Origin: a virus
Virus record (IMG/VR): IMGVR_UViG_3300045996_001090
Coordinates: 1 to 47,504 of that record
Strand: one strand, 5' to 3'
Length of the DNA stretch: 47,504 nucleotides
Positions 1 to 47,504 of this stretch are shown here, in pieces. The position numbers were made by a program, and so were the translations under genes. How positions within the stretch are numbered: the stretch's first letter is position 1; each line of letters opens with the position of its first letter. Under the pieces are notes generated by a model, which had not been told where the DNA came from, ran no database searches, and worked only from the letters and a program-made list of their open reading frames with translations.

Positions 1-1
1 G

Positions 2-2251
2 CGCCTTGCAGCGCACCCTTATACACTATGGGCCAGCGGCGACTTCACCCCCGGTTCCGAGCGGCGCAACGCGTCGGGCAATCTCTACCGGCTCACGACG
101 CGCCCGGTCGGCGGCGTCGGCACGCTCACAAATTCGGTCCAGCCGACGCACCTGAGCGGCGAGACGGTCGGCGCGGACGGCTTCGGTTGGACGTTTATAG
201 CGCAGTCGACGCGCTATTTCCGCTCGGCCGATCGGTACACGTCGGCCGAAGTGTGGGACACGACTAACGGCGGCTATTGGAGTCTCGTCCCGACTGGCGG
301 TGTTGTCCGCATTGAACAACTCGGCGGCGTCGCCGACTGGAACGGCTCAACCGGGACGGACAATTACACCGCCATCATGGCGGCAGTTAACTGGATCATG
401 TTTGATCCGGCCGCCAACACTGCCCAAGAGATAGCGCCGATCCTTGAGCTAGGGTACGGCAAGTACAAGGTTGGGCAAACGGTTCACGTTACAAACGTCG
501 TCAACATCCGCGGCAAGGTCGGGCATCTGCCCGATCCGTTTGGCCTAGGCGGCGCTACGCAATTACACTTCACGAACACGAGCGGTTCGATGTTCGTGTT
601 CTATGGCAACAACGCCGGTAACGGTGGAGAAACCGGCGGACCATGGGGGGCGGGGCAGAACACTGGCGCGGCCTCAAGCTCGCGCATTGCTGACTTCACC
701 TGCCACAATTCGTCCGGCGTCACGACGCGCGACCTAACCCGCCACGGAATCAATTACCGCTGCGCTATGACAGCCGAGCGGATTGGCGTTTACAGCACGG
801 CCGGGCATGGGCATTACATTCATGGACAGGCGGGGCATGGCGGCGAGCACGAAGGGAACTGCAACGGCTGGGAGCTAATAAGCTGCTTCGGGCATGAATG
901 CCGTGGTCACTTTCTTAAGATCGAAGGGGCGGACGCCAACGGCGGGACCTCTTGGAAGTTCACGACGCACGGCACAGTCGGGCTTGGCGGCTGCGGTATC
1001 TACGAGGGGCCGACTCTCGGGAACACCCACATTCAGCCGCAGATAACCGGCTACGGCAACATGGGGGTCAGTCACCTTAGTAAGCAGTACCAATATCTCG
1101 GCGGCGACTCGACAACCACGCCCGGCACTAACGATCTGATTTGGCATTACATTCGCGACGGTGGCGTTACGTCCAGCTTCCCCGCGTGGAACTCGGCTAA
1201 CGACTACTCGCTATTCACGCTACCCATCCTCTGTCTAAGCTCTCAGACGCGGATTGTCGGCCCCTACGTTGAGGGCGGCAACGTCAATTCGCATAGCCTA
1301 GGAATTGTGGATGGCGGTGTGGCGCCGTTTACGCGCTACACACCGGGGCCGAACACAAGCCAAAGCGTTGCCTACGGTGCTGTCACATGCGGCACAGGAT
1401 TTGGTTCTTTCTACACATTCGCAGACCAGACAGGGGTCGCGAACACTCAGAACGGCAGTTCTACCTGGACCCGGTTTGGTGGCTCCCACATAACCGCTCA
1501 GTTTGACACTGGCGGCGGAGCTGCGTTCCTTACCTACCTGCGGCAAACTGACGGCGATAGCTCCCATTATTGGGGCTATGCCTACCCCGACATAGTTCAC
1601 ATTAATCAGTCCGGCCGGTATTGGTGGGTTCAAACCACATCAGAGACGACCGAGGAGTTTGGGCGGGGGAGCGCCCAGCCTAATTATCTCCGCTTCAACG
1701 CATTCGGTATCGGCGGGCAGGATAATGCCGACCAGGCGCGCATCATTGGCTATCACAACGGGAAGCCGTCGTCGGGCGTTCATGCGCTCGGCGAGGTCTG
1801 GTTTCAGACTAACCCGACCGGCCACGGCGCGGCCGCCTATGTGTGCAAGACGACAGGCACGCCGGGCAGCTACTGCACAATTCCAGTGTTCGGGCTCTCA
1901 TCCATAGAGCCTCAGAACGATGGCGACTGCGTGCTCGAAAATACGAGCAACACACAGCTCAAACTAAAATACCAAGGCTCGGACAGCACCGACAGGCAAA
2001 TTGACTTCGGGCTAAGCACAACGGGCGAGGTCGCATCGCGGCCCGCTACGGCTCCCGCTGCTGGCGGGACGCTGTTCTACCGCGCGGGATCAACAGCGGC
2101 GCTCGGCATCTATTTCGGCTCGGGTGCGCCAACGGCATCGGCGGCGCAAGGCTCACTCTACATGCGGACCGATGGCTCGTCCACGTCAACGCGGGCTTAC
2201 GTCAACACGGACGGCGGCACGACTTGGACTGCCGTAACGACGGCGGCGTAG
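2..2251 (+). CDS. Tailspike/tail fibre, C-terminal 749 codons, cut by the window edge (duplicate of 44236-46485)
   Basis: In frame with the full-length gene 44017-46485 after subtracting 44,234. Not a pseudogene, just the repeat copy. Confidence 0.8.
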   Translation, partial: RLAAHPYTLWASGDFTPGSERRNASGNLYRLTTRPVGGVGTLTNSVQPTHLSGETVGADGFGWTFIAQSTRYFRSADRYTSAEVWDTTNGGYWSLVPTGGVVRIEQLGGVADWNGSTGTDNYTAIMAAVNWIMFDPAANTAQEIAPILELGYGKYKVGQTVHVTNVVNIRGKVGHLPDPFGLGGATQLHFTNTSGSMFVFYGNNAGNGGETGGPWGAGQNTGAASSSRIADFTCHNSSGVTTRDLTRHGINYRCAMTAERIGVYSTAGHGHYIHGQAGHGGEHEGNCNGWELISCFGHECRGHFLKIEGADANGGTSWKFTTHGTVGLGGCGIYEGPTLGNTHIQPQITGYGNMGVSHLSKQYQYLGGDSTTTPGTNDLIWHYIRDGGVTSSFPAWNSANDYSLFTLPILCLSSQTRIVGPYVEGGNVNSHSLGIVDGGVAPFTRYTPGPNTSQSVAYGAVTCGTGFGSFYTFADQTGVANTQNGSSTWTRFGGSHITAQFDTGGGAAFLTYLRQTDGDSSHYWGYAYPDIVHINQSGRYWWVQTTSETTEEFGRGSAQPNYLRFNAFGIGGQDNADQARIIGYHNGKPSSGVHALGEVWFQTNPTGHGAAAYVCKTTGTPGSYCTIPVFGLSSIEPQNDGDCVLENTSNTQLKLKYQGSDSTDRQIDFGLSTTGEVASRPATAPAAGGTLFYRAGSTAALGIYFGSGAPTASAAQGSLYMRTDGSSTSTRAYVNTDGGTTWTAVTTAA

Positions 2252-2252
2252 C

Positions 2253-2591
2253 GTGGCCTTTCAACAGGTCGGCTTTCAGTCGAGCGGCTTTCAGGACGTC
2301 GGGCTCGGCCCTGGCGCAACCGTCATCCCGCCCCGCACTGGCGGCGGCTATCCCGATTGGTGGGAGGACGATGATCGGCCTTTCGACGCGTTCCCAAAGC
2401 GCAAGCGCAAGCCTGAGACAGAGCTCTCGGACCCGCGGGCTTCGATCGTCGACATCTACATGGATTTGACGGCGCCCGCGCCTCGGGCTGGGCCTGCGCC
2501 TCGTCCGAAGATCACGCCATACAGCAAGCGCGCGGCCGATCGGTTCTCGGCCGAGCTCGCGGCGTACATGCAAAAACTGAGGGGCTTCTGA
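2253..2591 (+). CDS. Hypothetical virion-associated protein, 112 aa
   Basis: GTG start 2 nt after the tailspike stop. N-terminus FQQVGFQSSGFQDVG (aromatic/Gly repeats). High third-position GC. Confidence 0.55.
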   Translation: MAFQQVGFQSSGFQDVGLGPGATVIPPRTGGGYPDWWEDDDRPFDAFPKRKRKPETELSDPRASIVDIYMDLTAPAPRAGPAPRPKITPYSKRAADRFSAELAAYMQKLRGF

Positions 2592-2923
2592 TGGGGTTTG
2601 TCGGGGGAATTGTCGGCGGTCGCTTCTTTGAGGGCGACGAGTATTTCGCGGCTCGCGAGATCGAGCGGAAGCGGTCGGCGCTCGCCGCTCCGCGCATCAC
2701 GTCCGACTACATCGAGGGCGCGGGCTCCGCGGTTAAGTCGATGGTCGACGGCCGCATGTACGATTCGAAGTCGGCGCTGCGGCGTCACTACCGCGAGCGC
2801 GGCTACATCGAAGTAGGGAACGAGCGGCAAGAGCCGCCGCCAAAGCCAAAGCCGGATCGCAAGGCAATTCGCAACAGCGTGGGCTCGGCAATGGTCCGCG
2901 CTGGCATTTCAGTCGACGGCTAA
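2591..2923 (+). CDS. Hypothetical protein, 110 aa
   Basis: TGATG stop/start overlap with the upstream gene. N-terminus GGIVGGRFFEGDEYF. Lies directly upstream of the scaffold gene. Confidence 0.55.
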   Translation: MGFVGGIVGGRFFEGDEYFAAREIERKRSALAAPRITSDYIEGAGSAVKSMVDGRMYDSKSALRRHYRERGYIEVGNERQEPPPKPKPDRKAIRNSVGSAMVRAGISVDG

Positions 2924-2938
2924 ACCAAGGAAAAGTTC

Positions 2939-4033
2939 ATGGATGATCTGGCGAACGGCGCCTCAAACGCGCCGGACGAAGGCATTTCCACGTCTGAGGC
3001 CGAAAGCTCGGCCCCGGCTCCCTCCGCTCGTGAGGCGCTCGAACGGGCGTTTTCCTCGGTTTCCGAGGCTTCCCCGCCGGCCGATCGCGGCGACGGTCGC
3101 GACACAATCGGCCGGTTCGCCGGAAAGGCGGCGGCCGAGGCTCCTAAGGTCGACGCTGCGGCCCCTCCGGCTGCGCCTGACGCGCAAAAGCCGGCCGAGG
3201 CGGCTCCTGCTGCTCCGACGCCTGGCGGGCCTCCTAGCCGCTTTACAAAGGCCGCGGCCGAGGCGTGGGGCACCGTCCCGGAAGTGGTCCGGGGCGAGGT
3301 CGCCCGGCTCGAGGCCGAGCTCACAAGCGGCCTGAAGCAGTACCAGGAGCGGTTCGAGCCGATTAAGCGCTTCGACGAAATGGCGCGTCAGAGCGGAACG
3401 TCGCTCGACAAGGCGCTCGAGCGCTACGTCAGCCTCGAGAACGTGCTCCGGCAGGACCCGGTGACTGGCGTTCTCCACGTTTTCCAGAATCTCGGGGTGA
3501 AGGACCCTGCAATGGCGCTGAACGCGATTGCGGCGCGCCTCGGGCTCGGACAGTTGTCGGGCGCACAGGCGCCGGCCGAAGGCGGCCAGGCGGACCCGCG
3601 CGACGCGACCATCCGGCAGCTACAGCAACAGATTCAGCAACTCGGCGGCCACGTCCAGCACGTCGGCCGCACCATCGCCGAGCAGCAGGCGGAAGCGGCT
3701 AAGCGCCAGATTTACGGCGAGGTCGACTCCTTCGCGGCTGCGCATCCTCGCTTCGATGAGCTCGCCGAGCACATCTCCGAAATGATTGAAACCGGGTACG
3801 CCAAAGGGCGGACTCAGGCTGAGAAATTGGCCGATGCTTACGCCAAGGCGGACCGGTTAAACCCGGCCACAGCGGCGCCAGCGTCGACCGCTCCCGCGGC
3901 GCCTCAAACGCGCAAGGCGGGCCTTACAATTACCGGCTCTCCAACCACTAGCGGCTCAAACCCGTCGACGGCTCGGACCGGTTCCACGCGCGACGCGCTT
4001 CGCGGCGCATTCGCGCAAGTCGGCCTCTCGTGA
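2939..4033 (+). CDS. Scaffolding (capsid assembly) protein, 364 aa
   Basis: SD-like AAGGAAAAG before the ATG. Ala/Pro/Glu-rich disordered N-half and helical, Q-rich C-half. Lies immediately upstream of the major capsid gene. Confidence 0.6.
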   Translation: MDDLANGASNAPDEGISTSEAESSAPAPSAREALERAFSSVSEASPPADRGDGRDTIGRFAGKAAAEAPKVDAAAPPAAPDAQKPAEAAPAAPTPGGPPSRFTKAAAEAWGTVPEVVRGEVARLEAELTSGLKQYQERFEPIKRFDEMARQSGTSLDKALERYVSLENVLRQDPVTGVLHVFQNLGVKDPAMALNAIAARLGLGQLSGAQAPAEGGQADPRDATIRQLQQQIQQLGGHVQHVGRTIAEQQAEAAKRQIYGEVDSFAAAHPRFDELAEHISEMIETGYAKGRTQAEKLADAYAKADRLNPATAAPASTAPAAPQTRKAGLTITGSPTTSGSNPSTARTGSTRDALRGAFAQVGLS

Positions 4034-4062
4034 GGCCTTCCGAAAACAGGAACCTCTGACCA

Positions 4063-5058
4063 ATGGCTCAGATTGTTAGCACCGAAAAGCTGCAGGAGGC
4101 TTTCTCGCTCGCCCTCGAGGACCGCTCGGCGGGCTACGCAGACCTTGTGTCGAACAGCAACGCAATTCTCGCGCTGCTCAAGCAGAAGGGCGGCTTCAAG
4201 ACCTTCAGCGGCCCCACCATCCGTGAGCGGCTCCTCTACGCCGAGTCCGGCACCTATACCCGCTACAGCGGGTACGGCTTCCTCAACCCGGCCCCCGCGG
4301 ACCTGTTCTCGGATGCCGAGTTCACGCCAAAGCTGGCGGCCGTGTCCGTCACGCTCTCGGGCGAGGACATCCTCAAGAACAGTGGCCCGAATCAGCTCCT
4401 CGACATCATGGAGGAGCACATCAGCGCCGCCGAGACGGAGCTACAGGACCGCTTCGTCGAGGATCTGCACAGCGCCGGAACCGAAACGAACCAGATCGGC
4501 GGCTTGCAGCTTGCCGTGCCGACCACTGAGGACAGCGGAACCTACGGCGGAATCGACCGCTCGGCCGTCGCCCTGTGGCGCACCGGTTCGTATGACTCGA
4601 GCTCGGACTTTTCGACCACGCTTTCCGCGACCACGATCCACGACGTGTACACGCGCGTCCTGATCGCACACTCGCGCGGTAAGAAGGGTCCGAACCTGAT
4701 CGCCGCGGACGCCAATCACTACCGCATGTTCCAGGCGGCGCTCGTCGCCATCCAGCGCGTGACCAAGGAAGGCAAGCTCGCCGAGCTCGGCTTCCCGTCC
4801 ATCGCGTTCGCTGGTGCGGGCTATAACCTCGACGTCGTGCTCGAGGGCGGAATCGGCTCGGCCATGCCGGCGTCGACGTCCTACTTCCTCAAGGTCGGCG
4901 ATGACGGCCTGCGCTTCCGGTATCACCCGGACCGCAACTTCGTCGCCTTCGGCGGGAAGCAGCGCCCCGTCAACCAGGATGCCGTTGTCCAGCACATCGG
5001 ATTCTTCGGCAACCTCACGATGGCGAACCCGCTCCACCAGGCGAAGCTCATCGACTGA
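4063..5058 (+). CDS. Major capsid protein, 331 aa (HK97-fold, T7/BPP-1-type by eye)
   Basis: Size and position after the scaffold. The motif run (LLYAESGTYTRYSGYGFL, TYGGIDRS, WR) is typical of podovirus capsid proteins. A strong hairpin follows. Confidence 0.75.
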   Translation: MAQIVSTEKLQEAFSLALEDRSAGYADLVSNSNAILALLKQKGGFKTFSGPTIRERLLYAESGTYTRYSGYGFLNPAPADLFSDAEFTPKLAAVSVTLSGEDILKNSGPNQLLDIMEEHISAAETELQDRFVEDLHSAGTETNQIGGLQLAVPTTEDSGTYGGIDRSAVALWRTGSYDSSSDFSTTLSATTIHDVYTRVLIAHSRGKKGPNLIAADANHYRMFQAALVAIQRVTKEGKLAELGFPSIAFAGAGYNLDVVLEGGIGSAMPASTSYFLKVGDDGLRFRYHPDRNFVAFGGKQRPVNQDAVVQHIGFFGNLTMANPLHQAKLID

Positions 5059-5071
5059 TTCCTGACGATCT

Positions 5072-5093
5072 GACGGGCGCTTCGGCGCCCGTC
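5072..5093 (+). terminator. Perfect 9-bp stem / TTCG tetraloop hairpin after the capsid gene (attenuator or mRNA-stabilising element)
   Basis: GACGGGCGC-TTCG-GCGCCCGTC. The T-run starts only about 10 nt downstream, so this is not a canonical intrinsic terminator. Confidence 0.5.
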
Positions 5094-5175
5094 CCCTCAT
5101 GTCGATTTTTCCGACCATACCGAATGGGCGAGAAAATCGACACGCCCCCTGAACACTTCGAAAGGATGGCCGCTC

Positions 5176-5673
5176 ATGGCCTATGTCATCAACGAAAACC
5201 GTCTCGGTCAGCCGCTCATCACGGCGTCTGACGATTCGGCAAAAGTGCCTGTCGGCACCATCGTTCGCGCCAACGACCCGACTTACGGCGCCGGTGAGTT
5301 CATCTACCTCAAGGGCGTCGCCTCGACGGCGGTTGGCTCGATCGTGACCTATAACGTCACGACGCACCAGACCACGCTTTGCGCGGTCGGCGGCAATATC
5401 TCGATGCCGGTCGCCATCGCTATGTCGGCGAACGTCGCCGACAAGTTCGGCTGGTATCAGATCTCCGGCGTCGCCGTTGCCAAGAAGACCTGCACCGTGT
5501 CGCTCGCCGCCGCTGCCGCGGTCGGCGTTCTGACTACGGGTCTGGTTGCCGCTACGGGCTCGGGCAAGGAAATTCACGGCGCTCAGGTCGCTGCCGTCGC
5601 TTCGGCGACTGCCGGCCGCACGACCGTGCAGATCCTTATCAACCGTCCCCGTAAGCAGGGCCGCGTTACGTAA
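5176..5673 (+). CDS. Capsid decoration/cement-like protein, 165 aa
   Basis: SD AAAGGA upstream. Ala/Gly/Val-rich beta-type sequence directly after the capsid gene. Followed by a terminator. Confidence 0.45.
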   Translation: MAYVINENRLGQPLITASDDSAKVPVGTIVRANDPTYGAGEFIYLKGVASTAVGSIVTYNVTTHQTTLCAVGGNISMPVAIAMSANVADKFGWYQISGVAVAKKTCTVSLAAAAAVGVLTTGLVAATGSGKEIHGAQVAAVASATAGRTTVQILINRPRKQGRVT

Positions 5674-5688
5674 AGGACGAACTATCGG

Positions 5689-5719
5689 CGGGGAGCTCCG
5701 GCTCCCCGCTTCCTCTTTT
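5689..5719 (+). terminator. Rho-independent terminator after the capsid/decoration genes
   Basis: CGGGGAGC-TCCG-GCTCCCCG stem-loop followed by the T-rich tract CTTCCTCTTTT. Confidence 0.65.
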
Positions 5720-5731
5720 GCATGGTGATTG

Positions 5732-7111
5732 ATGCAGCTTCCATACAGCAATCTGCAACTGAAACACCAGAACCCCGGCGCGGCAATGCCGCTGATTTTG
5801 CCGGTCCACGTCATCTGCAATACGTCGGATGACGATATCCACGACAACATTCGCATCAATTCCCGGCGCCCTGGGGAGTGGCTGAAAACGGCTCCCGCAC
5901 ATGATGGCGTCGCGATTTTGTGCGGCTCGGGGCCAAGCCTCGCCGACACGCTGCCTGAGATACGGGCGGCGGTCGCGGCCGGCGGCACGCTGTTCGCCAT
6001 GAACGGCGCGGCGCGGTTCCTCGGCGAGCATCACGGGCTGCTGCCCGATTACCAGGTGATTATCGACGCGCGCGAGCAAACGGCCGATCTTGTCGCTCCG
6101 GCCAAGGCGCATCTGTTCGCCTCTCAGGTTCACCCGGAGTGCTTCCGGCGAGCGCCTGGCGCGCGCCTCTGGCATTTGCAGATTGGCACCATCGACGAGG
6201 TGCTTCCCGATTACGAGGACGACTATTGCATGATCGGCGGCGCGGCCTCGGTCGGCAATACCGCAACCTGCCTCGCTTTCGCGATGGGGTTTCGGAACCT
6301 CCAAATCTACGGCTTTGACTCAAGCCATCGCGACGGCCGCGGCCATGCCTTCGCGCAGCCGATGAACGACGGGGATCCCTGCGCCGTCGTCACCTTCAAC
6401 GGCCGCGAATACACGGCCTCACTCACGATGAAGCTGCAGGCCGAGAAGTTCCAGGAAACCGCGCGGGCGCTCGTCGATGCGGGCTGCGTCGTCGAGGTTC
6501 ACGGCTCCGGGCTCCTCCCGGATATGTGGAACGCGCCGGCCGAGGCTCTGAGCGAAGTCGCCAAATACGAGCGCATGTGGTCGCTCGATGCCTATCGCCG
6601 ATTCGCGCCGGGCGAGGACAGCGCCGAGCTATTCCTCGAAACGGTGAAGCCTGACGGGCTGGTGATCGATTTCGGCTGCGGCACGGGCCGCGGCGGCCTG
6701 GCGATCGCGAAAGCGGGCCTGCCGGTCGTTCTCGTCGATTTCGCGCGGAACTGCAGGGACGAGGCGGCGCGAGCGCTCCCGTTCGTGCAGCTCGATCTAT
6801 CCGAGCCAATGCCGCTCCGTGCGCCTTACGGCTACTGCACGGACGTGATGGAGCATATCCCGCCGGCCCAGGTCGAGGCGGTGGTCCGCAACATCATGGC
6901 GTCGGCCGAGACGGTGTTTTTCCAGATCGCCACGGCGCCCGACATGCTCGGCGCGCTGATAAACCAGCGGCTCCACCTTACCGTCAAGCCGCTCGCGTGG
7001 TGGTGGGAGCTGTTCGGGCGCCTTGGCTACGCCGTCACTTGGACACGCGAAACGGCCGATTACGCAATCCTCGTTGTTACCTCTACCGCTCAAACCGAAG
7101 AGAAAGCCTAA
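5732..7111 (+). CDS. Fusion protein: DUF115/MptE-like (Maf-type) domain plus class I SAM-dependent methyltransferase, about 459 aa
   Basis: N-half carries AILCGSGPSL and LQIYGFDSSH, typical of DUF115/6-hydroxymethylpterin-diphosphokinase-MptE-like proteins. C-half carries VIDFGCGTGRGG (methyltransferase motif I). ATG 5732 is used here; TTG 5729 is an alternative. Confidence 0.7.
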   Translation: MQLPYSNLQLKHQNPGAAMPLILPVHVICNTSDDDIHDNIRINSRRPGEWLKTAPAHDGVAILCGSGPSLADTLPEIRAAVAAGGTLFAMNGAARFLGEHHGLLPDYQVIIDAREQTADLVAPAKAHLFASQVHPECFRRAPGARLWHLQIGTIDEVLPDYEDDYCMIGGAASVGNTATCLAFAMGFRNLQIYGFDSSHRDGRGHAFAQPMNDGDPCAVVTFNGREYTASLTMKLQAEKFQETARALVDAGCVVEVHGSGLLPDMWNAPAEALSEVAKYERMWSLDAYRRFAPGEDSAELFLETVKPDGLVIDFGCGTGRGGLAIAKAGLPVVLVDFARNCRDEAARALPFVQLDLSEPMPLRAPYGYCTDVMEHIPPAQVEAVVRNIMASAETVFFQIATAPDMLGALINQRLHLTVKPLAWWWELFGRLGYAVTWTRETADYAILVVTSTAQTEEKA

Positions 7112-7827
7112 TGTCAGATTCCCGCGATACTGCTCGCCCGCGCTTTTTCATGACCACGCGCGAGAACAAGGCCAAGTCGAAGGCGCAGGGGCGCCCGATC
7201 TTCGACGAGCGCGAAATGGTCGAGATCCGCATCCCGGGCGACAAGCTTGCGGTTTGGGTGGGCCGCGTCGAAGACGAGCATCGCAACCGCTGGCCAGAGC
7301 TTTACGCTGCTTTCAAGCGCGGCGAGGAGCGCGCCGCGTCCGGTACGCCTCTCGAGGAGTGGACGCACCCGCTTATGACGCGCTCGCGCGTCGCCGAGCT
7401 CAAGGCGCTGAACGTGCTCTCGGTCGAGGAGCTCGCCGCGGTGTCGGATAACGTGATCCCGAGCCTCGGCATGGGCGGGCGCGAGCTCCGCACCGCGGCC
7501 GCGCACTATCTCGCCAACGCCAAGGGCGACGCGACGGCCGAGCTAACGGACAAGATCGCGCGCCTCGAGGCGATGGTCGAACAGCTTACGGCGGCGGGCC
7601 GCCCCGCGGCGGCGGCTCCGGCTCCGGCTCCTGAGCCCGCCGAGGTCGAGAGTTGGGAAGGCTTTCTCGATGACGCCTCGGACGAAACGCTTAAGGCTTT
7701 CATTCGCGAAAGGACGGGCGAGGAGCTCAAGGCGTTTATTCGCGAAAAGACGGGCGAGGCACCCCGCGGGCGTATTTCCCGTGAAACGCTCGAGGCTCGC
7801 GCTGCAGAGCTGGCGGTCGCCGCATAA
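7111..7827 (+). CDS. Hypothetical protein, 238 aa, with an acidic repeat-containing C-terminus
   Basis: ATG 7111 overlaps the upstream stop (TAATG). The longer tracked ORF start (6997) lies inside the previous gene. Contains the tandem LKAFIRE(R/K)TGE repeat. Confidence 0.6.
   Translation: MSDSRDTARPRFFMTTRENKAKSKAQGRPIFDEREMVEIRIPGDKLAVWVGRVEDEHRNRWPELYAAFKRGEERAASGTPLEEWTHPLMTRSRVAELKALNVLSVEELAAVSDNVIPSLGMGGRELRTAAAHYLANAKGDATAELTDKIARLEAMVEQLTAAGRPAAAAPAPAPEPAEVESWEGFLDDASDETLKAFIRERTGEELKAFIREKTGEAPRGRISRETLEARAAELAVAA
7690..7761 (+). repeat. Tandem 2 x 36-bp in-frame duplication (about 30/36 identical)
   Basis: CTTAAGGCTTTCATTCGCGAAAGGACGGGCGAGGAG / CTCAAGGCGTTTATTCGCGAAAAGACGGGCGAGGCA, encoding LKAFIRERTGEE / LKAFIREKTGEA. 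Confidence 0.85.
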
Positions 7828-7828
7828 T

Positions 7829-7850
7829 GGGCGAGCCTCCTCGCCCTTTC
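7829..7850 (+). terminator. Rho-independent terminator
   Basis: GGGCGAG-CCTC-CTCGCCC followed by TTTCTCC, 2 nt after the stop at 7827. Confidence 0.6.
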
Positions 7851-7947
7851 TCCGAGGCTCACGCTTGGCGGATGATGGCGTTCCACGCCTCTGCCGGTCC
7901 GGCCGGTCTTGCGCTCGGGGCCGCTCTAGCTTGGTGGGTAGGTTGAA

Positions 7948-8646
7948 ATGACGATTCTTTCGGCCTGCCAGAGCGCGGCGGTCCGGCTGCTCGGCCGGCG
8001 GCCGGCGGCCATCCTATCGAGCGATGGGCAATTTGAGCTCGAACTCGGCGTCCTGGCGAACGAAACCGCCATTGCGATCGCCAAGGCGCACGATTGGCAG
8101 AAGCTGAAGGTGCTCCACACTATCAGCGGCGACGGCTCCGACACGTCGTTTGCGCTGCCTGCCGCCTATGATCGGATGCCGTTGAAGGCGGCCGTGTGGT
8201 CCACTGCGACTAGCACGCCTCTGACGCCGGCGCGCGATGACGATCAATGGCTAGATTTTCAGCTAACCTCGATCGTGGGCTCGCCGGGCTTCTGGCGCAT
8301 CCTCGGCGGGGAAATGCAAATCCTGCCGGCGATGAGCGCCAGCGAAACGGCGAAGTTTTACTACGTCAGCAATAAGCTGTGGATTGTCGATGGCGGCACG
8401 GTGGCAACGAAAACCGAGGCGACGGTCGACACTGATACTTGCGTGCTGCCTGAGCGGCTAATCGCGCTCGGCGTCATCTGGCGCTGGCTGCAGCTCAAGG
8501 GCAAGGAATACGGCGAGGCGCTCCGCAATTTCGAGCTCGCGTTCTCTGAGGAAGCCGGCCGCGACAAGGGCTCGCGCATCCTCGCCATTGGAACGCCTCG
8601 CATCGCCGGTGATGTCCAAGTCGCCTATCCGGGCGCGATTAGCTAA
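7948..8646 (+). CDS. Head-tail adaptor / tail tubular protein A-like, 232 aa
   Basis: Position directly upstream of, and translationally coupled (TAATG) to, the nozzle-like gene. Size class matches podovirus adaptors. No catalytic motifs. Confidence 0.45.
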   Translation: MTILSACQSAAVRLLGRRPAAILSSDGQFELELGVLANETAIAIAKAHDWQKLKVLHTISGDGSDTSFALPAAYDRMPLKAAVWSTATSTPLTPARDDDQWLDFQLTSIVGSPGFWRILGGEMQILPAMSASETAKFYYVSNKLWIVDGGTVATKTEATVDTDTCVLPERLIALGVIWRWLQLKGKEYGEALRNFELAFSEEAGRDKGSRILAIGTPRIAGDVQVAYPGAIS

Positions 8647-10238
8647 TGCGCTCTCCCGTCCGTCGCCGCCAAGCGCAACCGGCGAGGCTCAAGAGCTTCC
8701 CGGCGCCGACTGGCGGCCTGATCGCCAACGCGAACCTCGCCACGCCGGACCCGCGCGGGCCGGGCGGTCAACGGGTGGTCGGCGCGGCGCGGCTGGAAAA
8801 CTGGTTTCCGCTGGCGACGGGCGCGCGCGTCCGCGGCGGTTCGAACAAGTATGCGACGGTCGGGGCGCCGACGGCGGTCACTCGCCTTTTCAAGTACGGC
8901 GTCGGAAATGACGAACATTTCTTCGCGGCGACGGCATCGGCCATCTACGATATAACCACGGTCGCGGACGCCAGCGTATCGCCGGCGACGGCCGTCTCGG
9001 GACAAACAAGCGGGGCGTGGTCCGTCTGCCAGTTCGCCACGTCGGCCGGAACCTTCCTGCGCTGTGTTAATGGCGCCGACACGCCACAAGTCTTTGACGG
9101 CTCGGCCTGGGGAACGTCGCCGGCGATCACCGGCGCGACGCCTACGGCGCTTTCCTATGTGTGGGCGCACAAGTCGCGCCTTTGGTTCGTCGAGGGCGGC
9201 ACGCTCAATGCCTGGTATCTGCCGGTCGACTCGATCGGCGGGCTAGCGGTCGAGTTCCCGCTCGGCGGGATCTTCAACCGCGGCGGCTCGCTCCTGTTCG
9301 GCGCCTCCTGGGGTATTGATTCCGGGTACGGCCCAAGCGAAATGATTGCCTTCTTCACGACAGAGGGCGAGGTCGCGGTCTACCAGGGATCGGACCCGGC
9401 CGGCGGGCTCGGAACCTGGAACCTCGCCGGGGTCTATTTCATCGGGCGGCCGCTCGGCCCTCACGCCTGGGTCAAGGCGGGCGGTGATATCATCGTCGCA
9501 ACCGATATGGGCGCCAATCCGCTAACGCTCGCGATGCAGCGGGACGCGGCGGCGCTCGCGCCCTCGGCGATTTCCTACGCCATCGAAAACGAGTGGGTTA
9601 AGGCGGTCGGCGAGCGGACAAGCCCCTGGCACGCGGTTGTCTGGCCTGCGGCCCAGATGGTGGCAATCGCGCTCCCGACAGACTCGACGAACGATCCGCG
9701 TTGGTTCGTCGCCAACGCGCGCACGGGCGCCTGGGCCTGTTACACGGGCTGGAATGCAACCTGCGTCCAAACCTTCAATGAGCGGCTTTTCTTCGGAACC
9801 TCGGGCGGGCTGATCTTCGAGGGCGAGGTCACCGGCGCCGACAACGGCTCCCCGTTCGTCGCCTCGGCCGTGATGATGTTCGATGCGCTCAAGGCGCCGG
9901 CCCAGCTAAAGACGGCCGAGCTCGCGCGGATGGTCTACAAGGCGCCGCAGGCCATCAACGAACGGATTAGCATACAGACTGATTTCGAGGTCGAGCTTCC
10001 GCCGGCCCCTGACGTTGCGCCTCCCTCGTCCGCCACGGTGTGGGGGACGGGTGTTTGGGGCGTCAGCCTTTGGGGGACCGAGCGGGAGCTCGCCACCTTT
10101 CAACAGTGGAAAAGTGTTTCGGGCATGGGTTCAACCCTCGCCCCGGCGGTGCAGATTACAAGCGCGGGAACGTCGCCGCTGGATGTCGAGTTGGTGCGGA
10201 TCGATATGACTTACAGCGTCGCCGAGGTTGTGACTTGA
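8646..10238 (+). CDS. Tail tubular protein B / nozzle-like, 530 aa
   Basis: Basic N-terminus followed by a long beta-rich body. Position between the adaptor-like gene and the internal-virion-type genes. Confidence 0.45.
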   Translation: MRSPVRRRQAQPARLKSFPAPTGGLIANANLATPDPRGPGGQRVVGAARLENWFPLATGARVRGGSNKYATVGAPTAVTRLFKYGVGNDEHFFAATASAIYDITTVADASVSPATAVSGQTSGAWSVCQFATSAGTFLRCVNGADTPQVFDGSAWGTSPAITGATPTALSYVWAHKSRLWFVEGGTLNAWYLPVDSIGGLAVEFPLGGIFNRGGSLLFGASWGIDSGYGPSEMIAFFTTEGEVAVYQGSDPAGGLGTWNLAGVYFIGRPLGPHAWVKAGGDIIVATDMGANPLTLAMQRDAAALAPSAISYAIENEWVKAVGERTSPWHAVVWPAAQMVAIALPTDSTNDPRWFVANARTGAWACYTGWNATCVQTFNERLFFGTSGGLIFEGEVTGADNGSPFVASAVMMFDALKAPAQLKTAELARMVYKAPQAINERISIQTDFEVELPPAPDVAPPSSATVWGTGVWGVSLWGTERELATFQQWKSVSGMGSTLAPAVQITSAGTSPLDVELVRIDMTYSVAEVVT

Positions 10239-10633
10239 CCACGCGCACGGTCGGCGATGATCCGGCGCGCGTTGCCTCGTTCGTCGGCAACCGGACCGGC
10301 GTCGTCGTCTATCCGCCGTTCGTCGGCCTCGGCCTCGAGCGGAACGGCGAGCTCGTCGCCGGCGTGGTCCTGAATTGCTACACCGGTCACGACATTAACC
10401 TATGTTTAGCGTCCGATCGCGGCGCCATCACTCGCCGGTTTATGCGCGAGGTCGCCGACTACGTTTGGCGGCAAGCCCAATGTGACCGCGTCACGATCGA
10501 AACCGCAAGCTCTGAGGTCGCCGAGCTAGCTCTCCGCGTCGGCGGGCTCGTCGAGGGCGTCAAGCGCGATGCCTACGGGCCGGGGCGCAACGCCTTCGTG
10601 CTCGGGATACTCAAGGCCGATTGGCCGCTTTAA
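10235..10633 (+). CDS. GNAT-family N-acetyltransferase-like protein, 132 aa
   Basis: TTG start overlapping the upstream stop (TTGA). Pattern GELVAGVVLNCY...RVTIETASSEVAELALRVGGLVEGVKRDAYGPGRNAFVLGILKADW resembles RimJ/RimL-type GNAT folds. Confidence 0.5.
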   Translation: MTTRTVGDDPARVASFVGNRTGVVVYPPFVGLGLERNGELVAGVVLNCYTGHDINLCLASDRGAITRRFMREVADYVWRQAQCDRVTIETASSEVAELALRVGGLVEGVKRDAYGPGRNAFVLGILKADWPL

Positions 10634-10771
10634 GGTGCTCACCATTACGTTGACGGGCCAGCCCTCAACGGTGAGCGTCGCTCGGTCTTTACAGATGGCG
10701 TAGATCGCCGCCTCCCCATAAACGGGGTGAACCACGGTGTCGCCAACTTCGAACTTCGGCTTCTCGTCCAT
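10526..10771 (-). CDS. Antisense-embedded small protein, 81 aa (moron-like)
   Basis: Very strong SD (AGGAGGAGG, 4-nt spacer) before the ATG. High third-position GC throughout. Its 3' end overlaps the convergent GNAT gene by 108 nt. Confidence 0.6.
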   Translation of the reverse strand: MDEKPKFEVGDTVVHPVYGEAAIYAICKDRATLTVEGWPVNVMVSTLKRPIGLEYPEHEGVAPRPVGIALDALDEPADAES

Positions 10772-10784
10772 CTCGCCTCCTCCT

Positions 10785-10800
10785 GGCGCTCTCTAGCGCC
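10785..10800. promoter_or_regulatory. Palindrome GGCGCT-CTCT-AGCGCC in the 91-bp divergent intergenic region
   Basis: Perfect 6-bp arms. Lies between the minus-strand start at 10771 and the plus-strand start at 10863. Confidence 0.35.
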
Positions 10801-10862
10801 CGTTTGTCCGCTCTGCGCTCAAACCGCGTCGGACCCTGCACGCTCAAAAGGGTCAACTCCCC

Positions 10863-12449
10863 GTGAAATCTCCAAAGCCAGCGCCGATGCCGGCGGCTCC
10901 TGATCCTGTGGCTACTGCGCAAGCGCAGGCGCGCGCCAACACTGGCACCGCCCTGACGCAATCCGCGCTGAACATGACGAACCAGGTCACGCCGGACTAT
11001 AATCTCAACTATGCGGCGAACGGCGAGTTCATCCACGTGCCGGACGGCTTCGGCGGCACCACGTCGATTCCGCGCTATACGGCCACGCAAACCCTCGCGC
11101 CCGATCAACAGCAACTCCGTGATCTGAACGTCCAGACTGATTTGAGCATGGCTCAAACCGGCCTGGATCAAGCCCAGCGCATCGGCGGCATCCTCGGAAC
11201 GTCGATTGATCCGAACAACGCGCCGGCCACACAGGGCCAGCTATATCACTGGAACGCGGCACAGGACTACATCAACGACGCCGGCCCCATCCGCAACACG
11301 ATCGCGGACGCCGGCGATATTCAGCGCGGGTTTGGCGACGCGGGCGCTATTCAGAGCCAGCTCGGCGACGTGGGCGACGTGCAACGCACCATCGGACCTC
11401 AGTGGCAGGCGGGCGAGAGCTCGACGCCGATGGGTTACGAGTCGCAGCGCATCCGGACGGAGAACGCGCTTTATGATAGACTGAACCCTCAGCTCGAACA
11501 GGACCGCGCCGCGCTCGAAACCAAGCTGATTAACTCCGGCTATCGCCGCGGCTCTGAGGCATGGGACAACGCCATGCAACAGGCCGATCAACAGGCGAAC
11601 GACGCGCGCCTCGGCGTCATCAGGGCCGGCGGCGAGGAGCAATCCCGGCTCGCCGGGCTCGAGTTTGGCCGGTTCGATCGCGAGAACGCGGCGCAGAACC
11701 AAGCCTTTCAGCAAGAGCTCGGCGCCGGCACGTTCGCTAACTCGGCGCAGGCGCAGCTTTACGGGCAGCTACAGGGCCGGGCGCAGTTCGCGAACGACGC
11801 GCAGGCGCAGCAGTATTCGCAGAACACGACCGACGCGAATTTCTGGAACGCTGCACAAGGCCAGCAATTCGGGCAGAACGCGCAGCAGGCGGCGTTCTAC
11901 AATTCGGCGCAGCAGCAGGATCTGCAGGGCGAGCTCGCCGCGGCGAACTATGCCGCGCAACAGCGGGATCGGTGGTTCCGTGAGCAATTCGCGCTACGCG
12001 ACCAGCCGATTAACGAGGTCACGGCGCTGATGTCGGGCTCGCAAGTGTCGCAGCCGAACTTCGTCAACACGCCTCAGACTCAGGTTGGCGGGGTCGATTA
12101 CAGCGGCATCGTGAACAACAATTTCAACCGCTCCGTCGATTACACAATGTCGACGAATGCACAGAACACGGCGGCGGCGAACGCCCAGATGGGCGGTTTA
12201 TTTGGGCTTGCCGGAACCGCCGGCTATGGCCTGATGCGCTACTCCGATCGGCGGCTCAAGCGTGATGTCGAGGCGGTCGGCAAGGGCGCGCATGGGCTCC
12301 CGGTCTATAACTTTCGTTATAGGTGGGGCGGGCCGGTCCAGGTCGGCTACATGGCCGATGAGGTCGCGGCGGTCCGGCCGGATGCGGTCACGGTCACGCC
12401 TTCGGGCTTCCTCGCCGTCGATTACGGCAAGCTCGAGGGGGCGCTCTGA
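10863..12449 (+). CDS. Virion protein with a Q-rich repeat region and a C-terminal Peptidase_S74 (intramolecular chaperone) domain, 528 aa
   Basis: The C-terminus SDRRLKRDVEAVG...GLPVYNFRYRWG...VGYMADEVAAVRPDAV...VDYGKL matches the S74 autoproteolytic chaperone signature. The middle is rich in AQxQxY/F repeats. Confidence 0.7.
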   Translation: MKSPKPAPMPAAPDPVATAQAQARANTGTALTQSALNMTNQVTPDYNLNYAANGEFIHVPDGFGGTTSIPRYTATQTLAPDQQQLRDLNVQTDLSMAQTGLDQAQRIGGILGTSIDPNNAPATQGQLYHWNAAQDYINDAGPIRNTIADAGDIQRGFGDAGAIQSQLGDVGDVQRTIGPQWQAGESSTPMGYESQRIRTENALYDRLNPQLEQDRAALETKLINSGYRRGSEAWDNAMQQADQQANDARLGVIRAGGEEQSRLAGLEFGRFDRENAAQNQAFQQELGAGTFANSAQAQLYGQLQGRAQFANDAQAQQYSQNTTDANFWNAAQGQQFGQNAQQAAFYNSAQQQDLQGELAAANYAAQQRDRWFREQFALRDQPINEVTALMSGSQVSQPNFVNTPQTQVGGVDYSGIVNNNFNRSVDYTMSTNAQNTAAANAQMGGLFGLAGTAGYGLMRYSDRRLKRDVEAVGKGAHGLPVYNFRYRWGGPVQVGYMADEVAAVRPDAVTVTPSGFLAVDYGKLEGAL

Positions 12450-14473
12450 TGGCCGCTTTCGTTTGGGGCGACTCGGGCGAGGCTCTCACGCCGGAGCAAA
12501 TCAAGCACCGGCGCGCGCTCACTGAAGCCATGCTGCGCAAGCGCATCGGCGACGCCTCGCCTATTCAGCACCCGACGCAAGGGTTCGCGCGCGTCGCGGA
12601 CGCGCTCCTTGCTGGGTTCGAAGGGCGGCGCCTCGATCAAGCGGAAGCCGGAAACCGGGCCTATAACTCGGGCGTTGATAAAATCCTCGCCGATCTCGCC
12701 GGCGGCGGCGGCGGCGCGACGGGGGGGAGTGGGGGCAGCACCCCGGGCGCCCCTGCCCCGACGATTGGCGAACGGTTCCCAACGTCGATCGGTGTTGTGC
12801 CGGACCAGGAAGGCACAAGCGGCGACTCAATCCGCTCCGCCGAGGCCACGCGGACGGCGGGCGCGCTAAGCGGCGATCGCGAAACGGTGCGCCAGTATGT
12901 GCGCCAAGCGGCAGAGGCTCGCGGAATTGACCCCGACATTGCCGAGGTCGTCGTAAAGCAGGAAAGCGGGTTCAACCCGAGCGCCCGAAACATCAACGCC
13001 AAAGAAAAATCTTACGGCGTGATGCAATTAAACACTCAGGGCGGGCTTGGAGCCGTCGCTCTCAAGCAGGGTATCGATCCGACCGACCCGAGCCAATGGA
13101 AGCGGCACGTCGATTTCAGTTTTGACACAATCGCTAAAGACGGGTGGCGCCAGTGGTACGGCGCGCGCGATCGCGGAATCGGGCGCTGGGATGGCATCGG
13201 AACGCGCAAGGTCGCGGCTAGTGAAACGCCGGACCCGCGCGCTGCGGGGCAAGTCGCGAGCTCCGAGGGCATGGTCCCGCCGGCGGTCGCTGCCGGCGGC
13301 GCTGCGGCTCCCGCTGGGGCGCCTGTGACGCCTCCGGCCTCCGGACGCGAGCGCGGCGTCGAGCGCGTCGCGCAAGCCTTCGATCCTCGCCTCGCCAAAT
13401 ACGCAACGGACGATGCCCTGACGCCGGGACGGCGCCAATTGGCACAGCTCCTCCTGCAGCAGCGCCTCGATGCGGCGAAGATCGCGCAACAGCGGCAGGA
13501 CGAGCTCGCGAAGGAAGGGCGCCAGCGCGCGGCGGCCGAGGCGGACTATCGCCGGAACCGCGGCGATACGGTCGCCGACCGCGCCGACGAACGGCAGCAC
13601 CAAACGCGGACGTTCGAAACTCAGCAACTCCCGTTCAAGCTCGCCGACGATAACCGGGCGCAAGAGAAGCTCCGGCTCGAGCAAGAGGCGGCGCGGCGCC
13701 AAGCCGATCTCCATCCGCTCGAGGTCAAAAACAAGTCGCTGTCGCCGAAAGCGCGCGAGCTCGATGATCTGGCCGATGACCCGAGGCGCGTCGCGACGGC
13801 CGAGCGCGTCGCGCGCGCCGGGGCTCCTCGTCCGACCGTCAACGTGCCGCCTAATCACCGGGCGGTTTACGATAAGGACGGCAATTTCAGCCACGCCGAG
13901 CCAATCCGCGACTCCTCCGGCGCCGTGCTCGATCCGGAAGGCGCCAAGGCGACGCGCGAAGCGGCCGCACAGGCGCGCATTTCGGCTCCGGACGCTCTCG
14001 CCAAGGCGGCGCTCGCGCTGCGATCGGTCGAGGAGGTCCGGACGCATCCGGGCCGCGAGTCGCTCGGCGCCACGGGCGCGCTTGCTGATGTGCCTGTGAT
14101 CGGCCGCGGCCTGCCGGGCTCGCCGGCGCGCGGGTTCGTGTCGCGCGTCGAACAGCTACAGGGGCAAGCGTTCCTCGAGGCGTTCGAAAGCCTCAAGGGC
14201 GGCGGCGCAATCTCGGAAAAGGAAGGCCAGAAAGCCGAGCAAGCCAAGGCGCGCTTGCAACGCGCGGTGAAGCGCGAGGAGTTCGACGCGGCTCTCGACG
14301 ATCTGGCGGACGTTATCAAAACCGGCCGGCGCAATCTCTGGATCAAGTCCGGCGTGCCGAACGAACACATTTCGACGCTCGAGCGGGCTCACGACGCGAT
14401 TGCCGCCGGCAAGTCGCGAGAGGCCGTGATTAAGCGCCTTCGCGAAAACCAAATTGAAGCGGTGGGCTTCTGA
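12449..14473 (+). CDS. Internal virion protein with a lytic transglycosylase (SLT) domain, 674 aa
   Basis: VVKQESGFNPSARN...SYGVMQLN is the SLT catalytic Glu-Ser / GxMQ motif. Gly-rich linker and long charged coiled-coil C-half. TGATG coupling to the upstream gene. Confidence 0.75.
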   Translation: MAAFVWGDSGEALTPEQIKHRRALTEAMLRKRIGDASPIQHPTQGFARVADALLAGFEGRRLDQAEAGNRAYNSGVDKILADLAGGGGGATGGSGGSTPGAPAPTIGERFPTSIGVVPDQEGTSGDSIRSAEATRTAGALSGDRETVRQYVRQAAEARGIDPDIAEVVVKQESGFNPSARNINAKEKSYGVMQLNTQGGLGAVALKQGIDPTDPSQWKRHVDFSFDTIAKDGWRQWYGARDRGIGRWDGIGTRKVAASETPDPRAAGQVASSEGMVPPAVAAGGAAAPAGAPVTPPASGRERGVERVAQAFDPRLAKYATDDALTPGRRQLAQLLLQQRLDAAKIAQQRQDELAKEGRQRAAAEADYRRNRGDTVADRADERQHQTRTFETQQLPFKLADDNRAQEKLRLEQEAARRQADLHPLEVKNKSLSPKARELDDLADDPRRVATAERVARAGAPRPTVNVPPNHRAVYDKDGNFSHAEPIRDSSGAVLDPEGAKATREAAAQARISAPDALAKAALALRSVEEVRTHPGRESLGATGALADVPVIGRGLPGSPARGFVSRVEQLQGQAFLEAFESLKGGGAISEKEGQKAEQAKARLQRAVKREEFDAALDDLADVIKTGRRNLWIKSGVPNEHISTLERAHDAIAAGKSREAVIKRLRENQIEAVGF

Positions 14474-14475
14474 TC

Positions 14476-17100
14476 GTGGCGAAGATCACTTTTGACGATC
14501 TGCCGGACGAAAAGGACGCGCGCGGCGGCTTGTCGTTTGACGATCTGCCGGACGAAAAGCCGGCCGGTCCGAAAAAGGCGGAAGGCGGCAATCCGGTCAC
14601 GGCGGCGGCTCGCGGCGTGGTGTCAGGAATCCCGCTTGTCGGGCCTGCCGTGCTCCGCGGCCTCGAGAACGTCAGCGCGGGCGCCCAGTCACTAACCAGC
14701 GGCAATCCGCAAGCCGAAGAGCTCGAGCGCATCCGGGCTTATGGCGCGGCCTCGGACAAGGCGAACCCTGGTTCGCGCCTCGGCGGCGACATTGCCGGCG
14801 GCGTGCTCGGCTCTATGCCGCTCGTCCTGGCGGCTCCTGCGGCCTTCGGCGCCGGCGCGGCTCCGCTGGTAACGCGCATGGCCGCCTCGGGCGTCTCGGG
14901 CATGGGCCTGACGGGGCTCGATGCCGCGACGCGGGCGGTTCCGGAAGGCGCCGCTCCGGAGCAAGCGGTTAAGGCGTTCACTGATGCCGCCGGACCTGGC
15001 GCGGCGATCGGCGGCGTGGCCGGCACCCTCGGTCCGGTCGCAATGGAAGTTGGGCAGGGCGTCGCTCGTGCGGCCGCGCCATACATCGGCATGTCCAAGT
15101 TCGCCGGCGAGGACCGGGTTGCGCGGGCTCTCCTCAATGCCCAACGCGAGCCCGGCTCGATCGCCGAGGGCATGGAACGCGCTCGCGGGCTTGGTAAGGG
15201 CCACGAATACACACTCGCCGATGAGCTCGGCGAGTCTGGGTCTGGGCTGGCCGCTTGGGCCGCTCGTGGTCCAGGCCCCGGCCGTGAGCGCGTTGTCGAG
15301 GCGCTCGTGCCTCGCCAAAGAATGCAGGCGGAGCGGTTGGCGGCCGATCTCTCGGAAGCGATGGGAACCAGCGGCACGGCCAAGCAAGAGGCGGCGCGGC
15401 TCCTCAAGCGGGCGCAAGATGAGTCCCGGCCAATCTACAACAGGTCGATGGCTGTCGATGTGAGCGACAACTCGAGGCTCGCCGCTTTCCAGGGTTCCGA
15501 CGTCGCCAAGTCCGCCATGCGGACCGGGGCCGAGATTGAGGCAAACGAGCGCCTTGCGGCCCAACTGGCCGGCAAGGTCGACGAGACGGCGCTTTTCCAG
15601 CCCTCAGAGCGAGCGGGCAAGGCACCGTCCGCGCCTGCGGGAAAGCCGGCGCCGGTCGCCGCTGGGCCTGTGGAAAAGCGGCCTGAGACGATGGCCGAGT
15701 TTATCGCGCGGCATGGCGGAATCGAGCTCGACGGAGATTTCGCGCACGCCGGCCTGGACAAGTTCCGGGTCCGCTCGCCGGACGGTAAGCACGCCGGCAA
15801 CGTCGCTCGCAAAGGCGGTCACAGTCTCGACGGGTATTGGCGCGTCCGGCTGCAAGAGGAAGGGTTCCTTCCGAAAAGCGCCGACGGCTACATGGAGCGC
15901 AATGTTCGGGACGAGGTAATCGACGCGCTTCTCCGCGAGCAAGGCGGGATGCCGACGTATCGGGCGGGCGACGCCGGAGCCGCCGAAGCGGCCCAGGGCG
16001 CAAAGAACGAGGCGGCCAATGCCGCGGCGCTCGTCGAGCACACAAGCCGGGTTCGGCGCGAGCTCGTCGAGCTCGGCGTCCCGGAACGGTCGATCGACAA
16101 GGCGGCCCTCGAGGAAGCGGCGAAGGCGTCCAGGCGCGGCGAGGACGGCGTTCTCGTTTACGAGCGGCTGCTCGAAACGGGGATGCCAGACACGGCCCCT
16201 GCGGGCTCGCCTGGCGCGGGCTCCGCTCCGGCGGCTCCTCCGGGCGCTCCGGCGCCGGAAACCATCACAGCGGCTCAATACCGCGACCTGATAGCGGGCG
16301 GCGGCAAGGAAGCCGCGCCTGTGACGATGCGGGATATTCAGCGGGCGCGCATCGGCCTCCGCTCCGAAATAGACAAGGCGTTTAGGGCTGGCGAGAACGA
16401 CAAGGCTTTCTCGCTAAAAGAGGTTTTGAAGGCCCTCGACGGCGAGCTTGAACGGGCAAACCCGGAGTTCCTCACGGCCAATCGGACGTATGCTGGGCCG
16501 GCGGGCGCCCGTAGTGCGATCACAAAGGGCCAGAAAGCGTCTCACGAAAGGCCCGAGGACGCCCTTGACACGTTCCGGGGACTGGCGGCGGCTGACGAGC
16601 AGCAAGGTTTCCGGCAGGGAATTTCCGAGGGCTATCAGAAGCGCCTCGCGAATGCTGAGGGCGCCGGCGATCGGGCGCGCATATTCGATTCGGCCAAAGG
16701 GCGCGCACTAGAGGAAATTGCCCTGCCTGGGCAGGGCGAGCGCTTCGGGGCACGGCGCGAGCTCGAATCCCGTATGTCGGCGACGCAGCAGCGGGCACTC
16801 GGCGGCTCGCAAACGGCCGCTAATCTCGCGAACGATGCCGCTTATAGCGGTGTCCTGGAAGCTCTATGGGCCGGCAACTACGGGCGAGCCGCGATGAACC
16901 TCGGGCGCTCGGCTTTGACGGCAAGCACGCCCGGCTCACGCGATCGCGTCGCCGAGCTCCTCCTCCGGACGGCGGCGGAAGGCGGCGAGGGCGTGGTCGA
17001 TGAACTGACAAGCGCGGCGCTGCGCCGGCGCGAGCTCGCGGCGCTGATCTATCAAAGCATGGTCGGCGGCGCGCGCTCCGGCGTTCAAAGCGCCCGGTAA
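14476..17100 (+). CDS. Large internal-virion/ejection-type protein, 874 aa
   Basis: GTG start 2 nt after the upstream stop. Size and position resemble podovirus core proteins. Has the N-terminal FDDLPDEK tandem repeat. Confidence 0.55.
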   Translation: MAKITFDDLPDEKDARGGLSFDDLPDEKPAGPKKAEGGNPVTAAARGVVSGIPLVGPAVLRGLENVSAGAQSLTSGNPQAEELERIRAYGAASDKANPGSRLGGDIAGGVLGSMPLVLAAPAAFGAGAAPLVTRMAASGVSGMGLTGLDAATRAVPEGAAPEQAVKAFTDAAGPGAAIGGVAGTLGPVAMEVGQGVARAAAPYIGMSKFAGEDRVARALLNAQREPGSIAEGMERARGLGKGHEYTLADELGESGSGLAAWAARGPGPGRERVVEALVPRQRMQAERLAADLSEAMGTSGTAKQEAARLLKRAQDESRPIYNRSMAVDVSDNSRLAAFQGSDVAKSAMRTGAEIEANERLAAQLAGKVDETALFQPSERAGKAPSAPAGKPAPVAAGPVEKRPETMAEFIARHGGIELDGDFAHAGLDKFRVRSPDGKHAGNVARKGGHSLDGYWRVRLQEEGFLPKSADGYMERNVRDEVIDALLREQGGMPTYRAGDAGAAEAAQGAKNEAANAAALVEHTSRVRRELVELGVPERSIDKAALEEAAKASRRGEDGVLVYERLLETGMPDTAPAGSPGAGSAPAAPPGAPAPETITAAQYRDLIAGGGKEAAPVTMRDIQRARIGLRSEIDKAFRAGENDKAFSLKEVLKALDGELERANPEFLTANRTYAGPAGARSAITKGQKASHERPEDALDTFRGLAAADEQQGFRQGISEGYQKRLANAEGAGDRARIFDSAKGRALEEIALPGQGERFGARRELESRMSATQQRALGGSQTAANLANDAAYSGVLEALWAGNYGRAAMNLGRSALTASTPGSRDRVAELLLRTAAEGGEGVVDELTSAALRRRELAALIYQSMVGGARSGVQSAR
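14491..14559 (+). repeat. Two exact 24-bp copies (TTTGACGATCTGCCGGACGAAAAG) spaced 45 bp apart
   Basis: 14491-14514 and 14536-14559. They encode FDDLPDEK twice. Confidence 0.9.
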
Positions 17101-17261
17101 ACCTCGGCCAGAAACAGCGCCAGCACGGCGAGCGCGATCGCGACTGAACCGGCCGTGGTGAAAAGCGGGCGGGGCAATGCCAGCGGCTCGGGCTGCGCTT
17201 GCGGCGCTCCTCCGTTCCGCTCTGAGCGCCATTCGTCGCGCTCTAAGTCCACCGTTTTCAT
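17085..17261 (-). CDS. Antisense small tail-anchored membrane protein, 58 aa
   Basis: Hydrophobic C-terminus FTTAGSVAIALAVLALFLAEV. High third-position GC. Overlaps the end of the 874-aa gene by 16 nt. SD weak, start uncertain (17279 also possible). Confidence 0.4.
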   Translation of the reverse strand: MKTVDLERDEWRSERNGGAPQAQPEPLALPRPLFTTAGSVAIALAVLALFLAEVYRAL

Positions 17262-17290
17262 TCCGACAATCTCACACATAGGACGGCTCT

Positions 17291-18094
17291 ATGCCAAGCG
17301 ACGGCTCAGGCGTTTACACGCTTCCGAGTGGATATCTTGCGACCACGGGGCAACCGATCCTCGCCAGTCAGCACAATCCGCCGCTCGAGGACATTAAGGA
17401 CGCGCTGTCAGCGCGGCTGATGCGCTCCGGCGTCGCCGCCATGACGGGCAAGCTATCCGCGGCCGCGTGCGCTGCCGGTTATGCCTCGATCAATCTCGCC
17501 GAGGGCACGGCCCCGTCTGCGCCCGTCGACGGTGATATGTGGGTCACGGCGGATCACGCTTACGTGCGCGCGAACGGCGTCACGGCGGACCTCGACATCA
17601 TCAAGCGCATCGATGCCGAGACAACCGAAACCGGCGTTGCCTCGATCACTTTCACCGACCTGCCGGCCGGGACGAAAGAGCTAAAAATTCGGATTTTTGC
17701 GCTACAGCCGAGTGTGGATGCTACAAACCTGAACATGCGGCTTTCGACAGACAACGGCGCGACCTACCTCTCCGGCGCGAGCGATTACGCTTGGCAGCTA
17801 TCACACGATTTCTCCGCCACTGTTTCGGCAGAAAGCGACGGCGCCGACTCGCTGATCCAACTCGCGCAAAACCTCGACAGCTCGCACGGCGATTGCATGG
17901 GCGAGATTAGCGTGTTCTTCAAAGCCTCGGGCCGGGCGTTCGTGCGGTCGCACATTCACCTCATCGACACTACGCCTGAGTATGGGAATACCGAGTCGAT
18001 GGGCTACACGGAATTTACCTGCAACGCGGTCCAGATTCTTCCGACGACCGGCAACATCACCGTCACCTATTCCGCCGTTGCGATCCTGGGCTAG
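17291..18094 (+). CDS. Tail fibre-like protein, 267 aa
   Basis: The N-terminus GVYTLPSGYLATTGQPILASQHNPPLEDIKDALSARL...MTGKL is a common fibre N-terminal anchor pattern in alphaproteobacterial phages. Confidence 0.55.
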   Translation: MPSDGSGVYTLPSGYLATTGQPILASQHNPPLEDIKDALSARLMRSGVAAMTGKLSAAACAAGYASINLAEGTAPSAPVDGDMWVTADHAYVRANGVTADLDIIKRIDAETTETGVASITFTDLPAGTKELKIRIFALQPSVDATNLNMRLSTDNGATYLSGASDYAWQLSHDFSATVSAESDGADSLIQLAQNLDSSHGDCMGEISVFFKASGRAFVRSHIHLIDTTPEYGNTESMGYTEFTCNAVQILPTTGNITVTYSAVAILG

Positions 18095-18097
18095 TCC

Positions 18098-18421
18098 ATG
18101 ACACCGGACGATCCGACAAAGGCGGCAGAGAAACCGCCGGAAACGCTCTCGGCTCGCGAGCGCGTGGCGCTGGCGCTCATGCCGGCGCAACGGTACGCGC
18201 TGCACCTGCAATCGGCGCCTCACATGGTCTACAACGAACCGCCCGAAGTCATGGGCGCGTTTGCCGGCTTTGATCCGGGGCGCGCTCATGCGGCGATGAT
18301 GGCCGAAGGTACGGGCGCTCCTGCGAGCGATTACGCCGGCCCGTCGTACCGCGATTGGATGGCGCTCGAGGGCGCTCGTGCAAAAGCCCGCGAAGATCTC
18401 CGCGCGGCGTCTCAAATCTAA
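18098..18421 (+). CDS. Hypothetical protein, 107 aa
   Basis: ATG 3 nt after the upstream stop. Coding-like third-position GC. Confidence 0.5.
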   Translation: MTPDDPTKAAEKPPETLSARERVALALMPAQRYALHLQSAPHMVYNEPPEVMGAFAGFDPGRAHAAMMAEGTGAPASDYAGPSYRDWMALEGARAKAREDLRAASQI

Positions 18422-18433
18422 AGGAAGGTCAAC

Positions 18434-18784
18434 ATGTTCTCGTTTGGTGGTAACGGCGGCGGCGGCATGGGCGGCGGACGCCCGCGCCCGATGATGGGCG
18501 GCGGAATGGCGCCTCCGGGGGGGGGGCCTGCGGCCGGGCCTCGTCCGTTCGATGGTGTTGGGCCTCGCCCGTTCGCTGGCGGCGCTATGCCGGCGCTCGG
18601 TGGCGGCGGCGGTGCTCCGATGATGGGGCAGGGCAACGCCTTCGGGCGGTCGATGGCCGGGCCTCCTCCTCAGTCCGGAGTGCTCCCGAACGGCGGCGCC
18701 TTTCCGGGGCAGGGCGGCGGCGCTCCCGTGCCTGGCGCTGCGCGCGAGCGCATCGCGGCCGCTCTTGCGCGCGGGCCGCGGTAG
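18434..18784 (+). CDS. Gly/Pro/Met-rich low-complexity protein, 116 aa
   Basis: SD AAAGGAAGG upstream. Sequence dominated by GGGxM / GPRPF repeats. Confidence 0.5.
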   Translation: MFSFGGNGGGGMGGGRPRPMMGGGMAPPGGGPAAGPRPFDGVGPRPFAGGAMPALGGGGGAPMMGQGNAFGRSMAGPPPQSGVLPNGGAFPGQGGGAPVPGAARERIAAALARGPR

Positions 18785-18799
18785 TCTCAGAATGGGTGC

Positions 18800-19111
18800 A
18801 TGAAGCGCGCCCTCCTCCTCCTCCTCGCCGGAGTTTTTCTGATGGGTGCGCCTTCCCGCGATCGCGTCGCGAAAGCTCTTGAATCCTCGTCCCGGCGCGA
18901 AGCGCAACAGCGCATTCCCGGCGGGCTCTCGGCGGCTGAGTGGGACGCGCTAAACGCTGAAACCGACGCTTGGCAGCGAGGGCAACCGGACGGAATGTTG
19001 ACGGTGCTCGAGCTCGGCGCGAAGCGGGCCGCCGGACAAATCTCGGCGCGCGAGCACAACGAAAGTATGGACATTCTGCAAGGCGCCGTTCCGCCGCGCC
19101 GCCGCCGCTAA
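18800..19111 (+). CDS. Secreted small protein, 103 aa
   Basis: Signal-peptide-like N-terminus MKRALLLLLAGVFLMGAPS. Followed by a terminator. Confidence 0.5.
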   Translation: MKRALLLLLAGVFLMGAPSRDRVAKALESSSRREAQQRIPGGLSAAEWDALNAETDAWQRGQPDGMLTVLELGAKRAAGQISAREHNESMDILQGAVPPRRRR

Positions 19112-19136
19112 ACCCTCCTCAACCTCCCGGACTGTA

Positions 19137-19158
19137 GCCGCCCTCCTGGCGGCTTTTT
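19137..19158 (+). terminator. Rho-independent terminator
   Basis: GCCGCC-CTCCT-GGCGGC followed by TTTTT. Confidence 0.7.
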
Positions 19159-19176
19159 GCATTGGGCCTCACGCCG

Positions 19177-20421
19177 ATGGACGAATTCATTACCGACGAG
19201 TTTGGGATCACGCGCCCGAATCCGAACTATACGGGCGGCATGTTTCAGCCGAATGATCCTTATGCGCGAAACGCGATGCAGCCCTATTGGCAGAGCGTCG
19301 ACCAAGCGGCGGGCTTCCCTCAGAACTTCACGCAAACGATGGCCGCCATTGAAAGCCAGGGCGGGCAAAACCTGACCAGCCAGACCGGCGCCGTTGGGCC
19401 GTTCCAGTTTACCGGCATCGCAGCGAACCAAGTCGGCATTCCGAAAGATCAAACGGTCGACCCGTATATCGGGCCGCAGGCGGCGGCCGAGTTGGCATCG
19501 CAAAACCGCGAGCGGTTCATGCAGGCGTATGGCCGCGAGCCTACGGGCTCCGAGCTCTACCTGATGCACCAACAGGGCGCGAGCGGCGCGATGGCGGTGC
19601 TGGGCGCGGACCCTAACACCCTCGTCAACCAGATGTCGCCGACCGTAAGCCGGAACATCCTGGCGCAAGGCATTTCCGGGATCAACGGCGGGTCAACGGT
19701 TGGGGCGTTCGCCGATCACTTCGACCGGAAATATTCGCAATTCGAGCCGTTCACCGGCCAGCCGCTACAGCCTCAAAACTCTCAGATGGGCGGCGGCTAT
19801 CAGCCGAACATTTGGGGCTACGGAAACGACGGCTTCGACACCGGCTTTGACGGTGGCGGCATGTACACGGGCGGGACCGGCAACGCGCAATATCAAAAGG
19901 GCGGCTCAACCGGCCCCCAGTATGTGACAGACGAATACGGGATCACGCGCGCGGTCCAGGGCGGCACGGGCAATAACCAGTACGGCTACGGCGGGACTTA
20001 CGATCCGAGCGCCTATGGCTATGGCGGGACCAACTACAGCACCGGCTATCCTCAGAACGCCACGACGGCAATTCAGAATGCGCAGTACATGTCTCAGCCG
20101 GACATGTACGTCTACCCCAACAACGCCACGATGGGCAGCACGCTCGGCATCGCCGATGGCGGATATGGCAACATGGGCTCCGAGGGCGGCATCCTCGGCG
20201 GCTCCACGGTCGGTGCGAGCGACGGCGGGTTCACCTTCGGAATCGGTAACCAGTATTTCGACCAAAGCCAGCAGATGATGCAGGACCAGTACAATTACTC
20301 GCAACAGGTCCAGCAGCAGCAACAGCAGCAGGCCAATCAGAGCATTGCGGGCCTGGATCCGTCGCTTAATAGCGGCCTGAATTTCGGCGGCGGCTCCTAC
20401 AATCCGCTTATGGGTTGGTGA
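19177..20421 (+). CDS. Lytic transglycosylase-domain protein with a long Q/N/G/Y-rich low-complexity C-terminus, 414 aa
   Basis: MAAIESQGGQN...GAVGPFQF is an SLT-type motif. Residues from about 190 onward are G/Y/N/Q-rich and end in a QQQQQQQ run. TDE(F/Y)GITR occurs twice. Confidence 0.65.
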   Translation: MDEFITDEFGITRPNPNYTGGMFQPNDPYARNAMQPYWQSVDQAAGFPQNFTQTMAAIESQGGQNLTSQTGAVGPFQFTGIAANQVGIPKDQTVDPYIGPQAAAELASQNRERFMQAYGREPTGSELYLMHQQGASGAMAVLGADPNTLVNQMSPTVSRNILAQGISGINGGSTVGAFADHFDRKYSQFEPFTGQPLQPQNSQMGGGYQPNIWGYGNDGFDTGFDGGGMYTGGTGNAQYQKGGSTGPQYVTDEYGITRAVQGGTGNNQYGYGGTYDPSAYGYGGTNYSTGYPQNATTAIQNAQYMSQPDMYVYPNNATMGSTLGIADGGYGNMGSEGGILGGSTVGASDGGFTFGIGNQYFDQSQQMMQDQYNYSQQVQQQQQQQANQSIAGLDPSLNSGLNFGGGSYNPLMGW

Positions 20422-20448
20422 TCGGCGCCCTAAAAAGGGTTCCCCTCA

Positions 20449-21309
20449 ATGTCAGATACTTGGGTCGCCGGGCCTAACACTCCGGCGGCGTCGATCCGTG
20501 ACGCGCTGAAAGGCTCTGCGCGGGTGCTCGTCCAGGGCGAACAAGCTTGGGAACCGGGCGTTATCGTGGTTCCGCCGCACAAGATCCTGTGCGCGCAATC
20601 GCGGGTGTGGCTCCACCGCAAGAGCGGCGGTGAAGGGCCGCTGGTCACGGTCGATTCTGACGGCTCTTTCGGCGGCGACGGCTTCGGCCGCTTCCTCATG
20701 CGCTCGAACGGCTACGCCGGAACCGGCGTGCTCTTTCCTGGCGCCACGTCGCGCCAGCAAGTCGCCGGCCTGGTCTTCGAGGATTATCTCGGCGTTTGCC
20801 TCGATCTGACGGCGGCGGAAGCCGGCCACGAATGCAACGTCACCGGCGTCCAGGCGCAGCGCTCGAACCGCGACGAGCCGGGAATTGTGCTTCCCGAAGA
20901 TGAAGCCGGGACGCGCGGCATCCGGCGCTTCGAAGATTGTCAGGGCGGCGGCGGGCGATTGATCGCGGTCCGCGGCGCCAACGTCACGCTACTCGATGAA
21001 TGCTCAACGCTCGGCGATCTGCTCATGTCAGACAGGGCTCGGCAAATTGTCGTCGAGAAATGCCGGCTCGCCGTTCCCAACACCGGCCCCTGGTCGGGGT
21101 TCGTCATCCGCGGACAGAACCATATCGTCATGCAAAATCAGATTTCCTCGCCTGTGTTCGTGTACGGCTCGGGGTGCCTGATCGCGAACTATGACGCCGG
21201 CCGCTATCTCATGCCTGGCGTGAGCGGCAACGTCATTCTGCGCATGGGCCAGACGCCGGCAACGGTCGATTGGTCCGGAACCTCCCTTAACGCAACGCTG
21301 AACGGGTGA
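20449..21309 (+). CDS. Hypothetical protein, 286 aa, possible right-handed beta-helix (spike/depolymerase-like)
   Basis: Periodic short beta-strand pattern with repeated G/N/V turns and several Cys. No motif I can name. Confidence 0.4.
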   Translation: MSDTWVAGPNTPAASIRDALKGSARVLVQGEQAWEPGVIVVPPHKILCAQSRVWLHRKSGGEGPLVTVDSDGSFGGDGFGRFLMRSNGYAGTGVLFPGATSRQQVAGLVFEDYLGVCLDLTAAEAGHECNVTGVQAQRSNRDEPGIVLPEDEAGTRGIRRFEDCQGGGGRLIAVRGANVTLLDECSTLGDLLMSDRARQIVVEKCRLAVPNTGPWSGFVIRGQNHIVMQNQISSPVFVYGSGCLIANYDAGRYLMPGVSGNVILRMGQTPATVDWSGTSLNATLNG

Positions 21310-22025
21310 GGCTCGCCACTGCGGCCGCGCTCGCGTGGCTCGTCTTGGAGAATAACGTCGTGAGCGCACAGAATTTTGACGCCGTGATGAATCTCGTCCT
21401 CGGCCACGAGGGTGGTTTCACGAACGATCGCCGGGACCCTGGCAATTGGACCGGCGGCATTGTCGGCCGCGGCACGCTCAAGGGGACCAAGTTCGGCATT
21501 GCGGCGAACACGTTCCCGAACGAGGACATTCGGAACCTGACGCGGGATCGTGCGATCGCGCTCTATAAGCGGCACTATTGGGACGCCATCCGCGCGGACG
21601 AGCTCCCGGCCGGCGTCGATTACTGCCTGTATGATTTCAGCATCAACTCGGGCGCGGCGCGCGCGGTCAAGCATTTGCAGGCCGCGGTTGGCGTCCTGCA
21701 GGATGGCAAGGTCGGGCCGGTAACGCTGGCGGCCGTTGCAAAAGCGGACCCGGCCGAACTCGTGCGCAAAGTCTGCGCCTCGCGGCTCCGCTTCATGCGG
21801 GCGCTCCCGACCTGGCCGACGTTCAAGAACGGTTGGTATGCGCGCGTCACAAGCGTCGAGAAAGTCGGCGTTGCGATGGCCTCGAGGGGCTCGAGCTCGG
21901 CGCCTAAACCCGCACATAAGCGGACAAATCCGCCGCCGAAACCGGCGGCTCCTCGCCCAGCTCCCCAGCCCGCTCCGGCGGGCTTTTTTGCGCGCCTGGC
22001 GCGGTGGTTCGGAGGTCGAAAGTGA
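21306..22025 (+). CDS. Endolysin, glycoside hydrolase family 108 with a C-terminal peptidoglycan-binding region, up to 239 aa
   Basis: LVLGHEGGFTNDRRDPGNWTGG...GTKFGI is the GH108 signature. Alternative in-frame starts at 21345 (TTG) and 21360 (GTG). The first 14 residues are hydrophobic, so a SAR-like anchor is possible. Confidence 0.8.
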   Translation: MRLATAAALAWLVLENNVVSAQNFDAVMNLVLGHEGGFTNDRRDPGNWTGGIVGRGTLKGTKFGIAANTFPNEDIRNLTRDRAIALYKRHYWDAIRADELPAGVDYCLYDFSINSGAARAVKHLQAAVGVLQDGKVGPVTLAAVAKADPAELVRKVCASRLRFMRALPTWPTFKNGWYARVTSVEKVGVAMASRGSSSAPKPAHKRTNPPPKPAAPRPAPQPAPAGFFARLARWFGGRK

Positions 22026-22171
22026 AGGCGCTCATTCTGAGACACAAGGCGCGAGTTCTCGTCGTCGCCGGCGCCGCCGCTTACGTCGGCCTCGGCCTCG
22101 CGATGGGCGATCTGGATTGGACAACGGCGGCGGCGAAATTCGTCACGCTCATCGGCCTGGGCGCGCTGTGA
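22022..22171 (+). CDS. Holin-like small membrane protein, 49 aa (below the ORF-track size cutoff)
   Basis: GTGA overlap with the endolysin stop and TGATG-type overlap with the next start. Sequence MKALILRHKARVLVVAGAAAYVGLGLAMGDLDWTTAAAKFVTLIGLGAL has two hydrophobic segments. Confidence 0.45.
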   Translation: MKALILRHKARVLVVAGAAAYVGLGLAMGDLDWTTAAAKFVTLIGLGAL

Positions 22172-22881
22172 TGGATTTCGACGCGCCCTTCGATTGGTCC
22201 GCTCATTTCGCGAATGCCTGGGCGGGCGTCTTTAGCGGGGAGATTTCTGCCCCTCACTCCGCGGACGAATGGTCAACGTTTCTTGCCTCGGCGTGGGATG
22301 CTTATGAGCTCCCCGTTGTGGCGGCCGCACCTGAGCCTGCGCCGGCGGCCGAGCCGGTCGTCTATGACTTGTCGAACGTGAGTTGGAATGAAGGCGCTCC
22401 CGGGACGGATGCGACCTATTTCGACGGGGTGAGCTTCGCCAGCGGGACGGTGAGCTACGTCACGACGGCGGCGCCCGGCCCGCTGCCCTACGGCGGTAGC
22501 ATCAAGCTCGTCTTCGAGCTCACGGGCGGGCCGCTCAAAAGCAGCACGGGCCAATCCGATAGCGCGGGCGTATTCCTCTACATTCAGCGGGCCGGCGATG
22601 ATTGGAGCGGGCAGGGCGCGTACAACGATTACCGCCTATGGAGCCAGCGCGAAGTGTGGCTCGGCGGTGTCGCCGAAGGCATCTTCGAAATTGAGGTGCC
22701 GCTAACGCCCGAGCATTGGGGCGGCGTCGTGAGCGACGAGAGCGCGGCCGGCTTCTCCGCGACGTTAGCCTCGCCCGGGGCGCTCGGCTTCACACTGCTA
22801 AACGAGATCGGCAAGGGCAAGGGCAGCGCCGCCGACTCGGACGCTCGCATTACCGTCCTTGAATACAAGGTGCTCGCCTAA
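22171..22881 (+). CDS. Hypothetical protein, 236 aa
   Basis: ATG 22171 is coupled to the upstream stop. The 381-aa tracked ORF (21736) is an out-of-context N-terminal extension through the endolysin gene. Confidence 0.55.
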   Translation: MDFDAPFDWSAHFANAWAGVFSGEISAPHSADEWSTFLASAWDAYELPVVAAAPEPAPAAEPVVYDLSNVSWNEGAPGTDATYFDGVSFASGTVSYVTTAAPGPLPYGGSIKLVFELTGGPLKSSTGQSDSAGVFLYIQRAGDDWSGQGAYNDYRLWSQREVWLGGVAEGIFEIEVPLTPEHWGGVVSDESAAGFSATLASPGALGFTLLNEIGKGKGSAADSDARITVLEYKVLA

Positions 22882-23123
22882 TGGAACTGCTCGTTTCTCT
22901 CCTCGGGCCGAAAGTGCTCGGGGCTCTCGGCGCAATGGCGGCGGCCGGCGTCGCGGTGCTGGTCGCCTATTTCCGCGGGCGCTCGGCCGGCAAGGCCGGC
23001 GAGCAGGCGCGCCAAGCGCAAGCGACGCTCGATCTAGTAGCCGATGAAAAGGCCGCGCGTGAGTCCGTCGAGGAACTCACGGCGGACGAGGCCAAGCGCG
23101 AATTATCAGAGTGGAGCCGCTAA
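22881..23123 (+). CDS. Membrane-anchored coiled-coil protein, 80 aa (i-spanin- or antiholin-like)
   Basis: N-terminal TM segment LGALGAMAAAGVAVLVAYF followed by a charged helical region. TAATG coupling to the upstream gene. Confidence 0.45.
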   Translation: MELLVSLLGPKVLGALGAMAAAGVAVLVAYFRGRSAGKAGEQARQAQATLDLVADEKAARESVEELTADEAKRELSEWSR

Positions 23124-23617
23124 GCCGCTCTTGCAAATTCTCCGAAGCAGGTTGCAGCCGCCTTCGCATAGGCGACGTGCGCTTCTTCCTTGGTAGCAAA
23201 GCGGCCCAGAAACCGCTTTGTGTCCCTGTGTTTGATCTGAGCAACCCACTTTTTTGAACTGCGAGTCAATCTGTCGAAATGGACGCCTTTGAGCCCGGAG
23301 GCGTTGTTGCGGCGAGCGCGTGTGTTCGCGCGATTCTGCGAGACGCTGGCGGGGCGCAAATTGCTCCACCGATTATTCAGTGGATCCATGTCGATGTGGT
23401 CTATCTGCGCCGGGGGCCATGATCCGGTCATCCACAGAAACGCGAGCCGCTGAGCGCCGTACTTGCGAGGGCGAAAAGTGATCACGCGGTAGCCGTTGCC
23501 GCTAATCGTTCCGGCCACTTGTCCCGCCTTCGCGCGCCCCTTGTTTACTCTCCAAGTGAAAACCCCGGTTTCGGGATCGTAGCTAACAAGTCGCCGGAGT
23601 TCATCGGCGGTTATCAT
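23120..23617 (-). CDS. HNH endonuclease with AP2 DNA-binding domain, 165 aa
   Basis: Strong SD AAGGAGG 6 nt before ATG 23617. QIDHIDMDPLNNRWSNLR is the HNH core. GVHFDRLTRSSKKWVAQIKHRDTKRFLGRFATKEEAHVAY is AP2-like. Visibly more A/T-rich than the flanks. Confidence 0.8.
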   Translation of the reverse strand: MITADELRRLVSYDPETGVFTWRVNKGRAKAGQVAGTISGNGYRVITFRPRKYGAQRLAFLWMTGSWPPAQIDHIDMDPLNNRWSNLRPASVSQNRANTRARRNNASGLKGVHFDRLTRSSKKWVAQIKHRDTKRFLGRFATKEEAHVAYAKAAATCFGEFARAA

Positions 23618-23640
23618 ATCTCGCCTCCTTGGTGGAAAAG

Positions 23641-23847
23641 ATGCGACAACTCCTTCCCGCTGCCGCGTTGTGCGCGGCGTTAACAGCCTGCCAGACGGCA
23701 CGCTCTCCGTCATCGGACGTGTGGTGCTTATCGAACCGCGCACACCGGCCATCCACTGAAGAAATTCGCGTGATGTCCCCTGACCGCGCGCGGCAGCTCT
23801 TGGCGATAAACCGGCTCGGCGCCAAGCGATGCGGGTGGGTCAAGTGA
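23641..23847 (+). CDS. Lipoprotein, o-spanin-like, 68 aa
   Basis: Lipobox LTAC in MRQLLPAAALCAALTACQ. Short mature part with conserved-looking Cys residues. Confidence 0.55.
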   Translation: MRQLLPAAALCAALTACQTARSPSSDVWCLSNRAHRPSTEEIRVMSPDRARQLLAINRLGAKRCGWVK

Positions 23848-24431
23848 GCGAGATTGTTGAGCGCATCGCGCGCGTCGAAACCAAGGTCGAGTATCTCGTC
23901 CAGCGCGTCGACCGCAATTCCGAGATTTTGGAGCGGCTAGACCGCAAGCTCGTCGGCATGGATGCGGCTGGCGCTGAGCGTGGGCGCCTTGGGGGTATGG
24001 CCGTTTCGGTGCTGAAGCTTTTGCCGGCTCTGCCGCTGGGCGCCGCCGGCGCGTGGCTTTTCACGCGGGCGGTGGTGGTCGCTGCGGTGCTGCTGGCAGC
24101 AACGCCGGCCAAGGCTCACGAACCGCATCAAGGGCATTTCAGCGCCGCGACCACTGGCCTGTTTCTGCACGGCAAGGCGCTCAAAGACGGCTACGGCGTG
24201 AAAAAGGGCGAGGTGCATAATTGCTGCCTCTACGGCGGCGCCGGCGATTGTCGCGAAGTTCCGTGTCCAAGGGTCGAGGAAGGGCCGGACGGAATCGAAG
24301 GGCTGCGCCTCTCTAATGGGGTGTGGATACCTCGGGCGGACGCTTCGTTATCGCCGGATGGTCGCTGCTACATTTGCCAGCATAGCGAGAAACCGCCGCA
24401 CTGCGCCTTTTATACCGAGCCGAAAGGGTAA
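23844..24431 (+). CDS. Membrane protein with an N-terminal coiled coil, TM segments and a Cys-rich C-terminal domain, 195 aa
   Basis: GTGA overlap with the lipoprotein stop. TM region LKLLPALPLGAAGAWLFTRAVVVAAVLLA. C-terminal NCCLYGGAGDC...CYICQ...PPHCAF. Confidence 0.5.
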   Translation: MSEIVERIARVETKVEYLVQRVDRNSEILERLDRKLVGMDAAGAERGRLGGMAVSVLKLLPALPLGAAGAWLFTRAVVVAAVLLAATPAKAHEPHQGHFSAATTGLFLHGKALKDGYGVKKGEVHNCCLYGGAGDCREVPCPRVEEGPDGIEGLRLSNGVWIPRADASLSPDGRCYICQHSEKPPHCAFYTEPKG

Positions 24432-24798
24432 GGCCATTCGCAAGCCCTTCGCCTTCCTCGCAGGCTTCCTCGCGACGCTCGTGCTTCTGCCGCTCCTCGC
24501 TCGCGCCAACGGGCAATGCTTCGCCGGGAACGAGGATCACGTCCGCTATGTTGCCGGCCGCATGAACGCGGCCGAGGCGCCCCGGCGGGTCGAGGCTGGC
24601 GCGGCCAAGCGTTCGCTTAACGAGCTAATCCGCGCCGTCACTGAGGACGACCGGGAACATAGCACCATCTGGTGGGCGCCGCTTCAGGACGGCGGCCTGC
24701 TGATCGTCGGGTCCGAGGGCGGCGGCTGCGGCGTCCTTCAGGTGCCTCCCGCTCAGTGGGGGCACGTCCTGCGCGTCATCCTCGGGACGCCGGTTTAG
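24358..24798 (+). CDS. Hypothetical exported protein, about 146 aa (start uncertain)
   Basis: Signal-like FAFLAGFLATLVLLPLLARANG. The only canonical in-frame start (ATG 24358) overlaps the previous gene by 74 nt. Confidence 0.35.
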   Translation: MVAATFASIARNRRTAPFIPSRKGKAIRKPFAFLAGFLATLVLLPLLARANGQCFAGNEDHVRYVAGRMNAAEAPRRVEAGAAKRSLNELIRAVTEDDREHSTIWWAPLQDGGLLIVGSEGGGCGVLQVPPAQWGHVLRVILGTPV

Positions 24799-24835
24799 CG
24801 GCGGCAATCGGCCCCGCGCTTCCCTTTCTCCACCG

Positions 24836-24859
24836 GCCCCGCTTCGGCGGGGCTTTTTT
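24836..24859 (+). terminator. Rho-independent terminator between convergent gene blocks
   Basis: GCCCCGC-TTCG-GCGGGGC followed by TTTTTT. Lies between the plus-strand end (24798) and the minus-strand end (24864). Confidence 0.75.
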
Positions 24860-24863
24860 CGTT

Positions 24864-25100
24864 TCAGGACCCCGCGAACTCGCCCCACAGCTCCCGCGCG
24901 GCGCGTTGCAGAGAGCATGGGCCGCACCGCACCCAATCGCTATGCTCAAAGCAGAGTGCGGGCGTGTCACAGATGCCCGCGGCGTCCGCTTCTGACAGCG
25001 GCCGGTTAACGATGTCGGCCGTGAACGTTGGCCCTCTTGGCGGATCCTCTGACGGTGGATTCTGCTTCCCCATTGGTTGCGTCCTCTTTCCGGCGGGCAT
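24864..25100 (-). CDS. Small Cys-containing protein, 78 aa
   Basis: AGGAG 7 nt upstream of ATG 25100. CDTPALCFEHSDWVRCGPC could be a metal-binding knuckle. This frame has better third-position GC than the overlapping 121-aa frame. Confidence 0.5.
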   Translation of the reverse strand: MPAGKRTQPMGKQNPPSEDPPRGPTFTADIVNRPLSEADAAGICDTPALCFEHSDWVRCGPCSLQRAARELWGEFAGS

Positions 25101-25159
25101 AGGTTTGCTCCTGCGCCCCTGACAGCCCAGGAGTCGCACATGGCGAATGATTAGTTGGC

Positions 25160-25208
25160 GCCCCGCCGGGCTGAGCTACCTTTCAGGTAGGGGGCTCCTC
25201 GGCGGGGC
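25160..25208. other. Compound RNA/DNA hairpin in an intergenic gap
   Basis: Outer stem GCCCCGCCG (25160-25168) pairs with CGGCGGGGC (25200-25208). It encloses the inner hairpin CTACCT-TTC-AGGTAG (25176-25190). Confidence 0.45.
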
Positions 25209-25226
25209 GATCGCCTTGTTCGCTCC

Positions 25227-25436
25227 TTAGTGTTGGGCTCGTGGGGGTGGCGCCGGTGGGGCGTGTCTGGCGACCGCGGCGTAAACGGTGGTGAGGGCGG
25301 CGAGAACCTCCACAGCGTCGGGCGGCTCAAGGCCGAGCGATAGGCGCTCCGCGAAGCAGGCGTCGACCGCGGCGACAAGCCATCCCTCCACGGCGGCTCG
25401 GTCCTCGTCCTCGAGGTAGATTCGGCGCTCGATCAT
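25227..25436 (-). CDS. Hypothetical protein, 69 aa
   Basis: ATGA overlap with the upstream ATPase gene. Last gene of the coupled minus-strand chain. Confidence 0.55.
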   Translation of the reverse strand: MIERRIYLEDEDRAAVEGWLVAAVDACFAERLSLGLEPPDAVEVLAALTTVYAAVARHAPPAPPPRAQH

Positions 25437-26353
25437 GCGGCGCGCTCTTGCTCGTCGGCGTACATATCGAGGTCGTCGAGGTCGTCGGCCGGCACTAGCT
25501 CTGCCTGGTGCTCGTCCAGGAACGCGCGCTGCGCGGGCTTAAGGCGCTCTTTCCACGTCAGGAAGCCATCGGCGCCCTCGGCTGCGATCTTGGCGCGGGC
25601 GGTTTGCAGGAGCTTCGCGCCTGGGCGGGCGGCCGGCGCTCCTCCTCTCGCCCAATCGGCAAGCGCGCGGCCGGTATCGAGCGAGATACGATCGCCGTCG
25701 CGGAATACCCCGCCAAGGTCGGGATGCGAAAGCTTGGTGACGCGAAGCGTATGGCTCGGCAGGATTTCGGCGTGCGCGGTGAGCTCAAAAATGAAGTCAT
25801 CGGCCTGAATCGGCGTCGTGTGCTCGTCGCGAACGATCTCGTTCTTGCCGGTGCGCTCGTTCTTAACCTGCCTGGACTTATACTTTGCCCGAAGGCACAC
25901 CACGACGAACAGCGGGGATTGCAGGAGTTTCAGCACGAATTGCTGATGCAGCCGCTTTGGCTCCTTCCAGCAATGCAGGCCGGGCTTGCCAGTCCGCTTC
26001 TCGTTCTCAGCGGCCATATCGAGCACGCCACCGATGCCCTCCCATTCGTGCGAGGCGCTGTCGATCACAAGCGCGTCGAGCTTTGCCGCCTCGGCGGCGC
26101 GGATCGCTTCGACATAGGCGGCGGGGCTGAACGGCTCGCCGACGGTCAACACATCGTAACCGCCCGGAATCACGTCGCTGTAAAGTTGGCCGCGCCCGCT
26201 CTCGGTGTCGATCATCCCGAGTTTGCCGGCATCGCCGACGAAACCGCGCGCCAGAAGCAGGCTCGACATGGTTTTGCCGCTGCCGCTTTGGCCGTAGAGG
26301 CCGATGAGCGGCTTTGTCTGCGAGCGGGCGGCGGGGCGGAAGGTGTAGCTCAT
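25433..26353 (-). CDS. AAA_24 / Sak4-like recombination ATPase, 306 aa
   Basis: Walker A GQSGSGKT. MIDTESG and LVIDSASHEWEG (Walker B region) are typical of phage AAA_24 RecA-like ATPases. Confidence 0.8.
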   Translation of the reverse strand: MSYTFRPAARSQTKPLIGLYGQSGSGKTMSSLLLARGFVGDAGKLGMIDTESGRGQLYSDVIPGGYDVLTVGEPFSPAAYVEAIRAAEAAKLDALVIDSASHEWEGIGGVLDMAAENEKRTGKPGLHCWKEPKRLHQQFVLKLLQSPLFVVVCLRAKYKSRQVKNERTGKNEIVRDEHTTPIQADDFIFELTAHAEILPSHTLRVTKLSHPDLGGVFRDGDRISLDTGRALADWARGGAPAARPGAKLLQTARAKIAAEGADGFLTWKERLKPAQRAFLDEHQAELVPADDLDDLDMYADEQERAA

Positions 26354-27246
26354 GCGGCGTGCTCCTCGATCTCCCGTAGTGCCTCAGTGGCAAGCTGGCG
26401 GTTATTCCATGCGCTGACAGTCCATGGCGGGCACTCCGCAACGGCGATGTGTTGCGGATAGCCCGGCCACTGATCGCGCTTGATGCACTCGGCCCATAGG
26501 TGAAGCGCGAGCATTACCTTCTCGTCGCCGAGTTCCTTCGCCTGGGGGTCGAGTTCGACGACGCTGAGCGCGTAAGGGGCCTCGCACTCCTGCGCGATGT
26601 AGAGCGAGCGCAGATTGCCCTTCCCGAGCGCATTGAGGCCCCGCGTGTAGAACGAGTCTTGGACCTCGACGCCGGTCCCGAATAGACGGGACGAAAGCGC
26701 CTGCGGGTGCGCGCTCGCGCTCGTGGTCTTGTAGTCGGCGCGGATCGGGTCGTCGGGGTGCATCCAATCGACCATTCCCCGACACCATGCCTCGCCCTCG
26801 CGCCACACGATCACAACCTCACTCTGGCCCTCGCCGTCGACGAGCGGGCGCAATTCGGGGAAGGCGAGAAGCTGGTCGCGGGCCGCCGTGTGCATGGTCT
26901 CGATGGTCGACAGGTCGCACCGGAGCAACGGCGTCATGTTCTTGGAGTAGGCGGTCGCGCGGGCTTCCTGCGCCGCCTTGCTGCGATAGTCGTCGGCGTC
27001 GATGACGACGCATTCGGCCCCTTTCCCGAGCAGAAGCTTGTGCGCCGCCGTGCCGAGGTCTTTCTGCCGCTCCGGCTTGTCGTCGTATGTGCCGCCGAGC
27101 CGCGGGTGCTTCGCGTAAGCATGAAGCGGGCTCTGTTCGACGAGCGCCCGCGCGACTGAGGACGAAAGCGACGGTACGGGGCAGGGGTCGCGGTGGTAGT
27201 CGACGGCGGCAACGTCGGTGTAAACGCCGGGCTCGCTGATCCTCAT
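26350..27246 (-). CDS. PD-(D/E)XK exonuclease, RecE/exodeoxyribonuclease VIII-like (DUF3799-type), 298 aa
   Basis: GVYTDVAAVDYHRD...SSS, GTAAHKLLLG, IRADYKTT and QDSFY follow the PDDEXK-like exonuclease pattern. ATG 27246 is in ATGA overlap with the upstream stop. Confidence 0.7.
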   Translation of the reverse strand: MRISEPGVYTDVAAVDYHRDPCPVPSLSSSVARALVEQSPLHAYAKHPRLGGTYDDKPERQKDLGTAAHKLLLGKGAECVVIDADDYRSKAAQEARATAYSKNMTPLLRCDLSTIETMHTAARDQLLAFPELRPLVDGEGQSEVVIVWREGEAWCRGMVDWMHPDDPIRADYKTTSASAHPQALSSRLFGTGVEVQDSFYTRGLNALGKGNLRSLYIAQECEAPYALSVVELDPQAKELGDEKVMLALHLWAECIKRDQWPGYPQHIAVAECPPWTVSAWNNRQLATEALREIEEHAA

Positions 27247-27428
27247 GCCGCCGCCCTCTGCTCGAACAGATCGCGGTTGGCCGAGACGTAGATCGCGAGA
27301 TCTAGCGAGGCTTCGACCCACCGCTCGCGCAAAGCGAGGTAATCAGCGAGATTCCGTGCCTCGACTGCGCCGAAGTAGGCGCGCTCGGCTTCGTCTAGTT
27401 TGGCGAGAAGCTCGGCGAGGCGGCTCAT
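27243..27428 (-). CDS. Small helical protein, 61 aa
   Basis: ATGA overlaps at both ends. The longer tracked ORF N-terminus is Arg-rich read-through of the upstream gene. Confidence 0.5.
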   Translation of the reverse strand: MSRLAELLAKLDEAERAYFGAVEARNLADYLALRERWVEASLDLAIYVSANRDLFEQRAAA

Positions 27429-27592
27429 GCTGCCCTCCGCCCTGCGGCGGCGTCGGCCGCGGCCCGTCTCAAGGCATTCCACTCGGCAAGGAGTCGGCGC
27501 AAATCAGCGGCAGCGGTCGTTCGTGAAATGCGACCCTGTTCTAGATCGGCCGCGATCCGCGCAAGGCGGTCCTCGAATTCATAAGTGCTCAT
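27425..27592 (-). CDS. Small helical protein, 55 aa
   Basis: ATGA overlaps at both ends. Sequence MSTYEFEDRLARIAADLEQGRIS... Confidence 0.5.
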   Translation of the reverse strand: MSTYEFEDRLARIAADLEQGRISRTTAAADLRRLLAEWNALRRAAADAAAGRRAA

Positions 27593-27978
27593 GGCCGGGC
27601 TCCGCTGGCGGCGTCGGCCGCGGCCTGGACGACGGCGAGAACCTCGGCGAAGTCGGCGGCAGTGTAGTCGTTCCAATGCACGACGAGAGCGCGTATGTAG
27701 CCGGCGACCCCCGGCGAGCAGCGCGCCAAACCGGCGATCCCGAGTTGAGCGGCGATCGCCTCGAGGCACTCGAGCGCACGATCGTTTGTGGCAAGATGAT
27801 CCTCAAGCCCGCCGGTGCGGAGGTCATCCCCTGTTGGGTGCCGCCATCCTGTGGCGATGGCGACGGCGGCGCCGGTGCAAACGCAACCGTTGTCGGCAAT
27901 CCAATCGCCGTTCTTCGTCCGGCCGCGCTCAATGAGCACCGCCTTGGTTTTGGCGAGGTCTAGAAAAAGCTGGTTCAT
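27589..27978 (-). CDS. First gene of the minus-strand early operon, 129 aa, DUF6197-like
   Basis: AGGAG 8 nt before ATG 27978. The pattern LIERG...NGCVCTGAAVAIATGW...HWNDYTAADFAEVLAVVQAAA resembles the DUF6197 family as I recall it. Confidence 0.55.
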   Translation of the reverse strand: MNQLFLDLAKTKAVLIERGRTKNGDWIADNGCVCTGAAVAIATGWRHPTGDDLRTGGLEDHLATNDRALECLEAIAAQLGIAGLARCSPGVAGYIRALVVHWNDYTAADFAEVLAVVQAAADAASGARP

Positions 27979-28003
27979 TTGCGTGGCTCCTGTGTTGCCC
28001 TGA

Positions 28004-28031
28004 AATATACCGGCGGAATTGCCGCTGTCAA
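28004..28031 (-). promoter_or_regulatory. Sigma70-type promoter for the minus-strand early operon
   Basis: On the minus strand, TTGACA (28031-28026), 16 nt, TATATT (28009-28004), about 25 nt upstream of the SD for the 27978 start. Confidence 0.55.
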
Positions 28032-28036
28032 CATAC

Positions 28037-28065
28037 TTGACGAATAAATTTTTCGCTGCCATACG
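28037..28065 (+). promoter_or_regulatory. Candidate promoter for the plus-strand early operon, back to back with the minus promoter
   Basis: TTGACG (28037-28042), 17 nt, CATACG (weak -10). The two -35 boxes form the palindrome GTCAA-CATAC-TTGAC (28027-28041). Confidence 0.35.
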
Positions 28066-28072
28066 GGTTTGC

Positions 28073-28261
28073 GTGACACCCGCCCAAATCCGGACCATGC
28101 GCGAGCGCCTCGGCTACACTCAATCTGAGTTTGCCGACCGCATGGGCGTCCGCCAGGGTACGGTTTCGCGGTGGGAAACCGGCATGCTAACGCCTCGGGG
28201 GGCCGCTCTAAAGCTGCTCGAGTACGTCGCCGAACCGCTGAAAGTGCGAGGCAAATTGTGA
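28073..28261 (+). CDS. XRE-family helix-turn-helix regulator (Cro/antitoxin-like), 62 aa
   Basis: IRTMRERLGYTQSEFADRMGVRQGTVSRWETGMLTPRGAALKLL is a canonical HTH_XRE. GTG 28073 is preferred; ATG 28097 is an alternative. Confidence 0.75.
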   Translation: MTPAQIRTMRERLGYTQSEFADRMGVRQGTVSRWETGMLTPRGAALKLLEYVAEPLKVRGKL

Positions 28262-28359
28262 AATTGGCTCTCGAGGTCTTTTTCGTCTCGTCTGTGTGGC
28301 TGACTACGGTCGCGGCTTTCCTGTCGCTGGTGCGCTGCTCGCCGGGGGTCGCCTGGTGA
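28258..28359 (+). CDS. Possible micro-ORF, 33-aa hydrophobic peptide
   Basis: GTGA overlap with the HTH stop. Sequence MKLALEVFFVSSVWLTTVAAFLSLVRCSPGVAW. Confidence 0.3.
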   Translation: MKLALEVFFVSSVWLTTVAAFLSLVRCSPGVAW

Positions 28360-28445
28360 TGTGGCTCGTAATCATCTGGCTCGCGTGCCTAGCGGGGTGG
28401 CTCGAGCTGATTCACCGCGCGCGCGAGCTTCCTTGGCACGATTGA
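28359..28445 (+). CDS. Possible micro-ORF, 28-aa hydrophobic peptide
   Basis: TGATG overlap with the previous micro-ORF. Sequence MWLVIIWLACLAGWLELIHRARELPWHD. Confidence 0.3.
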   Translation: MWLVIIWLACLAGWLELIHRARELPWHD

Positions 28446-28454
28446 GGGGGAAAA

Positions 28455-28700
28455 ATGTCAGAGAATCATAGCGGCTTGCCGATCGGCTATTCGCCTCAGA
28501 GCGTCGGCAACATCGAAATGGTGAACCGGAACAAAGAGCTCGAGGAGCACATCCTGCGCGTTCTAGACGAGTTCCGGAACTACGGCGTCGACATAGATCA
28601 ACGCTGGCTCGCGATCGGCCGAACGCACATCGAAGAGGGCTTCATGGCGGTAAACCGGGCGATTTTCCGGCCGGCGCGCATTAAGCTTCCAGCGGACTGA
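28455..28700 (+). CDS. Small early protein, 81 aa, candidate Acb2/Tad1-family cyclic-nucleotide sponge
   Basis: SD GAGGGGGA upstream. GYSPQS...VNRNKELEEHILRVLDEF...DQRWLAIGRTHIEEGFMAVNRAIFRP matches my recollection of the Acb2/Tad1 hairpin-domain family pattern. Not verified. Confidence 0.45.
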   Translation: MSENHSGLPIGYSPQSVGNIEMVNRNKELEEHILRVLDEFRNYGVDIDQRWLAIGRTHIEEGFMAVNRAIFRPARIKLPAD

Positions 28701-28773
28701 ACTCGCTCGCGGCGTCATCCCGGCGCGCCGCGGTGGGGGTTATCAACAGCCGGGGAAGTGAAAGGGGCCATTG

Positions 28774-28968
28774 ATGGCTCGTCCACGCAAAACCGCCGGC
28801 AACAAGCCGGCAACGGTCGCGAAGCGCACCTACGCGAAGCGCACCTATGGTAGCTCGTCGGGGATCGTCGGCACGCCAACGCAGATCAACAATCTGCACA
28901 TGGCTAGCGCGGCTTTTACCAAGGCGCTCAAGCCGCTCACGACGTCCTCGACGAAGAAAAGCGCCTAA
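28774..28968 (+). CDS. Small basic protein, 64 aa
   Basis: SD GAAAGGGG upstream. ARPRKTAGNKPATVAKRTYAKRTYG is Lys/Arg-rich. Followed by a terminator. Confidence 0.45.
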   Translation: MARPRKTAGNKPATVAKRTYAKRTYGSSSGIVGTPTQINNLHMASAAFTKALKPLTTSSTKKSA

Positions 28969-28984
28969 CGCGCTCAAGAAAAAA

Positions 28985-29013
28985 CCCGCCGCCGGGGGGC
29001 CAGCGGCGGGTTT
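28985..29013 (+). terminator. Rho-independent terminator (A-tract upstream, T-tract downstream)
   Basis: CCCGCCGC...GCGGCGGG stem followed by TTT, preceded by AAGAAAAAA. Confidence 0.6.
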
Positions 29014-29141
29014 AAAGTTCCCGTTGACGACGAAATACTCCCACATAGGAGCGGCCTCAATGTCTGCCGATGCGCCCACAAAGTCAACCTTTGCTATCCC
29101 CTTATCCCGCCGGTTCAAGGCCACTGCGCTGTCGGCGGCTG

Positions 29142-29309
29142 ATGTCGCGCGCGCTCAATTTCATGCGGCGCGGCGCTACATTCTCGGTTTCTGGCCGAGA
29201 GCTTCGCGGGGCTGGGATCACGTTCCAGCAATATCTCGAACTGATCGGCGGGGCCTGGCTGACGCGCTACCACGCGACGACGGACGAGTATTTCCTCACA
29301 CATCAGTGA
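29142..29309 (+). CDS. Hypothetical protein, 55 aa (start and frame uncertain)
   Basis: Better third-position GC than the overlapping 174-aa frame. An ATG at 29059 with AGGAG upstream opens the other frame, so the true organisation here is unresolved. Confidence 0.35.
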   Translation: MSRALNFMRRGATFSVSGRELRGAGITFQQYLELIGGAWLTRYHATTDEYFLTHQ

Positions 29310-29371
29310 GTGCCGGCGAGTTCGATCTCATCGAGGTCCGGCCGGGCTTCTTCGTGTGGAGGCGGCGATGA
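29306..29371 (+). CDS. Possible micro-ORF, 21 aa
   Basis: GTGA overlap upstream and ATGA overlap downstream. Confidence 0.2.
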   Translation: MSAGEFDLIEVRPGFFVWRRR

Positions 29372-29466
29372 TGCGCCGCAGCAAAACCTCGCGCGTCTGG
29401 CAAGTGAAATTCTGGCGCCTGCTGGGCGATGTGCTCCGTGAAGAACATCGGGAGCGGCGGCCATGA
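29368..29466 (+). CDS. Possible micro-ORF, 32 aa, basic
   Basis: ATGA overlaps at both ends. Sequence MMRRSKTSRVWQVKFWRLLGDVLREEHRERRP. Confidence 0.3.
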   Translation: MMRRSKTSRVWQVKFWRLLGDVLREEHRERRP

Positions 29467-29726
29467 CAAACCCCGCTCTGCGCACAACCAAACGCGGCGC
29501 GGTCATCCGCTGCTACGGCGTGCCGCTTGAGAATCTCGGACCCGGTTGTTGCCGCTATCCACTGGGTAACATGCACGACCGGCCGCCGTACCTTTACTGC
29601 GGCGCCGCGGCGGGCGAACTTTCATCATGGTGCCCGAAGCACCGTGCGCGCGTGTTCGAACAGCGCCAGCCTGCGCGTCCGATCAAAACCGGGTTCCCGA
29701 ACGTCGTCTCTCCTTGGGGGGATTAG
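29463..29726 (+). CDS. GcrA-like protein consisting only of the C-terminal (sigma-interacting) region, 87 aa
   Basis: CCRYPLGNMHDRPPYLYCGAAAGELSSWCPKHRARVF parallels the GcrA C-terminal motif CKWPIGDP...FxFCG...PYCxxH...AY. No N-terminal HTH portion is present. Confidence 0.65.
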   Translation: MTNPALRTTKRGAVIRCYGVPLENLGPGCCRYPLGNMHDRPPYLYCGAAAGELSSWCPKHRARVFEQRQPARPIKTGFPNVVSPWGD

Positions 29727-29729
29727 GTC

Positions 29730-30560
29730 ATGAACCGCGCATGGATGCCTCTCTATGTGGGCGACTACCTTGCTGACACGCTTGACTTGGATGCCGAGCA
29801 ACATGGCGTTTACCTGTTGCTCCTGATGATGATGTGGCGGCGGTCTGATGGGGCGCTGCCGGATGACATGGATTTCATCAAACGCTCGCTCTCGGCGTGC
29901 GCGGATGGGATGCACGGCAACCGCTTCAACAGGCTTGTCCCTCCCCTTCTTGGCCGGTTCTTCCGGCTCGATGAAGACGGGAACTACCGCCACAAAAGGC
30001 TGGAAAAAGAGCGAGAAAAGGCTGACAAATTCTCCGAAAAGCAGCGGGAAAAGGTTGGGAAAAGGTGGGTCAAACCCAATAAGAACAATGAGTTAGCTGA
30101 TACCGCGGTATTACCCGCGCGCGCGTCACAATCACAATCACAATCACATAAGAAAGAGGCTGCTAGCGCAGCCTCCGCGGCCGCGCGCGCGAGGCCCTCT
30201 TCAAAAACGCATTTCGATGAAGTGGAGCAAACCTGCCGGGAGGTACTCGGTGGCTTAGCTCCGGTCGATTTGGTGATCGGGCCAGCGGTCGAGCTTTTCG
30301 ACACTCACGGGCCGCCCAAGGCGGTTGCGGCGCTCCTCGATGCTGCTCGCTCCTCACGGCAACCGATCCGAACGTGGAGGCTCCTAGCGCACCGGGCCGC
30401 CGAGCAACTCGCCGCGCCGCCAATCCAGCCGCACATGAACGGGGGACGCCATGAAGCCAATCGCAAGCCAACCGTCAGCGATGTTCTACGTGCGGACATC
30501 GAGCGTCTCGAGCGTCTCGAACGCGAGCCCGGGCCGCTGCTCCGAATCGCAAGCGGCTAG
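29730..30560 (+). CDS. DUF1376 (YdaU-like) replication-associated protein, 276 aa
   Basis: The N-terminus WMPLYVGDYLADTLDLDAEQHGVYLLLLMMMWRRSDGALPDD is the DUF1376 signature. Confidence 0.8.
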   Translation: MNRAWMPLYVGDYLADTLDLDAEQHGVYLLLLMMMWRRSDGALPDDMDFIKRSLSACADGMHGNRFNRLVPPLLGRFFRLDEDGNYRHKRLEKEREKADKFSEKQREKVGKRWVKPNKNNELADTAVLPARASQSQSQSHKKEAASAASAAARARPSSKTHFDEVEQTCREVLGGLAPVDLVIGPAVELFDTHGPPKAVAALLDAARSSRQPIRTWRLLAHRAAEQLAAPPIQPHMNGGRHEANRKPTVSDVLRADIERLERLEREPGPLLRIASG

Positions 30561-30576
30561 GGCGGCGCTTGCTATC

Positions 30577-31071
30577 GTGGGATCGTTTCGCCGAAACGAC
30601 GCCGACGATCCGCAAGTTCTGGCGGCGGCGTTCAAGCGCGTATTGGGCGGCTACCCTGCGGAGGTTGTCGCAGAAGCCGCGGACCCACTGACAGGCATCG
30701 CTGGGAGACAGACGTTCATGCCATCACCTGCTGAACTCAAGGCTGAACTCGATCGCCGCATGGGGCCGGTTTGGGCCGAGGCTCGCCGGGCGCGGGAGGA
30801 GGAGGAAACGCAGCGCCTCCTCGTCGTGCTCGATGCGGCAACGCCGGAGGAGCGCGCCCGAATGGCGGCGCATTGGGCCAGGCGAAAGGACGAGAACGCG
30901 GGCAAGCCGAGCCCGGAGGAGGCCCGGGCGGCGGCCGATCGGCGGCTGGTTGAGCTTTACCGCGCCGCGCGCGAGCCCGTCGTGATCGGTCCGGAGCTTG
31001 CCCGCAAGCTTGCGGCGATGCGCGCCGAGCCTTCGGCGCAATGGCCTCCGTCGGGGGAGGCGGCGGCGTGA
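30577..31071 (+). CDS. Hypothetical protein, about 164 aa (start uncertain)
   Basis: GTG 30577 is the first in-frame start after the upstream stop. Charged helical C-half. Confidence 0.45.
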   Translation: MGSFRRNDADDPQVLAAAFKRVLGGYPAEVVAEAADPLTGIAGRQTFMPSPAELKAELDRRMGPVWAEARRAREEEETQRLLVVLDAATPEERARMAAHWARRKDENAGKPSPEEARAAADRRLVELYRAAREPVVIGPELARKLAAMRAEPSAQWPPSGEAAA

Positions 31072-31074
31072 GCG
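31059..31074 (+). repeat. 16-bp direct repeat GGCGGCGGCGTGAGCG, left copy (partner 31619-31634)
   Basis: Contains the GTGA stop/start junction at the 5' boundary of the Dam gene. Confidence 0.9.
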
Positions 31075-31631
31075 TGTTATTTCCTGAGTTGGGCGGTAAG
31101 GCACGGGCCATTGGCTCGCATCACTCCATCGGCCTAGAGCGCTCCCATGTTTGGCTAACTCCGCCATACATATTGGAGGCGCTCGGGGAGTTCGATCTTG
31201 ACCCATGTGCCGCGCCAGAGCCCCGCCCGTGGCCAACCGCAAAAACCCATTGGGGCAGAGCCGACAATTCACTCAATCGTCCGTGGTTCGGGCGTGTCTG
31301 GCTCAATCCGCCCTATGGGCCAAAACAGTTACTAGGTCCGTGGCTGCGGCGCATGACAGCGCACAACTGCGGCACTGCTTTGATCTTTGCCCGCACCGAA
31401 ACCAGTTTGTTTTTTGAGACAGTGTGGGGGGCCGCAACTGCGCTTTTGTTTATCAAGGGGCGGCTCAGCTTCTATCGGCTGGATGGGACGTTGCCCCGAG
31501 CGGACCGAGGCGGCGGCAATGCGGGGGCCCCGTCCGTGCTTGTCGCGTATGGCGAGGGTGACGCCGCACGGCTAGAGCAGTCCGCGTTAGATGGGCGCTT
31601 CATCCGCATGCGGACCAGGGCGGCGGCGTGA
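31068..31631 (+). CDS. Phage Dam-family DNA N6-adenine methyltransferase, 187 aa
   Basis: WLTPPYILEALGEFDLDPCA...VWLNPPYG...GTALIFARTET is characteristic of the phage N-6-adenine-methyltransferase (Dam, NPPY) family. GTGA overlaps at both ends. Confidence 0.8.
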   Translation: MSVLFPELGGKARAIGSHHSIGLERSHVWLTPPYILEALGEFDLDPCAAPEPRPWPTAKTHWGRADNSLNRPWFGRVWLNPPYGPKQLLGPWLRRMTAHNCGTALIFARTETSLFFETVWGAATALLFIKGRLSFYRLDGTLPRADRGGGNAGAPSVLVAYGEGDAARLEQSALDGRFIRMRTRAAA

Positions 31632-31634
31632 GCG
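31619..31634 (+). repeat. 16-bp direct repeat GGCGGCGGCGTGAGCG, right copy
   Basis: Contains the GTGA junction at the 3' boundary of the Dam gene. Confidence 0.9.
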
Positions 31635-31921
31635 AACTGGATATCGCTGCGAAGTATTTCGAGCTGGCCTGCCGGTTCGAACGGCTCGAGCGGGCCTTAC
31701 CGCCAGCGCCGCCAGAGAGGCCAAAGCGCGGCGGCGCGCGGACTAAGATCACCATGCCGCTGATCCGCAGAATGCAAGAAATGCGCGATCGGGGGCTCTC
31801 CCTTACGGTCATCGCGCGGGACTGCTGCGTCTCGGTGCCGACAGTCAGCCGGCGGACCGCTCCACATCTGAAACACCCCGTTTCACGGGTGGGGCGGGAA
31901 AACACAGGCAGAACGTGCTAA
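31628..31921 (+). CDS. Small DNA-binding protein with a C-terminal HTH (Hin/resolvase-HTH-like), 97 aa
   Basis: IRRMQEMRDRGLSLTVIARDCCVSVPTVSRR is an HTH_7-like segment. Confidence 0.55.
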   Translation: MSELDIAAKYFELACRFERLERALPPAPPERPKRGGARTKITMPLIRRMQEMRDRGLSLTVIARDCCVSVPTVSRRTAPHLKHPVSRVGRENTGRTC

Positions 31922-31956
31922 AGCTTGGCTAGAATGAGGTCACCGGGGCCGAGGAG

Positions 31957-32421
31957 TTGTCAGAGGACGACACGCTCGGGGAGCGCGATGCGCATTGGAC
32001 TGGTGAGCGTGTCTGTCGACGCGCCGTGAAAGTTATGGCCGGGCTCGCCGGCGCCCGTGCTCTGAGGGTTATCGGTGTCGGCGATCTGGAAGCGAACGAG
32101 TGGGGCGTTGGTCCGATCGCCGAGGGCGTCGATTTCATTGCCCTGTCCTGCGAGATCCTCGGTCAAACCTCGCGCGGTCGCGCGGCGCTGTTCGGTAGGG
32201 CGCGCTGCCAGATACCAGGGCGTGAGCTCTCGTGGTCGGCTTACTGCAGGGAAATGGGATGGGGCCGGAAGGCGGCCGATCGCGCCGCGGATGAGGCCTG
32301 CGACAAGCTGGCGGCGGAGTTCAACGCCCTGGGGATAACCTACGTTAAGATCCCTATTGACAGCGCACAGTCTAGGTTGAGTTTCCTTTCGCGCAAAGGG
32401 CGAACGGGGGCCGGTGGATGA
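31957..32421 (+). CDS. Hypothetical protein, up to 154 aa (start uncertain)
   Basis: The plus frame has good third-position GC and a natural-looking C-half (SWSAYCREMGWGRKAADRAADEACDKLAAEFNALG). ATGA-coupled to the next gene. The mirror minus ORF was rejected. Confidence 0.5.
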   Translation: MSEDDTLGERDAHWTGERVCRRAVKVMAGLAGARALRVIGVGDLEANEWGVGPIAEGVDFIALSCEILGQTSRGRAALFGRARCQIPGRELSWSAYCREMGWGRKAADRAADEACDKLAAEFNALGITYVKIPIDSAQSRLSFLSRKGRTGAGG

Positions 32422-33278
32422 CTGAGGCAAAGGTCCGGCGCGTGCTCAACGTCGAGCGCGTGCTCTCCTGGGCCGTCGAGGAGCTCGCCAAGCGCGCGCC
32501 CTCGGCGCTCGCCCTCCAAGCCCTCCAAGCCAACGCCGGCGTGCCTGCAGGCTATTTCCAGGGGCGGACGTCGCCCATGGGCTACCCGTCGGCCTCGCCC
32601 GGCTTCGGGGGCGTCGGCGGCGGCGCAATCTCGGCTCGGGCGCCGGTTGGCCTGCCGCACCCTGACGCGAAGCGGGTCGAGGCGGCGATCGCGCGGCTTG
32701 CTGGCTGGTCACCGGGCTTTTCCATCCATGGCCTAGATGATGGGATGAGAGGCGCCGGGCTCGATTGTGTCGGGGCCATGCGAAAGGCGCTGACGGCGGC
32801 GCGGGCGCTGATCCTCCATCACGCCACGCTCGGGACGCGGCCGAAGTACAAGCCGGAGCGGTTCGCGGTCCAGGCGGTCACCGGGCCGAACGGCAAGCCG
32901 GTTGTCGTCCGAAAAGAGCACGGGGCCGAGATAGCCTCGCCGCCGGAGAGGGCCGGCCGCTACACTCCGGGGACGTATTGCAAAATTGTGATCCTGCCGC
33001 CGGCCGAGGCGGTGCTGCGCGAGCGCGCCGATTATGCCGCCTGGCGCCTCGCCCTCGATCACCTCTCCGAAACCCTGCAGCTCGAAACGATCGTCGTCAC
33101 GCCTTCGCTCGCGGCTCGGCGGCCGTGGCTCGGCGAGCGCGACCAGGATCCGCGCGTGCTCGATGGCGGCGCCGCGCCGCTTCACCTTCTGCCGCGGCCG
33201 AAGGTCTATCCGACCGCGCGGCCTCGCCGCCCCACCTATCCTGTGCGGCACATCAAACCGCCGTCGGGGGCCGCTTGA
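32418..33278 (+). CDS. Hypothetical protein, 286 aa
   Basis: ATGA coupling upstream and TGATG coupling downstream. No recognisable motif. Confidence 0.55.
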   Translation: MTEAKVRRVLNVERVLSWAVEELAKRAPSALALQALQANAGVPAGYFQGRTSPMGYPSASPGFGGVGGGAISARAPVGLPHPDAKRVEAAIARLAGWSPGFSIHGLDDGMRGAGLDCVGAMRKALTAARALILHHATLGTRPKYKPERFAVQAVTGPNGKPVVVRKEHGAEIASPPERAGRYTPGTYCKIVILPPAEAVLRERADYAAWRLALDHLSETLQLETIVVTPSLAARRPWLGERDQDPRVLDGGAAPLHLLPRPKVYPTARPRRPTYPVRHIKPPSGAA

Positions 33279-33403
33279 TGGCCTGCACCTTTTCGGGGCA
33301 GTCTGACGCACCGGACGCCGAGCTCGAGGAGCTGATCCGGCTCCTCGCCGATTGGATCCGGCCGCCGGTGGATCGGGACGACGATGGGCGCGCTACGGTA
33401 TGA
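33278..33403 (+). CDS. Possible small acidic protein, 41 aa
   Basis: TGATG overlap with the upstream stop. Sequence MACTFSGQSDAPDAELEELIRLLADWIRPPVDRDDDGRATV. Confidence 0.35.
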   Translation: MACTFSGQSDAPDAELEELIRLLADWIRPPVDRDDDGRATV

Positions 33404-33561
33404 GGTTGTCTTTCCGTTTCTGGTCCTGGTGGCGCTGCTGCTCGTGCTGACGTTTCGCTAGGGCTATTTGCTTTTCCATCTGGATCGGCTCAAACCCGCT
33501 CCTCGTCTCTAGGGTCCGCCTCCGCGCGGGCCTTTTCTTTTGGGGCGGGGCTCTTCTCCAC

Positions 33562-33846
33562 ATGAAATTATCCACAATCGCCGCCGATGGGCGGGCGATC
33601 GCCGACGCCATGCGGAGGGTTCGCCGCGGCCAGCTTGAAGGCGCGGCCGTCGTCACTTTTTTGCACGATGCGGCGCTCGAGGTCGATGCGCTCATGTGCC
33701 GGCTGGTCGAGTCGACCGATGCTCGGAACGCCGAGGCTCGCGCGGCCGCGACGGTCAAAACGCGAGGCGGCGAGGTCATTTCGGACGGCCGGATCATCAA
33801 CGCGGAAAACCTGTTTCGGCGGCGCTTCGATCACGACGGCGCCTAG
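33562..33846 (+). CDS. Hypothetical protein, 94 aa
   Basis: ATG after a 158-bp non-coding, lower-GC gap. The mirror minus ORF is Ser/Ala/Arg-rich and was rejected. Confidence 0.5.
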   Translation: MKLSTIAADGRAIADAMRRVRRGQLEGAAVVTFLHDAALEVDALMCRLVESTDARNAEARAAATVKTRGGEVISDGRIINAENLFRRRFDHDGA

Positions 33847-33888
33847 CGATAACCGACCTTCTCGATAGTAAAAAAACGGGGCTCCACG

Positions 33889-34005
33889 ATGGGCGAATAT
33901 CTCGACGCGGGAGCGATCATAGAGCTCACTGAGCTCTACGGCCTGGGCTGGTGTTTCGTCGCCACGGGCTCGGGTCCGTCCTACTCGTTCCGGCTTTTCT
34001 TTTGA
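33889..34005 (+). CDS. Possible small ORF, 38 aa, coupled to the recombinase gene
   Basis: Third-position GC is higher than in the overlapping recombinase-frame extension. The stop overlaps the TTG 34002 start (TTGA). Confidence 0.35.
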   Translation: MGEYLDAGAIIELTELYGLGWCFVATGSGPSYSFRLFF

Positions 34006-34982
34006 CGCTCCCGGTCCCGGTCGGCCACGTCCAGGACAACCGCGAGCTCCCCCTTTCCGAAGCCTTCCGCGACGCCTTCGCGGCGGCTGCTGATTACGCT
34101 GCAGGCGACAAGGCGGACTCGACGCGGGCGGCTTACGCCGCGGACCTGCGCGATTTCGAACGCTGGTGCGTCGTCGTCGGCGCCGAGCCGCTCCCGGCCT
34201 CGGTCGCCACGGTTTGTGCGTATCTTGCAAACCTGGCGCAACAGCGCCTCAAGGTTTCCACGGTCGACCGCCGAGCGGCGGCCATCGCATACGGGCATCG
34301 GTTCCGAGGGCTAGAGCCCCCTACCTCTGCCGAGCCGGTCAAGCGGGTGCTTAGAGGCATTCGCAGGCGGACCGGGGTTTCCGTTGAAGCAAAAGCTCCG
34401 GCAACCGCCCGCGCCATTTCCGGGATGCTCAAGCGCATCCCTGCTGACACTCTGACGGGGAAGCGAGATCGCGCGCTCCTGGCGATTGGTTTCGCCGCGG
34501 CGCTCCGGCGCTCCGAGCTCGTCGCGCTGACCGTCGAGGATTTCGAGCGGGCGCCGGAAGGCCTCCGCGTCCACATTCGCCGATCGAAAACAGACCAAGA
34601 TGCATCCGGCCACACTGTTCCTGTTCCGGCTGGCTCTCGCCTTCGTCCTGTGGCGCTGCTCGACGAGTGGCTCGCCGCGGCCGCCATCACGGCCGGGCCG
34701 GTATTCCTCGCCATTCGCAAGGGCGGGCGAATCTCCGACCGTGCACTAACGCCCCAGTCCGTCGCGCTGATCGTGAAGAAGTGGGCCAAGGCCGCGAAGC
34801 TCGATCCGAGGCTCTACGCCGGACACAGCTTGCGCGCCGGGTTCGTAACCTCGGCGCTCGAGCACGGCGCCGATCTGCTCAAGGTGATGGCCGTGACGCG
34901 CCATCGCGAAGTCAAAACGCTGCAAACCTACGATCGCCGGGCGCAAGCATTCAAAGACCATGCGGGGCGGGGGTTCCTGTGA
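34002..34982 (+). CDS. int: Tyrosine recombinase/integrase, Cre-like architecture, about 326 aa
   Basis: TRAAYAADLRDFERWC (SAM-like N-domain), LRRSELVAL, IRRSKTDQ, GHSLRAGFVT, LQTYDRR (catalytic Arg/His/Arg/Tyr context). The GTG 33951 start is possible but has a poorer coding signal. Confidence 0.8.
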   Translation: MTLPVPVGHVQDNRELPLSEAFRDAFAAAADYAAGDKADSTRAAYAADLRDFERWCVVVGAEPLPASVATVCAYLANLAQQRLKVSTVDRRAAAIAYGHRFRGLEPPTSAEPVKRVLRGIRRRTGVSVEAKAPATARAISGMLKRIPADTLTGKRDRALLAIGFAAALRRSELVALTVEDFERAPEGLRVHIRRSKTDQDASGHTVPVPAGSRLRPVALLDEWLAAAAITAGPVFLAIRKGGRISDRALTPQSVALIVKKWAKAAKLDPRLYAGHSLRAGFVTSALEHGADLLKVMAVTRHREVKTLQTYDRRAQAFKDHAGRGFL

Positions 34983-35092
34983 CTGATCCGATCTTCTTCC
35001 GCCATCGCCACGATCGCCGGCTCGCTGTGGTCGGCGGGGCAACGCTCGGCGCGGTGCTCGCCCTTGCTCTGTGGGCGGTGGTGCTGCTGTGA
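34979..35092 (+). CDS. Possible small membrane protein, 37 aa
   Basis: GTGA overlap with the recombinase stop. Contains GGATLGAVLALALWAVVLL. Confidence 0.4.
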   Translation: MTDPIFFRHRHDRRLAVVGGATLGAVLALALWAVVLL

Positions 35093-35289
35093 ACCGGCGA
35101 CCGCGGGCGAATTACATTTCAACGGATGTCGGCCTCGTTCATGTGCCGGCGCTCGTCGTCGCAGACCACGACGCGCTCCGCGTCGGATTTCTGGCTGACC
35201 GGGCCAAGAACGAGCCTGAGCCGCTGGGCCTCCCGAATCCGGAGTGGGCCGCCCCGCGCAAGTTCAAACGAACGGGGGCGAGGCGATGA
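35089..35289 (+). CDS. Hypothetical protein, 66 aa
   Basis: GTGA overlap upstream and ATGA overlap downstream. Confidence 0.45.
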   Translation: MNRRPRANYISTDVGLVHVPALVVADHDALRVGFLADRAKNEPEPLGLPNPEWAAPRKFKRTGARR

Positions 35290-35621
35290 AGCATCCGCTG
35301 GCGCGCCTGATCCGAGAGGACCACGCCGAATACTACGCCCGCCGCGAGCTCGAGCGGCGCCAGCAAGCCGCGATGCAAAGCGACGCCTCGGACTATCCGA
35401 CCAAGCGCGCCACGCCGCCCCGCCCGGGGCCGGATTACAAATGGTGCGACGACCTGGATATGTGGCTGTTCGATCCGCTGGCGGACGTGTCGCCGGCGCT
35501 GCGCCAGTCGCGGACGTACCGCTTCGCCCCGCATGTGCCTCAAATGGTGGTCGAGCTCGAGGGCGAGGATGCTCTTGACGCGCTGCTGTCCGACCGCGGG
35601 CCGGGCAAGCCGGTCGAATAA
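35286..35621 (+). CDS. Hypothetical protein, 111 aa
   Basis: ATGA overlap upstream. Followed by an A/T-rich spacer before the terminase module. Confidence 0.55.
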   Translation: MKHPLARLIREDHAEYYARRELERRQQAAMQSDASDYPTKRATPPRPGPDYKWCDDLDMWLFDPLADVSPALRQSRTYRFAPHVPQMVVELEGEDALDALLSDRGPGKPVE

Positions 35622-35640
35622 ACTAAGGGGAAATTAATAA

Positions 35641-35895
35641 ATGGCTGCTCGGGCGCTCAAACCGCCGAGGGGCCGAGGGCGTCCTAAGGGCTCTCGGAAC
35701 AAGGTCACGGTCGAGCTAAAGGCCGCCATCCTCGAGGCTTTCGACACCGTAGGGGGCGGAAAATACCTCGCCGGCGTCGCTCGCGCTGATCCGCGGACCT
35801 TCTGCGCGCTCCTGGGCCGGGTGCTGCCCATGACGATTAAACAGACGGGCGACCTGTCCATCACGGTGCTGACCGGCGTGCCGCGTGGCGACTAA
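35641..35895 (+). CDS. Small terminase-like DNA-binding protein, 84 aa
   Basis: The N-terminal GRGRPKGSRNKVT motif is common in small terminase/DUF5681-type proteins. It is the first gene of the packaging module. Confidence 0.5.
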   Translation: MAARALKPPRGRGRPKGSRNKVTVELKAAILEAFDTVGGGKYLAGVARADPRTFCALLGRVLPMTIKQTGDLSITVLTGVPRGD

Positions 35896-36529
35896 GGTCC
35901 GGCTGATCCTGGGCGATTGCCTGGCAGAAATTAAGAAGCTCCGGCGGTCCATTGACGCGGTAGTGTCTGATCCTCCCTATGGGATTGGCTACGTCAAAGG
36001 CCCTGGCGGCAACCCACGCGCTGGCCGCTCTTGGTGCCGCCGAAACCATAGCAAGCCGGTCATCGGCGACGATCAACCTTTCGATCCGGCGCCGCTGCTC
36101 GCCATCGCACCGCACGTCATACTTTGGGGGGCGAACCATTACGCATCACGGCTCCCGCACGGCAGCTGGGTCGCGTGGGATAAACTCGACGGGCGCGAGC
36201 CGTGGGACTCGTTCTCAGATGTTGAGTTCGCTTGGTGTAACTGGCGCGGCAAGGATCGCATTGTCCGCCATCTGTGGAAGGGCGTTTGCACCGCCTCGGA
36301 GGTGGGCAAGCGCCGCCTCCATCCGACGCAAAAGCCCGTAGCGGTGATGCGCTGGTGCCTTGAACAATTACCGGCGTCCAGCCTGACCATCCTAGACCCC
36401 TACATGGGATCGGGCTCAACAGGGGTTGCGGCTGTCGAAATGGGCCTGAACTTCATCGGCATTGAGCGCGACCCGGCGTATTTCAAAATCGCGCGCGAGC
36501 GCATCGCGAGCGCCCGTGGCGACGGTTAG
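35885..36529 (+). CDS. DNA methyltransferase, N6/N4 beta-class (DPPY), 214 aa
   Basis: VVSDPPYGIGY (motif IV) is followed by HPTQKPV and DPYMGSGSTGVAAVEMGLNFIGIERD (motif I). This is a circularly permuted beta-class order, as in CcrM-like enzymes. Confidence 0.85.
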   Translation: MATKVRLILGDCLAEIKKLRRSIDAVVSDPPYGIGYVKGPGGNPRAGRSWCRRNHSKPVIGDDQPFDPAPLLAIAPHVILWGANHYASRLPHGSWVAWDKLDGREPWDSFSDVEFAWCNWRGKDRIVRHLWKGVCTASEVGKRRLHPTQKPVAVMRWCLEQLPASSLTILDPYMGSGSTGVAAVEMGLNFIGIERDPAYFKIARERIASARGDG

Positions 36530-37835
36530 TCTTGGTTATGAGTGCCGCCCGCAATTCGAGGCTTTTCACAGGAGGCGCCAACGCTGGGCGTGCCTCGTCG
36601 CGCACCGCCGGGCCGGCAAAACGGTCGCCTGCGTCGCGGACCTAATTGACGCTGCGCTGCGCTGCAACAAACCCGAGCCGCGCTTTGCGTATGTGGCGCC
36701 GCTCTACGTCCAGGCTAAGGACGTGGCCTGGGCCTACGTTAAGAAGTTCACGGCGGCGATCCCTGGCGTTGAGTTCAATGAGGCCGAGCTCCGGGTTGAC
36801 CTGCCCAACGGCGCACGGGTGCGCCTCTACGGCGCTGATAATTACGATCGCCTACGGGGCATCTACCTCGATGGCGTGATCCTTGACGAATATGCCGACT
36901 GGCCTCCGGCCGCTTGGTCGCAAGTGATCAGCGCGTGCCTGGCCGATCGGCAGGGCTGGGCGGTGTTTATTGGCACGCCAAAGGGGCGAAACGCCTTCTT
37001 CGAGATATGGGACCGGGCAGAAAGCGACCCGGATTGGTTCCGCCTCATGCTGCGGGCTTCGGAAACGGGGCTGCTGTCGGACGAGGAGCTTGACCAACAG
37101 CGGGCGACGAAAACGCCCGAGGAATACGAACAAGAGTTCGAATGCTCGTTCGATGCTGCGATCCTGGGCGCCTATTTCGGGCGCGAGGTCGCCGCGGCCG
37201 AGCGTGAAGGGCGCATCCGTACGGTTCCGTACCAACCGGGCCTCCCGGTCTACACGGCCTGGGACCTCGGCAAGGGCGCCAATATGGCGGTTTGGGTGTT
37301 CCAGACGCCGGGGCGCGAGCTCCACGTTATCGATTGCGTCTCGGGCCACCATGACGACGGCCTGCCGCAAGTCGCGGCGGTGCTCGATGGCAAGCCCTAC
37401 GCTGCAGACATCAAGCGCGATTGGGTGCCGCACGACGCGCGGGCGGTCGAGATAGGCACAGGCAAGTCCAGGGTCGAAACGCTCGCCGCTATCCGGCGTC
37501 GCCAGCCGTCGATCGTGCCGAACCACGGCGTTGACGACGGTATCAACGCGGTCCGCGTGTCGTTCAAGGATTGGTATTTCGACGCCGAGGCCTGCAAGTA
37601 CGGGCTCGAGGCGCTGCGGAATTATCGCGCCGAGTACGATGAAAAGGCGCGGACGTTCCGCAAGATCCCGAAGCACGATTGGACTTCACACTACGCCGAC
37701 GCTGCGCGGTACATGGCGATGGCCTGGCGCGAGATGGCGCCGGCGGCCGCGGCGCCGAAGCCTCGAGCTCTACCCGGTCAAGTGCTCCTGCCGGGCGCTC
37801 CGGTCCCGACGCGCGGCGTGCGCATCAAGATTTAG
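36516..37835 (+). CDS. terL: Terminase large subunit, about 439 aa
   Basis: Walker A HRRAGKT and Walker B VILDEYADW. C-terminal nuclease-type acidic residues. Lies upstream of the portal. GTG 36516 overlaps the methyltransferase end. Confidence 0.85.
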   Translation: MATVSLGYECRPQFEAFHRRRQRWACLVAHRRAGKTVACVADLIDAALRCNKPEPRFAYVAPLYVQAKDVAWAYVKKFTAAIPGVEFNEAELRVDLPNGARVRLYGADNYDRLRGIYLDGVILDEYADWPPAAWSQVISACLADRQGWAVFIGTPKGRNAFFEIWDRAESDPDWFRLMLRASETGLLSDEELDQQRATKTPEEYEQEFECSFDAAILGAYFGREVAAAEREGRIRTVPYQPGLPVYTAWDLGKGANMAVWVFQTPGRELHVIDCVSGHHDDGLPQVAAVLDGKPYAADIKRDWVPHDARAVEIGTGKSRVETLAAIRRRQPSIVPNHGVDDGINAVRVSFKDWYFDAEACKYGLEALRNYRAEYDEKARTFRKIPKHDWTSHYADAARYMAMAWREMAPAAAAPKPRALPGQVLLPGAPVPTRGVRIKI

Positions 37836-37951
37836 GCGATGAGGTAGCAGCGAAGCTCCGGAATGCGCTGCAAGCTTTCGGCCGCCTCGAGGCAGACGTA
37901 CATGCTGGCAAATTGAGCCACTAGCTGGGTCGCCGTCCAAAGCTCGATCAC
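37832..37951 (-). CDS. Antisense cassette ORF 3, 39 aa
   Basis: GGAG 7 nt before GTG 37951. Overlaps the terL stop by 4 nt (convergent). Sequence MIELWTATQLVAQFASMYVCLEAAESLQRIPELRCYLIA. Confidence 0.4.
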   Translation of the reverse strand: MIELWTATQLVAQFASMYVCLEAAESLQRIPELRCYLIA

Positions 37952-37954
37952 GTC

Positions 37955-38320
37955 CTAACTCCTCTCAGCGGACAACCGCTGAAACCCCGGCTGACCTGAT
38001 CCCTCACGCCGGCGCGGCGCTCCTGTTCGCGGGCGCCGCTCGCTTTCTTTCCTCTGCCTCTGCATGGCGACGCAAGCCGCGCCGATGCGAACTAGCAGCG
38101 TGTTGGGGTTCATTCCTAGCTGTGCCGCCAGCGCATCAGCGAACGCTTTTTCGACGTACCAGCCGCCGTCCCATCCGAGGGCGACTTGCGGGTTCATGCC
38201 CGCCTTTCCTTCTTCTTCAACCATAAAGGTGCCTTCCTTGAACGAGCCCGAAACACCGGCCGCGTCAAGCGTCGTGCGGATTTGCGCACCCTGCGTCAAG
38301 CCGATTGCTACCTCTCTCAT
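37955..38320 (-). CDS. Antisense cassette ORF 2, 121 aa (or 89 aa from ATG 38224)
   Basis: ATG 38320 is in ATGA overlap with ORF 1. The internal ATG 38224 has a strong SD (AAGGAAGG). The C-terminus is basic and disordered. Confidence 0.55.
   Translation of the reverse strand: MREVAIGLTQGAQIRTTLDAAGVSGSFKEGTFMVEEEGKAGMNPQVALGWDGGWYVEKAFADALAAQLGMNPNTLLVRIGAACVAMQRQRKESERRPRTGAPRRREGSGQPGFQRLSAERS
38222..38255. repeat. Imperfect direct repeat, copy 1 (partner 38395-38429; 31 of 35 aligned positions)
   Basis: CATAAAGGTGCCTTCCTTGAACGAGCCCGAAACA. On the minus strand it reads as SD plus ATG. Confidence 0.85.
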
Positions 38321-38397
38321 CCGAACCGTTCCCACAAGAGGAACGCCAACGCTCCGAAGCCGGCGATCGCGCCGCTACATTCGATAAATTCCAGCAT
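38317..38397 (-). CDS. Antisense cassette ORF 1, 26-aa hydrophobic peptide
   Basis: SD AAAGGAGGG 7 nt before ATG 38397. Sequence MLEFIECSGAIAGFGALAFLLWERFG. Confidence 0.3.
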   Translation of the reverse strand: MLEFIECSGAIAGFGALAFLLWERFG

Positions 38398-38429
38398 AAA
38401 GGCGCCCTCCTTTGAACGAGCCCGAACCA
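38395..38429. repeat. Imperfect direct repeat, copy 2
   Basis: CATAAAGGCGCCCTCCTTTGAACGAGCCCGAACCA. It spans the minus-strand ATG/SD and the first six codons of the tracked portal ORF. Confidence 0.85.
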
Positions 38430-40817
38430 CAAACCGAAGTGCTCGAGGCTGCTCGGCCTGCCACGTCGGCAAAGGTGTGGCTCGATCGCATTACCGAATC
38501 CTGCACCAAGTTTGAGAAGTGGCGCGAGCAATGCGCCAATCTCGACAAGCTGTATTCCAGGAACGAGCGCGCCGATAGCGCCGACCGCGAATATGCACTC
38601 TTTTGGAGCAACATCGAAGTCCTGAAGCCGGCGACGTATGCGAGGACGCCGGTTCCGGTGGTCGCGCCGCGCTTCAAGGACGGCAACGCGGTCGCGCGCG
38701 AGGCGTCGGAAACGCTCGAGCGGTGCCTCGTCGTACAGTTCGAACAGGCGGACCTTGACGGCCTGATGCGGGAAGTCCGGGACGACTTCCTGCGCTATGG
38801 GCGCGGAACGGCCTGGGTCCGCCTCGCCGGCGATGATGACGCGCTCGCGTTCGATGCCGTCGACCATCGCGATTTCTGCCATGAGCTCGGCCGCCGCTGG
38901 CGCGAAGTGACGTGGGTTGCTCGCCGGGCCTGGCTGACGCGGGATGACGGCGTTAAGCGGTTCGGCGATGCCTACAAGCGCGTGCCGCTGAAAAAGCGCG
39001 ATGAGAACGCGGCCATCCCTGATCGCGCCGACAAGGCGCCGGTTTGGGAAGTGTGGTCGAAGGCCGAGGGCTGCGTCTATTGGGTCGCTGAGGGCCTCGA
39101 TGATGAGGTTCTAGACCATAAAACGCCTGAGGAGCTCGGGCTCCTGCTGCGCGACTTCTGGCCGATGCCGAAGCCTGCCTATGGCACGCTGGTTCCTAAC
39201 TCGCTCCTGCCTGTCCCGGAGATTCGCCAGTACAAGGACCAAATCGAGGAGATTAACGAATACACGGCGCGCATTGCCGCGCTGTCGGACTCGCTCCGCG
39301 TGCGGGGTTTCTACCCGGCCGGCTCGGGCGATCTGAGCGAGGCAATCGAGGTCGCGGTCAAGAGCACTGACGATCGGGCGGTGCTGATCCCGGTTTCGTC
39401 GGCGGCGGCGATGGGCACCGGCGGCTTCGCCAACTCGATCGCCTGGCTCCCGGTCGGCGAGATTGCAAAGCTGGTCCAGGCGCTCGTCGAGCTCCGGCGC
39501 GTCGTCATCGATGACGTGTATCAAATCATGGGCATTGCGGACATTCTCCGCGGCCAAACCGATCCGAACGAGACCAAGGGCGCGCAACAGCTCAAGAGCC
39601 AATGGGGCTCGCTGCGGATGCGCGAGCGGCAGAACGAGCTCGTGAGATTCGCGCGCGACCTGACGCGCATCGGCGCCGAGATTATCTCAGAGAATTTCGC
39701 GCCCGAAGTGATTTTCGAAATGGCGCAGGTGCAGTTGCTGCCGGAAGCGGACAAGCAGCAGCTGCAGATGGAGATTCAACAGGCCGAGCAACAGGCGCAG
39801 CAAGCGGCGATGATGGCGCAGCAACAGGGCGGGCAGCCCCCTCCGCCTCCGCCGCCTCCGCCAAAGGCCATCCAGAAGCAACTCGAGGCGCCGTCGCAAG
39901 AAGAGGTGGCCGAGCTCCTGAAGAACGATCGGACGCGCGGCTTCGTCATCGAAATTGAGACCGATTCGACCATCCAGCCGGACGAGGACGCCGAGAAGGC
40001 GCGGCGCATCGAGGCGGTGACGGCGTTCGGCGGCTACCTTACGAGCGTTGCGCCGATTGTGCAGCAAATGCCCATGCTCGGCCCGTTTGTGGTCGAGGTG
40101 TTCAAGTTCGGCGCACAGGCGTTTAGGAGCGCGCGGCCGCTGGAGGCGGCAATCGACCAAATGGGCGAGGCCATCGAGGGCATGGTTGGCCAGCAACAGG
40201 GGCCGCCGCCCGATCCGCTGGCCGAGGCCAAGGCGCAGGCCGAACTAAAGCGCGTGGAGATTGAGGAAAAGCGCTTCATGGAGCTCGAGGGGCCAAAGGC
40301 CAAAGCCGAGCTCGATATCAAACAGGGTGAGCTCGAGCTGAAGCAACAGGAGCTTCAGCTCAAAGCCCGCGGCGAGGAGCGCGCCGACAAGGCGGAAGTT
40401 CGCGCCGATCGCGTCGAGGACCGCAACGACCGCGCGTTCATGCGCGACGGCTTCGCCATGCGTCGCGAGGCGACGAATAAGGACCGTGAGCACGGGCTCA
40501 AAGAGCGCGCGCAAACGCATACTGAAACCGCGCACCGCGACACGCTGCAGGACGGCAAGGCGGCCCGTGAGGCCGAGGACACGTTCCGCCGCGATGAAAA
40601 GGGCGTCCGCCCACGCGCCGAGACGGACGAGCGCGAAGCCGGCCGCGACCAGGCTCTATCCGCAATGGCGGATGCGCTCTCGAACATCAAAGAGACGCTC
40701 GATCAACCCCCTCGCGTGCGCCTGATCAAAGGCGCGGACGGTCGCACGGCCGAGGTCGAGCGCAACGGCGAGCGCCTTCCCGTCCGCCGTGACGGCAACA
40801 CCGTCTCGATAGGCTAG
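38412..40817 (+). CDS. Portal protein, up to 801 aa, with a long coiled/charged C-terminal extension
   Basis: Size and position next to terL. N-terminal WREQCANLDKLY...FWSNIEVLKPATYARTPVPVV pattern. The start could be TTG 38412, GTG 38439 or GTG 38475. Confidence 0.8.
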   Translation: MNEPEPQTEVLEAARPATSAKVWLDRITESCTKFEKWREQCANLDKLYSRNERADSADREYALFWSNIEVLKPATYARTPVPVVAPRFKDGNAVAREASETLERCLVVQFEQADLDGLMREVRDDFLRYGRGTAWVRLAGDDDALAFDAVDHRDFCHELGRRWREVTWVARRAWLTRDDGVKRFGDAYKRVPLKKRDENAAIPDRADKAPVWEVWSKAEGCVYWVAEGLDDEVLDHKTPEELGLLLRDFWPMPKPAYGTLVPNSLLPVPEIRQYKDQIEEINEYTARIAALSDSLRVRGFYPAGSGDLSEAIEVAVKSTDDRAVLIPVSSAAAMGTGGFANSIAWLPVGEIAKLVQALVELRRVVIDDVYQIMGIADILRGQTDPNETKGAQQLKSQWGSLRMRERQNELVRFARDLTRIGAEIISENFAPEVIFEMAQVQLLPEADKQQLQMEIQQAEQQAQQAAMMAQQQGGQPPPPPPPPPKAIQKQLEAPSQEEVAELLKNDRTRGFVIEIETDSTIQPDEDAEKARRIEAVTAFGGYLTSVAPIVQQMPMLGPFVVEVFKFGAQAFRSARPLEAAIDQMGEAIEGMVGQQQGPPPDPLAEAKAQAELKRVEIEEKRFMELEGPKAKAELDIKQGELELKQQELQLKARGEERADKAEVRADRVEDRNDRAFMRDGFAMRREATNKDREHGLKERAQTHTETAHRDTLQDGKAAREAEDTFRRDEKGVRPRAETDEREAGRDQALSAMADALSNIKETLDQPPRVRLIKGADGRTAEVERNGERLPVRRDGNTVSIG

Positions 40818-40821
40818 GGCG

Positions 40822-41082
40822 ATGGCTGCATCGATTGTTTACACATTTCGCGCCCGGTGTGGCGGTGGCGGTCATACCATACTCGGCGTGAGCTTCAACG
40901 GCGTGGCGCTCGGTGATTTCGCTTACACGACGGACGAACTTCTGCGCCCTATTGCGCAGCTCACACAAGAGGAGCGGCAGGCCGCCGCGCTGCTCATTCT
41001 AAAGCTGCGATGCCAAGGGCTGAATCGAAGTCAGGCGGTGACGCTGTTCGGTAGTCCCGTCACCGTGACCATCCAGCCGTGA
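40822..41082 (+). CDS. Hypothetical protein, 86 aa
   Basis: ATG 5 nt after the portal stop. Coding-like composition. Confidence 0.5.
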   Translation: MAASIVYTFRARCGGGGHTILGVSFNGVALGDFAYTTDELLRPIAQLTQEERQAAALLILKLRCQGLNRSQAVTLFGSPVTVTIQP

Positions 41083-41095
41083 CGGTGACAATCTA

Positions 41096-42283
41096 ATGGC
41101 GCTCACTACGGGAAATTTCGGCCTATTGTACCCCATGCGCGGCTATGAGGGGGGCGGCTCAACCGGTGATTCTCAAGTGATGGATGCCGCGACGGAAAAG
41201 GTCGCGCACATCGGGCACGTCTATATCGAGGGACGCCCCGGCTCTGCGAAAACTATTAGCGCGGCAGGCGGCGGCTCTGTTTCGTTCCGCACGGGGGCTG
41301 TGACGTTCGCCGCCGCCGCTGCTGGCACGGTCCTCGACATTGGCATTCAGGATGTGAGCACGACCGCTGGGCTTGCGGCGCAACCCGACGGCACTTTCGA
41401 CGTAAAGCGCACCTTGTCCAGCCCTGGCGGCCTATCGACCAACGCCTGGAACACTATCTCCATGACCGGCGGGAGTGGATCAAAGTCGATCACACACGGT
41501 GATCTGATCGCCGTTGTATGGGATATGACGGCGAGGACCGCCCCGGACACTGTTTCCGTAACCTCCACCGGTCCATACACCGGCGCGAATGCGCAGCGGC
41601 CGATGAATAACGTATACCTTGCGGGCGCATGGCAAACCGCGACCAGTTCCATGGCTGCCGCGCCTAATGTGCTCATTACGTTCGACGATGGCACCCTTGG
41701 TTTTATTGACGGCAACGGCCCGCCGATTACGTCATCCTCGAACGAAGCCTGGTCTGATTCCACTAACCCCGACGAGCGCGGCCTGATTTTTCAGGTGCCG
41801 TGGGACTGCAAGATTGACGGCTTCTGGATGGTGGGCGCGCCATCTGCCGGCGCGACGGGGGATTTTACGCTCGCACTTTACTCCAGCCCCACGGGAACGC
41901 CTGCTGCAATGGCCTCTGTTGCCGTTTTGGCCGAGCAAATGGGCACTGCGGTGGCGGATCGACCGGCTTTCTTCGTTCTGCCTTCCGAGGTCTCTCTTAG
42001 TCGCAACACCGATTATATCCTTGCAATGCGTGCGACCGGGGCTGGCAATTGCCGCCTTCGCACGTCTGTGCTTGGCAATACTGCCTATCGCGTTTTTCTA
42101 CCCGGCGGCACTACCCTCGCTAAGGGGACGCGCGACAACGGCTCTGGCGCGTTCACGGCGGAAAGCCCAGCCGTGACGATGTACATTATGGGCGTGCGCA
42201 TTTCATCTCTCGACGACGGAACGGGCTCTGGCGGCGGCGGCGGGCTCCTCGCTCACCCTGGAATGAGGGGCGGATTCATCTAA
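41096..42283 (+). CDS. Virion structural protein, 395 aa, beta-rich, apparently two similar halves
   Basis: Ser/Thr/Gly/Ala-rich beta pattern. More A/T-rich than the genome average by eye. Gly-rich C-terminus. Confidence 0.5.
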   Translation: MALTTGNFGLLYPMRGYEGGGSTGDSQVMDAATEKVAHIGHVYIEGRPGSAKTISAAGGGSVSFRTGAVTFAAAAAGTVLDIGIQDVSTTAGLAAQPDGTFDVKRTLSSPGGLSTNAWNTISMTGGSGSKSITHGDLIAVVWDMTARTAPDTVSVTSTGPYTGANAQRPMNNVYLAGAWQTATSSMAAAPNVLITFDDGTLGFIDGNGPPITSSSNEAWSDSTNPDERGLIFQVPWDCKIDGFWMVGAPSAGATGDFTLALYSSPTGTPAAMASVAVLAEQMGTAVADRPAFFVLPSEVSLSRNTDYILAMRATGAGNCRLRTSVLGNTAYRVFLPGGTTLAKGTRDNGSGAFTAESPAVTMYIMGVRISSLDDGTGSGGGGGLLAHPGMRGGFI

Positions 42284-43603
42284 ATGCGAACCATCAAAAA
42301 GGGCGCGACCGATCAAACGGTGTACGTCGAGATTCTCGATAGCACATCGACGACGGGCGGCCGCAAAACCGGGCTCGTATTCAATACGGCGTCGCTCACG
42401 GCGTACTATGTGCGCAACGGCGGCTCGGCCACGGCGATCACACTGGCGACGCTCGCCGCTGCCAACAGCGCTCACAGTGACGGCGGGTTTAAAGAGGTCG
42501 ACTCGACGAACATGCCGGGCGTCTATCGCCTGGACCTGCCCGATGCGGCAGTGGCGAGCGGCGCCGAAAGTGTCGTTGTCACGGTCAAGGGCGCGGCCGA
42601 TATGGCGCAAGTCTCGCTCGAGCTGCAACTCGTCGATAACACTCCGGCGGACGTTTACGGGCGCATCGGCGCTCCGGCCGGCGCTTCGATCTCGGCGGAC
42701 ATCGCTGCGGTTAAGACGCAAACGGCCGCGATCGAAACCGACACACAGGACATTCAAACGCGCCTCCCCGCGGCTCTCGTCTCGGGGCGGATTGACGCCT
42801 CGGTGGGCGCGATGGCGGCCAACGTTATGACGGCGGCCGCTGCGGCGGCGGACCTGACCACGGAATTGCAGAGCGGCCTGGCGACGCAAGCGAGCGTCGA
42901 TACCATCGACGATTTCCTCGATACTGAGGTCGCGGCCATCCTCGCCGCGGTCGATACTGAGGTCGCCGCGATCAAGGCGAAAACAGATTCGCTCACCTTC
43001 TCGACGGCGAACCGTGTTGATGCGCAGTTGTTCGGCGCCGAGGCGAACACCCTGACGGCCTCGGCCCTCGCGGCTGACGCGGTGACGGAAATCCAGAGCG
43101 GTCTCGCGACGGCTGCCGCGCTCTCGACGGTCGATGATTTCCTCGACACTGAGATAGCCGCCATCAAGGCAAAGACGGACCAGCTAACGTTCACGGTCGC
43201 AAACAGCGTTGACGCGACCGCGACCGCGACCATTGACCCTGCGGACATCCGCGACGCCGTCGGCCTCGCTTCGGCGAACCTCGATACTCAGCTCGGCACG
43301 ATTGATACCGTCGTCGACGCAGTGAAGGCGAAAACAGACAACCTGCCTGCCTCTCCGGCGGCAACCGGCGACGCCATGGCGCTTACAGGGGCGGCGGTCG
43401 ATGCTATCCATGACGAGGCAATCGACGGCGCGGTGACGTTCCGGCAGTCGATGCGCGGCCAGAATGCGGTGCTGCTCGGCATTGCGAGCGGGCTCGAAAC
43501 CACAACGGCGGTTTACCGCGATCTTGCCGACACTAAGGACCGGGTGAGCGCGACAGTAGACGTTGACGGCAACCGCACGGCCGTTACGCGCGATCTGACC
43601 TAA
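42284..43603 (+). CDS. Fibre-like protein, 439 aa, with repeated DDFLDTE(V/I)AAIKAKTD-type helical units
   Basis: TAAATG junction with the upstream gene. N-terminal beta domain (GVYRLDLPDAAV) followed by at least four copies of a (L/I)xT...I(A/D)A(I/V)KAKTDxL motif. Confidence 0.55.
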   Translation: MRTIKKGATDQTVYVEILDSTSTTGGRKTGLVFNTASLTAYYVRNGGSATAITLATLAAANSAHSDGGFKEVDSTNMPGVYRLDLPDAAVASGAESVVVTVKGAADMAQVSLELQLVDNTPADVYGRIGAPAGASISADIAAVKTQTAAIETDTQDIQTRLPAALVSGRIDASVGAMAANVMTAAAAAADLTTELQSGLATQASVDTIDDFLDTEVAAILAAVDTEVAAIKAKTDSLTFSTANRVDAQLFGAEANTLTASALAADAVTEIQSGLATAAALSTVDDFLDTEIAAIKAKTDQLTFTVANSVDATATATIDPADIRDAVGLASANLDTQLGTIDTVVDAVKAKTDNLPASPAATGDAMALTGAAVDAIHDEAIDGAVTFRQSMRGQNAVLLGIASGLETTTAVYRDLADTKDRVSATVDVDGNRTAVTRDLT

Positions 43604-43612
43604 AGGCCGGCG

Positions 43613-44017
43613 ATGTTCGGCCATCGGTTTTTCGGCGGCCGGTTTTTCGGCGGGCGCTACTTTGGCGACGGCGGTGACGGCGAGCCCGTCGTCGCGAACG
43701 TCACCCGCGGCGGCTATCCGACCGAGTACATCGCGCAAAAGCGCAAGCCGCAGAAAAGCTCCGACGAAGAGCGCGGCGAGGTCCGCGCGCTACTGCGCAA
43801 GGCGCTCTTGGGCGAGGAGCTCGAGGCGCCAGCCGCCGAAGTCGTGGCGATCGCCAAGCCTCACGCGCGCAAGCCTCGGGCCGGGGCAAGCGTCAAGGTC
43901 GACTGGCAGGCTCTTGATACGCACCTGGGCGAGCTCCGGGCGGCGCTCGCGGCCTATCGGGCATCGCTCGCGGACGAGGACGAGGACGAAATCATTATGC
44001 TGGCAATGGTGGTTTGA
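43613..44017 (+). CDS. Hypothetical protein, 134 aa
   Basis: N-terminus FGHRFFGGRFFGGRYFGDGG. Stop overlaps the tailspike start. Confidence 0.55.
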   Translation: MFGHRFFGGRFFGGRYFGDGGDGEPVVANVTRGGYPTEYIAQKRKPQKSSDEERGEVRALLRKALLGEELEAPAAEVVAIAKPHARKPRAGASVKVDWQALDTHLGELRAALAAYRASLADEDEDEIIMLAMVV

Positions 44018-46485
44018 TGTACGTCGGACACGCTTTCGAAAGCGCCATTGCTGACGATCCGGCGTCTGCGGCTGCCGGCGAAGTGCTGCCCAGCCATTGG
44101 AACGCCGCGCACACCATCCACGGCTTTTACAACACCCTCACGGATGCGGCTGCGGCTGACATCCCGGCCGCGGTCCAGCACGTCACCACGGCCGGCTATT
44201 CCGCGGTAGGCGATGATGGCGGCGGCGGCTACAAGCGCCTTGCAGCGCACCCTTATACACTATGGGCCAGCGGCGACTTCACCCCCGGTTCCGAGCGGCG
44301 CAACGCGTCGGGCAATCTCTACCGGCTCACGACGCGCCCGGTCGGCGGCGTCGGCACGCTCACAAATTCGGTCCAGCCGACGCACCTGAGCGGCGAGACG
44401 GTCGGCGCGGACGGCTTCGGTTGGACGTTTATAGCGCAGTCGACGCGCTATTTCCGCTCGGCCGATCGGTACACGTCGGCCGAAGTGTGGGACACGACTA
44501 ACGGCGGCTATTGGAGTCTCGTCCCGACTGGCGGTGTTGTCCGCATTGAACAACTCGGCGGCGTCGCCGACTGGAACGGCTCAACCGGGACGGACAATTA
44601 CACCGCCATCATGGCGGCAGTTAACTGGATCATGTTTGATCCGGCCGCCAACACTGCCCAAGAGATAGCGCCGATCCTTGAGCTAGGGTACGGCAAGTAC
44701 AAGGTTGGGCAAACGGTTCACGTTACAAACGTCGTCAACATCCGCGGCAAGGTCGGGCATCTGCCCGATCCGTTTGGCCTAGGCGGCGCTACGCAATTAC
44801 ACTTCACGAACACGAGCGGTTCGATGTTCGTGTTCTATGGCAACAACGCCGGTAACGGTGGAGAAACCGGCGGACCATGGGGGGCGGGGCAGAACACTGG
44901 CGCGGCCTCAAGCTCGCGCATTGCTGACTTCACCTGCCACAATTCGTCCGGCGTCACGACGCGCGACCTAACCCGCCACGGAATCAATTACCGCTGCGCT
45001 ATGACAGCCGAGCGGATTGGCGTTTACAGCACGGCCGGGCATGGGCATTACATTCATGGACAGGCGGGGCATGGCGGCGAGCACGAAGGGAACTGCAACG
45101 GCTGGGAGCTAATAAGCTGCTTCGGGCATGAATGCCGTGGTCACTTTCTTAAGATCGAAGGGGCGGACGCCAACGGCGGGACCTCTTGGAAGTTCACGAC
45201 GCACGGCACAGTCGGGCTTGGCGGCTGCGGTATCTACGAGGGGCCGACTCTCGGGAACACCCACATTCAGCCGCAGATAACCGGCTACGGCAACATGGGG
45301 GTCAGTCACCTTAGTAAGCAGTACCAATATCTCGGCGGCGACTCGACAACCACGCCCGGCACTAACGATCTGATTTGGCATTACATTCGCGACGGTGGCG
45401 TTACGTCCAGCTTCCCCGCGTGGAACTCGGCTAACGACTACTCGCTATTCACGCTACCCATCCTCTGTCTAAGCTCTCAGACGCGGATTGTCGGCCCCTA
45501 CGTTGAGGGCGGCAACGTCAATTCGCATAGCCTAGGAATTGTGGATGGCGGTGTGGCGCCGTTTACGCGCTACACACCGGGGCCGAACACAAGCCAAAGC
45601 GTTGCCTACGGTGCTGTCACATGCGGCACAGGATTTGGTTCTTTCTACACATTCGCAGACCAGACAGGGGTCGCGAACACTCAGAACGGCAGTTCTACCT
45701 GGACCCGGTTTGGTGGCTCCCACATAACCGCTCAGTTTGACACTGGCGGCGGAGCTGCGTTCCTTACCTACCTGCGGCAAACTGACGGCGATAGCTCCCA
45801 TTATTGGGGCTATGCCTACCCCGACATAGTTCACATTAATCAGTCCGGCCGGTATTGGTGGGTTCAAACCACATCAGAGACGACCGAGGAGTTTGGGCGG
45901 GGGAGCGCCCAGCCTAATTATCTCCGCTTCAACGCATTCGGTATCGGCGGGCAGGATAATGCCGACCAGGCGCGCATCATTGGCTATCACAACGGGAAGC
46001 CGTCGTCGGGCGTTCATGCGCTCGGCGAGGTCTGGTTTCAGACTAACCCGACCGGCCACGGCGCGGCCGCCTATGTGTGCAAGACGACAGGCACGCCGGG
46101 CAGCTACTGCACAATTCCAGTGTTCGGGCTCTCATCCATAGAGCCTCAGAACGATGGCGACTGCGTGCTCGAAAATACGAGCAACACACAGCTCAAACTA
46201 AAATACCAAGGCTCGGACAGCACCGACAGGCAAATTGACTTCGGGCTAAGCACAACGGGCGAGGTCGCATCGCGGCCCGCTACGGCTCCCGCTGCTGGCG
46301 GGACGCTGTTCTACCGCGCGGGATCAACAGCGGCGCTCGGCATCTATTTCGGCTCGGGTGCGCCAACGGCATCGGCGGCGCAAGGCTCACTCTACATGCG
46401 GACCGATGGCTCGTCCACGTCAACGCGGGCTTACGTCAACACGGACGGCGGCACGACTTGGACTGCCGTAACGACGGCGGCGTAG
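44017..46485 (+). CDS. Tailspike / tail fibre, 822 aa
   Basis: N-terminal LPSHWNAAHTI anchor-type motif, GDDGGGGYKR, a long Gly/Asn/Thr-rich beta body, and a C-terminal GSLYMRTDGSSTSTRAYVNTDGGTTWTAV motif common in fibre tips. TTG 44014 is an alternative start. Confidence 0.75.
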   Translation: MYVGHAFESAIADDPASAAAGEVLPSHWNAAHTIHGFYNTLTDAAAADIPAAVQHVTTAGYSAVGDDGGGGYKRLAAHPYTLWASGDFTPGSERRNASGNLYRLTTRPVGGVGTLTNSVQPTHLSGETVGADGFGWTFIAQSTRYFRSADRYTSAEVWDTTNGGYWSLVPTGGVVRIEQLGGVADWNGSTGTDNYTAIMAAVNWIMFDPAANTAQEIAPILELGYGKYKVGQTVHVTNVVNIRGKVGHLPDPFGLGGATQLHFTNTSGSMFVFYGNNAGNGGETGGPWGAGQNTGAASSSRIADFTCHNSSGVTTRDLTRHGINYRCAMTAERIGVYSTAGHGHYIHGQAGHGGEHEGNCNGWELISCFGHECRGHFLKIEGADANGGTSWKFTTHGTVGLGGCGIYEGPTLGNTHIQPQITGYGNMGVSHLSKQYQYLGGDSTTTPGTNDLIWHYIRDGGVTSSFPAWNSANDYSLFTLPILCLSSQTRIVGPYVEGGNVNSHSLGIVDGGVAPFTRYTPGPNTSQSVAYGAVTCGTGFGSFYTFADQTGVANTQNGSSTWTRFGGSHITAQFDTGGGAAFLTYLRQTDGDSSHYWGYAYPDIVHINQSGRYWWVQTTSETTEEFGRGSAQPNYLRFNAFGIGGQDNADQARIIGYHNGKPSSGVHALGEVWFQTNPTGHGAAAYVCKTTGTPGSYCTIPVFGLSSIEPQNDGDCVLENTSNTQLKLKYQGSDSTDRQIDFGLSTTGEVASRPATAPAAGGTLFYRAGSTAALGIYFGSGAPTASAAQGSLYMRTDGSSTSTRAYVNTDGGTTWTAVTTAA

Positions 46486-46486
46486 C

Positions 46487-46825
46487 GTGGCCTTTCAACA
46501 GGTCGGCTTTCAGTCGAGCGGCTTTCAGGACGTCGGGCTCGGCCCTGGCGCAACCGTCATCCCGCCCCGCACTGGCGGCGGCTATCCCGATTGGTGGGAG
46601 GACGATGATCGGCCTTTCGACGCGTTCCCAAAGCGCAAGCGCAAGCCTGAGACAGAGCTCTCGGACCCGCGGGCTTCGATCGTCGACATCTACATGGATT
46701 TGACGGCGCCCGCGCCTCGGGCTGGGCCTGCGCCTCGTCCGAAGATCACGCCATACAGCAAGCGCGCGGCCGATCGGTTCTCGGCCGAGCTCGCGGCGTA
46801 CATGCAAAAACTGAGGGGCTTCTGA
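46487..46825 (+). CDS. Hypothetical protein, 112 aa (repeat copy of 2253-2591)
   Basis: Identical to the left-copy gene. Confidence 0.55.
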   Translation: MAFQQVGFQSSGFQDVGLGPGATVIPPRTGGGYPDWWEDDDRPFDAFPKRKRKPETELSDPRASIVDIYMDLTAPAPRAGPAPRPKITPYSKRAADRFSAELAAYMQKLRGF

Positions 46826-47157
46826 TGGGGTTTGTCGGGGGAATTGTCGGCGGTCGCTTCTTTGAGGGCGACGAGTATTTCGCGGCTCGCGAGATCGAGC
46901 GGAAGCGGTCGGCGCTCGCCGCTCCGCGCATCACGTCCGACTACATCGAGGGCGCGGGCTCCGCGGTTAAGTCGATGGTCGACGGCCGCATGTACGATTC
47001 GAAGTCGGCGCTGCGGCGTCACTACCGCGAGCGCGGCTACATCGAAGTAGGGAACGAGCGGCAAGAGCCGCCGCCAAAGCCAAAGCCGGATCGCAAGGCA
47101 ATTCGCAACAGCGTGGGCTCGGCAATGGTCCGCGCTGGCATTTCAGTCGACGGCTAA
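46825..47157 (+). CDS. Hypothetical protein, 110 aa (repeat copy of 2591-2923)
   Basis: Identical to the left-copy gene. Confidence 0.55.
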   Translation: MGFVGGIVGGRFFEGDEYFAAREIERKRSALAAPRITSDYIEGAGSAVKSMVDGRMYDSKSALRRHYRERGYIEVGNERQEPPPKPKPDRKAIRNSVGSAMVRAGISVDG

Positions 47158-47172
47158 ACCAAGGAAAAGTTC

Positions 47173-47504
47173 ATGGATGATCTGGCGAACGGCGCCTCAA
47201 ACGCGCCGGACGAAGGCATTTCCACGTCTGAGGCCGAAAGCTCGGCCCCGGCTCCCTCCGCTCGTGAGGCGCTCGAACGGGCGTTTTCCTCGGTTTCCGA
47301 GGCTTCCCCGCCGGCCGATCGCGGCGACGGTCGCGACACAATCGGCCGGTTCGCCGGAAAGGCGGCGGCCGAGGCTCCTAAGGTCGACGCTGCGGCCCCT
47401 CCGGCTGCGCCTGACGCGCAAAAGCCGGCCGAGGCGGCTCCTGCTGCTCCGACGCCTGGCGGGCCTCCTAGCCGCTTTACAAAGGCCGCGGCCGAGGCGT
47501 GGGG
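47173..47504 (+). CDS. Scaffolding protein, 5' part only, cut by the window end (repeat copy of 2939-3270)
   Basis: Identical to the start of 2939-4033. Confidence 0.6.
   Translation, partial: MDDLANGASNAPDEGISTSEAESSAPAPSAREALERAFSSVSEASPPADRGDGRDTIGRFAGKAAAEAPKVDAAAPPAAPDAQKPAEAAPAAPTPGGPPSRFTKAAAEAW

Follow-up and report, generated by a model that had tools for sequence, protein, structure and literature searches.

A predicted Maf-like glycosyltransferase–methyltransferase fusion beside the capsid genes of uncultured temperate podophages: a candidate virion-modifying enzyme

What does a two-domain enzyme do among the capsid and tail genes of a phage? The question was raised by a viral genome fragment (IMG/VR record IMGVR_UViG_3300045996_001090), the whole 47,504-nucleotide stretch of which is referred to here as the window. 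The first-pass annotation had read one of its genes as a DUF115/MptE-like domain fused to a SAM methyltransferase, and had placed it between the capsid/decoration genes and the tail adaptor with its stop coupled (TAATG) to the next gene. The open reading frame is a real coding frame of 459 aa that contains all of the peptides quoted in that annotation (Table 1). An alternative start exists at TTG 5729; ATG 5732 is likelier because the homologues begin with MQLPY or MLLPY. The TAATG coupling was seen directly in the sequence. The gene does lie in the capsid-to-tail module, but the adaptor is not its direct neighbour: a 165-aa virion protein (p165) is encoded immediately upstream and a 238-aa protein (p238) immediately downstream. 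The statement that no function had been described for such a viral fusion also held, as full-text literature searches found neither an MptE-like/DUF115 fusion in a virus nor pseudaminic-acid-glycosylated capsids, and PHROGs contained no family matching the N-terminal half.

Table 1. Features of the enzyme locus (positions in the window; aa, amino acids of the enzyme).
Feature	Position	Strand	Basis
Major capsid protein (MCP), SU10/Mx8-type HK97 fold; second candidate substrate	4063..5058	+	phrog_9953 major head protein, E=4.8e-75
p165, 165-aa decoration-type virion structural protein; leading candidate substrate or partner	5176..5673	+	phrog_29386 virion structural protein, E=3.3e-23
Terminator-like hairpin (5687-5710) and T-tract, between p165 and enzyme genes	5687..5720	+	Sequence reading
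Enzyme gene (Maf-like + methyltransferase fusion)	5732-7111	+	ORF, Pfam, fold matches
N-module, Maf-like/MptE-like (DUF115) glycosyltransferase-type domain, aa 1-270	5732..6541	+	PF01973, AF2 model, Foldseek
C-module, class I SAM-dependent methyltransferase, aa 271-459	6542..7108	+	Pfam, motif I, Foldseek
TAATG stop/start overlap, enzyme gene to 238-aa gene	7109..7113	+	Direct sequence reading
p238, conserved 238-aa head-tail junction region protein	7111..7827	+	phrog_20268, E=2.5e-27
SU10-type head-to-tail adaptor	7948..8646	+	PF24175 SU10_adaptor, E=4e-8; phrog_6013 tail protein, E=8.5e-46

The two modules of the enzyme

The N-terminal half was matched by the Pfam family PF01973 (MptE-like) at aa 60-200 (nt 5909-6331), with E=1.5e-17 and 64.4 bits against a gathering cut-off of 34.6; the functional module is longer than this Pfam core, at about 270 aa, and also occurs as a stand-alone protein. 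Since the Foldseek list of the whole model was dominated by methyltransferases, the N-half was modelled on its own (AF2 model, pLDDT 94.9). Its best Foldseek match was the catalytic domain of the flagellin glycosyltransferase Maf (5mu5; E=2.8e-9, TMq 0.62, 248 columns) and its second best archaeal MptE (8sd5; E=2.8e-5, TMq 0.48), the structural matches below Maf comprising this MptE kinase and the CMP-dependent sialyltransferases 5bo6 and 6apl. Profile searches of the N-half against the PDB gave E=3.9e-16 to 4.7e-17 for Maf 5mu5 and E=5.8e-6 to 1.8e-5 for 8sd5. Thus the DUF115/MptE-like assignment was recovered by Pfam, profile and Foldseek alike, with the domain nearer to Maf than to MptE. 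In NCBIfam all matches were below threshold (FlagModPseD, 17.5 bits versus a cut-off of 670).

Three residues of the N-module were invariant in 59 homologues: S69 (in G65-S-G-P-S69), D112 (IDAR) and D196 (GFDSS), which aligned with the critical Ser, E324 and D415 of Maf 5mu5, respectively. In the GT42 sialyltransferase CstII, which has His188 as its catalytic residue, the donor is bound through a GNGPS loop and a D/Y...YAF stretch; the GSGPS loop and the 'GFDSS...GHAF' segment of the phage protein aligned weakly (E 0.03) to this donor-binding region ('GIDFY...SYAF'). In M. magneticum Maf, the acidic residues 324 and 415 and the conserved Ser have been reported as critical (bioRxiv 10.1101/2020.06.03.131540), the source naming them Asp324 and Glu415 where the 5mu5 chain has E324 and D415. 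The invariant S/D/D set demonstrates an intact active site rather than glycosyl transfer in particular, since it may be common to all of PF01973, kinases included. On sequence and model comparisons together, the N-module is most likely a stripped-down Maf-type glycosyltransferase.

The class I methyltransferase proposed for the C-terminal half was borne out by three observations: i) Pfam matched Methyltransf_23 and Methyltransf_25 at aa 301-415, with 28.2 and 27.7 bits that are barely over the cut-off of 27; ii) G315, G317 and G319 of motif I (VIDFGCGTGRGG) and the acidic post-I residue D336 at the end of beta-2 were invariant in the 59 homologues; iii) Foldseek of the full model returned many SAM/SAH-bound methyltransferases (E about 1e-10), the best of which were small-molecule O-methyltransferases and ChlM. 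The N-terminal lid of the methyltransferase was conserved as well (E275, K278, Y279, W283, Y288 and R289). The C-half is, as predicted from its fold and motifs, an intact class I SAM methyltransferase.

The cellular relatives of the C-module provided further context. The module shares 37% identity with a stand-alone methyltransferase from a bacterial flagellin-glycosylation island, and the island of one cellular relative (locus L168) carries a Maf-like gene, two flagellin genes and FliD. Opitutaceae relatives had Maf-like ORFs nearby, and relatives in Planctomycetaceae and Azospirillum were fused to TPR+GT41 or TPR+GT9, or were found near FliD. Four of the six sampled cellular contexts were not flagellar (two adjoined GT2/GT4 genes and two were uninformative). 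The fusions to TPR-GT41 and TPR-GT9 and the proximity to FliD tie this methyltransferase family to protein glycosylation.

Gene neighbourhood and distribution

The MCP encoded upstream is 31-44% identical to those of Rhizobium phage RHph_I3_18, Mx8/Mx9 and Brucella phages Tb/Pr. The Mx8 homologue of p165 (AAK94384) is annotated as 'major virion structural protein', and p165 was conserved at 40-72% where the MCP reached only 29-41%. Between p165 and the enzyme gene lies a hairpin (GGCGGGGAGC-TCCG-GCTCCCCGCT; 10 bp stem, 8 of them GC) followed by the T-tract TCCTCTTTTG; in Brucella phage Pr a terminator is annotated at the equivalent position. The hairpin is a probable attenuator, which would keep expression of the enzyme below that of the capsid proteins; a scan of 4000-9000 revealed no sigma-70-like promoter. 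Downstream, p238 precedes the adaptor whether or not a relative has the enzyme. An integrase encoded at 33951-34982 marks the phage as temperate. None of the ORFs scanned in the window was a sugar-biosynthesis gene, nor were genes for pterin, folate, base hypermodification, flagellin or nonulosonic-acid biosynthesis found there. In related phage loci, linkage to flagellin or nonulosonic-acid biosynthesis was not found, such linkage being seen only among the cellular relatives.

At least 386 IMG/VR contigs carried the fusion, and so did about 400 clusters of proteins (50% identity, E<=1e-30). The first-pass annotation had suggested looking for it beside the capsid genes of related phages, where it was indeed found: the order MCP, p165, enzyme, p238 and adaptor was kept in about 50 loci of this lineage, and the enzyme gene followed p165 in 73 of the 74 IMG/VR loci with p165. 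Divergent genomes that kept this position had enzymes of 31-71% identity. On the other hand, the cultured relatives Mx8, Brucella Tb/Pr and Rhizobium RHph_I3_18 lacked the enzyme in an otherwise identical gene order. No cultured phage with the full fusion was found by tblastn of the enzyme or megablast of 20 kb; the former found the methyltransferase half only, in one metagenomic record, and the latter no near-identical or related cultured phage. Matches in BFVD were confined to 'uncultured Caudovirales' entries. An inseparable two-gene cassette of p165 and the enzyme was ruled out, as Mx8/Mx9 and one further locus (L231) have p165 homologues but lack the enzyme.

The two modules also occurred in other arrangements. 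Among 154 cluster representatives, 78 had the order N-C, 30 the reverse order C-N and two N-C-N, in addition to other multi-domain forms; at one locus (L114) the modules were encoded by adjacent, overlapping genes, and in some relatives Methyltransf_24 replaced the usual methyltransferase. Such shuffling (reversal, splitting and swapping) is Rosetta-stone evidence from sequence for functional coupling between the modules. Their genetic pairing was obligate in the hundreds of environmental phage genomes that have the Maf-type module fixed beside the capsid genes: a methyltransferase was always its partner. Some relatives had an added dual-specificity phosphatase domain, which a simple scheme of sugar transfer plus methylation leaves unexplained.

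Placement next to virion genes was not confined to this lineage. In phage MW202621 and a prophage of Lysobacter dokdonensis DS-58, which lies at about 134-150 kb of NZ_JRKJ01000005.1, an unrelated MCP gene is followed directly by a methyltransferase gene and a short MptE-like gene. In all, three phage backbones unrelated to one another show such a position next to capsid genes. The reversed fusion was always trailed by a 144-aa phrog_644 protein (p144), beside fibre-like or virion genes. Homology between p144 and p165 was ruled out (hhalign probability 0.1); sequence searches found no solved-structure relatives for either protein.

A proposed role in virion modification and its alternatives

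Modification of a capsid or decoration protein is the best-supported candidate role, with indirect support from synteny, from the rearrangements of the modules and from the settings in which cellular relatives of the methyltransferase are found. The specific scheme we propose, to which we assign roughly even chances, is that the late-expressed enzyme draws on a CMP-ulosonic acid of the host to O-glycosylate a virion protein, and methylates the result. What follows on the donor, on the acceptors of sugar and methyl group and on any gain for the phage is inference. The enzyme would be made late and at a low level, via read-through of the terminator behind the capsid/decoration genes. The N-module would act as an inverting, CMP-sugar-dependent transferase whose donor is a CMP-activated 8- or 9-carbon ulosonic acid; since the phage carries no sugar-biosynthesis genes, this donor must be host-made. 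Candidate donors are CMP-pseudaminic acid, CMP-legionaminic acid and CMP-Kdo, of which CMP-Kdo is universally available. Maf enzymes have been reported to take CMP-Kdo and CMP-Neu5Ac (bioRxiv 10.1101/2020.06.03.131540). The sugar would be placed on Ser/Thr of a virion protein, p165 being the best candidate acceptor and the MCP the second. Recognition of the acceptor must differ from that in Maf, because the Maf flanking domains are absent and the match to the PseD model is far below cut-off. The methyltransferase would then, with SAM, methylate either the newly attached sugar or a residue close by in the acceptor, so that the capsid surface would come to bear a methylated acidic sugar. Comparison of enzyme-positive p165 with two related enzyme-negative ones gave S21, T62, T63, K104, T105, S129, K131 and T149 as candidate sites, on which we do not rely since with only two related negatives they may reflect pure phylogeny.

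Could the enzyme instead act on the host cell? It might modify flagellin, pilin, another surface protein or the sugars of LPS/capsule. Possible effects of the altered surface are lysogenic conversion and superinfection exclusion, the latter against phages that are flagellotropic or bind the cell surface. We consider this unlikely, target and effects alike. The phage is temperate, the bacterial homologues of both domains come from flagellin-glycosylation contexts, and a host-surface role was also among the options of the first-pass annotation. However, the gene belongs to the late structural operon, where it follows a terminator and is translationally coupled to a gene of the structural region, and no sigma-70-like promoter was seen within 4000-9000. 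Conversion genes, which have to be active in the lysogen, are not typically arranged in this way. Moreover, the domains by which Maf binds flagellin are missing, and the three unrelated backbones have in common an adjacency to capsid genes.

Less likely still is that the gene is cargo (a moron) at a permissive site behind the terminator, with a target outside virion assembly; its product might, for instance, serve counter-defence or host takeover by modifying a host protein in late infection. The gene order of the cultured relatives is what would remain if the enzyme were taken out, the point of insertion directly follows the terminator, and p165 occurs without the enzyme in Mx8; with Mx9 and locus L231 also lacking it, the pairing of the two genes could reflect a favoured insertion site instead of a relation between enzyme and substrate. 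Against this, hundreds of divergent genomes have kept the enzyme at the exact position despite identities as low as 31% (up to 71%), stop and start are tightly coupled with the neighbouring gene, and other backbones show independent capsid- or fibre-adjacent placements.

We rank lowest the reading in which the N-module is an MptE-like kinase/pyrophosphokinase or another nucleotide-dependent transferase acting on a small molecule or on a hydroxymethyl group such as that of a modified DNA base. The methyltransferase would then take part in the same pathway, be it of a metabolite or of nucleic acid, and the capsid adjacency would be incidental. PF01973 does include true pyrophosphokinases (8sd5 matching by profile and fold), small-molecule enzymes and ChlM head the methyltransferase matches, and the phosphatase domain of some relatives suggests phosphate chemistry; but the profile match to Maf is stronger by about ten orders of magnitude and its TM score is higher, the donor-binding stretch aligns to Maf and weakly to CstII, the window holds no pterin, folate or base-hypermodification genes, and protein glycosyltransferases, rather than metabolic operons, are the recurrent fusion or linkage partners of the methyltransferase family.

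Returning to virion modification, a broader generalization is offered tentatively and held less firmly than the scheme itself: a large group of uncultured temperate podophages of Proteobacteria, together with the lineages carrying the reversed or split forms, may use a minimal Maf-methyltransferase enzyme and CMP-sugars of the host to cover capsid or fibre surfaces with a methylated sugar, either sialic-acid-like or Kdo.

Comparison with known systems

The closest relatives of the N-module are the Maf (motility accessory factor) enzymes (M. magneticum 5mu5, GkMaf and CbMaf), CMP-nonulosonate-dependent O-glycosyltransferases of Ser/Thr in flagellin, with which it shares i) the central MAF_flag10/PF01973 modified GT-A fold, ii) the GSGPS loop along with both of the acidic residues that were reported as essential, and iii) a partner methyltransferase family that adjoins Maf and flagellin genes in bacteria. 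Maf proteins have three domains and about 600-650 aa, the flanking domains serving in flagellin handling. In contrast, the phage module of ~270 aa lacks these N- and C-terminal flanking domains and is fused to a methyltransferase; it is also phage-encoded, has no flagellin or sugar-synthesis genes nearby and falls short of the PseD model. With the flanking domains missing, the acceptor cannot be flagellin-like via the recognition mode of Maf. MptE, the archaeal 6-hydroxymethyl-7,8-dihydropterin pyrophosphokinase (8sd5), is a single-domain kinase of about 220-240 aa in the pterin pathway. It belongs to the same Pfam family and shares the core fold, but its similarity is much weaker than that of Maf, and the phage protein is a fusion outside any pterin context. 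FlmG/OGT-like TPR-GT41 proteins (and TPR-GT9) are linked to the phage enzyme by bacterial homologues of the C-module that are fused to, or encoded beside, such architectures; the phage protein itself has no TPR or GT-B domain, so that the link concerns the methyltransferase half only.

To our knowledge, mycobacteriophages are essentially the sole demonstrated case of tailed-phage virion glycosylation, virion glycosylation in phages of Gram-negative bacteria is close to unknown, with a methylated acidic sugar on the virion not yet reported there, and Maf-type enzymes are so far known only from flagellin modification. The closest functional analogy is A064R of PBCV-1, likewise a viral fusion of glycosyltransferase and class I SAM methyltransferase: this GT-GT-methyltransferase protein builds and methylates the glycan on the virus's own major capsid protein (PMC9614988). 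It differs in its GT-A family 34-like fold, which is unrelated to the Maf-like one, its eukaryotic host, its N-linked glycan and its use of UDP-sugars. In mycobacteriophages, capsid and tail proteins are glycosylated by Che8/Corndog-type glycosyltransferases, according to the citation of Freeman 2023 in PMC11256854; these belong to other glycosyltransferase families, act in actinobacterial hosts and are encoded at other positions, and neither a Maf-like domain nor a fused methyltransferase is reported for them.

If the broader generalization is true, phages would have their first system for glycosylating virions with ulosonic acids, a flagellin-glycosylation toolkit repurposed for virus particles with likely effects on adsorption, particle stability or evasion of recognition. 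Should the enzyme indeed modify the virion, it would add a new layer of phage surface chemistry that matters for host range, for the stability of the particle and for how hosts or predators recognize it, would offer a compact two-domain enzyme for protein O-glycoengineering, and would give a function to a large family auto-annotated as 'pterin diphosphokinase-like'. L. dokdonensis DS-58, a cultured strain with a related prophage cassette, makes the question testable.

Fold, catalytic residues and relatives of the fusion enzyme

Both halves of the fusion enzyme, read in the first-pass annotation as a DUF115/MptE-like fold joined to a class I methyltransferase, were recovered by profile and structure searches. 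Pfam PF01973 (MptE-like) matched at E=1.5e-17. The AlphaFold2 model of the whole enzyme, built on 59 homologues, reached pLDDT 94.2 and pTM 0.88, and its N-terminal 270 residues (the N-module) modelled separately reached pLDDT 94.9. The top structural match of the N-module model was the Maf of Magnetospirillum magneticum (5mu5; E=2.8e-9, TM 0.62, 248 columns), followed by the archaeal pterin pyrophosphokinase MptE (8sd5; 2.8e-5, TM 0.48) and then by CMP-dependent mammalian sialyltransferases; a profile-to-PDB sequence search gave the identical ranking (5mu5 4.7e-17; 8sd5 1.8e-5; CstII ~1e-3).

Maf activity is reported to need the equivalents of M. magneticum positions 324 and 415 plus a conserved Ser (preprint 10.1101/2020.06.03.131540). 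In HMM alignments, Maf E324 ('LLENG'), D415 ('FGVDLGS') and the Ser of 'GSGPS' corresponded to phage D112, D196 and S69, all invariant across the enzyme family, and the 'GFDSS...GHAF' of the enzyme aligned weakly to the donor-binding 'GIDFY...SYAF' of CstII. In the C-half (the C-module), Methyltransf_23/25 was barely over the Pfam threshold; this half superposed on many class I methyltransferases with bound SAM or SAH, and G315, G317 and G319 of motif I were invariant, as was the acidic D336. Judged from these conserved active-site and cofactor residues and from the folds, both halves look catalytically competent.

Among 154 representative relatives, 78 were N-C fusions as in the window, 30 were reversed (C-N), and the N- or C-module stood alone in 33 and five respectively, besides several multi-copy architectures (N-C-N in P0001 and P0002, for example). 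A 300-kb proteobacterial contig (L114) carries a prophage in which the modules were separate, overlapping genes amid fibre-like genes, and in some relatives Methyltransf_24 replaced this methyltransferase family. Shuffled order, splitting and partner swap are a classic mark of two activities in one pathway. Thus the two modules belong together, and very probably represent an active Maf-type transferase and an active methyltransferase of one pathway.

Stand-alone C-module homologues, conserved N-terminal lid 'KYxxMW...YR..SPG' included, were found on bacterial chromosomes. One from an Opitutaceae-like genome (L168; 37% identity to the phage C-domain) lay inside a textbook flagellin-glycosylation island, with several glycosyltransferases/methyltransferases, a 497-aa MptE-like (Maf) gene, two flagellin genes and fliD; in three more Verrucomicrobia loci, Maf-like ORFs lay no more than a few kb from the methyltransferase. 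The family was also fused, in Planctomycetaceae and Azospirillum, to TPR repeats and GT41 or GT9, the layout of FlmG/OGT-like protein glycosyltransferases, and these look like uncharacterised protein glycosyltransferase-methyltransferase fusions of that kind; the proteins are very large and chromosomal (L157, L167, L154, L151). Another, similar methyltransferase fusion lay near a TPR-GT41 gene and fliD, while the remaining sampled contexts were two beside GT2/GT4 genes and two uninformative. Across these settings, a protein glycosyltransferase therefore recurs as the partner of the methyltransferase.

The fusion is abundant, yet its carriers are uncultured. More than 1,776 proteins (90% clustering) matched the enzyme, and the best 120 of these were all the same fusion (~450 aa, 60-71% identity); exhaustive search of 50%-identity representatives gave 2,990 clusters at E<=1e-3 and 394 at E<=1e-30, and at least 386 IMG/VR contigs encoded a relative. 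Among GTDB genomes the complete fusion was located on phage-like contigs that had been binned with numerous taxa (Arenimonas, Hyphomicrobium, Gallionellaceae, Rhodobacteraceae and Phenylobacterium among them). GenBank phages yielded only one, partial relative, those in UniProt/BFVD were only 'uncultured Caudovirales' entries auto-named from the Pfam family, and no published description of the fusion was found in the literature. Widely distributed and well defined, the family is uncharacterised.

The enzyme gene in the capsid module

Coordinates of the main features of the window
Feature	Position
Integrase	33951-34982
Large terminase	36462-37835
Portal	38412-40817
Scaffold-like protein	2939-4033
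Major capsid protein (MCP)	4063-5058
p165, virion protein	5176-5673
Fusion enzyme	5732-7111
p238, conserved 238-aa protein	7111-7827
SU10-type adaptor	7948-8646

The proposed enzyme ORF is real. Its ATG start (5732) matched those of homologues, its stop overlapped the p238 start as TAATG, and it stood within the capsid-to-tail module in the order MCP, p165, enzyme, p238, adaptor. Conservation of this neighbourhood, which the first-pass annotation had suggested checking, was evident in ~50 related loci of the same order; moreover, with p165 as the starting point, the N-module was directly 3' in 73 of the 74 IMG/VR loci with sufficient downstream sequence (median gap 59 nt). Across enzyme genomes p165 was 40-72% conserved, versus 29-41% for MCP, and the homologue in Mx8 carries the annotation of major virion structural protein. 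Between the p165 and enzyme genes lies a strong terminator-like hairpin (5687-5710) with a T-tract; an annotated terminator occupies the corresponding site in Brucella phage Pr.

The enzyme was absent from the cultured relatives Rhizobium phage RHph_I3_18, Brucella Pr, Mx8 and Mx9, and is thus a supplement to a conserved capsid module rather than a gene that assembly cannot do without. RHph_I3_18 and Brucella Pr retain the order MCP, small structural protein, p238-like gene, adaptor, and relatives keep p238 (phrog_20268) ahead of the adaptor whether or not they have the enzyme. A homologue of p165 (45% over aa 18-162) is present in Mx8/Mx9, which have no enzyme, so p165 can exist without it.

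In the metagenomic siphophage MW202621 (3987-6367 of L174) and a Lysobacter dokdonensis DS-58 prophage (6968-9204 of L121; NZ_JRKJ01000005.1), whose MCPs showed no sequence similarity to that of the window, MCP was immediately followed by the methyltransferase and then by a short divergent MptE-like gene (motifs 'GGAPSL/GGGP' and 'GFD/GCD'; sub-threshold Pfam E=0.002). DS-58 is a cultured strain and a possible experimental handle on the related cassette. In still other backbones the C-N fusion lay beside fibre-like or virion genes and was invariably followed (37 loci) by a 144-aa phrog_644 protein, which is Ser/Thr/Ala-rich (L054-L086, L102-L114; e.g. 9418-9852 of L074, after a 2,254-aa DarB-like protein). 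It is a candidate second substrate family; as a p165 homologue it was rejected, being unrelated on comparison.

A proposed glycosylation-methylation scheme

A role in protein glycosylation is moderately favoured, and the chances are about even both that the target is a virion protein and that the full reading holds, namely glycosylation of a virion protein with a host CMP-ulosonic acid and then methylation. Four steps are envisaged: i) late transcription passing the hairpin downstream of the abundant capsid genes would be attenuated, giving a catalytic amount of enzyme; ii) the Maf-like module, which has the fold and donor-site residues, would take a CMP-activated sugar made by the host, presumably an ulosonic acid; iii) the sugar would be moved onto Ser/Thr of a virion protein; iv) the fused methyltransferase would methylate the sugar or the protein. 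No sugar-biosynthesis gene was found in any phage ORF scanned; to our knowledge, CMP-Kdo is made by every Gram-negative host. Maf enzymes are reported to accept CMP-Kdo (10.1101/2020.06.03.131540), Maf-modified flagellins of Aeromonas and Shewanella are also lysine-methylated (PMC9290775), and A064R of PBCV-1 methylates the terminal sugar of the capsid glycan (PMC9614988). p165 is the first acceptor candidate because of its 73/74 adjacency and unusual conservation, though as the specific target it is only tentatively put forward; MCP is the second, since other backbones have cassettes adjoining the MCP gene.

The enzyme belongs to PF01973 and to the class I methyltransferases. It is predicted to work like Maf but falls outside Maf on architecture, curated-model score and genomic context. 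Functionally, its nearest counterparts are A064R and the virion glycosyltransferases of mycobacteriophages; in neither is the transferase domain homologous to that of the phage enzyme.

Action on the host surface or flagellin is unlikely for this capsid-module gene. An unrelated late cargo function is judged about as improbable. Least likely, by a small margin, is a kinase, small-molecule or nucleic-acid pathway, with pterin pyrophosphokinase ranked behind Maf. A dual-specificity (Cys-type) phosphatase domain precedes the methyltransferase and MptE-like modules in P0173, P0186 and P0197; these relatives hint at a phosphate-containing intermediate or substrate, unexplained by the simple model, and match no proposed scheme neatly, main or rival. 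The glycosylation-methylation hypothesis is specific and cheaply testable.

Genome structure and other loci

An exact direct repeat of 3,270 bp forms the two ends of the window (1-3270 identical to 44235-47504). Thus the window represents a circular or permuted phage genome of 44,234 bp read past its start, and the genes in 1-3270 (3' part of an 823-aa ORF; start of the scaffold-like gene) are present twice. This metagenomic genome comes from a temperate podophage of the Mx8 / Brucella Tb / SU10-adaptor kind and has tail, ejection and lysis genes downstream of the adaptor.

Between the portal and scaffold-like genes, four successive + strand ORFs (395, 439, 134 and 823 aa; 41096-46485) had no Pfam or PHROGs match; only ~1.5 kb occupies the equivalent position in related contigs (e.g. 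L001), marking a lineage-specific ~5.4-kb head-module block. p238 terminates in a tandem peptide repeat that is nearly perfect (LKAFIRERTGEE / LKAFIREKTGEA). The ORF at 23120-23752 runs on the minus strand through a region that is otherwise + strand; it has an HNH_3 endonuclease and a weak AP2 DNA-binding domain, and resembles an insertion of the homing-endonuclease type. SLT lytic-transglycosylase domains occur in a 674-aa ejection/tail protein (12449-14473) and a 419-aa protein (19162-20421), besides a GH108 endolysin with a PG_binding_3 domain at 21306-22025.

Follow-up and report, generated by a model that had tools for sequence, protein, structure and literature searches.

The window analysed here (47,504 nt, the whole of IMG/VR virus record IMGVR_UViG_3300045996_001090) is a whole phage genome, terminally redundant and equipped with an integrase, and is not an integrated prophage. 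In this genome, the gene for the large terminase (terL, 36462-37835, plus strand) is separated from the portal gene (38412-40817, plus strand) by a spacer of 576 bp, which has no counterpart in any relative compared. The longest terL ORF begins at TTG 36462 and matches Pfam Terminase_6N (1.3e-10) and phrog_2 (3.8e-42); the public gene call is a 439-aa protein starting at GTG 36516, the exact product of which is present in the protein collection, and the best terL identity found anywhere is 68%. The portal gene starts at a TTG, matches phrog_12082 (1.7e-193), aligns from residue 1 onward with relatives, including Brucella Tb-like portals (tblastn; N-terminal alignment), and lacks a real Shine-Dalgarno (SD) sequence (-3.4 kcal/mol). 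Only 3 nt past the terL stop there is a plus-strand mini-ORF, ATG-AGG-TAG (37839-37847), which is a candidate vestige of an ancestral downstream start, given that in relatives the portal or the inserted gene starts here; judged from its position it may be such a vestigial start, a chance ATG at that spot having a probability of ~10%.

The spacer carries three ORFs on the minus strand, and these ORFs, the ATGA overlap joining the first two, the spacing of 14 nt from the portal start, and a direct repeat, all described in an earlier sequence-only reading of this DNA, can be read directly in the sequence. ORF1 (38317-38397, minus strand, 26 aa) starts at an ATG that has AAAGGAGGG in front of it at a spacing of 7 nt, and 14 nt separate its ATG (38397) from the portal TTG (38412). 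The pairing of its SD (-12.1 kcal/mol) is the strongest measured (the 1st percentile of random sequence is -9.8), and the motif AAGGAGG occurs only twice in the genome. The peptide is hydrophobic (GRAVY 1.10), with a 17-residue hydrophobic stretch (KD 1.78). ORF2 (37955-38320, minus strand) is 121 aa long when read from ATG 38320 (SD -6.0 kcal/mol), which overlaps the ORF1 TGA; the same frame offers GTG 38335, TTG 38299, ATG 38224 (89 aa) and ATG 38197 (80 aa) as other starts, and ends in a basic tail (residues 98-121, pI 12). ORF3 (37832-37951, minus strand, 39 aa) begins at a GTG served by the SD GAGAGGAG (-8.6 kcal/mol), and its TAA (37832-37834) overlaps the terL TAG (37833-37835). ORF2 and ORF3 are in frame with each other, one TAG and one codon (GAC) apart, and each product (121 aa and 39 aa) has an independent gene call in the public annotation.

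ORF tiling alone is within chance in DNA of 65% GC, one-strand ORF coverage being 93% in the real gap and 87 ± 8% in shuffled gaps. Coding was assessed with a 3-periodic Markov (codon-periodicity) model that had been trained on the genes of the phage itself, using leave-one-out windows. The ORF2 core (38030-38299, minus strand) scores +15.9, against 17.4 ± 7.7 for true windows and a best wrong frame that is never that high, and is the best-supported coding stretch within the gap, with per-block scores above zero from ~38287 to 38096. ORF3 scores +6.4 (true-gene windows, 7.5 ± 4.4), a value which a wrong frame reaches in 0.9% of windows. All plus-strand ORFs of the gap score like wrong frames (-15 to -29), and the 107-aa, 109-aa and 49-aa "MNEPET" ORFs were therefore discarded as genes. 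The codon-position GC pattern agrees with minus-strand coding, and the GC skew of the gap is -0.153, compared with +0.018 ± 0.05 (minimum -0.104) in 86 plus-strand-gene windows. The possibility raised by the sequence-only reading against itself, that a plus-strand ORF (38064-38387) would be the real gene, is removed by this flip in skew together with the wrong-frame-like coding score. The minus strand encodes at least one real protein gene, ORF2, with a core at codons ~8-97, and probably a second one, ORF3, whose start is the GTG and not an ATG. The gene-like signal does not cover the whole of ORF2: the C-terminal tail (37958-38029, minus strand) has a coding-unlike composition (-10.5, the 0.1 percentile of true windows), and the full-length frame reaches no more than +1.9, a value that falls between the distribution of true frames and that of wrong ones.

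A different view of the same DNA takes the gap as a non-coding regulatory spacer, in which a plus-strand terminator ends the terS-terL unit, a promoter restarts transcription at the portal and the minus-strand ORFs are shadow ORFs. There is a terminator-like structure on the plus strand (38014-38055), with 9 bp (8 of them G-C) followed by a pyrimidine/T-rich tail, which lies antisense inside the ORF2 tail and whose hairpin (38014-38039) is listed second among 28 terminator-like sites in 19.5 kb (28-47.5 kb); in Brucella phage Tb a terminator is annotated immediately ahead of the portal gene, and one relative (locus L025) has a 154-bp junction insert without a convincing ORF. The chance-level tiling, the lack of homologues and the local GC minimum of the region, at 38200-38500, also fit a spacer of this kind. 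However, the stability of the hairpin is ordinary for its composition (dG -20.7, z = -0.8), a plus-strand promoter pattern was not found, the skew is inverted over the entire gap, and neither the ORF2 core, unmatched by any wrong frame of the training genes, nor the rarity of the ORF3 score among wrong-frame windows would be expected of shadow ORFs, which makes a purely regulatory spacer unlikely. Rfam (E <= 1) and tRNA scans of the region were empty.

For the direct repeat, the 31 of 35 aligned positions first reported were confirmed, and the similarity extends to 38216-38256 versus 38389-38430 (36 of 42 columns, one 1-nt indel), with a local score of 25.5 against 8.0 ± 1.1 (maximum 13) in 500 shuffles and an in-window blastn E of 3e-7. 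The window contains just these two copies, and the pattern was absent when sought in IMG/VR. Copy A (38216-38256) holds, on the minus strand, the SD GGAAGG, ATG 38224 and the first codons and, on the plus strand, a pseudo-portal start (TTG AAC GAG CCC GAA ACA). Copy B (38389-38430) consists of two interleaved divergent initiation regions, namely the SD AAAGGAGGG (38405-38413) with ATG 38397 on the minus strand and AAAGG (38398-38402) with the portal TTG 38412 on the plus strand. At both minus-strand starts the repeat spans the first three codons (ATG-GTT-GAA and ATG-CTG-GAA). Two larger rearrangements were rejected: a diverged 173-bp tandem duplication, because the flanks of the copies are no more alike than shuffles, and an inversion through the 13-nt inverted repeat at 37759/38438, since its centre is the palindromic CTCGAG and the terL and portal ends would have been inverted too. 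Between the two repeat copies lie two copies of GCGTCAAGC, 31 nt apart (38262-38301; CTTGAC on the minus strand), which are conceivable as an operator or as a -35 element but do not exceed chance: the window holds 3 copies (1.04 expected), and we estimate the probability of a local pair somewhere in the gap at ~0.1-0.2.

In the arrangement that we slightly favour, ribosomes would load at the ORF1 SD, read the 26-codon leader and re-initiate at the ATGA of ORF2, with ATG 38224 or 38197 as possible secondary starts. ORF1, which had been presented as the first ORF of the unit, is not supported as a gene by its composition (coding score -3.2), and is either a leader ORF coupled to ORF2 through the ATGA or something that arose incidentally when the initiation region was duplicated. 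Nor is the internal ATG 38224 as strong a start as had been proposed, its anti-SD pairing being -7.6 kcal/mol compared with -12.1 for ORF1. The coupled three-ORF arrangement competes closely with one in which ORF2 is short (80-89 aa) and is preceded by ~190 bp of divergent regulatory DNA. In its strict form, in which only the short ORF2 (from ATG 38224 or 38197) and ORF3 are real and 38225-38411 is a divergent regulatory region shared with the portal and holding the cassette promoter, this second arrangement is possible, at clearly less than even chances. It accommodates the negative scores of ORF1 and of the long frame over its opening 16 codons, the low GC of 38225-38411 (59.4%, compared with ~65% in the flanking genes), the strongest negative skew (-0.207) in that same segment, and the fact that repeat copy A supplies ATG 38224 with its own SD; two 9-mers containing CTTGAC also lie upstream of this ATG, but they have no accompanying -10 element. 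Additionally, the coding signal is already positive at ~38287, upstream of ATG 38224, the strongest SD precedes ORF1 and not the short ORF2, and an ATGA overlap is a typical coupling arrangement, all of which weigh in favour of the longer, coupled unit.

The choice between these two arrangements also bears on the promoter, which according to the earlier reading must lie inside the portal gene. That conclusion requires ORF1 to be part of the transcript; with a start at 38224 or 38197, ~190 bp of low-GC, non-coding-like DNA would be free for a promoter inside the gap, and the promoter would then not be inside the portal gene. Consensus scans, which are insensitive in high-GC hosts, detected no sigma-70-like promoter within 500 nt on the plus or the minus strand, on the latter even when the criteria were relaxed, and the search for a convincing minus-strand terminator returned only one downstream candidate, a weak hairpin (37662-37648). 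The cassette mRNA would be antisense to the late transcript and, if ORF1 is included, to the portal initiation region as well; we infer from this that it is expressed at times when the late operon is off, in lysogeny or early infection. The more specific proposal of expression from the prophage finds no support, the window being a free terminally redundant genome in which neither a promoter nor a minus-strand terminator was detected.

The earlier impression that the products resemble no recognised family was borne out for ORF2 and ORF3, which are both orphans, without a homologue in any library searched. A word-indexed search of 5.8 billion proteins returned, for either protein, only this contig's own public gene calls; an exhaustive HMMER search with ORF2 against 1.84 billion representatives gave only two matches at E~1e-4, to repeat proteins, which were judged spurious; and tblastn with ORF2 and ORF3 against phages and plasmids gave nothing at E <= 10. 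Neither protein matched PHROGs or PDB sequences, the three minus-strand ORFs matched no PADLOC or NCBIfam family at E <= 10 and no Pfam family at E <= 1 (E <= 10 for ORF2 constructs), and exact-sequence look-ups of ORF1 and of the portal start variants among public gene calls found none. The gap DNA, compared with ~100 related loci and with the rest of the window, is similar only to its own repeat. A kinship of ORF2 with small junction proteins of two relatives (L012 and L014) was also considered and rejected: the pairwise match (9/18) is at chance level, and ORF2 was absent among the matches listed for an HMM of that family (5 members) run against 910 six-frame fragments of the window. The L012/L014 family itself is the N-terminal module of an ORF of at least 548 aa in locus L007, which reaches the end of the locus.

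Structure prediction provides a weak lead on ORF2. In single-sequence AlphaFold2 (AF2) models, the 89-aa form is predicted with a pLDDT of 71, against 51 for the 121-aa form, which is too poor and was dropped; this difference is a further point in favour of the short ORF2. In the 89-aa model, residues 21-60, taken in 10-residue blocks, have a mean pLDDT of 79-92, and the predicted elements are a strand (23-25) and two helices (26-36 and 40-63; add 32 for the 121-aa numbering). Foldseek returned no significant match for this model (best E = 0.33-10), the sub-threshold matches including the SeqA N-terminal domain (probability 0.72), ribbon-helix-helix (RHH)/CopG proteins and TacA antitoxins (probabilities of 0.09-0.72 over these groups), and the turn "LGMNPNT" fits by eye only the G-x-S/T/N turn of the RHH pattern, a strand and two helices in about 45 aa. 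With its basic tail and this predicted beta-alpha-alpha core, ORF2 may be a small RHH-like DNA binder, presumably a regulator, a membership for which Pfam gave nothing at E <= 10 and the structural matches have E >= 0.33.

The shared frame of ORF2 and ORF3, with only a TAG and a GAC between them, raises the question of whether the cassette is a decaying remnant of one inverted gene of ~162 codons, interrupted by a nonsense codon and with nothing functional left. That the intervening tail is non-coding-like and that both proteins are orphans would suit such a remnant. Nevertheless, chance alone puts two neighbouring ORFs of one strand in a common frame in one case out of three, ORF3 has its own SD and GTG right after the stop, gene-like periodicity is kept on both sides, and the ORF2 searches gave no intact longer homologue; on balance, we find decay of a single gene improbable.

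The organisation of the start region could also be read as a type I toxin-antitoxin-like or antisense module, in which ORF1 is a membrane toxin and/or the leader RNA blocks portal initiation and late translation. In favour of it, ORF1 is small (26 aa), with the 17-residue hydrophobic stretch and the very strong SD, the mere 14 nt between the divergent starts force the leaders to overlap, and the portal TTG has no SD. On the other hand, ORF1 has no coding signature, the structure of the leader region is ordinary (z = -0.3 and +0.7), Rfam, PADLOC, Pfam and NCBIfam gave no match, and a promoter was not found for either RNA; in particular, a dedicated antisense small RNA with its own promoter and terminator was not detected by Rfam (E <= 1), promoter scan or folding. 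We hold this to be very unlikely, and the broader suggestion of a toxin-antitoxin, abortive-infection or exclusion module likewise found nothing to lean on in PADLOC, Pfam, NCBIfam, PHROGs or PDB. A related, and in our judgement still improbable, idea is that the 42-bp unit is a two-faced initiation module, presenting the SD-less portal TTG and, 14 nt away on the opposite strand, the strongest SD-ATG of the genome, that the cassette leader, complementary to the portal initiation region over its full length, would act as a compact antisense switch silencing portal and late structural translation as long as the cassette is on, and that the duplication made both ORF1 and the N-terminal extension of ORF2. 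If true, ORF1 and this extension would capture a gene in the course of being born through duplication of a junction.

The terL-portal gap had been described as normally tiny, which is wrong for this clade. In a first survey of 21 related loci with both genes, 7 gaps are of 9 bp or less and 14 range from 50 to 2613 bp (the 50-bp gap being that of L028), and 12 of these 14 larger gaps carry plus-strand ORFs; gaps of 9 bp or less are also found in three other loci (L100, L101, L103) and in Rhizobium phage RHph_I3_18 (9 bp). Junction inserts occur in about two thirds of the related loci that were surveyed, every insert being on the plus strand. Of the relatives nearest in terL (65-68% identity), some lack an insert and the others have a 325-aa ART-PolyVal gene; further relatives have 76-aa and 104-aa plus-strand junction genes, and Brucella phage Tb has three genes (Tb_09-11) plus its annotated terminator directly upstream of the portal; the cargo thus spans 57-aa proteins up to the ART-PolyVal enzyme. 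Judged from these comparisons, the junction is a hot spot, or hyperplastic site, in the alphaproteobacterial Tb/RHph_I3_18-like podophage clade. In three relatives the inserts are flanked by duplicates of the terL 3' end, including the SD and the ATGA (L003, L004 and L010; 24 nt at 92%, 28 nt at 89% and 94 nt at 98%). By analogy, we infer that the direct repeat described above would be a recombination scar, left when the cassette was added through short junction homology. On one genome, a scar and a functional repeat are inseparable, the scar being the simplest reading. The repeat would then not be purpose-built, and the two minus-strand starts of the form SD-ATG-(V/L)-E and the pseudo-portal start inside ORF2 would be its side effects. 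Gene gain at this site would leave duplicated translation-initiation junctions, a recombination signature built of SD and start sequences.

Taken together, we consider it fairly probable that the spacer is a lineage-specific, moron-type insertion of accessory genes at a gene-acquiring junction, with the cargo inverted. The proposal that it is a moron made or remodelled by local duplication fits in both its parts, in that the insert is missing from relatives and junction duplicates flank inserts in the nearest clade. As a category the cassette is an ordinary, already known sort of phage cargo, and its own content is new; if this reading is true, it is one more orphan cassette in a phage hot spot, mainly of catalogue value. 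With its cargo inverted, its divergent starts interleaved and a portal TTG that lacks an SD, it nevertheless makes a small testable case of antisense interference between cargo and late genes.

Morons are reportedly defined from HK97/HK022 comparisons as extra genes inserted between conserved neighbours. They are typically expressed while the late operon is silent, and there are precedents for morons oriented against it. The present cassette differs from them in having no detected flanking promoter or minus-strand terminator, and in filling the gap to the last base while overlapping the signals of its neighbours. It resembles them in being extra DNA between two conserved genes that are adjacent in relatives, from which it is absent, in its small cargo and in its distinct composition (GC of 0.615, where the flanking genes have 0.649 and 0.648, and the inverted skew). 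The relatives' own inserts (Tb_09-11 and those of L003, L004, L012, L014, L098, L104 and L105) occupy the same site and hold mostly small unknown genes, but are co-oriented with the late operon, and none is homologous to ORF1, ORF2 or ORF3. In the shuffling described for T4-type phages, promoter and stem-loop motifs (PeSL) border small orphan genes, which are gained, lost or exchanged when these motifs recombine with one another (Arbiol et al. 2010, PMC2839356; PMC4122927). Here too a short repeated motif borders small orphan genes in a hyperplastic region; however, the motif, as in L003, L004 and L010, is a translation-initiation junction and not a promoter with a stem-loop, and is present in two local copies. 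The early promoter, terminator stem-loop and many copies that characterise PeSL were not found, the SD/start junction occurring twice in the window and not at all in IMG/VR. The immI region of P22, embedded in the late region, encodes the RHH repressors Arc and Mnt and features divergent transcription and an antisense RNA. The cassette has no antirepressor gene nearby, no significant match to Arc, Mnt or CopG, and neither operators nor promoters that we could identify; what it would share with immI is a possibly RHH-like small gene running against the late operon and overlapping divergent control regions.

The gap between the terL stop (37835) and the portal start (38412) holds three minus-strand ORFs, and all the sequence elements named in the sequence-only reading were found on inspection. 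ORF1 (38317-38397) encodes a hydrophobic peptide of 26 aa, with AAAGGAGGG seven bases upstream of its ATG, which lies 14 nt from the portal TTG. ORF2 (37955-38320, 121 aa) is joined to ORF1 by an ATGA junction and contains an internal ATG (38224) that would give an 89-aa product, while ORF3 (37832-37951, 39 aa) starts at a GTG with GAGAGGAG upstream and ends in a TAA overlapping the terL TAG. ORF2 and ORF3 share a frame, with one TAG and one codon between them. This tiling is not in itself evidence of coding, since in dinucleotide shuffles of the GC-rich gap three or fewer one-strand ORFs cover 87 ± 8% of it.

Coding potential was scored with a 3-periodic second-order Markov model that had 21 long window genes as its training set; calibration left out one gene at a time. 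The ORF2 core (38030-38299, minus strand) scored +15.9, against 17.4 ± 7.7 in equal-length windows of true genes, a score that the best wrong frame never attains, and ORF3 scored +6.4 (true windows 7.5 ± 4.4; 0.9% of windows have a wrong frame scoring this high). Taken together, the first 32 codons of ORF2 give an ambiguous score (+1.6), with positive signal already from about 38287, and both its C-terminal 24 codons (-10.5) and ORF1 (-3.2) are unlike coding sequence. The plus-strand ORFs of the gap (107, 109 and 49 aa, the last starting at the duplicated pseudo-portal start), which might have been the real genes, scored -15 to -29 and were rejected. The codon-position GC pattern also favours the minus strand, the GC skew of the gap is -0.153 (mean +0.018 and minimum -0.104 in 86 equal-sized windows of plus-strand genes), and the contig's public annotation arrived independently at the same two products, of 121 and 39 aa. 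Our conclusion is that the sense strand of the gap is the minus strand, that ORF2 is a real gene and that ORF3 probably is one.

The Shine-Dalgarno (SD) sequence of ORF1 is the strongest measured, and the genome has just one AAGGAGG besides the copy in this SD, upstream of a free-standing HNH endonuclease gene (23120-23752, minus strand; phrog_99, 5e-69), which may be another mobile insertion. The internal start of ORF2, previously taken to be equally strong, pairs at -7.6 kcal/mol versus -12.1 for ORF1. The case for ORF1, as yet unproven, is this strong SD together with the ATGA coupling to the weak-SD start of ORF2. We lean only slightly towards translation that begins at the SD of ORF1 and is coupled into ORF2, over a short ORF2 preceded by a 190-bp divergent control region. 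Upstream of ATG 38224, between the two copies of the direct repeat, stand two copies of GCGTCAAGC (38262-38270 and 38293-38301, 31 nt apart); the window has three in all where 1.04 are expected, which is not significant once multiple testing is allowed for. A scan of both strands across the gap and the first 500 nt of the portal gene turned up no sigma-70-like promoter, and Rfam gave no match.

A different explanation of the gap is that late transcription is punctuated here. It is kept alive by a plus-strand hairpin with a T-rich tail (38014-38039), antisense in the non-coding-like tail of ORF2 and second in the list of terminator-like sites in 19.5 kb, and by the annotation of punctuation just here in Brucella phage Tb, although the hairpin is no more stable than shuffled sequences. 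The strongest terminator-like hairpin of the scanned 28-47.5 kb (28982-29013, minus strand; 14 bp with a T-run) and an 11/12 sigma-70-like promoter about 1 kb downstream on that strand (28004-28031) are probably the borders of leftward early units.

In a collection of 5.8 billion clusters, ORF2 and ORF3 matched nothing but the public gene call of the same contig, and neither had a match in Pfam, PHROGs, PADLOC or NCBIfam. ORF2 gave no tblastn match in phage and plasmid collections and no significant match to PDB sequences; its two matches (E~1e-4) in a set of 1.84 billion representatives were to repeat proteins and were discarded as homologues. By these searches, both products are orphans. ORF2 is a basic protein (pI 9.8) whose tail is rich in Arg. 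The AF2 model of its 121-aa form is poor (pLDDT 51), and that of the 89-aa form has a strand-helix-helix core (block-mean pLDDT 79-92 over residues 21-60). Foldseek returned nothing significant, with weak matches recurring to the SeqA N-terminal domain (prob 0.72), RHH/CopG proteins and TacA antitoxins; as these matches are weak, a ribbon-helix-helix-like DNA binder is a lead and not a result. We infer a nucleic-acid-binding role for ORF2 and expression of the cassette while the late operon is off. The idea of a toxin-antitoxin, abortive-infection or exclusion module found no support.

The phage is a metagenomic contig of 47,504 bp (GC about 65%, nearly every gene on the plus strand), whose ends are identical over 3,270 bp (1-3270 and 44235-47504), giving a unit genome of 44,234 bp; the assembly could be circular or concatemeric, or the ends could be a long direct terminal repeat. 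Lacking host flanks, the contig is not an integrated prophage; the phage is probably temperate. A RecE-like exonuclease is also encoded. A tyrosine integrase (33951-34982) lies directly upstream of the packaging module, in which a small terS-like gene (35641-35895) and an N6/N4 DNA methylase (35885-36529, overlapping the longest terL ORF) precede terL (36462/36516-37835) and portal (38412-40817), all on the plus strand. Both terL and portal are confidently identified and akin to those of Brucella Tb-like podophages, Rhizobium phage RHph_I3_18 and many uncultured alphaproteobacterial phages and prophages. The portal protein has a Q-rich stretch followed by a nine-proline run (residues about 455-490) and a long C-terminal extension of high charge (650-801), neither covered by the Brucella phage portal alignments, which stop near residue 627.

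The terL-portal gap had been presumed normally tiny, which is wrong in this clade: among 21 related loci holding both genes, it is at most 9 bp in 7 and 50-2,613 bp in 14. Rhizobium phage RHph_I3_18 has a gap of 9 bp. The best terL identity to the window anywhere is 68%. The closest terL relatives include three loci with no insert (L100, L101 and L103), and the closest, L098 (68%; 5305-6282), shares with L099 a 325-aa ART-PolyVal (ADP-ribosyltransferase) gene between terL and portal. The junctions of L104 and L105 hold 76-aa and 104-aa genes, and that of Brucella phage Tb three genes and an annotated terminator. All ORF-bearing inserts of the relatives are plus-strand and unrelated to ORF1, ORF2 and ORF3, and the gap of the window has no DNA-level match.

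Other cargo was seen in these loci. L104, a related 40-kb phage contig whose 76-aa junction gene matches a 'tail fiber' PHROG, carries a HicA/HicB toxin-antitoxin pair (2381-3152, minus strand) just upstream of the packaging genes, antisense cargo near terminase though outside the terL-portal junction. One small-protein family lies in the gap of some phages and just after portal in others (L012 3773-3949, L014 3810-3983, L006 6067-6324, L008 6124-6303, L007 8192-9838); in L007 it makes up the N-terminal part of a longer ORF (at least 548 aa) extending to the locus end. In a prophage of an alphaproteobacterial MAG (L025), a 154-bp junction insert (3801-3956) lacks a convincing ORF; an apparent inverted repeat surrounding GGCGCGCCAAAGGCGCG may be a small repetitive element.

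The direct repeat described from the sequence (31/35) is confirmed, its full extent being 38216-38256 and 38389-38430 (36/42 with one indel), with a local alignment score of 25.5 against 8.0 ± 1.1 in shuffles. It takes in the first three minus-strand codons too (M-V-E and M-L-E), its flanks are unrelated, and no further copy exists elsewhere in the window or in IMG/VR. The portal N-terminus (NEPEPQTE...) aligns with MAEP... and MAVEPTQD... of the relatives, which start at ATG (GTG in Brucella Tb), the window having a TTG without SD. An ATG-AGG-TAG mini-ORF lying 3 nt past the terL stop, where the downstream gene canonically starts, may, tentatively, be a vestige.

The likeliest reading of the gap is a moron-like cargo cassette, specific to this lineage and inverted, in a junction that is hyperplastic. 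The proposed moron built or remodelled by local duplication fits this reading; the repeat itself would be a scar of junction-homology recombination, the SD-ATG duplication being incidental. In the nearest clade (L003, L004, L005, L010, L015 and L016, the last with an uninterrupted junction), each inserted gene follows a duplicate of the terL 3' end, CGAGGCGTAAGGATCAAGATATGA (SD and ATGA start). Such duplicates flank plus-strand inserts in L003 (3327-3350/3544-3567; 24 nt, 92%), L004 (1419-1446/1636-1663; 28 nt, 89%) and L010 (2824-2917 and 2980-3073; 94 nt, 98%), from which it follows that gene gain at this junction typically leaves duplicated initiation junctions. The repeat of the window is most simply the same kind of feature as the duplicates of its relatives, on the portal-proximal side. 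The main value added by this work is this pattern of hot spot and junction duplication in the clade.
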